From Microgenomates group bacterium GW2011_GWA2_44_7 (lineage in GTDB: Bacteria; Patescibacteriota; Microgenomatia; GWA2-44-7), in the NCBI GenBank assembly GCA_000999595.1, contig LCJH01000003.1:1-32890 (forward strand): DNA of 32,890 nucleotides, written 5' to 3'. The notes under the pieces are model-generated. The model ran no database searches. It worked only from the letters and a program-made list of their open reading frames with translations, and was not told the DNA's origin. How positions within the stretch are numbered: the first letter of the stretch is position 1; every line of letters begins with the position of its first letter. This document shows, piece after piece, positions 1-32,890 of the stretch. Made by a program: the position numbers and the translations under genes.

Positions 1-127
1 GGTGGTACTAACCACTCACAAATTAAACTGGAAACCACCGCCGGATCATCCTTGGAGGAGAGACTTTAGGGGGTGACATTTCTATTTTGGAATGACAGGG
101 GCCAATTTAAAGCTGAGGGACAACTTA

Positions 128-808
128 TCAGAATGACAAAAGAAAACTAGCCAGTGCAAGTCGGATATTAACATTGGCAGCAATATGTTGCCTTGCCAGG
201 TTAACAGCCCTTATAAAAAGGGTAATCATTTTTTGTCGGTTGATATCTTTTGAAGAAAGAAGTTTCTGCTCGGCAATAAGTAATACCCGCGTAAGAAGAG
301 TCAATGTCTCCGGTTTTGAAAGCGTAATTTGATCGAGTTTGGCCAATCGTCGCTCCGGTGGGCTAAGTAAAAGATACTCCACCAAGTCAGAGTCCTGTTT
401 AAAATTAGCGTTCTCCGAAACCGTTGTCTTAGATCGAACTTGTACCTCCAAGCAACGAGAAGCCACTGTGGGTAAAAGAAAATCTTTATTAGGCGAGGTG
501 AGAATAATTCGCGTCGAGGGAAATGGCTCTTCCAGCGTTTTTAAAAGAGCATTTTGAGCCTCAAAAGTGGCTAGATTTGCCTCATATATAATGGCCAAAG
601 AGACGGAAGTCGCTAAAGGCTTGCGGGAAAGTTTGCTAACCATTTCCCTTACCTGGGCGATGGTTATCGATGGGGAAGGAACGATCATTTGCAGATCCGG
701 TTGACTCTCCAATCGATCAACCGCCACTCCAAGAAACTCCGAGGCCATTGCTTTTGCCGTCTGTCGTCTTTCTTCTTCGGTCGCACCGGTAATCAGGATG
801 GGAATCAT
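128..808 (-). CDS. holB: DNA polymerase III delta-prime subunit (short form)
   Basis: 226 aa with HolB motifs PDL, ITIAQVR, EAQNALLKTLEEP, LLPTVASRC. Confidence 0.85.
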   Translation of the reverse strand: MIPILITGATEEERRQTAKAMASEFLGVAVDRLESQPDLQMIVPSPSITIAQVREMVSKLSRKPLATSVSLAIIYEANLATFEAQNALLKTLEEPFPSTRIILTSPNKDFLLPTVASRCLEVQVRSKTTVSENANFKQDSDLVEYLLLSPPERRLAKLDQITLSKPETLTLLTRVLLIAEQKLLSSKDINRQKMITLFIRAVNLARQHIAANVNIRLALASFLLSF

Positions 809-853
809 AATTTACAATATAAAGATTACTTGACGTGAGAGGCGAGACTCCTT

Positions 854-888
854 TTCTCGCTTCTCATTTCTAACTTCTAAATTCCAGT
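854..888. repeat. Degenerate 7-bp tandem repeat (5 units) in the holB/pilB divergent intergenic region
   Basis: ttctcgc ttctcat ttctaac ttctaaa ttccagt; 855-866 can also pair with tgagaggcgaga (836-847). Confidence 0.6.
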
Positions 889-900
889 TTGCCAGTCTCA

Positions 901-929
901 TTGCATTGTACCCAAAGCTTCTTTATTAT
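901..929 (+). promoter_or_regulatory. Putative sigma70-type promoter for pilB
   Basis: TTGCAT-17 nt-TATTAT ending 9 nt before ATG 939. Confidence 0.45.
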
Positions 930-938
930 GAAAGTTAA

Positions 939-2909
939 ATGCCTGCCCCATTTGACAAAACAATTCTCCTTGGCCCGGATCGTTTCAAGAAACAAAAAAG
1001 AGACGATAATGGCGATGAAATACCTCTGCCTGTTCCCGTTCCGGTTCTACCTGCCGAAGATCTTTTGGACCAACCGGTAGAAATTGTAGAAGGACCATCA
1101 GTGCCTACCCCCCCTAGCTCTATACCTGCCGTTGCCCCCAAAGAACCATTTGCCAATTTGGACATTACCGTCCCCGATATCGAAATCGGCAACGAGGTTG
1201 ATAAGCAACCGATAAGACCATCAAATTTTATAAGCCAACTCGTTTCCATGAACGCACTGTCAGAGGAACTCGCGCAGAAAATTCAGCTAGAGAGTGCCAC
1301 CACCGGTCGATCGATTGACGATATTATTACTGAAAAAAAATTAGTTGATCAAGAAACAATCACCAAAGCCAAAGCCGCCTTTTTTAATGTTCCTTTTATT
1401 AAACTCTCGGAAATCGGCATCTCGCCAGAAGCCTTGGCCGCCATTCCAAAAGCCTTGGCCGAAAGATATAAGTTAATTCCTTTTGATATTAAGAAAGACA
1501 AAAGAGAACTCTCGGTTGCCATGGCCAATCCCTTGGATCTCCCCGCCATTGAGTTCCTGGAAAAAAAAGTCGGGATGCGAGTCCGGCCATATACCGCCGT
1601 ACCGATAGAAGTCATCGATGCCATTGCCAATAATTACGCCCAAAACCTTTCCGCCGAGGTAACGGCTGCCTTAAGAGAGACGACTCCCCAAGAAACAAAA
1701 ACGATTGACATAAAACAACTGGGTGAGGTCATCAGAGAAGCCCCCATTGCCAAGATTGTCTCGACAATACTCGAGTACGCCATTAAATCGCGTGCTTCTG
1801 ACGTTCATATTGAACCTCAAACAGATAGAGTTCGGGTACGGTATCGGATTGACGGAATTCTGCATGAGAGACTGATTCTCCCTAAAAATGTCCACGAAGC
1901 CTTGGTCTCCAGAATCAAAATTCTCGCCGGCATGAAGATTGATGAAAAAAGATTGCCCCAAGACGGTAGATTTAACTTCCGTGCCGCCGGCGAAGAAGTC
2001 GATCTTCGAGTTTCCTCCCTACCTACGGTTCTGGGCGAAAAAATTGTTATGCGGCTGCTAAAAAAATCCGGTGGCGTGCCTACCTTGTCTGATCTGGGGA
2101 TAAGAGGAAAAGCCTTAAAGAATCTTGAAGATGCGATACTGCGTCCACACGGCATCATCCTTATCTGTGGACCGACGGGTTCCGGTAAAACGACCACTCT
2201 TTACGCTATCTTATCTAAAATAAACACGACCAGAGTCAATATCGTCACCCTGGAAGATCCGGTAGAATACCAAATCTTTGGAGTAAACCAGGTCCAGGTA
2301 AATCCAACCGCCGGTTTAAATTTTGCCTCCGGGTTAAGATCCTTTCTCCGACAAGATCCGAACATCATCATGGTAGGTGAGATAAGAGATACCGAGACAT
2401 CTGACTTGGCCATACAGGCCTCGCTTACCGGCCACCTCGTCTTCTCCACTCTTCATACCAACGATGCTTCAGGCGCCTTACCGCGGCTCCTTGATTTCGG
2501 TATGGAGCCATTTTTGTTGGCTTCATCCATGACCGCCATCGTCGCCCAGCGGGTAGTCCGAAAAATATGCACCAGCTGCAAAACAGAATATGATCCGCCC
2601 GACGAGGTCATTGAAAATGCTCATAAAGTTTTGGGGTCCCTGTATCCTTCCGGGAAATCATTTAAATTAATGAGGGGAACAGGGTGCGCCGAATGCAGCG
2701 ACTCCGGATATCAAGGTCGAGTAGGCATCTTCGAGGTCATTCCGGTTACCGAGGGTGTCGGGAAACTAATCCTGGAAAGGGCATCTGCGGGTGGCATTCA
2801 GGGAAAAGCCGTCGAAGAAGGATTAGTTACCATGAAGCAAGATGGGTACTTGAAGGTAATCGAAGGAATCACTACTATAGAAGAAGTACTAAGAGTCGCC
2901 CAAGAGTAA
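939..2909 (+). CDS. pilB: Type IV pilus assembly ATPase (PilB/GspE family) with Pro-rich N-terminal extension
   Basis: ASDVHIEP, RYRIDG, PQDGR, Walker A GPTGSGKTT, TLEDPVEY, LRQDPNIIMVGEIRD, TLHTNDA, Zn sites CTSC/CAEC. Confidence 0.92.
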   Translation: MPAPFDKTILLGPDRFKKQKRDDNGDEIPLPVPVPVLPAEDLLDQPVEIVEGPSVPTPPSSIPAVAPKEPFANLDITVPDIEIGNEVDKQPIRPSNFISQLVSMNALSEELAQKIQLESATTGRSIDDIITEKKLVDQETITKAKAAFFNVPFIKLSEIGISPEALAAIPKALAERYKLIPFDIKKDKRELSVAMANPLDLPAIEFLEKKVGMRVRPYTAVPIEVIDAIANNYAQNLSAEVTAALRETTPQETKTIDIKQLGEVIREAPIAKIVSTILEYAIKSRASDVHIEPQTDRVRVRYRIDGILHERLILPKNVHEALVSRIKILAGMKIDEKRLPQDGRFNFRAAGEEVDLRVSSLPTVLGEKIVMRLLKKSGGVPTLSDLGIRGKALKNLEDAILRPHGIILICGPTGSGKTTTLYAILSKINTTRVNIVTLEDPVEYQIFGVNQVQVNPTAGLNFASGLRSFLRQDPNIIMVGEIRDTETSDLAIQASLTGHLVFSTLHTNDASGALPRLLDFGMEPFLLASSMTAIVAQRVVRKICTSCKTEYDPPDEVIENAHKVLGSLYPSGKSFKLMRGTGCAECSDSGYQGRVGIFEVIPVTEGVGKLILERASAGGIQGKAVEEGLVTMKQDGYLKVIEGITTIEEVLRVAQE

Positions 2910-2943
2910 TTAAAATCGAATTTTTTAAATATTAAAACTGCCC

Positions 2944-3999
2944 ATGGAAATTAAACAGTTACTTTCGCAAGCCATCCAAAAGAGAGCCTCTGACCTTCAT
3001 TTAGTGACAGGGATCCACCCGACTTTAAGAATAGACGGAACACTTTTCTCTTTGACCGAGCACCCAATTCTGGATGGAGTTTTGATTGAAGGTTTAATAA
3101 AAGATGTCACCAATGATGAACAAAGAGAAATATTAACTGTTAATCGCGAACTGGATTTTTCCGTCGGCTTCGGAGACCAAGCGCGATTCAGGGTGAATGC
3201 GTACTATCAAAAAAGTTCCCTGGCGGCTTCGTTTAGATGGATCCCCACCGAAATCCCCTCCGTAGATTCCTTAGGCTTGCCGCCTATCTGCCATCAATTG
3301 GCTCAGCTTAGGCAAGGATTGATTCTTTTTACCGGACCAACCGGACATGGAAAATCAACATCGATGGCGTCAATTATCGCCGAAATACTTAACAACCGAG
3401 GCGTCCACGTCGTAACCATCGAGGACCCCGTCGAGTTTACCTTTATACACTCCAAAGGCATTGTCTCCCAAAGAGAAATGCACGGGGATACCCATTCATG
3501 GGCGGTTGCCTTAAGGTCGGTGCTTCGAGAAGATCCGGACGTTGTTTTGGTGGGAGAAATGCGTGATTATGAAACTATCTCCGCCACTTTAACCATTGCC
3601 GAAACCGGTCATTTGGTTTTTGCCACGCTTCATACAAACTCCGCCGCCCAGTCAGTTGACCGTATAGTCGATGTCTTTCCTGAGCAGCAACAAGCCCAAG
3701 TAAGAATGCAGTTATCCGGTACCCTGGAAGCAATAATTTCTCAAAGATTAATGCCTCAAATAAGCGGAAGGCGCACTTTGGCCTATGAAATTATGCTAGG
3801 CACAACAGCTATAAAAACTGTGGTCCGGGAAGGCAAGACTCATCTTATTGATAATATTATTCAAACCTCCTCTGAAGCGGGAATGGCCCCCTTGGAGGTT
3901 TCGCTCGCACAACTTATTCGTGACGGGAAAATTACATACGAGACCGGTCGGGAATTTGCCATCAGGCCAGATGAACTAACGCGCTTGGTCAACCGATAG
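2944..3999 (+). CDS. pilT: Type IV pilus retraction ATPase
   Basis: ASDLHL, RFRVNAY, GPTGHGKST, TIEDPVEF, LREDPDVVLVGEMRD, ATLHTNSA, AIKTVVRE (AIRNLIRE-like). Confidence 0.93.
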   Translation: MEIKQLLSQAIQKRASDLHLVTGIHPTLRIDGTLFSLTEHPILDGVLIEGLIKDVTNDEQREILTVNRELDFSVGFGDQARFRVNAYYQKSSLAASFRWIPTEIPSVDSLGLPPICHQLAQLRQGLILFTGPTGHGKSTSMASIIAEILNNRGVHVVTIEDPVEFTFIHSKGIVSQREMHGDTHSWAVALRSVLREDPDVVLVGEMRDYETISATLTIAETGHLVFATLHTNSAAQSVDRIVDVFPEQQQAQVRMQLSGTLEAIISQRLMPQISGRRTLAYEIMLGTTAIKTVVREGKTHLIDNIIQTSSEAGMAPLEVSLAQLIRDGKITYETGREFAIRPDELTRLVNR

Positions 4000-4015
4000 T
4001 CTTCCCAACAAGGCT

Positions 4016-5227
4016 ATGACACGTTTTCGATATCAAGCAAGAGACACTAACGGCAAACTATATAAAGGTATTGTCGAGTCACAAGATAAGCATCAGGCTG
4101 CACGCATCCTCCGCGAGAAGGACCTTTATCCGGTCGGCTTAAAGGATGAAAGCGGAGGCCCTTTTCAAAAGGCGAATGAAGCCTTAACCAGAAGAGTCAA
4201 ATTCGGCGACTTAGTCCTCTTCACCCGACAATTATCAACCATGTTTACGGCCGGATTACAGTTAACGGACGCCCTGTCACTGTTGCGCCGCCAACTTTCT
4301 AGCCGTTTCGGCGAGGTAATCGCAGATTTACAAACATCGATCGAAGGCGGAAGCTCTTTATCAGACGCCATGGCCAAACATGGAGACGTCTTTACCTCTG
4401 TCTATATCGCCCTAGTAAAAACTGGCGAATCGTCAGGGCTTCTTGACGAAGTATTAACCCGTTTGGCCGATAATTTGGAGAAGGAGCAAGAATTTCGGTC
4501 AAAGGTAAAAGGGGCGATGATCTATCCCATGATCATCATTGTAGGCATGGTACTCGTAATTATTGTGATGATGGTCTTCGTTATTCCCAAAATGACACAG
4601 CTCTACCAAGATTTTGGCGCGACTTTGCCGATGCCAACCCAAATCTTAATTAACTTTTCAAACCTGATAAGTAACTTCTGGTGGCTATGGTTGCTGCTCT
4701 CCATGGGCTTTCTTTACGGCTATCAAGCCTATTACAAAACAAACACCGGCCGGCACCACCTGGATAGTTTCTACTTAAGATTGCCTATTTTGGGTGGTCT
4801 GAATAAGACCATGATTATGACGGAGTTTACTCGGACCATGAGTCTTCTTATTAGCGCCGGTGTTTCCATGATTGAGGCTTTGAATATTGTCGCTAAGGCA
4901 ATGGGAAACATCCTTTTTGAAGACGGGGTAAAATCGGCTTCTACCCAAGTGGAAAAGGGGTTCCCCCTCGCTTACGCTTTGGCTCAAACAGAAGTTTTTC
5001 CACCCATCGTCACGCAGATGGTTTCAGTGGGAGAGGAAACCGGGAAAGTTGGCGAAGTCCTGGGAAAATTATCGCGGTATTTTGAAAGTGAATCTGAAAA
5101 TTTAGTCAAGGGTCTGACCTCCGCCATTGAACCGCTGATTATTATTGTTTTAGGTGTCGGTGTCGCCTTTCTTGTAGTGGCAATTATTATGCCTATATAT
5201 AGCCTAACTTCACAGTTCAGTCCTTGA
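4016..5227 (+). CDS. pilC: Type IV pilus inner-membrane platform protein (PilC/GspF)
   Basis: FRYQARD start, FTRQLSTM, GESSGLL, AMIYP, VGEETG, IEP..II, IIMPIY; three TM segments. Confidence 0.92.
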   Translation: MTRFRYQARDTNGKLYKGIVESQDKHQAARILREKDLYPVGLKDESGGPFQKANEALTRRVKFGDLVLFTRQLSTMFTAGLQLTDALSLLRRQLSSRFGEVIADLQTSIEGGSSLSDAMAKHGDVFTSVYIALVKTGESSGLLDEVLTRLADNLEKEQEFRSKVKGAMIYPMIIIVGMVLVIIVMMVFVIPKMTQLYQDFGATLPMPTQILINFSNLISNFWWLWLLLSMGFLYGYQAYYKTNTGRHHLDSFYLRLPILGGLNKTMIMTEFTRTMSLLISAGVSMIEALNIVAKAMGNILFEDGVKSASTQVEKGFPLAYALAQTEVFPPIVTQMVSVGEETGKVGEVLGKLSRYFESESENLVKGLTSAIEPLIIIVLGVGVAFLVVAIIMPIYSLTSQFSP

Positions 5228-5337
5228 TGTAATTACCGGCTGACACCCCTACGAGACATACGAGACCTCAATCATTCGCAAAAAATTCAGTGAAAGGTAC
5301 CAAGCAAAAAAAAGTAGACCAATCCCAGTTATTTAGC

Positions 5338-5366
5338 TTGCAAAATACGCCAAGTTTACCTAAAAT
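5338..5366 (+). promoter_or_regulatory. Putative promoter upstream of gyrB
   Basis: TTGCAA-17 nt-TAAAAT. Confidence 0.5.
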
Positions 5367-5368
5367 GA

Positions 5369-7432
<2,064 letters not shown>

Positions 7433-7440
7433 TGAGATGA

Positions 7441-7468
7441 TTTAAGAATTAAGAATTATGATTTAAGA
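7441..7468. repeat. Degenerate 7-bp tandem repeat abutting the hppA start codon
   Basis: tttaaga attaaga attatga tttaaga then ATG. Confidence 0.65.
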
Positions 7469-9478
7469 ATGACTTTACAGACAATATTAATAACTAGCGG
7501 GGGAGCCGGAATCTTAGCCATCGTTTATTCTCTTTGGCAAGTAACGCGCATTATGGCGTTGCCGGCGGGCGATAAAAAGATGCAAGAAATTGCCGGCGCA
7601 ATCCTAGAAGGAGCCAACGCTTATCTTAAAAGGCAGTATATCGTCATCGCGGTGGTGGCAATTTTGGTTATGGCTATTCTCCTTTTTCTCTATAAAAGCC
7701 CCCTTGCCCCCATCTCTTTCTTAATTGGGGCTCTATTTTCGGCGGCTTCAGGAATCGTCGGGATGAGTGTTTCTGTCAGAACAAATGTCCGAACAACAGA
7801 AGCTGCCAAAAAGGGTTTGGGGCCGGCACTGGCCTTGGCTTTTAGCGGTGGCTCCATTACCGGACTGATGGTCGCAGGCTTGGCACTTCTATCGGTAAGC
7901 ATCGTGCTTCTTTTTATTCCGGGTGGCAATGAAAGACTGGCCGCTATGGGATTCGGAGCCTCACTTATATCTATCTTCGCCCGCATCGGCGGGGGAATCT
8001 TCACTAAGGCGGCTGACGTCGGGACCGATATGGTAGGAAAAATAGAAGCAGGCATCCCGGAAGACGATCCGCGAAACCCAGGCGTAATTGCCGACAATGT
8101 GGGCGATAACGTCGGTGACTGTGCCGGTATGGCGGCCGATCTATTTGAAACTTACGTGGTCACGATGGTGGCCGCCATTCTGTTGGGCAATCTTGTCCTG
8201 CCCCACTTCCCACTCGCCCAAGGCTTTCCCCTGATGATCGGTGCTTTTTCCATTGCTGCTTCAATTGTGGCCACATTCTTTGTGCGGTTAGGGAAATCCA
8301 ATAGCATTATGGGGGCTTTATATAAAGGACTTGGAGTGGCGGTTGTCTTGTCACTAATGGCTTTTTATCCTCTTACACAGATGTTGATGGCCGATAACCT
8401 AATTTATCCGTGGATAAGATTGTACTTAGCAAGTTTAATAGGGCTGGGAGTAACCGTAGCGATGGTTGCCATTACCGAATTTTACACTTCAAAACGCTAC
8501 GGCAGCGTCCAAACGATTGCCAAAGCCGGTGTCTCCGGCCACGGTACCAATATCATTGCCGGGCTGGCGGTTTCCATGAAATCAACGGCCATCCCGGTCA
8601 TCGTTATCTGTGCCGCTATCTTGGGAGCATATTCGCTGGCTAATCTCTACGGAGTGGCCATCGCCGCCGCCGCCATGCTCTCTCTAACCGGAATTGTCGT
8701 GGCCATTGACGCCTTCGGCCCCATTACCGACAACGCCGGTGGCATCGCCGAAATGGCAGGCCTACCGGAGAAAACCCGCGAAGTTACCGATGCCTTGGAT
8801 GCCGTCGGCAACACCACAAAAGCGGTAACCAAGGGCTATGCTATCGGCTCGGCCGCCTTGGCCGCTTTAGTCCTTTTTGGAGCCTATACCCAAGAAATTA
8901 GCACTAAGACAGGAAACGCTCTCAGTTTCTCTCTATCAGATCCTCTGGTCTTAGTCGGCTTATTTATCGGCGGAGCCATGCCCTACTTTTTTGGAGCGCT
9001 ACTGATGGAGTCCGTCGGTAAAGCCGCCGGCACGATAGTCGAAGAAATCAGAAGACAGTTCAGAGAAATAAAAGGTATCATGCAAGGCAAAGCCAAGCAA
9101 GAATACGGTAAGGCGGTGGAAATTGTGACCGGAGCCGCCATTAGACAAATGGTTATTCCCGCTCTGCTACCGGTGGTAATTCCGATTGTTGTCGGCTACA
9201 TTTTGGGTCCGGTCGCTCTGGGAGGAGTTCTCGTTGGTTCAATTGTTACCGGTCTATTTGTGGCCGTGAGCATGACCACCGGAGGCGCGGCCTGGGATAA
9301 CGCGAAAAAATATATCGAGGGCGGAAACCTAGGCGGAAAGGGGAGCCTGGCCCACCAAGCCGCCGTCACCGGAGACACCGTCGGTGATCCCTATAAAGAT
9401 ACCGCCGGCCCCGCAATAAACCCCATGATTAAAGTTGCCAACATCGTCGCCCTTTTGTTAACCGGTTTTATCGTCTAA
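7469..9478 (+). CDS. hppA: Membrane-bound proton-translocating pyrophosphatase, predicted K+-independent
   Basis: [49 protein letters not shown]; GNTTKA has Lys at the K+-dependence determinant. Confidence 0.93.
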
Positions 9479-9483
9479 AAAAC

Positions 9484-10479
9484 ATGAAAGTACTAATCAC
9501 CCACGCCAACGGCTTCATGGGTAGCCACCTCATTGATCTTTTAATCACCAAAACAAATACAAAAATATATGGCTTGTTTTCCCCCAGAACTCCCACTCTC
9601 AAAAACTTTAAACATCTTAAGAACTTAAGTTCAAAAGTTACCCTGCGAGAGGCTTCTTGTCTGAACTCCCGCGCACTTCAGCAAGCGGTTAAAGAAATAA
9701 AACCGGACATCATCTACCATTTTGAGAGGTTTACCCGGCCGGGACATGCTTGGGACAAGCCAAAAGATGCCTACGATCTAAATGTTTCCGGAACCCAAAA
9801 CCTATTGGCCTCTCTGGGCGGAAATAATAAAATTCGCGTAATCATCGAGTCTTCTGCCTCAATATACGGAAATGTTTCCCAGGCAGACCTGCCGCTCAAA
9901 GAAACTTCTCCGTTTTATTTATCAGAAGTCTCAGGACCATATGAGTGGAGCGTCGCCGCTCAAGAAGCGGTTATTCGAAAATTTATCTTTGAACAAAAGT
10001 TAAATATTATAGTCGGTCGGTCCTTTAATATTGAGGGACCTCGTCGGCGGACAGGCTTTGCCACTTCGGATTTTGCTTATCAAATCGCCATGTTGGAATT
10101 CCTAAAAGATAAAAAATCAACCATTAAAGTCGGCAATTTGGCCGCCAGACGAGATTGGACCGACGTCCGAGATGCGGTCAAGGCTTATTATCTCCTTTCT
10201 CATAAGGGCAAGTCCGGTGAAGTATATAACGTCGGGTCCGGAGTCATTAAGTCAATCAATGATGTTCTAACCACACTACTCAGTTATTCAAACATCACCA
10301 ACTACCAGATTACCCAGGACCCAAAGCTTGGCCGCCCGGTAGATATCCCCATGCTCCAAGCAGACGATTCTAAACTAAAAAGTACCACCGGCTGGAAACC
10401 GACCATCGCTTTCGGTCAAATGATGGAAGATATTTTGGAGGATTGGCGAGAAAGGGTCAAAATAGCTGAATATGACTGA
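9484..10479 (+). CDS. Extended SDR, NDP-sugar epimerase/dehydratase/reductase-like (Gmd/Rmd-like), with atypical motifs
   Basis: [64 protein letters not shown]. Confidence 0.8.
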
Positions 10480-13025
10480 AGAAAATCCAGGCAATCCCAT
10501 CGGCAAAGTCAACCAGGTAGAGATAACGGCAGAAATTGAGAAGTCGTTTTTGGACTATGCGATGTCGGTAATTGTCCAACGAGCCCTCCCCGATGTTCGA
10601 GACGGATTAAAGCCTGTCCATCGGCGAATTTTGTATGCCATGGAGCAGATGTCACTCCATCACAGCGGCAAATATACAAAATCGGCCAAGGTGGTCGGAG
10701 AAGTTTTGGGAAAGTATCATCCACACGGAGACATCCCCGTCTATGATGCTCTCGTCCGACTGGCTCAGGACTTCTCGATGCGCTACATGCTGGTGGATGG
10801 TCAAGGAAACTTTGGCTCGGTTGATGGTGACAGTCCCGCCGCCATGAGGTACACGGAGGTCAGATTAGCCGCAATTTCCGAGGAAATATTGGCCGATATA
10901 AATAAAGAAACTGTTGATACGACCGCAAACTTTGACAACACCCTAAATGAACCTACCTATCTGCCTTCAAAACTGCCGAATCTCTTACTTATGGGCTCAG
11001 AGGGTATCGCCGTCGGCTTGGCCACCAAAATTCCACCGCACAATTTAACCGAGGTTATAGACGCGGTCTCATATGCCATTGGGCACGGTAAGGCCATAAT
11101 CAATAAACACCAAGAGGAATCAACATCAACCGAAACTGTCAAAGATGTCTTTGACATCCCGAAAATAAGCTTTGAAGGCAAAGACACAAAAAAGCTGGAT
11201 TTAGTCACTCCGACAGAAGTAAGTTTTGAATCCGAGGCAACCGTGGACGACCTCGTTCAATTTATTAAGGGACCCGATTTCCCAACCGGAGGAGCCATTT
11301 ATGACGCCAATCAAATAAAGGAAGTTTATGCGACCGGCCGGGGCAGAATTGTCATGAGAGGCAAAGCAGAAATTGAAGAGGGTAAAGGAGGAAAGTCACA
11401 AATAATTATCTCGGAAATTCCATATCAGGTAAATAAAGCGGAAATGGTAGCCAGAATCGCCCAGCTGGTCAAAGATAAAAAAGTCGAAGGGATATCAGAT
11501 CTAAGAGACGAATCAGACCGAGAAGGCATCAGAGTAGTGGTAGAGTTAAAACGCGACGCCAGACCCAAATCTGTTTTAAACAACCTTTACAAACATACCG
11601 CTCTTCAGACAACATTCCCGGCAAACTTTGTCGCTCTGGTTGACCAGACACCCCAAACATTGACCCTAAAACAGATGATTGTGGAGTTTGTCAAACACCG
11701 ACAACAAGTAGTTGTCCGCCGGTCAATTTATGACTTAAAGCAAAACCGAGCCAGGGCCCGAACTTCAATCAGTAGCCATCTTGGATATGCAGCTAAGGCG
11801 TTTGGCCGCACTGGAAAGACAAAAAATTGAAGACGAATATAAAGCGGTGATGAAGGTGATCGCCTTTTTAGAAGATCTACTTAAACATCCTGAAAAAATC
11901 TTGGTTGCAGTTGGCGACGAGCTCTCGGAACTGAAACAAAAATATGGCGATGAGCGCCGAACCAAAGTCTACAAATCTCCTATCGGCGAATTTTCCGAAG
12001 AAGATCTCGTCCCGCTTGAGGAAACAATCATCACCATCACCGGCACCGGTTATATCAAGCGGCAAAACCCTTCGGTTTTTAAGGCACAACATCGAGGGGG
12101 CAAGGGAGTGATGGGCATGGAAACCAAAGAAGAAGACGAAATTGCCCACCTGGTTGCGGGAACGACCCACGATGACCTTTTCTTTTTAACCTCCAAGGGT
12201 CGAATTTTTAAGGTAAAAACTTGGGAATTACCGGAAGGGAGCAGACAGTCAAAGGGTCAAGCCTTAGTAAATTTAATTAACACCGAGCAAGACGAAACGG
12301 TTCAATCGGTTTTGGCAATCAACCCTAAGCAACACGAAGGCCAGAAATATTTACTACTAGTAACCAGAAAAGGAACGGTTAAAAAGTCCGCTATTGCTGA
12401 TTATGAAAACATACGTACTTCGGGACTGATTGCGATTAAACTGGAAGCGGGTGACGAGCTGGTCTGGGCAAGGACAACTTCAGGCGAAGATGACATTCTC
12501 CTGGCAACCCATGAGGGCAAGTCAATCAAGTTTAAAGAAAAAGATGTCCGGCCAACCGGCAGAGATACGATGGGTGTAAGGGGAATCCTTTTGGGCAAAG
12601 AAGACTACGTTATCGGCATGGAGTCATTCCCACCAAAAATGACGGTGCCGGAGGATAAACGGAAGAAAGTTTTTAGAGACATTCTCGTGGTGATGGAGAA
12701 GGGAATCGGAAAAAGGACACCGATTGGCCAGTTCCCGGTTCAGAACCGAGGTGGCCAGGGGGTGAAAGTTGCTCAAGTAACGCCAAAGACAGGAAAGGTA
12801 GTTGCGCTGCAGATGGTCGATCAGACATATGATGAAGTCGTCTTAACAAGTAGAAACGCCCAAGTAATTAAGCTTCCTTTAAGGAATATTCCCGAGCTTT
12901 CGCGAGCCACCCAAGGGGTAATTTTAATGCGTTTCCAAAGTAAAGATGATAGCGTGGCGGCGGTAACCTGTCTTTTACGAGAAGGCGGGGAGGAAGAGAC
13001 AACGGAGACGGTGAAGAGTAAGTAG
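10472..13025 (+). pseudogene. gyrA: DNA gyrase subunit A, split in two frames by an apparent internal deletion near 11758 (possibly an assembly error)
   Basis: ORF 10472-11830 has [18 protein letters not shown], catalytic AAMRYTE; the frame ending at 13025 has [15 protein letters not shown], GyrA-box QHRGGKG and beta-pinwheel repeats. Confidence 0.9.
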
Positions 13026-13138
13026 GATTAAAGATCTTAGGAATTAGGAGAACAGGATTACAGGATAACAGTCCAGGATTGTTTTTTGAAAAGAAGACAA
13101 CATCGGAGTAGGACAAGATCGTGTGTTTGAAAAACGAG

Positions 13139-14204
13139 TTAATTAGTATTTTGCGTTGGTAAAAGTGGACGATTATTCGGTAACAAAGACCTAACTTGGT
13201 ACGGGAGTTTTTTCCCATAAACTCCTGCAGTCTGGTAAAAGGTAGGGGTGGAGTGTAGAAGATGCAAATTAATTCGTTGGGGAAAGCACAGAAATGGTAC
13301 CCCAAGGTGGAAATGCTGTGTTTGTGGCAGAACCAGGTCCCGGGAGAAATCCAGATTGGCTTATGGTCTTATCAAAAAATACTTAATCGACGGTGACACC
13401 TGTCACCAGCTGGCCGGAACATATCGTGTCCACCCCGATACCGTAAGACGCAAAATATCCAGGGCGTTTAACCAGGCTCCGCCAATTCTGTCGCCTATTA
13501 TTCCTGAGCCATGCTGGCTAATTACTGACGCCACCCACTTTAAACACTGGGGCTGTTTATTTGTCACTAAGGCAACTGGAGTAAAGCACCCTCTGGCAGT
13601 TTCCTTCCACTACAAAGAGTGTTTTGAATCGGCAATTGAACACTTAAAACCACTGGGAAAGCTCGCCGTTACTGGATACACCACCGACGGCAAGAAGGGA
13701 TTGGTTTTAGCCCACAAAATGCTTTTTCCTGAAGCTCGCGGTCAACGGTGTTTAGTTCATATCCAAATGAGAGTGGGGACACTTCTGACTACCAGCCCCA
13801 AGCTCTTGGCCGGTCGGGAATTGGCGGAGTTAGTCAAACGGCTCCCAACGGTTAAAACTACCGTCGGAGCCCAACCTTTGGTGGGAAGCATTTAATATCT
13901 GGCAATACCGTCATCGGGAAACCCTAAATCAAAGAAGCCGATATGGCAAGCACTGGTGGTACACTCATCGGAATTTAAGATATGCCTGGAAACATGTAAT
14001 AAATGCCGCGGATCAACTCTTCGTTTTTATCTCCTATCCAAACTCCGTGTCCCACACTAATCATCTTGAGGGATTGTTTGGGCAACGAAAACCAGCACTT
14101 TACCGACATCGCGGTTTATCAAGAAGAAAGGTGGCCAATGCCCTTATGTGGACGTTTTATTTATTGTCTAAACGTTAAAATTACCAACGCATTTTACGTA
14201 TTAA
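13139..14204 (+). mobile_element. Insertion sequence (IS256/Mutator-like with N-terminal Zn ribbon), ~1.07 kb
   Basis: Imperfect inverted repeats ttaattagtattttgcgttggtaa (13139-13162) and ttaccaacgcattttacgtattaa (14181-14204), 19/24 matches, bracket the transposase. Confidence 0.75.
13248..14178 (+). pseudogene. Transposase with a +1 frameshift near 13870-13872
   Basis: CxxC...RWKCCVC ribbon, HTH, TDAT, TTDGKKGL, FP..QRCLVH; the shifted frame continues NLWWEAF..WWYTHRNLR..TNHLEGLF..HRGL to TAA 14176-14178. Confidence 0.8.
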
Positions 14205-14212
14205 GCCAAAAA

Positions 14213-14722
14213 ATGAATTTTAAAAAAGTATTAATAGGCGCCGCATCGGGCATAGCTATGCTGGGAGCCATGGTCGTTCCGGCACTGGCGGCAGGAGGAT
14301 TTGATGCCAACGGCTACAACCTAACGGCGAGGCTCTTTAACGGCACCCTTCTGCAGTGGTGCACCAAAAAGGGCATCGACCAAGCGGTTTGTCCCTCTTA
14401 CGGATTTGGGTCAAATAACGATCGGATTGTGATGAAATGGAATGCCGAATGGGACAGAGGAAATGCTGAAGGTTGGGCACATCCGCCATATAATGCCTGG
14501 ACAGACAATGAATGGAATGGCAAGGTGTCCGGTGGATCAGGCGTTGTCTGGCATTACAAAATCGTTTGGGTCGGAGATGACCCTAGTTTGGTCCCAGATG
14601 GGGCTTATGGCATATGGGGCCAATTTGCGGTCATTATGGACCAAGGAACTGACCCAAGTAGCGGCCACACCTCGTTTGCACTTGGTAATCCAGCCGGCTA
14701 CGGCGCTTACTTTAGCCATTAA
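14213..14722 (+). CDS. Secreted Trp/Gly-rich hypothetical protein (169 aa)
   Basis: Start moved to ATG 14213: MNFKKVLIGAASGIAMLGAMVVPALA is a typical Sec signal; the upstream part of the listed ORF lies inside the IS. Confidence 0.75.
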   Translation: MNFKKVLIGAASGIAMLGAMVVPALAAGGFDANGYNLTARLFNGTLLQWCTKKGIDQAVCPSYGFGSNNDRIVMKWNAEWDRGNAEGWAHPPYNAWTDNEWNGKVSGGSGVVWHYKIVWVGDDPSLVPDGAYGIWGQFAVIMDQGTDPSSGHTSFALGNPAGYGAYFSH

Positions 14723-14753
14723 GATATTGTTTGGTGAATCTGGTAGTTATCTG

Positions 14754-14783
14754 AACTTGCACCCTTGGTGGGGGCAGGTTTTT
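14754..14783 (+). terminator. Putative intrinsic terminator
   Basis: aacttgc..ccc / ggg..gcaggtt imperfect stem followed by a T run. Confidence 0.5.
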
Positions 14784-14871
14784 GTGGGCTATACTAGATA
14801 AGAGAGCTTCCGCCCTAATCCCTTCAACTTGCACTTGATTTAAGATTGAAATTTAAGTACCGTATCTCTAC

Positions 14872-15339
14872 ATGGACCCGAAGGACGACCCGAAAATAGT
14901 CGACGGCGAAATAGTGGCTGAAAGTTCCGCTTCCCCCTCCAATCAAAAGGCCGTCTCTGAAATGCTTAATCTTGAACAGTTGATTAAAACCACTCTCACT
15001 TCAATTGAAAAACTTAAGGACGAGCTAAAACTGCAAAGAGAGATGTTTGAAGATTCATTTAAAAACGATGAGACGTATATAGAGCACGACAAATTAGCCA
15101 AAGAGGCAGCCAGAATTCGGGCAGCCACCAAAAAACAACTTTTAAAACAACCTTCGGTGATGATTCTGGCGGAGAAGGTCAATGACCTTCGCCAGGGAAT
15201 TAAGGAAAATCAAGCTTTTCTCTCTGACTACCTCCAGCAATGGCAAAAACTTTCCAACGCCTCCGAAATCGAGACCGAAGACGGAAGAACGCTTCGGATT
15301 GTAGTCATTTCAAAGCTGGTCCCGGCCCCGACTGATTAA
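14872..15339 (+). CDS. Hypothetical coiled-coil protein (155 aa)
   Basis: Clean ORF, helical heptad-like composition, no recognised motif. Confidence 0.75.
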   Translation: MDPKDDPKIVDGEIVAESSASPSNQKAVSEMLNLEQLIKTTLTSIEKLKDELKLQREMFEDSFKNDETYIEHDKLAKEAARIRAATKKQLLKQPSVMILAEKVNDLRQGIKENQAFLSDYLQQWQKLSNASEIETEDGRTLRIVVISKLVPAPTD

Positions 15340-15356
15340 AGGGGCTGTATTTCTTC

Positions 15357-18300
15357 TTAAAGATTATTTGGAACGATGGTAACGCTGCTGGCTAGATGGT
15401 TACCGATATACATGCGACCAAGACTGAAGTTCTCCGCCATTCCAAACGGACTGTTAACAAACTGTTGACCGACTACCGCGTAGGTACTTGGGTCGACAAT
15501 CAGTAGTTGATTGTCATGTTCGGCAGCAATATAGATCTTTCCCGTTTGTTGACTAACTCGTATTTCACCACCATCGCCGGTATCACCCAAAACCGTTGAG
15601 GTTTTAAAGGTTACTCCGCTAGGGTCGGCACTCAGTACATAAAGCGTGCTGGGGATATCAAAATCAGAATCAAAAGCAACCATTGTATAGACTTCGTTAG
15701 TGGTAGGGTTTGCCTGGATGTAAAACGGTACACCACCGGTTGAGAAAGTTTGGATCAGTTGTCCGGGATTTGAGCTGATATCGAATATTTTGATGTTTTT
15801 ACCATCCCTGTTAGAAACGTAAAGCTGGTTCAGGTTGGGGTTGACAGCGACACCGAATGAGCCGGAATCTGTACTGAGACAGCCGACCAGGGTGTTGCTA
15901 ACAGCATCGATAACGGCAACTCGGCCGGGACCATAAAGGGCCACATAGACTCTTTTTGTGGCGTTATTCGCAACCATATTAGTCGGAGAACCTGCACATT
16001 GTATCGGCGATAACGGATCATCTAGCTTAATATCTTTTACTTTTAGCATTAACCGTGCGTCGATTACGGAAACAGTAGTGCCGCCGCTATTACCGACAAA
16101 GACTCTGTCGTTAACATAAACCACACCCCACGGCCGTAAACCAACTTTTATTGTTCTTATCGTCAGTTTTTGAATCTCATCCCAGATATCGACTCGACCT
16201 AGGTCAGCCGAAGCCACATACAGTCGGTTACGAAGAGTGTCTACCGCCATACCCTTAGGACGTACAACAGTAAATGGGGTGGGAGTAGGGGTCACGGTTG
16301 GCGTTGGTGTCGGAGTTACAGTAGGAGTTACCGTCGGTGTTGGTGTGGGTGTCAAGGTCGGGGTAGGCGTCACCGTTGGAGTCGGCGTCGGGGTAATAGT
16401 AGGCGTGGGAGTTGGTGTAGAGGAAGAACAGATAGCTAAATCCCTCCAATTACCACCGGGGTAATAGCCTGAGGACATTCCTGCTTTAAAACCAACTGAA
16501 ACAGAGGTACTGCTTCCTGTATCGATGGTTCGACTATATGTCTGCCAGACACCGCCGTTACCATTAGGATAAGAGCCGAATCCGTCGAATTTATTTACAT
16601 ATACCCAATTGAAGGGGCTGCTATCAAAGTCGAAGGCAGAATACGCCCCGAGTCTATAGGCAACTTCAGTCCAGTAATTCAGCCCCGGATCGCCCTTCAT
16701 GGAAACGGTGATACTGTAGGTACTTCCGGGAGAAATGCTGTAAGTTTTAACTCTCGCCGAAGAACCGGAACTATTCAAGTAGGCGTATAAGAAGCTTGGT
16801 GTACTCCAACTTGCAGGTGAACCCCATGGAGCATCCCAGGCACTATTCCAACTTGGCATAGAGCTCAGTGAATCATAAACCACACAATTCGGAGGCGGTG
16901 TCGGGGTGGGAGTAACCGTCGGCGTAGGTGTAGGGGTCACAGTCGGAGTTGGAGTAGGCGTGGGAGTAACGGTTGGTGTAGGGGTTGGTGTCGGAGTAGG
17001 TGTTTCCGTTGGGGTAGGAGTTGGAGTCTCGGTCGGTGTTGGAGTAGGTGTTTCAGTTGGAGTCGGCGTAGGTGTAACCGTGGGTGTCGGAGTTGGCGTC
17101 TCAGTGGGTGTAGGCGTAGGAGTCACCGTAGGTGTAGGCGTAGGTGTTTCCGTTGGGGTAGGAGTTGGAGTCTCGGTCGGTGTTGGAGTAGGAGTCACCG
17201 TAGGCGTAGGTGTAGGAGTTTCAGTTGGAGTCGGTGTAGGAGTCGGTGTAGGAGTTTCTGTAGGTGTAGGTGTGGGGGTCGGAGTAGGTGTAGGTGTAAT
17301 TGTGGGTGTAGGCGTGGGGGTAACGGTAGGTGTGGGAGTAGGCGTAATTGTCGGTGTTGGCGTCGGAGTTGGAGTCTCAGTCGGAGTAGGTGTAGGGGTA
17401 ATTGTTGGCGTGGGAGTAGGTGTCACCGTGGGCGTAGGGGTCGGGGTCACAGTCGGCGTGGGCGTTGGAGTTTCCGTCGGTGTGGGCGTCGGTGTCACAG
17501 TGGGTGTTGGTGTCGGTGTTTCTGTTGGTGTAGGGGTAGGAGTAACCGTCGGTGTTGGGGTGGGGGTTGGCGTCGGAGTTGGAGTTGGAGTCTCAGTGGG
17601 AGTAGGCGTAGGAGTAATTGTTGGAGTCGGTGTAATAGTAGGTGTTGGTGTTGGGGTTACCGTGGGGGTAGGCGTCGGGGTCGGAGTAGGTGTAGGTGTA
17701 ATTGTGGGTGTAGGCGTGGGAGTAGGAGTCTCTGTGGGCGTAGGGGTTGGGGTAGGTGTCGGAGTTGGGGTGGGTGTTTCCGTAGGAGTTGGTGTAGGCG
17801 TAACAATTGGGGTAGGAGTTGGAGTAACCGTCGGGGTTGGAGTCTCTGTGGGCGTGGGCGTTGGTGTAGGGGTTTCTGTTGGTGTAGGTGTGGGAGTTTC
17901 CGTTGGTGTGGACGTAGGGGTCGGTGTAGGAGTAATTGTCGGCGTCGGCGTTGGTGTTTCCGTAGGTGCAGGAGTAGGTGTTACCGTCGGAGTCGGTGTC
18001 GGTATCTCTGTCGGAGTCGGTGTCGGGGTGGGATCTACATCGTAACAGAAAGAAGCATGGCTAAGACCGGCATTCCCCGGGGCTTGCAGATTGTTGTCCC
18101 CGAATGCCTCAGCGTACTGGTAGATATTAGCGCTTGGTCCACCCTTGACGATAACGGCATCAACCCCGAAAGTTGAGAGCCAATCAAAAGACTTGTCCCC
18201 TTCATCGGCCGAGACATCACTCAGAGTCAGGTATTGAGTTGAACCATCGGCTAATAAGACGTCGTAAGTGCCATTGGCGACAGGATCCACCCGATACGCT

Positions 18301-18575
18301 TCTAAAAGATCCGGTCGGATATCACTACAGGATGGGTTACCGGGAGTGGGAGACGGGGTGACGGTAGGGGTTGGAGTAGCAGTCACGGTCGGAGTGGGTG
18401 TCGGTGTTTCCGTAGGTGTTGGTTTACTTGCCAACGCAAGGGATAGCTCAGGCGCAGGAGCTGGGGAAGGAATCGGTTCCTCTGTCCACGCAAACCCAGA
18501 TGGGCTCAGGGAAGATAGGGCGAGGGAGATTGTAAGTACTAGCGAGCGCAAACCAACGACCGCTTTTTCAAGCAC
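15357..18575 (-). CDS. Large exported Pro-Thr stalk protein with two small globular domains and a C-terminal YVTN/YncE-like beta-propeller
   Basis: Signal-like N-terminus from GTG 18575 (ORF open to 18611); (PT)n linkers; propeller repeats [26 protein letters not shown]. Confidence 0.8.
16890..18032 (-). repeat. ~380-codon Pro-Thr low-complexity linker
   Basis: TPTPTP with interspersed E/V/I; exact 53-bp duplication at 16996-17048 and 17140-17192. Confidence 0.95.
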
Positions 18576-18752
18576 GTGAGTTATTCTACACCGAAGTACT
18601 GGGAAAAACAAAGAGTTTCATAAATAGAAACCTTAAGGGGCTAGTGGAGGATAAACCCTTAATCCCTTGATATGCTTCGATACACTATCGGAAAATTTAG
18701 GTCTTGCGGAAAAATGTAAGCTAAGCAATAGGGGAGTGGTTATGACTACTTG

Positions 18753-18782
18753 TTGACACAAAAGTTTAAAACGATTTATTAT
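18753..18782 (+). promoter_or_regulatory. Promoter for leaderless leader peptide 1
   Basis: TTGACA-18 nt-TATTAT, 7 nt before ATG 18790. Confidence 0.65.
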
Positions 18783-18789
18783 ACTTTTA

Positions 18790-18870
18790 ATGAATTCGGT
18801 GATTTTCCTTATTAGCCTTATTGCCCTCCTTGTCGGAGGCGAGGCTGATTTGGGAGAATCCTTTTTATAA
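18790..18870 (+). CDS. Putative attenuator leader peptide 1, MNSVIFLISLIALLVGGEADLGESFL (Ile/Leu/Val-rich)
   Basis: 26-codon ORF at the predicted transcription start; folds into a long hairpin; followed by a terminator. Confidence 0.6.
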   Translation: MNSVIFLISLIALLVGGEADLGESFL

Positions 18871-18891
18871 TATAAAAAAATAATAGCAGAG

Positions 18892-18917
18892 GACCTCCCA
18901 GAGATGGGAGGTTTTTT
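18892..18917 (+). terminator. Attenuator terminator 1
   Basis: gacctccca GAGA tgggaggtt followed by a T run. Confidence 0.75.
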
Positions 18918-18928
18918 AATGGATATAT

Positions 18929-19180
18929 ATGCAAGAAAACGGAAATCGTGAGGAAAAATATCCAACGACTCTTGATGGAGTCGAATTAAATTCTCTGTGG
19001 CAGGTAATTCAGTATCTACGTAGGCTGGAATATTTCAAGTTCCTTTCAACCGATGCCTTAGGAAAAATAGCGATCGGTTGGGTAGCAGACCCCGAACGAC
19101 GGCTTGACGGGGACGACGGAAGCGACCAAAGGAAAAAGGCGATGGCTTTACGAAGAGACAGTGGTGATGTATGCGGATAA
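18929..19180 (+). CDS. Hypothetical protein (83 aa)
   Basis: ORF directly after terminator 1; no motif recognised. Confidence 0.45.
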   Translation: MQENGNREEKYPTTLDGVELNSLWQVIQYLRRLEYFKFLSTDALGKIAIGWVADPERRLDGDDGSDQRKKAMALRRDSGDVCG

Positions 19181-19300
19181 TTTGTCCTAATTAAACAAAA
19201 TAATTGAACTAAGAAGGATGTGGAACAACGATCACAGTTACCAGACGAGGTGGCGGCGAGTGGGAATATTTTATCGTCCTTGGTAAGATAACAAAAGAAA

Positions 19301-20416
19301 ATGAAAACCCAACAATCTCAACCGAAAGAAAATGAAATGGACAGTAATATACTATCAGTCGCTAAAACACTTTTATGTTTTAGGACTGTAGCTGGGGCTA
19401 CAGATGAGTTTGAAGGGGCTTTTTCATATATAGAAAGGTGGGCTGCCACTCACGATTTCGACATCGAGCCGTTTACTTGCAATGGTATCCGATCTTGCCT
19501 TTTAAGCGGTTCCTCTAAAAAACTATTTGCTCCAGATATCATTCTGCATGGACATGTCGATGTTGTTCCGGCACATGATGAAATGTTTCAGCCAATGATT
19601 CTGGGAAATAAATTATATGGACGAGGAGCGGTCGACATGAAAGGAGCAATAGGAGCAATGATGGTTGCGCTTGAAAAGTTAAAACATACTAAACCTAAAA
19701 ATAAGATCGCACTATTAATAACAGGAGATGAAGAAACCGGAGGCCACAGTGGAACGGAATATATCTTAAAAACAATCAACCTGCGGCCAAAGTTGGTTAT
19801 AAGCGGAGAGCCGACAGAATTTAATATTTGCTATGCGACAAAAGGTATTATCGAAACAAAAGTTCACTTTTTAGGTAAATCCGCTCACGGAGCTCGTCCT
19901 TGGGAAGGGGTAAACGCCGTTGAGAAAGCCTCCGATTTTATTCAGAAACTTGTATCAAGATATCCTAATCCCATAGCGGCATCTTGGAAAACAACTATCA
20001 ATATCGGGATGATTTCCGGCGGTGATGCTTTTAATAAGGTACCCGGAGACTGTTATGTTGCACTAGATATAAGGTATGTGCCAGAAGAATCATCGGTCAA
20101 ACTTGTAAAAAACCTAAAAGCCCTCGGGGGAGATCGATGGGAGATGGTAAACAACGAAATTCCCCTAAATAGCGATCCGACCTCTAAGCCGATAAAATCC
20201 TTACAAGCCTTAGTCGGTAATCTGACAGGAAAGAAACCAATTCTTTATAAAGAACACTATGCTGCTGATTCCCGCTATTTTTCTAAAATTGGCATTCCGG
20301 CTGTTAACTTTGGGCCGAGCGGCGGCGGGATGCATACCGACGCGGAATGGGTTAGTTTAAAATCTCTTCAAGAATATTGCGATGTATTGGTTAAATTGGG
20401 CGACATTCATCTTTAA
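19301..20416 (+). CDS. M20 family metallo-amidohydrolase (ArgE/DapE-like)
   Basis: HGHVDVVP, GRGAVDMKG, GDEETGG, GEPT, GKSAHG, MHTDAE. Confidence 0.9.
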   Translation: MKTQQSQPKENEMDSNILSVAKTLLCFRTVAGATDEFEGAFSYIERWAATHDFDIEPFTCNGIRSCLLSGSSKKLFAPDIILHGHVDVVPAHDEMFQPMILGNKLYGRGAVDMKGAIGAMMVALEKLKHTKPKNKIALLITGDEETGGHSGTEYILKTINLRPKLVISGEPTEFNICYATKGIIETKVHFLGKSAHGARPWEGVNAVEKASDFIQKLVSRYPNPIAASWKTTINIGMISGGDAFNKVPGDCYVALDIRYVPEESSVKLVKNLKALGGDRWEMVNNEIPLNSDPTSKPIKSLQALVGNLTGKKPILYKEHYAADSRYFSKIGIPAVNFGPSGGGMHTDAEWVSLKSLQEYCDVLVKLGDIHL

Positions 20417-20424
20417 GCGGAGCC

Positions 20425-20454
20425 TTGACAAAGATCACCCGTGACCAATAGAAT
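20425..20454 (+). promoter_or_regulatory. Promoter for leaderless leader peptide 2
   Basis: TTGACA-18 nt-TAGAAT, 7 nt before ATG 20462. Confidence 0.7.
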
Positions 20455-20461
20455 AATCACA

Positions 20462-20542
20462 ATGAATTCCTGGTTCCTCTACATTACCCGCTTTATCCTC
20501 CCGATTATGGGTAGGAAAGCTGGTTTGGGAGGAGCGATATAA
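20462..20542 (+). CDS. Putative attenuator leader peptide 2, MNSWFLYITRFILPIMGRKAGLGGAI (aromatic-rich N-half)
   Basis: 26-codon ORF at the predicted transcription start; 20519-20530 pairs with 20565-20576 (antiterminator). Confidence 0.6.
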   Translation: MNSWFLYITRFILPIMGRKAGLGGAI

Positions 20543-20573
20543 AATAAACTAGAAAAAGAAAAAATCCTAAACC

Positions 20574-20604
20574 AGCCAACCCAAAAGGGTTGGTTTTTGT
20601 TTTT
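20574..20604 (+). terminator. Attenuator terminator 2
   Basis: agccaaccc AAAA gggttggtt followed by tttgtttt. Confidence 0.8.
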
Positions 20605-20617
20605 ATAAAGGATTTTT

Positions 20618-20710
20618 TCCGGATGGCTGGCGCTCAGTGATATCACCTAACAGCGTGTGGGAGCGGTGATATCAGCTGCCACAAAGCAGTATGGGCACCA
20701 GTCATCTGGA
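20618..20710 (+). ncRNA. Candidate structured RNA (three-way junction), family not recognised
   Basis: P1 20618-20636/20692-20710 (19 bp, three G-U, one mismatch), P2 20638-20647/20665-20674, P3 20675-20679/20686-20690. Confidence 0.5.
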
Positions 20711-20768
20711 CCTTCTCACCTCCCCCTCAACGGCGAGGGGGAAATTTACTAAGAAAGGAGGTGAGAAA

Positions 20769-20876
20769 ATGGCCAGAAAGCTTTGGGCCCTTCGGGGCCC
20801 AAACGACCCGGATGACACCGGGTCGGACAGCGACCCTGACGGGTCGGGTTCCCGCGACGGGAACCCACCCGATTAG
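20769..20876 (+). CDS. 35-aa Asp/Gly/Pro/Ser-rich peptide MARKLWALRGPNDPDDTGSDSDPDGSGSRDGNPPD
   Basis: Extended SD AAAGGAGGTGA just upstream of the ATG; followed by a 14-bp hairpin. Confidence 0.6.
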   Translation: MARKLWALRGPNDPDDTGSDSDPDGSGSRDGNPPD

Positions 20877-20882
20877 GGTTGC

Positions 20883-20915
20883 ACGCAAGGGTTGGCAACC
20901 CGTCGACCCTTGCGT
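20883..20915 (+). terminator. Strong hairpin after the peptide gene (partial terminator or 3' stabiliser)
   Basis: acgcaagggttggc aaccc gtcgacccttgcgt, 14 bp with two G-U pairs, weak T tail. Confidence 0.55.
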
Positions 20916-20930
20916 AAATTTTAAAAAAGT

Positions 20931-21908
20931 ATGTCTCATCAACTCGTTAAATCACTTATCCAACCAAGGGGGATAGAGACAACCCCAAAGTTAAGGCGGC
21001 TACATCCAGTTGAAGCTTCTTTAAGGCTGCTTCTCCGTTCAAATAACCTGCTTTGCTGTGTCAGCCAAGAAACAAAAGATCAAATCAGAAAAACGATCAG
21101 AAATTGCTTTGTCTTTCAACAACCATTGACCGTAAATATTACGTTCGGGAGTTACAAAGGGAAAAATGTGCCTTCAAGAATCTACGCCAATTGGGCTGAG
21201 ATTCTAAATGTTAAATTCATGCTTGATACATTAATCAAGATTGCGGAAATATATCCCTTCGGTGTCGTTTTAGAATATGTCCTCCAAGATATTCTTTTAA
21301 CAGAACTTAACGATATAAGCTCCGACGACGTCAGTCGGTATATTGAATCATTCCAAGAAATTGTTAGTCTTTTTCAGCCGTCTTTAAGCAACATCGTTAC
21401 AATTAAAACAATTCGGTATGGAGATATCGTTGATCATCACGAATTTAAAAATAATATAAGCAAAGAAATTGAAAAGATAAAAACCGAATGGAAACTCTCC
21501 GAAAATCAAGAACTAGCCAAGGCCGCCATTGAGAGGGCGAAACGAAACCTGCAAAAAGTAAACCCTTCTGACGGTGAGATTATCGAATCAGCCATGTTCC
21601 ACACAGCATATGTCCGGACCTGCTTCACATTGGATTATTTCGAAACTAAAGAGAGAATTTTTTTGGTTCACCGAAAAACAATTTCTGGAAACAAACCGTT
21701 TATTCCTTATCGAAGTTTTCATTCGTCAGCGGTGCAATTCTGGGTAGGCGAAGGCGCCCTGGTCAAAAACGGTGTTCTCAAGCCAACAATTCTCAGTGGA
21801 AAACAACTTGGGGAGCATAACCCTTTATATTCGATAGAAAATGACGCCTTTGAAACAAGAAACCCCAACCTAAAATCTATCGCCGTCTATGAAAAAACTT
21901 CGAGTTGA
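20931..21908 (+). CDS. Uncharacterised enzyme with remote resemblance to PvcA/DIT1 isonitrile synthases
   Basis: QPLTVNITFGSYK...NWAE...IAEIYPFGVVLEYVLQD...DDVSRY parallels the PvcA pattern P....PAFP.K...PD..E...I...Y.PG....i.SD...V..Y; by eye only. Confidence 0.4.
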   Translation: MSHQLVKSLIQPRGIETTPKLRRLHPVEASLRLLLRSNNLLCCVSQETKDQIRKTIRNCFVFQQPLTVNITFGSYKGKNVPSRIYANWAEILNVKFMLDTLIKIAEIYPFGVVLEYVLQDILLTELNDISSDDVSRYIESFQEIVSLFQPSLSNIVTIKTIRYGDIVDHHEFKNNISKEIEKIKTEWKLSENQELAKAAIERAKRNLQKVNPSDGEIIESAMFHTAYVRTCFTLDYFETKERIFLVHRKTISGNKPFIPYRSFHSSAVQFWVGEGALVKNGVLKPTILSGKQLGEHNPLYSIENDAFETRNPNLKSIAVYEKTSS

Positions 21909-22860
21909 GACCGAAACATTCCAGAGGCGTCTAGTTAGGATTCTAAAACCTCTTGGATATAGCGATAGAGAAGCCAGAGAAGTAGTGACTGAATTTATTA
22001 ATAACGAACTTATCGGTAAAAATCAGATCGGCCTAAAAGTTTTTAAACGATTAGTTGGATATAACAAAGAACAAGTAAAAACTCCAATTGAGGTGAGCAT
22101 CAATGGAAATATTGCGACGGTTGATGCCGGCGGAAGGTTTGCTCATAGCGTTGCACAAACCGTGATAAACATTTTGACAAAAAAAACAAATAAAATGGGT
22201 GTATGCATTGTAGGGATAAAAAACAACACATCCTTTTTGAAAGCTGGGTACCTTGTAAAGAGATTAGTGGACCTGGGATATATCGGCATCAGCTTTATGT
22301 ATGTTGATGTTCCATTTTCCTCACCAACAAAAATACGTAAGCCTTTGTTTGGAACAAACCCTATCGCCATCGGAATTCCCTGTGGTCAATTTCGACTTCT
22401 TTATGATTCAAGTACCACTGCCATCTCCGGCGGCAAAAAGAAGCAGATGGAAGAAGCTTCAATTTATAAATTACAGGAATCAATAGGGCTTAACAACGAA
22501 GGCAAATTGACTAATATTCTCAGCGAGACCATGTCCGTATTGCCCTTGGGAGGAGATAAGGGTTTCGGATTACTTTTGGCGATGGAAATGCTCGCCGGAT
22601 CGCTTCTCGGTTACCAAATCCAAAATAAAAATGGGAAGTATCATGCCGATAACGGTATCTTAACGATAGCAATAGATCCAAAGAAGTTTGGAAATGCCGG
22701 CATGTTCGAGCAAAGAAACGAACGACTTTTATCCCTTCTGAAAAAAGAGTCAAAGGGAAAACTCCACATTCCCGGTGATGATTATTCTGCCCTTAAAAGA
22801 AGTTCGAAATATATGTATGTTAGCAAAGATACTTTAGACGAAATACTGAAGATGGGGTAA
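21889..22860 (+). CDS. Ldh_2 (type 2 malate/L-lactate/ureidoglycolate dehydrogenase) family oxidoreductase
   Basis: GTNPIAIGIP, YDSSTT, LPLGGDKGFGLLLAMEMLAG, IAIDP, IPG; overlaps the upstream gene by 20 bp. Confidence 0.85.
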   Translation: MKKLRVETETFQRRLVRILKPLGYSDREAREVVTEFINNELIGKNQIGLKVFKRLVGYNKEQVKTPIEVSINGNIATVDAGGRFAHSVAQTVINILTKKTNKMGVCIVGIKNNTSFLKAGYLVKRLVDLGYIGISFMYVDVPFSSPTKIRKPLFGTNPIAIGIPCGQFRLLYDSSTTAISGGKKKQMEEASIYKLQESIGLNNEGKLTNILSETMSVLPLGGDKGFGLLLAMEMLAGSLLGYQIQNKNGKYHADNGILTIAIDPKKFGNAGMFEQRNERLLSLLKKESKGKLHIPGDDYSALKRSSKYMYVSKDTLDEILKMG

Positions 22861-22930
22861 AATCGCATAAGGTAAATGAATTCAAAACATATGAACACTT
22901 TGACGAGCTTGGTCAGCTGAAAACATAAAC

Positions 22931-24256
22931 ATGAATAAAAGTTTTGAGGACTACAAAATTTTTCTCAGCCAGTACGTGGGTTTCAAAAGCATTTCGACTG
23001 ACCCTCAATTTAAGCCGGAAGTAAACAAAACCATTAACTGGCTGCAAACCCTACTTAAAAAAAACAAGTTCAAGGTTCAGCTATTAAAAGAAAAAGACGC
23101 CAACCCCTTGGCTTTTGGGACATTCACCGTTTCCCCCAAAGCCCAAACCGTCCTTGTCTATGGTCACTACGATGTTCAGCCGGCAAAGATCACCGATGGA
23201 TGGACCAGCGATCCCTTTACTCTTACAGAAACACAAGGCAGGCTTGTCGGTAGGGGAGTCGTCGACAACAAAGGCCAAAACCTGATCCACCTCCTTACCA
23301 TTTTCGAACTAATTAAAACCAAGAAGCTTAAATTCAACATTAAAATACTAATTGAAGGCGACGAGGAAACAGGAGCATCCAGCTGGCAGAATATCTTTAA
23401 AAGATATAAAAAACTTTTGAAGGCAGACTATGTTTTAGTCTCAGATGGGGAAATCGTCGGAACGAACCCTACCTTCGAAGCCTCTCTTCGAGGTGGTTTT
23501 AACCTAACCCTGCAATTCACCACGGCAAAGAACAATCTTCATTCCGGACTCGCCGGCGGGGCTGTCCCCAACGCTATCCATGAGTTATCCAAGTTTATCG
23601 CAAAGCTCTATAACGCTAAGAACCAAATTACTATTCCCGACTTTTACAAAGGTGTCGATCCCATAACCGATTTTCAAAGGAGAAATAATCGGGCCATATC
23701 GACCCCGGAAAAATCAAGGCAACTGGTAGGTACCAAAGTTCTTCTCCCTGAAGTAGGTCTGGATTTTTACACTCAAACCGGTCTGCGGCCAACGATTCAA
23801 GTTACCGGCTTTAAAGCCGGCTACATCGATGTCGGCTACGCCAATATTGTTCCGGCAACGGCCGAAGCGAGAATAAACTTCAGAATTGTTAAATCACAAA
23901 AACCCAAAGATATTTTAAAGGCCTTCCAGACTTATGTTAAGCGAAACACTCCCAAATATGTTGACTTCAAAATAAGTGTTCATGGCCCCCATAATCCCGT
24001 AAAGATTGATATCCAATCGCCCAAGGCCAAAGAAGTAAGGGCAATGCTAAAAACAGTATACGCAAAAGAGCCGATCATTAAATATGTCGGGGGAGCACTC
24101 CCGTTCGTCTCTAGCGCCAAAGAAATACTGGGAGTTGATGCGTTGTCGATCTCTCTTGGGAACGATGACTGCAACATGCACGGGGTAAATGAAAATTTCA
24201 AGGTTGATCTGGTTAAAAAGGGGCTTGCCTTCAGCCGGATGTTTTTCCAAAAGTAG
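22931..24256 (+). CDS. M20 family dipeptidase-like metallopeptidase
   Basis: SISTDP, YGHYDVQP, GRGVVDNKGQ, EGDEETG, LHSG, MHGVNE. Confidence 0.9.
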   Translation: MNKSFEDYKIFLSQYVGFKSISTDPQFKPEVNKTINWLQTLLKKNKFKVQLLKEKDANPLAFGTFTVSPKAQTVLVYGHYDVQPAKITDGWTSDPFTLTETQGRLVGRGVVDNKGQNLIHLLTIFELIKTKKLKFNIKILIEGDEETGASSWQNIFKRYKKLLKADYVLVSDGEIVGTNPTFEASLRGGFNLTLQFTTAKNNLHSGLAGGAVPNAIHELSKFIAKLYNAKNQITIPDFYKGVDPITDFQRRNNRAISTPEKSRQLVGTKVLLPEVGLDFYTQTGLRPTIQVTGFKAGYIDVGYANIVPATAEARINFRIVKSQKPKDILKAFQTYVKRNTPKYVDFKISVHGPHNPVKIDIQSPKAKEVRAMLKTVYAKEPIIKYVGGALPFVSSAKEILGVDALSISLGNDDCNMHGVNENFKVDLVKKGLAFSRMFFQK

Positions 24257-24288
24257 CCAGTCGATAAGACTTCTTTTATAATAAAGTA

Positions 24289-25815
24289 GTGGTGATTCCG
24301 TCGATCAAAAGGATTTTATTTCTTGCGCTGACCTCGCCCTTTATTTTATTATTTCTTCCATCTTTCCTCCTCATCAAAGTAATCAGGGATGGTATAAGGG
24401 CAGTAAAAGAAAAGGGCTTCTTCAGTCTACCTGTATTGGGCGTTGCTGTTGAACTGGTCGTAATCTTTGGCTTTGTACTACCGCTCTGGGTCGGCGGTTA
24501 TTACGGCACCGCTTATTACCTGGGTTACCGCTATGGCTTTATTGAACAACAAGTCTCCATCGCCGGGACAGGATCGATGTACCCAACATTTCCAAAGGGC
24601 ACCGGCAAAACAATCAAGGAACAGTCAAAAGAAATTGTCGGTCACCCCGGCATGCTTCCTTATCCCAACGGCATTCCTTTTTGGGGAAGACGTTTCCTAA
24701 ACTATACCATCAGCCGTGGTGATATCGTTGAGTTTGAAAATAACAAAACAAAAGAGATTACCAAAAGAGATGACGGGCAAGAGGCTGGATTTGTAAAAAG
24801 GGTCATCGCCCTTCCCGGTGATCAGTTGGAAATAAGAGACGGGCTGGTTGTCCTTAACAACCAACCGTTAGATGAGCCCTATATCTCGCGCGCACGTTCC
24901 ACTTTTGGCGGAACGTATCTATCTGAATGTATAAAAGTCACTATTCCCCAGGGCAAGCTGTTTGTCATGGGCGACAACCGGAAGGGCAGCCTTGACTCAC
25001 GACACGAATTGCAACTGGTCGCTTATGACGATATCCACTTTGTGATCCCGCTTGCAAAACAAAAAGATAATTTGGACAAATACTGGAGAAATACCGGCGG
25101 TGATCTGAGCGACAGCGCCAAAATTAAATTAGATAAAGATGAATTTCTTAAGTTGCTAAACGCCAAAAGGAAAGAGGCCAAAGTACCGACTTTAAAATAT
25201 CAACCTAAGCTCGAAGACTCTGCTTTGCGGCGAGCAAAAGCCATTTTAAAATACGATGATTTTTCTTTCGACGCAACCAAGAGCGGTCTGACCATGGAGA
25301 AAGCTATGGAGCAAGCTGGTTATTTCAATATCGTCACCGGCGAATCGCCGATCCAAGGCTATTATGATGCTCAAGAATTAATTGAAAATCAGTTTGAATT
25401 TGCCGATTCAAAAAAATTTCTCTTAAATAGAGAATATCAAGATTTTGCCGTCGCCGAACTTGAAGGCCAAATAAATGGTTGCCCTACCCAAATAATTGTC
25501 CAACATCTTGCCGGCTATAAGCCGCCTGATTACAAAAAAGAAACGATCAACAACTGGAAGCAGGCCCTGCTTCGTCTAAGAGAAATTCAACCTGGGTGGC
25601 AAAGCCTAAAAGCATATCCCGGCTATTACGAACAACACAAAAAAGAAGTCGACCGAATAAGTGAGATCATAAGCATCCGAATCGAAAATATTGAAAAGAT
25701 AGTTAAGCGAATGGAAAAAAACGAGTGGCTTACTAAAGAAGAAATAGATTATACGTTCAAAGACGAATCCTTATCCAAGGAAGAAGGAGCACTTGCTGAC
25801 AAACTAAACAGTTAA
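24289..25815 (+). CDS. lepB: Signal peptidase I (S26) fused to a CAP/SCP-like domain and a helical tail
   Basis: Two TM segments, GSMYPT (Ser), FVKRVIALPGD (Lys), FVMGDNR..SLDSR; then LLNAKR....L.....LEDSA..RA...FS...GY...GE CAP-like pattern. Confidence 0.8.
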   Translation: MVIPSIKRILFLALTSPFILLFLPSFLLIKVIRDGIRAVKEKGFFSLPVLGVAVELVVIFGFVLPLWVGGYYGTAYYLGYRYGFIEQQVSIAGTGSMYPTFPKGTGKTIKEQSKEIVGHPGMLPYPNGIPFWGRRFLNYTISRGDIVEFENNKTKEITKRDDGQEAGFVKRVIALPGDQLEIRDGLVVLNNQPLDEPYISRARSTFGGTYLSECIKVTIPQGKLFVMGDNRKGSLDSRHELQLVAYDDIHFVIPLAKQKDNLDKYWRNTGGDLSDSAKIKLDKDEFLKLLNAKRKEAKVPTLKYQPKLEDSALRRAKAILKYDDFSFDATKSGLTMEKAMEQAGYFNIVTGESPIQGYYDAQELIENQFEFADSKKFLLNREYQDFAVAELEGQINGCPTQIIVQHLAGYKPPDYKKETINNWKQALLRLREIQPGWQSLKAYPGYYEQHKKEVDRISEIISIRIENIEKIVKRMEKNEWLTKEEIDYTFKDESLSKEEGALADKLNS

Positions 25816-25905
25816 GAATAAGAGATACCTCAAAAATTGTTGTCAATCTCACAGAATATATCTTATCTCCCAGTTATCATATAGTAGTACTCTTTCGTCC
25901 TGCCT

Positions 25906-26103
25906 ATGAATCTTCCTAACTTAAATAAACAGCAAAGAACCTTTTATATACACAAGATCGAATTGGACCGCAGATCGGGGGAGGACAGCGTATTTAACAG
26001 TAATCTTCTAAGTAGCCAGATTGCCCAAAACAATCCTGTTAGAGAAAAAAGGCAGACCTTTTTCGATCACCTGTTAATGGTTCTTTTCTCACGGACAGAG
26101 TAA
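25906..26103 (+). CDS. Possible small hypothetical protein (65 aa)
   Basis: ORF only. Confidence 0.25.
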   Translation: MNLPNLNKQQRTFYIHKIELDRRSGEDSVFNSNLLSSQIAQNNPVREKRQTFFDHLLMVLFSRTE

Positions 26104-26257
26104 AACTTGTCACATTTCACCGGACACCCAAGCTAAAGTGTGATTATTAATTTCACTGTGGATATCAATTTTCCTAAAGTATTACTTCCATTTAAAGAAG
26201 TGGAGAGTTATCAGCGAGAGTTCGAGCCACGAGCCCCTCCCTGAAGCATCAACATTC

Positions 26258-27292
26258 TTATTTATTACCGGAATGATATTGTTTATGGACCTCTTTAAGC
26301 TGTCGGTTGGTGACGTGGGTATATATTTGGGTAGTCGCTACGTTTTTGTGGCCAAGCATTTCTTGGACGCTTCGAAGATCAGCCCCTGCCTGTAATAGGT
26401 CCGTTGCAAACGAATGCCTTAAGCCATGGGGAGTAATTTTGATAGGAAGTTTGGCCTTTTTAACGTATTTTTCAACCAGCCGTTGAATACTTCGCGAAGT
26501 TAAGCGATGTTTCTCGCTTTCATTTACATCAAACGTCTTGATCACCTTCTCTATGTCTCCCTTTAGACCACGAAAATTAATAAAGAGTGGTGTCCATTGA
26601 TCTTTTCGCATCGCCAGATACCCCTCAAGCGACTGCGCCGCCCGGTCAGAAATAAAAACCACCCTAACTTTTCGTCCCTTCCCGATAATTCCAAACTCCC
26701 TCCGCTCGATATTAACCGTGTCTCTATTTAAAGAAACCAATTCACTCACCCGTAAGCCCGTGGAGAATAATAATTCAAGAATTGCCTTGTCCCTGGCGCC
26801 ATCAAGCGTCGAGGGTAGTGGTTGACTTAAGAGATGCTCCACTTGATCGCGATCTAAAAACTTTAGACTATGAGACTCCCCCCTGGGCAATTCTATTTTT
26901 TCGGGCGAAAGAACATTGTAATCATTTTTCGTTAACCATTTGAGAAACGCCCGGATGGCAATAACATAATAAGACTGAGTCACCCGAGACAAAGACCTAT
27001 TCTTAGAGTCCGTGTACTGAGCAAGATAGAGCCGATATTTTCTAATTGTCGGTAAGTTTATATCCTGAACCTTACAGCTCTCACCCTCGGACTTTATCAA
27101 CCAGTCCAAGAAGCGTCTCAGGTAATGGCGATAGTCCCGAATCGTTAAAGGTGACGCATTCTTCTCGACCAGAAGATAACCTAAAAAATCTTCAATTAAC
27201 ACGCCAATCGGACCGCCAAGCCGACCACCGGGTAGGGGAGTGGAACCCTGGTTTGACGGCTCATCGTGTTTGTCTGACGGATTAACTGACAT
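26258..27292 (-). CDS. XerC/XerD-type tyrosine recombinase
   Basis: N-terminal SAM-like FL.YL..EK..S..T...Y; RDKAILELLFSTGLRVSEL, GKGRKVR, TPHGLRHSFAT, LGH....TTQIYTHV (R-K-H-R-H-Y intact). Confidence 0.92.
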   Translation of the reverse strand: MSVNPSDKHDEPSNQGSTPLPGGRLGGPIGVLIEDFLGYLLVEKNASPLTIRDYRHYLRRFLDWLIKSEGESCKVQDINLPTIRKYRLYLAQYTDSKNRSLSRVTQSYYVIAIRAFLKWLTKNDYNVLSPEKIELPRGESHSLKFLDRDQVEHLLSQPLPSTLDGARDKAILELLFSTGLRVSELVSLNRDTVNIERREFGIIGKGRKVRVVFISDRAAQSLEGYLAMRKDQWTPLFINFRGLKGDIEKVIKTFDVNESEKHRLTSRSIQRLVEKYVKKAKLPIKITPHGLRHSFATDLLQAGADLRSVQEMLGHKNVATTQIYTHVTNRQLKEVHKQYHSGNK

Positions 27293-27449
27293 AGGCTTAT
27301 AGTAGTTGTTGTTGCGAGATAAAATTTTAACTTATACCAAGAATACGACCATGGACATCGCCTGTCAATATTGTGCGACATTGTTATTTGGGATGTAGAC
27401 CCTTTTACTGAAAAACTCAGATCTGAGTTTTTGAAGTATACTTACACGA

Positions 27450-27794
27450 ATGGCCAAACAAAGGAACAAAAGGATTACCGTCCGCGCTATTCACGAGAGT
27501 TTCTTTCCAGAATATGATCAGTGGCACAGTCGCCTCACTCCGAGAATTATCGCTTGGCACTTGCATGTCGTGGAAGTTGTTTATCTCTGGGTAAAAGGAA
27601 AAAGAACTTACTGGAAACACAACCGCACCACCGGAACCTGTCGCCATCATGCCAAAACTGAATTTGGAGATCTGATGTGGCTCACAGCTGATATTGTTTG
27701 GATGGTAACAAAAATCGAACTGCCAATCGTTTCTCAAAAAGCTTTTCAAAGAATCTGGGACAAGATGGAAGAACGAAAACAGCTGACCTCGTAG
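27450..27794 (+). CDS. Small protein with a MazG-like EFGDLMWL motif
   Basis: 114 aa; EFGDLMW resembles ELGDVLW, and K..R near the C-terminus fits all-alpha NTP pyrophosphohydrolases; the first acidic motif is poor. Confidence 0.4.
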   Translation: MAKQRNKRITVRAIHESFFPEYDQWHSRLTPRIIAWHLHVVEVVYLWVKGKRTYWKHNRTTGTCRHHAKTEFGDLMWLTADIVWMVTKIELPIVSQKAFQRIWDKMEERKQLTS

Positions 27795-28297
27795 AATGCC
27801 CTAGGAAGGCTTTTTAACGACCGACCTTGACCTTTCTACATTCATCTTGCCAAAGAATGAAAGGGTCTGAGAAACGAGTGAAAATTCCGCAGGTGTTTCG
27901 GGAATTCTTCGGAAGTCAAAAAGTATGGCACCGCCCAAACTTAGGGAAGATCCCCAAGGAGACAGATCAAACAAAACCACCAGCAAAATGATTATTCAGA
28001 AATCTCACCACCTGGTTCAGACTTGGGCACTACTCTTTTTCCTAAAGCGCAACGTCGCAAAAGTATTATTGTGCGACCTTATATCAATCTCTTCCCTCCA
28101 ATTAGATCAGGTCCTACTGTTACCAAGCAACCATTTACAGAAGTAAAACTTTGGACCAGACACCAGCGGGGAGAGCGCTGCCGGTGTGCAAATTAATTTA
28201 GTATGTGTCAGGATTTTCTCTTATCTTCTCTCGTGCCTCACTGATCAACAGCAAGCGACAAGAGGGCTTCTCCGGGAACTTGGCAATGACTTATCCA

Positions 28298-28452
28298 CAG
28301 TAAAAAGTTCGTGAGCAAACTTTTCACTATAAACACTGGCCAGAACCTAGCTCTCGCACTCAAAAATTTGCGACCAAATTTTTGAGTGTAAACAGCGACT
28401 ATATCATTGTATATCACTCGAAAATTTGTGACAAAATTTTTGAGTGTGAACA
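28298..28452. repeat. Three 38-bp palindromic repeats separated by 21- and 20-bp unique spacers
   Basis: 28298-28335, 28357-28394, 28415-28452; units 2 and 3 differ at 4 of 38 positions. Confidence 0.85.
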
Positions 28453-28767
28453 CATTAATGAAAATGAACCCAGCTTGGGACGCGAAAATGTACCGATATT
28501 GCTTGATATTCCGATCCTTTTGAAGCTATCTCTCATTACTTTTTAGGAGGAGAGTAAGCCCGGAAGAACTATTATTAAGTCGCCACCTTCCTGCTTGAGA
28601 TACTTAAACTAAAACTAAAAACATAAAACTCTAAAATTATTCACCGACCTATAACAAACCGTGAAAACAAACCATCTTTTGTCGTGAAAAAGAAGAATAA
28701 TTTATTATATATTATAGGCCTATAGCAAAATCTGCACCCCTCTCCCCTGTCCTTGGCAACACCTCGA

Positions 28768-29064
28768 TTATTTTGAATCCCTCTTTTTTTTATCTTCTTC
28801 TTGTCTTTGGCGAGCAAGTGTTTCAAGAAGTCTTCTTGTTGCCTCTTTCCATTCTTGAGGCTTGGCTTTGGGATTACCATACCCATCAAACTCAACGTCA
28901 TCGCCGTCATCTTCATCTCCACCCCCCCCGCCATACGCACGCACCCCTATGGCAGTCAGCCTCAAGAAAGCCGAACAAAGCCCAGCATACGGATCATCTA
29001 CTTCAGCCGGGCCAGTGTGGACGCCCAGCTCTCTCTTTTCGTGTTCACGAGAGAAACCTCCCAT
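28768..29064 (-). CDS. Hypothetical protein (98 aa) with a Gly/Asp tract
   Basis: ATG 6 nt after the upstream stop on the same strand; protein-like composition. Confidence 0.55.
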   Translation of the reverse strand: MGGFSREHEKRELGVHTGPAEVDDPYAGLCSAFLRLTAIGVRAYGGGGGDEDDGDDVEFDGYGNPKAKPQEWKEATRRLLETLARQRQEEDKKKRDSK

Positions 29065-29070
29065 GAGTAA

Positions 29071-29841
29071 TTAACCTCCCCAGCGAGTTGTGAGAAACAT
29101 GGTTATAAAAACGGCTCCTCCAACAGCTAAGTATTCCCAAATCGTCTGCCGAAAAAGCCTACCCGTTAGCTCATGCTGGGAAATCCCCAATAGTATATAA
29201 CCCATGGTGGTGAGAAATAAAGAACCAACTGTAACTGTAACCGGCCACAAAGAGAGACCCAGCGTTATTTCCCCTACCACCAAACTTAGGATTATGGAGT
29301 AGTAAATATATTTTCTTGGCACCGTCTCACTCACCTCTGAGGACCAAATACCTTGAAGATAAAGTGGCAAACTAACAAGCACCACCAAGATGGCGTTAGA
29401 CCACGGATATAAGCGAAATGAAAGAATGGTGTCATAGAGTAAAAAGAGGGTAAATAAGGTCAATACATAACCAACCGCCTGAGCCGCCCGAGCTAGGGCA
29501 ATCGTCCGGATTGAAGCCACGGTATAAATATTCGCCGTGAGCAACAAAGCATAAACCCCAACCCCATACAGGGTGATAATCGGTAGCCTTATCAGCCATT
29601 GCTCAGGAAGCAAAAAGTAAAAGAATCCAACCCCGAGCGTAAATGAAACCGGAAGGATAAGGGAAAGATAAGCAGCTTTGGTAAGCAGGCTTTCTCTCAA
29701 GGACCAAAAGCAAAGAAAAAAACTTATTAACCCAAGTATTAATACAAGAATGTTTTGATCGTAAAAATCGCTGACGGCCACGATAAACATGAAGATCGAC
29801 AAGACAACAGATACGAGAACAAACTTTTGCCGTTTACTCAT
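29071..29841 (-). CDS. Multi-pass membrane protein of unknown function
   Basis: 256 aa, about 8-9 hydrophobic segments, RTIALARAAQ loop. Confidence 0.8.
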   Translation of the reverse strand: MSKRQKFVLVSVVLSIFMFIVAVSDFYDQNILVLILGLISFFLCFWSLRESLLTKAAYLSLILPVSFTLGVGFFYFLLPEQWLIRLPIITLYGVGVYALLLTANIYTVASIRTIALARAAQAVGYVLTLFTLFLLYDTILSFRLYPWSNAILVVLVSLPLYLQGIWSSEVSETVPRKYIYYSIILSLVVGEITLGLSLWPVTVTVGSLFLTTMGYILLGISQHELTGRLFRQTIWEYLAVGGAVFITMFLTTRWGG

Positions 29842-29862
29842 AAATTAAAAAACTGCCCTTTT

Positions 29863-30621
29863 TTAAGCCAACACTTCGGTTAAAACATCTTTGGGAATAT
29901 CCATGTTTGCCCACACTTTTTGAACATCGTCTAAATTCTCAAGGTCGTCCAAAATCTTCATCACCCTTTTGGCCTCCGCCGGATCTTTAACCTCGATAAC
30001 AGTGGTGGGTCTTTGTGCAGGCTCAGCTGATCTGACGACAAAGCCATTTTCCGCTAGCGTCTTGCGGGCTGTCTCAAGTTGGGAAAGAGAAACATAAATC
30101 TCTAGACCGTCCTCTACCTCTTCGACATCATCCGCTCCGACCAGATCAATAATTTTTAAAATCTGGTCATCGATCGGATCACTTTTCTCCACCACGATAA
30201 AACCAACCTTATTAAATTGAAAAGACACCGCCCCTGGCCCGGCCAGTGATCCCCCGCTTTTGTCAAAAATATTTTTGACAACCTGGGCCGTCCTTTGTTT
30301 GTTATCGGTAACGGCTTCAACTAAGATTCCCACCCCAAAAGGTCCATAACCCTCATAAAGTACTTCTTCAAGGCTTATCCCGGAACCTGCTCCCCTACCT
30401 CGATCAACTGCCCGCTGGATATTGTCTTTGGGCATATTAATCTCCTTTGCTTTTTGAATAACCAAGCGGAGCTTAAAGTTTGATTGAGGGTCAGTAACCC
30501 CTCCACCCTCACGCACCGCGACGGTAATAGCGTTAGCCAGCTTTGTAAACTGCTGTCCTCGCTTCGCATCGTTGGATTCTTTCTGTCGACGGATCGTCGC
30601 CCACTTAGAATGTCCGGACAT
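29863..30621 (-). CDS. yebC: YebC/PmpR family protein
   Basis: MSGHSKWATI, MPKDNI.RA, YEGYGP.GV, TDNKQRT, DDVQKVWAN. Confidence 0.95.
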   Translation of the reverse strand: MSGHSKWATIRRQKESNDAKRGQQFTKLANAITVAVREGGGVTDPQSNFKLRLVIQKAKEINMPKDNIQRAVDRGRGAGSGISLEEVLYEGYGPFGVGILVEAVTDNKQRTAQVVKNIFDKSGGSLAGPGAVSFQFNKVGFIVVEKSDPIDDQILKIIDLVGADDVEEVEDGLEIYVSLSQLETARKTLAENGFVVRSAEPAQRPTTVIEVKDPAEAKRVMKILDDLENLDDVQKVWANMDIPKDVLTEVLA

Positions 30622-30717
30622 ATGCTAATTTTATCGCTACACAATAAAATAGAGCAAGAAGGAGAGAAAAGTCTCTTGACAAAGCGACTTTCCTGCCTAA
30701 TACTGACGAGAAGTTAC

Positions 30718-31509
30718 ATGTTAAGTAATATTACATCAGATATTGAGCAGTTGGGCAACCTGGCCACTTCTCAGGCACTTAAAGGAGATTGGGAAACCGC
30801 CATCAGGCTAAATAAACAGATAGTAAAATCTGATCAAAACAATATTGACGCCCTTAATCGACTCGGGCATGCATACACCGAGGTCGGCATGGTCACCGAA
30901 GCCGTAACCATCTATCGAAAGGTGTTAAGAGTCGACCCCTACAATAGTATCGCCAATAAAAATTTAAGAAGACTCAGAACGATTAAAGGCAAACTAAGAG
31001 GAAAAACAAAGACCGATAAATCAGCCGTTCAAACAATACGTGGTTCGTCCCTGGTAAATCTATTTTTAGAAGTACCCGGCAAAACCGCCACCGTTTCGCT
31101 TACCGAAATTGCTGAACCACGCACCCTCGCCTTGATTAACTGTGCTGACCGAATATATCTCAAACCCAAAAAACATCAGATAACACTAAACTCCGATGAC
31201 GGAACCTATTTAGGGAAGCTCCCAGACATTCTGGCCGCCCGTCTTATTAAACTAATAAAGGGTGGTAACCAATATGAAGCTTACGTGAAGGGTGTCACCG
31301 ATGAACAGATAAAAGTCTTCCTAAAAGAGGTAAAACGGGCGAAACGCTTGGTTAACGTTAATTCCTTTCCTATTGACGATCGAACTCTTTACGTCGCTTT
31401 TACTCCCCCGGATTTAGTCCATGGGGAGATGCCTGAATCTCGCACACTGGAAGACCAAGCAGAGGATGGATCAGAGGATGATGAATCCGGTAGCAATCGC
31501 GAAGACTAA
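30718..31509 (+). CDS. TPR protein with C-terminal HIRAN-like region and acidic tail (start at ATG 30718)
   Basis: DALNRLGHAY..G....A...YRKVL..DPYN TPR; YLGKLP..LAARLIKLI.GG..Y; TTGACA at 30676 supports this start. Confidence 0.75.
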   Translation: MLSNITSDIEQLGNLATSQALKGDWETAIRLNKQIVKSDQNNIDALNRLGHAYTEVGMVTEAVTIYRKVLRVDPYNSIANKNLRRLRTIKGKLRGKTKTDKSAVQTIRGSSLVNLFLEVPGKTATVSLTEIAEPRTLALINCADRIYLKPKKHQITLNSDDGTYLGKLPDILAARLIKLIKGGNQYEAYVKGVTDEQIKVFLKEVKRAKRLVNVNSFPIDDRTLYVAFTPPDLVHGEMPESRTLEDQAEDGSEDDESGSNRED

Positions 31510-31523
31510 GTCACACTCTGCGC

Positions 31524-32477
31524 TTACTGCCCGTAAAGTAGCCGCCAGTAGTCTTCCCCTAGATAAACCACAACATCCGCCCTCTCTGAATTCGAGTCCC
31601 CCGTCTGCCAAGAACACGAAAAAAGATGTTTAATCGCCTTTACTGTCTGCGATTGTTCTACCCGCTTTTCACCGCGAACAATACATCCGTCGATAACTTC
31701 ATTACCGGAAACTACCCTGACAACCTGTGCTCCTAAATTTTCAAACAACCTCGCCGCCTTTGTACCCAAACCCTGGCGATTAGTCTTATTTATCACGGTA
31801 ATCGTTAGTCGTTCTTCATCAATTGCCTTGTCAAACATATTTGTTCGCACCCACGAGTCCCATCTGTCACCTGCTAGAACCAAACTAACACTCCCGTCTA
31901 CATTATCTTTTGCTCTGATTAAATCTTCTGCAGAGAGATCTACGTTTCTTATATCAATTTTTTTAGCACCGTTGATCAACCACACAAAGCGAACAAGATC
32001 AAAAGTAGAAAAATTAGATTTAACATTCCCCAATACTAAATCAGCGAGAGAAGGAATCATCTGTCGTGGGGTTTTTTGATTGACCCAGGAAATTACTTGA
32101 ATACCAAACTCATTTTCGACAGATGAAATAACAAGTCTTCCTTGTTTTTTTTCCTGGCGATCCAGTTCGAAGACTCTATCAAAATAATAGTCTCCATAAC
32201 CGTTCGTCAGCGAAAGCATAAAATTTGACGGGAAGGAAATCAGAAGCACCTCCCGATTTTGAGGCTCGTAGCTAATAAGTCCGGCTGGACTTATTGAAAT
32301 TACTGTCAATCGACTCTTACCATCCCACTGACTATCCCTGGTGCCCCGAAAAAATAACATCAAGCCCGCCGAAAGAACAAGGAAAAATAAAGCATAAAAG
32401 ACCACTTTTACCGGCAGTTTACGTTTCGGATGGTTAGAAAAATTCACAAAATCCTTTGGGGAATCAGCCTTGCGCAT
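31524..32477 (-). CDS. Membrane-anchored LCP-like protein with C-terminal LytR_C domain
   Basis: One N-terminal TM; ITVINKT.RQGLG..AA...ADVVVYLGED. Confidence 0.75.
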   Translation of the reverse strand: MRKADSPKDFVNFSNHPKRKLPVKVVFYALFFLVLSAGLMLFFRGTRDSQWDGKSRLTVISISPAGLISYEPQNREVLLISFPSNFMLSLTNGYGDYYFDRVFELDRQEKKQGRLVISSVENEFGIQVISWVNQKTPRQMIPSLADLVLGNVKSNFSTFDLVRFVWLINGAKKIDIRNVDLSAEDLIRAKDNVDGSVSLVLAGDRWDSWVRTNMFDKAIDEERLTITVINKTNRQGLGTKAARLFENLGAQVVRVVSGNEVIDGCIVRGEKRVEQSQTVKAIKHLFSCSWQTGDSNSERADVVVYLGEDYWRLLYGQ

Positions 32478-32498
32478 AGAATCGAAATAAACTTGAAA

Positions 32499-32766
32499 TT
32501 AGTGTCTGTCCTGCTCTTTTGAATCGGTACTTATGGTATCCGCTTGGGCTCTAATTGACTTTACGGTATCCGCAACAGTTGACCTGTCAACTCCGATTTC
32601 CTGCAAAATTCTGTGGATAATTGAAAGGGCTGCTTCAAATTCGGGCTGAATTACACTATTGGCTCCCAGTTCCTTTAACTGTCTTTTGTCACTCTCCCTA
32701 AAAGCTCGGGCGATAAGATAAGCAGATTTATTCGTACCCTGCGTAATTTTTATTATCCTTTCCTGA
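32499..32766 (-). pseudogene. C-terminal fragment of a Kef-type cation:proton antiporter (TrkA_N/RCK end)
   Basis: LIARA......LKELGANSVIQPEFEAA; 5' part absent. Confidence 0.65.
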
Positions 32767-32890
32767 TTTCTCACTACGCACGTCTTGATTTACCCACGCC
32801 CGTAAACGAGTTGCTTGATACATTGGAACTCGCCCGGGCGACACTCATGCTCCCGAACTACAAGCTCGGCACCGTTGCCATGCATTTTTC
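32760..32890 (+). pseudogene. Internal fragment of a DEDDh 3'-5' exonuclease (DnaQ-like), running off the window
   Basis: FLISHYARLDLPTPVNELLDTLELARATLMLPNYKLGTVAMHF matches the FL...DTL.LAR....YKL..LA pattern; no start or ExoI motif. Confidence 0.6.

Follow-up and report, generated by a model that had tools for sequence, protein, structure and literature searches.

Attenuators of the enterobacterial amino acid operons (ilvGMEDA/ilvL, leuL, pheL, trpL, hisL and thrL) comprise a short translated ORF, 1:2, 2:3 and 3:4 hairpins and an intrinsic terminator, with the regulatory codons located within region 1 and region 2 being covered by the ribosome that terminates at the leader stop codon. The same plan is seen in two units, L1 and L2, of the ultra-small groundwater bacterium Microgenomates group bacterium GW2011_GWA2_44_7 (GCA_000999595.1), situated on a 32,890-nt stretch of contig LCJH01000003.1, hereafter the window. 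The Ile/Leu/Val-rich peptide of L1 presumably resembles those of the ilv and leu leaders. Nevertheless, the units depart from enterobacterial attenuators in several respects: their mRNA is predicted to be leaderless and the leader ORF lacks a Shine-Dalgarno (SD) motif; the organism is an apparent auxotroph, and the apparent targets are not biosynthetic operons but peptidases/deacylases, an enzyme of PvcA/IsnA fold and uncharacterised genes; the 3' arm of the terminator doubles as the SD of the next gene; and the family has no tandem run of one codon, in contrast to the trp, his and leu leaders. Neither sequence nor covariance model (CM) similarity to enterobacterial leaders was found, Rfam giving no gathering-level match in the window and its best sub-threshold match being Phe_leader (RF01859) on L1, with 25 bits against a gathering threshold of 55 (E 0.29).

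Attenuators of aminoacyl-tRNA synthetase (aaRS) operons of the E. coli pheM-pheST type are similar to the mini-ORF units that precede leuS and metG in the same genome, and also to L2 in that the latter precedes a protein of TyrRS/CDPS-related fold; L1 and L2 differ from them in not preceding a canonical aaRS. Translational attenuators of the ermC/cat type likewise possess a short leader ORF, four-segment alternative pairing and an SD within the 3:4 hairpin, whereas L1 and L2 have neither a downstream resistance gene nor a recognised arrest motif, and their hairpin carries a U-run of the kind seen in transcription terminators. The genomes of Patescibacteria (CPR) are tiny, with few recognisable regulators, and these bacteria take amino acids from other cells; how they sense nutrient supply is, to our knowledge, largely unknown. 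Our literature search turned up no description of leader-peptide attenuation for these bacteria.

Leaderless sensory ORFs constitute the mycobacterial “Cys ribulon”, in which poly-Cys short ORFs sense cysteine and act on translation (Canestrari et al., bioRxiv 10.1101/834739). As far as that system is outlined in the preprint, the similarity lies in a leaderless sensory short ORF as the first cistron and in one design being used at several loci; the units considered here differ in being Leu/Ile-rich, with at most one Cys per leader and no Cys tract, in belonging to a different phylum and in having a sequestering hairpin that is also a canonical intrinsic terminator. With their leaderless geometry and buried GGGAGG, L1 and L2 would work like the mycobacterial leaderless short-ORF attenuators but are not members of that group.

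We conclude that L1 and L2 are probably paralogues within a lineage-restricted family of attenuators that are read by the ribosome through a leader peptide. The mechanism is a textbook one; what is new is the combination of a leaderless start, a terminator that also traps the SD, and targets outside biosynthesis in an auxotrophic organism, along with the lineage and the absence of any Rfam model. If this is true, a switch free of regulator proteins and requiring only the ribosome would be a cheap nutrient sensor for Patescibacteria, and it would mark genes of amino acid shortage that are mostly uncharacterised, here M20 peptidases and a tyrosine-binding-fold enzyme and, in relatives, an ATP-grasp-named family.

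Anatomy and paralogy of the two units

The two collinear units (L1, 18753-18917; L2, 20425-20605) follow one plan, namely a near-consensus promoter, 7 nt, ATGAATTC, a 26-codon ORF within a long hairpin, then an A-rich linker leading to an intrinsic terminator:

18753..18782 (+), L1 promoter: -35 TTGACA (18753-58), 18-nt spacer, -10 TATTAT (18777-82); 11/12 consensus
18790..18870 (+), L1 leader ORF: 26 codons and TAA (18868-70), ATG at the predicted +1, putatively leaderless
18798..18819 (+), L1 region 1: codons 3-10 (S V I F L I S L), making up the 5' side of the ORF hairpin, from MFE fold, covariation and cognate/non-cognate test
18841..18862 (+), L1 region 2: 3' arm of the ORF hairpin with the conserved GCTGATTTGGGAG box (18844-56)
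18871..18887 (+), L1 unpaired A-rich linker
18888..18917 (+), L1 regions 3 and 4: intrinsic terminator with ACCUCCCA-GAGA-UGGGAGGU as its core, then U6; RNAfold P at least 0.91
20425..20454 (+), L2 promoter: -35 TTGACA, 18-nt spacer, -10 TAGAAT; 11/12 consensus
20462..20542 (+), L2 leader ORF: 26 codons and TAA (20540-42), leaderless geometry
20471..20494 (+), L2 region 1: codons 4-11 (W F L Y I T R F), making up the 5' side of the ORF hairpin
20516..20537 (+), L2 region 2: 3' arm with GCTGGTTTGGGAG (20519-31)
20565..20576 (+), L2 region 3: UCCUAAACCAGC, able to pair with region 2 over 12 bp and sharing 3 nt with the start of the terminator stem
20574..20605 (+), L2 intrinsic terminator: AGCCAACCC-AAAA-GGGUUGGUU and U-rich tail

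All promoters, ORFs, linkers and terminators named in the preliminary description, as well as the block shared by both ORFs, were recovered at the positions given there. ATGAATTC sits 7 nt past each -10 box, with the ATG at 18790 in L1 and 20462 in L2 (ORF sequences MNSVIFLISLIALLVGGEADLGESFL and MNSWFLYITRFILPIMGRKAGLGGAI, respectively), and the L2 promoter starts 9 nt past the stop codon of the M20 gene that follows L1. The two promoters are the sole 11/12 sites within 18000-21500, where promoter-like sites (five in total) are not more numerous than in shuffled sequence (7.0 +/- 3.1). In the L1 terminator, the 5' arm CUCCCA (18895-900) is complementary to region 2 and the 3' arm GGGAGG is SD-like; this terminator comes from RNAfold, and the L2 hairpin (20574-20595) was the only one picked up by a simple terminator scan.

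In the 1.2-Mb genome, exact matches to the shared 13-mer GCTGRTTTGGGAG are confined to 18844 and 20519; with one mismatch allowed there are five, as many as for the reversed-pattern control (5). Folds of the transcripts, with ORF hairpin and terminator, reached -50.7 kcal/mol for L1 (z -5.7) and -45.7 kcal/mol for L2 (z -4.2), and none of 200 shuffles was as good. That the units are paralogues, as had been proposed, is borne out by their collinear global alignment (ORF, z 5.6; transcript, z 6.7; 0/3000 shuffles) and by their scores of 74-106 bits against the family models described below, which find no other match in this genome; strict local alignment of L1 with L2 is not significant, its score being reached by 296 of 2000 shuffles.

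Predicted leaderless starts

Across the genome, no arrangement is more frequent than a -10 box 6-7 nt upstream of the first ATG (55 and 44 of 707 long ORFs, with a background of about 18), and SD motifs are rare. The promoter geometry of L1 is found ahead of ORFs of at least 80 codons at 24 of 28 sites in the genome. Leaderless mRNAs are hence predicted to be common in this organism, and the leaderless start initially claimed for the leaders agrees with both the genome-wide spacing and the scarcity of SD motifs.

Distribution of the family

The preliminary description had proposed a covariance model of both leaders with which related genomes could be searched. The model built from L1 and L2 alone (R1) found one locus, G111:C2, at 44 bits (E 2e-5) and weaker matches of like architecture, which the later rounds R2 and R3 lifted to 47-78 bits, with a weaker one, L077, remaining at 27 bits. 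The accepted family has 10 members of 125-138 nt in 9 genomes, eight of them beyond L1 and L2 and in eight other genomes of the same class; among 150 genomes sampled from elsewhere in the phylum, the CM search yielded no member. The family, which is new and lineage-restricted, is small and patchy (about 7 of 150 other genomes of the class, and 4 of 28 in one order). The leader ATG is invariant; it occupies the leaderless position in some members and follows an upstream stop codon by 1-2 nt in the others. The latter geometry, that of translational coupling, occurs in four members from genomes of two families, where the stop codon belongs to a DUF5660 gene; we found no paper mentioning this domain in a literature search.

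Reading frame and leader peptide

Over the ten leaders, frame 0 contains a single stop codon and the other frames 16 and 17. The former is a TGA at codon 19 of L077, the weakest member, so that the nine full-length members have no stop in frame 0 versus 15 in each other frame; all nine have ORFs of 25-27 codons and stop at TAA. With the frame open in 9/10 members, the translation of the leader, another point of the original proposal, is supported at the level of sequence, and the leader would be a translated short ORF upstream of the regulated genes.

Codons 3-15 of the ten members (130 residues) encode 44 Leu, 25 Ile, 11 Phe and 9 Val, Leu and Ile together making up 69/130; Cys occurs once among them. 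This richness in Leu and Ile may be a by-product of RNA pairing, as a pyrimidine-rich arm complementary to GGGAG encodes a like composition. L1 and L2 had been interpreted as sensors of Ile/Leu/Val and of aromatic amino acids, respectively. The aromatic composition of L2 stands, this leader being the aromatic outlier of the family (W, Y and two F) and lying ahead of a gene whose fold has L-Tyr-binding proteins as its closest solved relatives. The assignment of amino acids is tentative, since the hydrophobic composition is family-wide and partly forced by RNA pairing.

RNA helices and predicted switching

In all nine full-length members the native ORF hairpin is more stable than its 400 synonymous recodings (z from -3.1 to -5.6, at most 3/400 as stable; L1 z -4.66, L2 z -3.06). 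The 1:2 helix is stronger for cognate than for non-cognate arms (-20.9 vs -13.9 kcal/mol; 0/50,000 permutations), and in the alignment, which was fitted to the covariance model, the share of cells that pair is 82.8%, compared with 71.7% in shuffles and 51-65% when the partners are slid, 11 of 19 pairs changing on both sides. The 2:3 helix, i.e. region 2 with its GGGAG box paired with the linker and terminator 5' arm of the same member, gave -19.45 kcal/mol for cognate vs -14.17 for non-cognate partners (0/50,000 permutations), the cognate partner being the best in its row for 5/10 members. When nt 1-45 were masked and the transcript was cut at the terminator loop, this helix formed in 10/10 members, with -12.7 to -28.4 kcal/mol (L1, -16.9 kcal/mol). 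A GC-rich terminator stem followed by a U-run is likewise present in 10/10 members. The 1:2, 2:3 and 3:4 layout initially attributed to the two leaders is therefore conserved throughout, the first two helices co-vary, and the 2:3 helix of L1 itself is weak.

The alternative pairing in L1 joins UGGGAG (18851-56) with CUCCCA (18895-900) by 6 bp, and in L2 20519-30 with 20565-76 by 12 bp, one of them G-U. Masking codons 1-15 of L2 lets the 2:3 helix form and shortens the terminator stem from 9 to 6 bp (3/9 pairs lost). At equilibrium, masking lowers the terminator probability in L074, L070, L075, L077 and, partly, L2, and that of L067 is near zero (0.06) even unmasked. The L1 terminator keeps P of at least 0.91 wherever a 30-nt footprint or codon mask is placed, and those of L065, L069 and L079 also persist with nt 1-45 masked. 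In these four members the switch would, according to the folding models, rely on kinetic pre-emption by a helix of 6-8 bp, and the weak 2:3 helix of L1 (6-7 bp) would be credible only through the family and co-transcriptional folding.

In 7/10 members an ORF of at least 60 codons begins 0, 0, 3, 7, 10, 11 or 14-23 nt past the U-run, with GGGAGG of the terminator 3' arm placed as its SD. Such a distance leaves no room for a promoter, so with the terminator arm as SD the gene would depend on read-through. The remaining three (L2, L067 and L079) have no long ORF abutting the terminator.

Downstream genes

The following features are located downstream of the two units:

18929..19180 (+), 83-codon orphan ORF starting 11 nt past the L1 U-run; possible first regulated gene
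19301..20416 (+), ArgE/DapE-family M20 deacylase/peptidase gene downstream of L1; Pfam Peptidase_M20 and M20_dimer
20620..20915 (+), strongly folded GC-rich stretch separating the L2 terminator from the gene that follows
20931..21908 (+), PvcA/IsnA-fold gene (isonitrile-synthase-like, TyrRS/CDPS-related fold), first long gene after L2
21889..22860 (+), Ldh_2-family dehydrogenase gene, further downstream of L2
22931..24256 (+), M20 dipeptidase-like gene, further downstream of L2

The 83-codon ORF matched no Pfam or NCBIfam family and had no homologue beyond itself among 5.8e9 proteins. The M20 deacylase scored 199.6 bits against TIGR01910, under the cut-off of 217.6, and may have an extended -10 element of its own (TGgTAAGAT, 19281-89, read by eye). 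The next long gene after L2 is 325 nt away, behind the structured RNA, whose region (20600-20935) folds with an MFE of -183 kcal/mol (z -11.8); the GC-rich stretch is single-copy in the genome, has no Rfam family and was not found in the 400 genomes of the class that were searched. The protein encoded thereafter has as best Foldseek matches 9dh4 (PIsnA with L-Tyr, E 3.4e-7) and 3e59 (PvcA), then TyrRS and CDPS; this call was made on a predicted model with pLDDT 74.5, atlas look-alikes agree with it, and the match to Pfam PF05141 (E 0.023) is below the cut-off. PvcA/IsnA-fold genes of relatives, and two paralogues in this genome, lie 0-8 nt behind a tRNA gene of their own. Among family members the downstream genes differ, are mostly uncharacterised and not homologous to one another, and in relatives include an ATP-grasp-named family. 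The ArgE/DapE-type deacylase, the PvcA/IsnA-fold protein, the Ldh_2 enzyme and the M20 dipeptidase fit the earlier suggestion that the leaders control hydrolase or tailoring genes and not biosynthesis.

Proposed mechanism

In the mechanism we propose, transcription would start at or beside the ATG and a 70S ribosome would load on the 5' end of the 26-codon ORF. With the leader untranslated, the pyrimidine-rich region 1 (codons ~3-10) would pair with the purine-rich region 2 (GGGAG box, codons ~18-24), and a ribosome reaching the TAA stop would cover region 2; in either case region 3 (CCUCCC-type) would pair with region 4 (GGGAGG and the U-run), forming the terminator, burying the SD and keeping the genes off. 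A ribosome lingering on the Leu/Ile/Phe/Val-rich codons of region 1 would leave region 2 free as region 3 emerges, so that the 2:3 helix could pre-empt the terminator, allowing read-through, exposing the SD and switching the genes on. L1 would gate the 83-codon orphan ORF and the M20 deacylase, and L2 the structured RNA, the PvcA/IsnA-fold and Ldh_2 enzymes and the M20 dipeptidase. Transcription from the predicted +1, leader translation, termination and the signal are all inferred from sequence. The signal would most likely be how much charged tRNA is available for hydrophobic amino acids; Leu/Ile suits the family as a whole, and L2 may have shifted towards aromatic amino acids.

The units could instead be independent genes for a conserved hydrophobic mini-protein of 25-27 residues, a partner of DUF5660 in some genomes, having their own promoter and terminator, a hairpin for mRNA stability or translation tuning and downstream genes that are mere neighbours. 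Frame, length, Ile8, Leu10, Leu13, a Gly pair at 16-17 and Gly at 22-23 are indeed conserved, the start is tightly coupled to the DUF5660 stop in four genomes of two families, the terminators of L1, L065, L069 and L079 persist at equilibrium and the downstream genes are mutually unrelated. We nevertheless regard this as unlikely: the peptide evolves fast even within one family while the flanking DUF5660 3' end is nearly identical, the choice of synonymous codons is under constraint from pairing, co-variation ties region 2 to the 5' arm and loop of the terminator, a link for which a plain terminator has no need, and seven of the ten members have a gene close behind the U-run with the terminator arm as SD. 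Furthermore, a membrane span would need more than the 12-13 residues of the hydrophobic stretch, and the DUF5660 gene of this genome has no such ORF after it. Slightly less probable still is a nascent-peptide sensor of the ermC/tnaC type, in which a small molecule (antibiotic or metabolite), sensed jointly with the growing peptide inside the exit tunnel, would stall the ribosome, and this stalling rather than tRNA supply would free region 2 and open the terminator/SD hairpin. The four-segment layout with a downstream SD buried in segment 4 matches ermC, the length of 25-27 codons and the spacing from conserved residues to the stop, TAA in all nine full-length members, are kept, and diverse targets would suit a general stress or drug signal; against it, residues outside the hydrophobic/Gly pattern vary freely, other leaders of this genome match the downstream aaRS, and no resistance-type gene follows either unit in the window. 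The leaders are not known to contain an arrest motif.

Two further readings have very little probability. Translation-independent small RNAs or protein-binding RNA elements with an incidental ORF would be compatible with strongly folded units of 125-138 nt that have their own promoter and terminator, and with L077, which retains the GGGAG box and a 10-bp 2:3 helix despite its TGA; an invariant ATG and a frame free of stops in nine members would then be hard to explain, and no Rfam family reaches its threshold. Marginally the least probable are type I toxins, i.e. small hydrophobic peptides checked by mRNA structure and antisense RNA: peptide size, hydrophobic N-terminus and strongly folded mRNA are suggestive of these, but antisense promoter-like sites are absent in 8/10 members and conserved in none, the genome holds only two copies with no surrounding repeat family, and the genes abutting the terminator point to a leader role.

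Probable auxotrophy and other attenuator-like units

Searches of the 87.6%-complete genome did not find chorismate synthase, KARI or isopropylmalate dehydrogenase (Iso_dh), each control search being positive in 14 of 14 well-known genomes, which is consistent with the probable auxotrophy that had been suspected. In connection with the attenuation reading preferred above, we tentatively suggest, while considering it less likely than the attenuator assignment itself, that the family is an arm of a “ribulon” by which auxotrophic Patescibacteria would read the supply of hydrophobic amino acids through leaderless mini-ORFs and switch on an undescribed salvage or peptide-modifying response, including M20 deacylases/dipeptidases, an ATP-grasp-named ligase family and PvcA/IsnA-fold enzymes, with L2 gating a tRNA-linked tyrosine-binding-fold enzyme.

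Other unrelated units consisting of a leaderless mini-ORF and a terminator exist in the same genome. The Leu-rich MQNLLKLLDPLRLALS is located ahead of leuS and MTLKISSMMAITAV, with Met-Met, ahead of an MTase gene and metG; since R3 finds only L1 and L2 in this genome, these belong to a different sequence family. As both leaders match the amino acid of the downstream aaRS, sensing of tRNA supply appears to be a local habit. A third unit, MSTQGKKFFYFFAYLA, lies ahead of genes for a PEP-mutase-family protein and a class IV aminotransferase; masking its region 1 reduces the probability of the terminator from 0.93 to 0.05.

Anatomy and paralogy of the two leaders

The two candidate leaderless leader-peptide attenuators, L1 and L2, both possess the layout claimed for them in the preliminary description, i.e. 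a promoter, a 7-nt spacer, an ORF of 26 codons, an A-rich linker and a terminator, and the units are collinear.

Features of L1 and L2
18753 onward, forward strand: L1 unit, TTGACA at 18753, 18 nt, TATTAT, 7 nt, ATG at 18790, TAA at 18868-70 (sequence reading)
To 18917, forward strand: L1 terminator after the A-rich linker, core ACCUCCCA/UGGGAGGU plus U6 (RNAfold)
20425 onward, forward strand: L2 unit, TTGACA at 20425, 18 nt, TAGAAT, 7 nt, ATG at 20462, TAA at 20540-42 (sequence reading)
To about 20605, forward strand: L2 terminator after the A-rich linker, AGCCAACCC/GGGUUGGUU plus U-rich tail (terminator scan)

Each promoter has 11 of 12 consensus matches, and these are the sole sites of that quality within 18000-21500, where the total number of promoter-like sites was no greater than in shuffles. 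The transcripts fold as a long ORF hairpin followed by the terminator, with z of -5.7 (L1) and -4.2 (L2). The simple terminator scan returned the L2 hairpin only; the L1 terminator was predicted by RNAfold.

The suggested paralogy of L1 and L2 was borne out by collinear global alignment (ORF z 5.6, transcript z 6.7, 0/3000 shuffles), and the ORF alignment stays at z 4.7 without ATGAATTC. Strict local alignment retrieved just the 13-mer GCTGRTTTGGGAG and was not significant (296/2000 shuffles); with one mismatch allowed, the genomic count of this 13-mer did not exceed that of the control. No third copy was found in the 1.2-Mb genome by blastn or by covariance model.

Host genome and leaderless initiation

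The source genome (100 contigs, 43.5% GC, 87.6% complete) has a CPR-like gene content, with type IV pilus ATPases, H+-pyrophosphatase and DUF5656, and its nearest comparison genomes were of the same class. The pattern TTGACA-N16-19-TANNNT-N5-9-ATG occurs at 28 genomic sites, 24 of which start an ORF that runs for 80 codons or more. A relaxed search for promoter geometry was less specific, and because control spacers of 1-3 and 12-14 nt also led to many long ORFs (11/43 and 22/54, respectively), the positional profile was preferred. Across 707 long ORFs, the distance from a TANNNT box to the first ATG is most often 6-7 nt (55 and 44 cases, where the background is about 18), and SD four-mers upstream of these ORFs peak at just 19/707. 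This positional peak and the rarity of SD motifs indicate that leaderless initiation is common in the genome, so that the predicted geometry of L1 and L2, whose proposed leaderless start with its 7-nt spacer agrees with the genome-wide peak, is normal for its genes.

It had also been suggested that the organism is an auxotroph. Searches of this incomplete genome turned up no member of the chorismate synthase, KARI or isopropylmalate dehydrogenase families, while each control search was positive in 14/14 well-known genomes; the organism is therefore likely to be auxotrophic for aromatic and branched-chain amino acids, within the limits of the genome's completeness.

A family of related leaders

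The search of related genomes proposed in the preliminary description was carried out with a covariance model derived from both leaders. The first model, built from the two hairpin regions only, was run on 150 other genomes of the class and matched contig 2 of genome G111 at 44 bits (E 2e-5); inspection of the weaker matches revealed that the whole architecture was common to them. Two rebuilds raised the earlier matches to 47-78 bits and gained genomes G048, G155 and, weakly, G078. The accepted family has 10 members in 9 genomes. Three candidates (L068, L071 and L072) were dropped as coding-like sequence without the ORF and terminator layout, as were L076, with an ORF of 4 codons, and L078, both of which lack that layout; L066 was a contig-end duplicate of the member L074.

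The family is patchy, being present in about 7 of the 150 other class genomes, in 4/28 of one order and in 1/7 of another. A covariance model search of a phylum-wide sample gave 0/150 genomes, a weak negative with 28 candidates scored per genome. A DNA search of 60 relatives for covariation yielded chance or terminator matches only, and the pattern ATGAATTC-N40-56-GCTGRTTTGGGAG had 10 GTDB-wide matches, all in unrelated phyla, where we estimate about 9 by chance. Scanning of metagenomes with the M20 protein encoded near L1 returned only relatives at 26-51% identity. Twenty sequencing runs were listed with the locus, none of them recorded as RNA, and contigs of four runs had no differences over 18600-21000, hence no microdiversity to exploit.

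Family units measure 125-138 nt from ATG to U-run. The three frames over the 10 leaders contain 1, 16 and 17 stops; the leader ORF has 25-27 codons in nine members, all of which end with TAA. The peptides share a pattern in which M-N/S-x leads into a hydrophobic stretch that includes Ile8 and Leu10/13, followed by Gly16-17 and Gly22-23; the rest diverges quickly. Promoters match 11-12 of 12 consensus positions in five members, and the spacer between -10 and ATG, read by eye, is 7 nt in L1, L2, L065 and L074.

Pairing of the leader regions

We designate the 5' and 3' arms of the ORF hairpin as regions 1 and 2 and the terminator arms as regions 3 and 4, 2:3 being the antiterminator and 3:4 the terminator. 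The 1:2 hairpin is more than a by-product of the peptide: the native ORFs of the nine full-length members exceed 400 synonymous recodings in stability by 3.1-5.6 sd, and cognate 1:2 duplexes have -20.9 versus -13.9 kcal/mol for non-cognate ones (0/50,000 permutations). In the alignment fitted to the model, 82.8% of cells pair, compared with 71.7% in shuffles, and 11 of the 19 pairs of this helix have double changes.

Region 2 contains a conserved GGGAG box which mimics the 3' arm of the terminator (GGGAGG or AGGAGG) and is therefore complementary to its 5' arm. Since CCUCC-type terminators are common in these genomes, the box alone proves little. Stronger evidence is the member-specific extension of 2:3 complementarity into the terminator loop or linker. 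It amounts to 12 bp for L2 and to 10 bp for L077; L075 has a perfect stretch of 8 bp (by eye) inside a longer 2:3 helix, and L065 a helix of 8 bp. Cognate duplexes of regions 2 and 3 averaged -19.45 versus -14.17 kcal/mol for non-cognate ones (0/50,000 permutations), and the cognate partner ranked first in its own row for 5 of the 10 members.

When nt 1-45 are masked to imitate a ribosome sitting on region 1 and the transcript ends at the terminator loop, 2:3 forms in 10/10 members. In full-length transcripts at equilibrium, the terminators of L070, L075, L077 and L074 are lost or weakened upon masking, and that of L2 is partly so, but those of L1, L065, L069 and L079 are not weakened; the L067 terminator is near zero even without masking. 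The switch in L1 would thus depend on kinetic pre-emption by a short 2:3 helix, and this reliance is the weakest point of the attenuator reading for the L1 copy. The classical 1:2, 2:3, 3:4 arrangement claimed earlier holds in that 1:2 and 2:3 co-vary, but less well for L1, whose own 2:3 is weak and whose terminator persists at equilibrium.

Genes next to the family members

Seven of the 10 members are followed by an ORF of 60 or more codons, which starts 0, 0, 3, 7, 10, 11 or 14-23 nt after the U-run, with the 3' arm of the terminator at SD distance from that start. Given this spacing, the abutting genes would be transcribed only by read-through, their SD being buried in the terminator. The three abutting genes compared have no profile similarity to one another, and the downstream genes differ between members. 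One downstream family (470 aa, at least 314 relatives) includes a single UniRef entry named ATP-grasp, the sole basis of that label, and has no PDB sequence match. Other products are unrelated proteins of 441 and 332 aa, and further members precede small ORFs followed by a PALP enzyme or by rpoB. Most downstream proteins of the relatives have no Pfam or NCBIfam family.

On the upstream side, four members (three of one family, the fourth of another) have a DUF5660 gene whose stop codon lies 1-2 nt ahead of the leader ATG.

Leader elements behind DUF5660
About 1501 in each of L069, L075, L079 and L077

The source genome's own DUF5660 gene (contig 32, 7839-8171) has no leader after it, and we found no paper on DUF5660. 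A promoter-like site, TTGTCA-16-TAACAT, lies inside the 3' end of DUF5660 in L069 and L075.

Possible signal and further leaderless units

L1 and L2 had been described as rich in Ile/Leu/Val and Trp/Phe/Tyr, respectively, and as sensors of amino-acid supply. Codons 3-15 across the family specify 34% Leu and 19% Ile, a composition that would fit Leu/Ile supply as the signal; it is not independent evidence, because the pyrimidine-rich arm complementary to GGGAG encodes the same residues. L2 is an outlier in composition (W, Y and two F), and it precedes a gene for a fold with tyrosine-binding proteins as its nearest solved relatives; this is a hint and no more. Any assignment of Ile/Leu/Val to L1 and of aromatics to L2 is thus tentative: the aromatic bias is particular to L2, but Leu/Ile richness is family-wide and also encoded by the pairing arm.

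The strongest indirect support for amino-acid sensing comes from further leaderless units of mini-ORF plus terminator in the same genome, not homologous to L1/L2, with Leu-rich, Met-Met and Phe/Tyr-rich peptides.

Further leaderless units in the source genome
Contig 35, 101-300 (L096)
Contig 9, around 7265 downward, minus strand (L097)
Contig 83, 8944-9110 (L095)
Contig 6, 403-580 (L098)

The Leu-rich mini-ORF MQNLLKLLDPLRLALS lies upstream of DUF2000 and leuS, the Met-Met one, MTLKISSMMAITAV, upstream of an MTS methyltransferase and metG, and the Phe/Tyr-rich one, MSTQGKKFFYFFAYLA, upstream of a PEP_mutase-family gene and a class IV aminotransferase; a fourth unit, with an ORF of 29 codons, stands ahead of genes for a methyltransferase and a YbaK-like editing protein. 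The terminator of the Phe/Tyr unit falls from 0.93 to 0.05 once region 1 is masked.

Interpretation and relation to known systems

As far as sequence comparison allows, the attenuator interpretation is supported, and L1 and L2 are probably, with considerable room for doubt, ribosome-read attenuators of a new, class-restricted family. That they are instead independent mini-protein genes seems improbable: the conserved frame, the coupling of the leader to DUF5660 and the persistent terminators would all suit such genes, but the 2:3 co-variation and the abutting gene starts would be left unexplained. A nascent-peptide, ligand-sensing leader of ermC/tnaC type is a possible but less likely alternative. 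The open frame argues against a non-coding sRNA, and the lack of antisense promoters in 8 of the 10 members against a type I toxin, both of which we regard as unlikely.

As ribosome-read attenuators, L1 and L2 would work in like manner to the classical leader-peptide attenuators and to the mycobacterial leaderless Cys short-ORF attenuators (10.1101/834739). They belong to no described family. Rfam gave no gathering-level match, the best being Phe_leader at 25 bits versus 55, and a literature search on leader-peptide attenuation in Patescibacteria/CPR returned no paper.

Genes around L1 and L2

The preliminary description placed hydrolase or tailoring genes under the two leaders, and the gene order agrees: an M20 deacylase follows L1, and a PvcA/IsnA-fold protein, an Ldh_2 enzyme and an M20 dipeptidase follow L2. 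An orphan ORF of 83 codons lies 11 nt 3' of L1 and precedes the ArgE/DapE-type M20 deacylase, whose gene has, as read by eye, a possible extended -10 of its own. The start of L2 is 9 nt past the deacylase stop codon, so that the L2 terminator is the only predicted one for the deacylase gene too. Next to L2 in the 3' direction come a GC-rich structured stretch of 300 nt, a 325-aa protein, the Ldh_2 enzyme and the dipeptidase.

GC-rich stretch
20620-20915: 56-66% GC versus 43% for the genome, near-perfect hairpins

Folding of positions 20600-20935 (336 nt) gives an MFE of -183 kcal/mol (z -11.8). Within the stretch lie a strong SD (AAGGAGGTGA) and, at 20770, an ORF of 35 codons. The stretch has no Rfam family and is single copy in the genome; in 400 class genomes, only a 29-nt SD region was matched. 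Relaxed ARAGORN made a low-confidence tRNA-like call at about 20839-20913; the stretch sits where homologous loci have a tRNA gene.

The AlphaFold model of the 325-aa protein (20931-21908; pLDDT 74.5) best matches isonitrile synthases, namely PIsnA bound to L-Tyr (E 3.4e-7) and PvcA, then TyrRS and cyclodipeptide synthases, which suggests this fold; Atlas matches and sub-threshold Pfam matches were obtained as well. Homologues of this TyrRS/CDPS-like fold occur in 12/400 class genomes, and the source genome has two paralogues.

Loci of PvcA/IsnA-fold homologues
Source genome, contig 25, 25212-26277
Source genome, contig 27, minus strand, match 2031-2456
Relatives: L082, L084, L088 and L090

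Many of these homologues have a tRNA or tRNA-like gene 0-8 nt before the ATG on the same strand, called by ARAGORN as tRNA-Cys(gca) twice, tRNA-Met(cat) and one tRNA with an odd anticodon loop; on contig 25 of the source genome, tRNA-Val(tac) ends on the A of the ATG at 25285. This adjacency could reflect a tRNA-dependent enzyme served by its own dedicated tRNA, or a leaderless mRNA whose 5' end is made by tRNA processing.

Elsewhere in the window, gyrA is represented by a pair of overlapping ORFs: the one at 10472-11830 carries the DNA_topoisoIV domain, and the one at 11781-13025 the C-terminal beta-propeller repeats. A frameshift, an error in sequencing or a true split could account for this. 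A short ORF at 13248-13895 shows weak, below-cut-off similarity to Mutator-family transposases (E 2.4e-4), and a phage-integrase-family recombinase gene occupies 26258-27292 on the minus strand.
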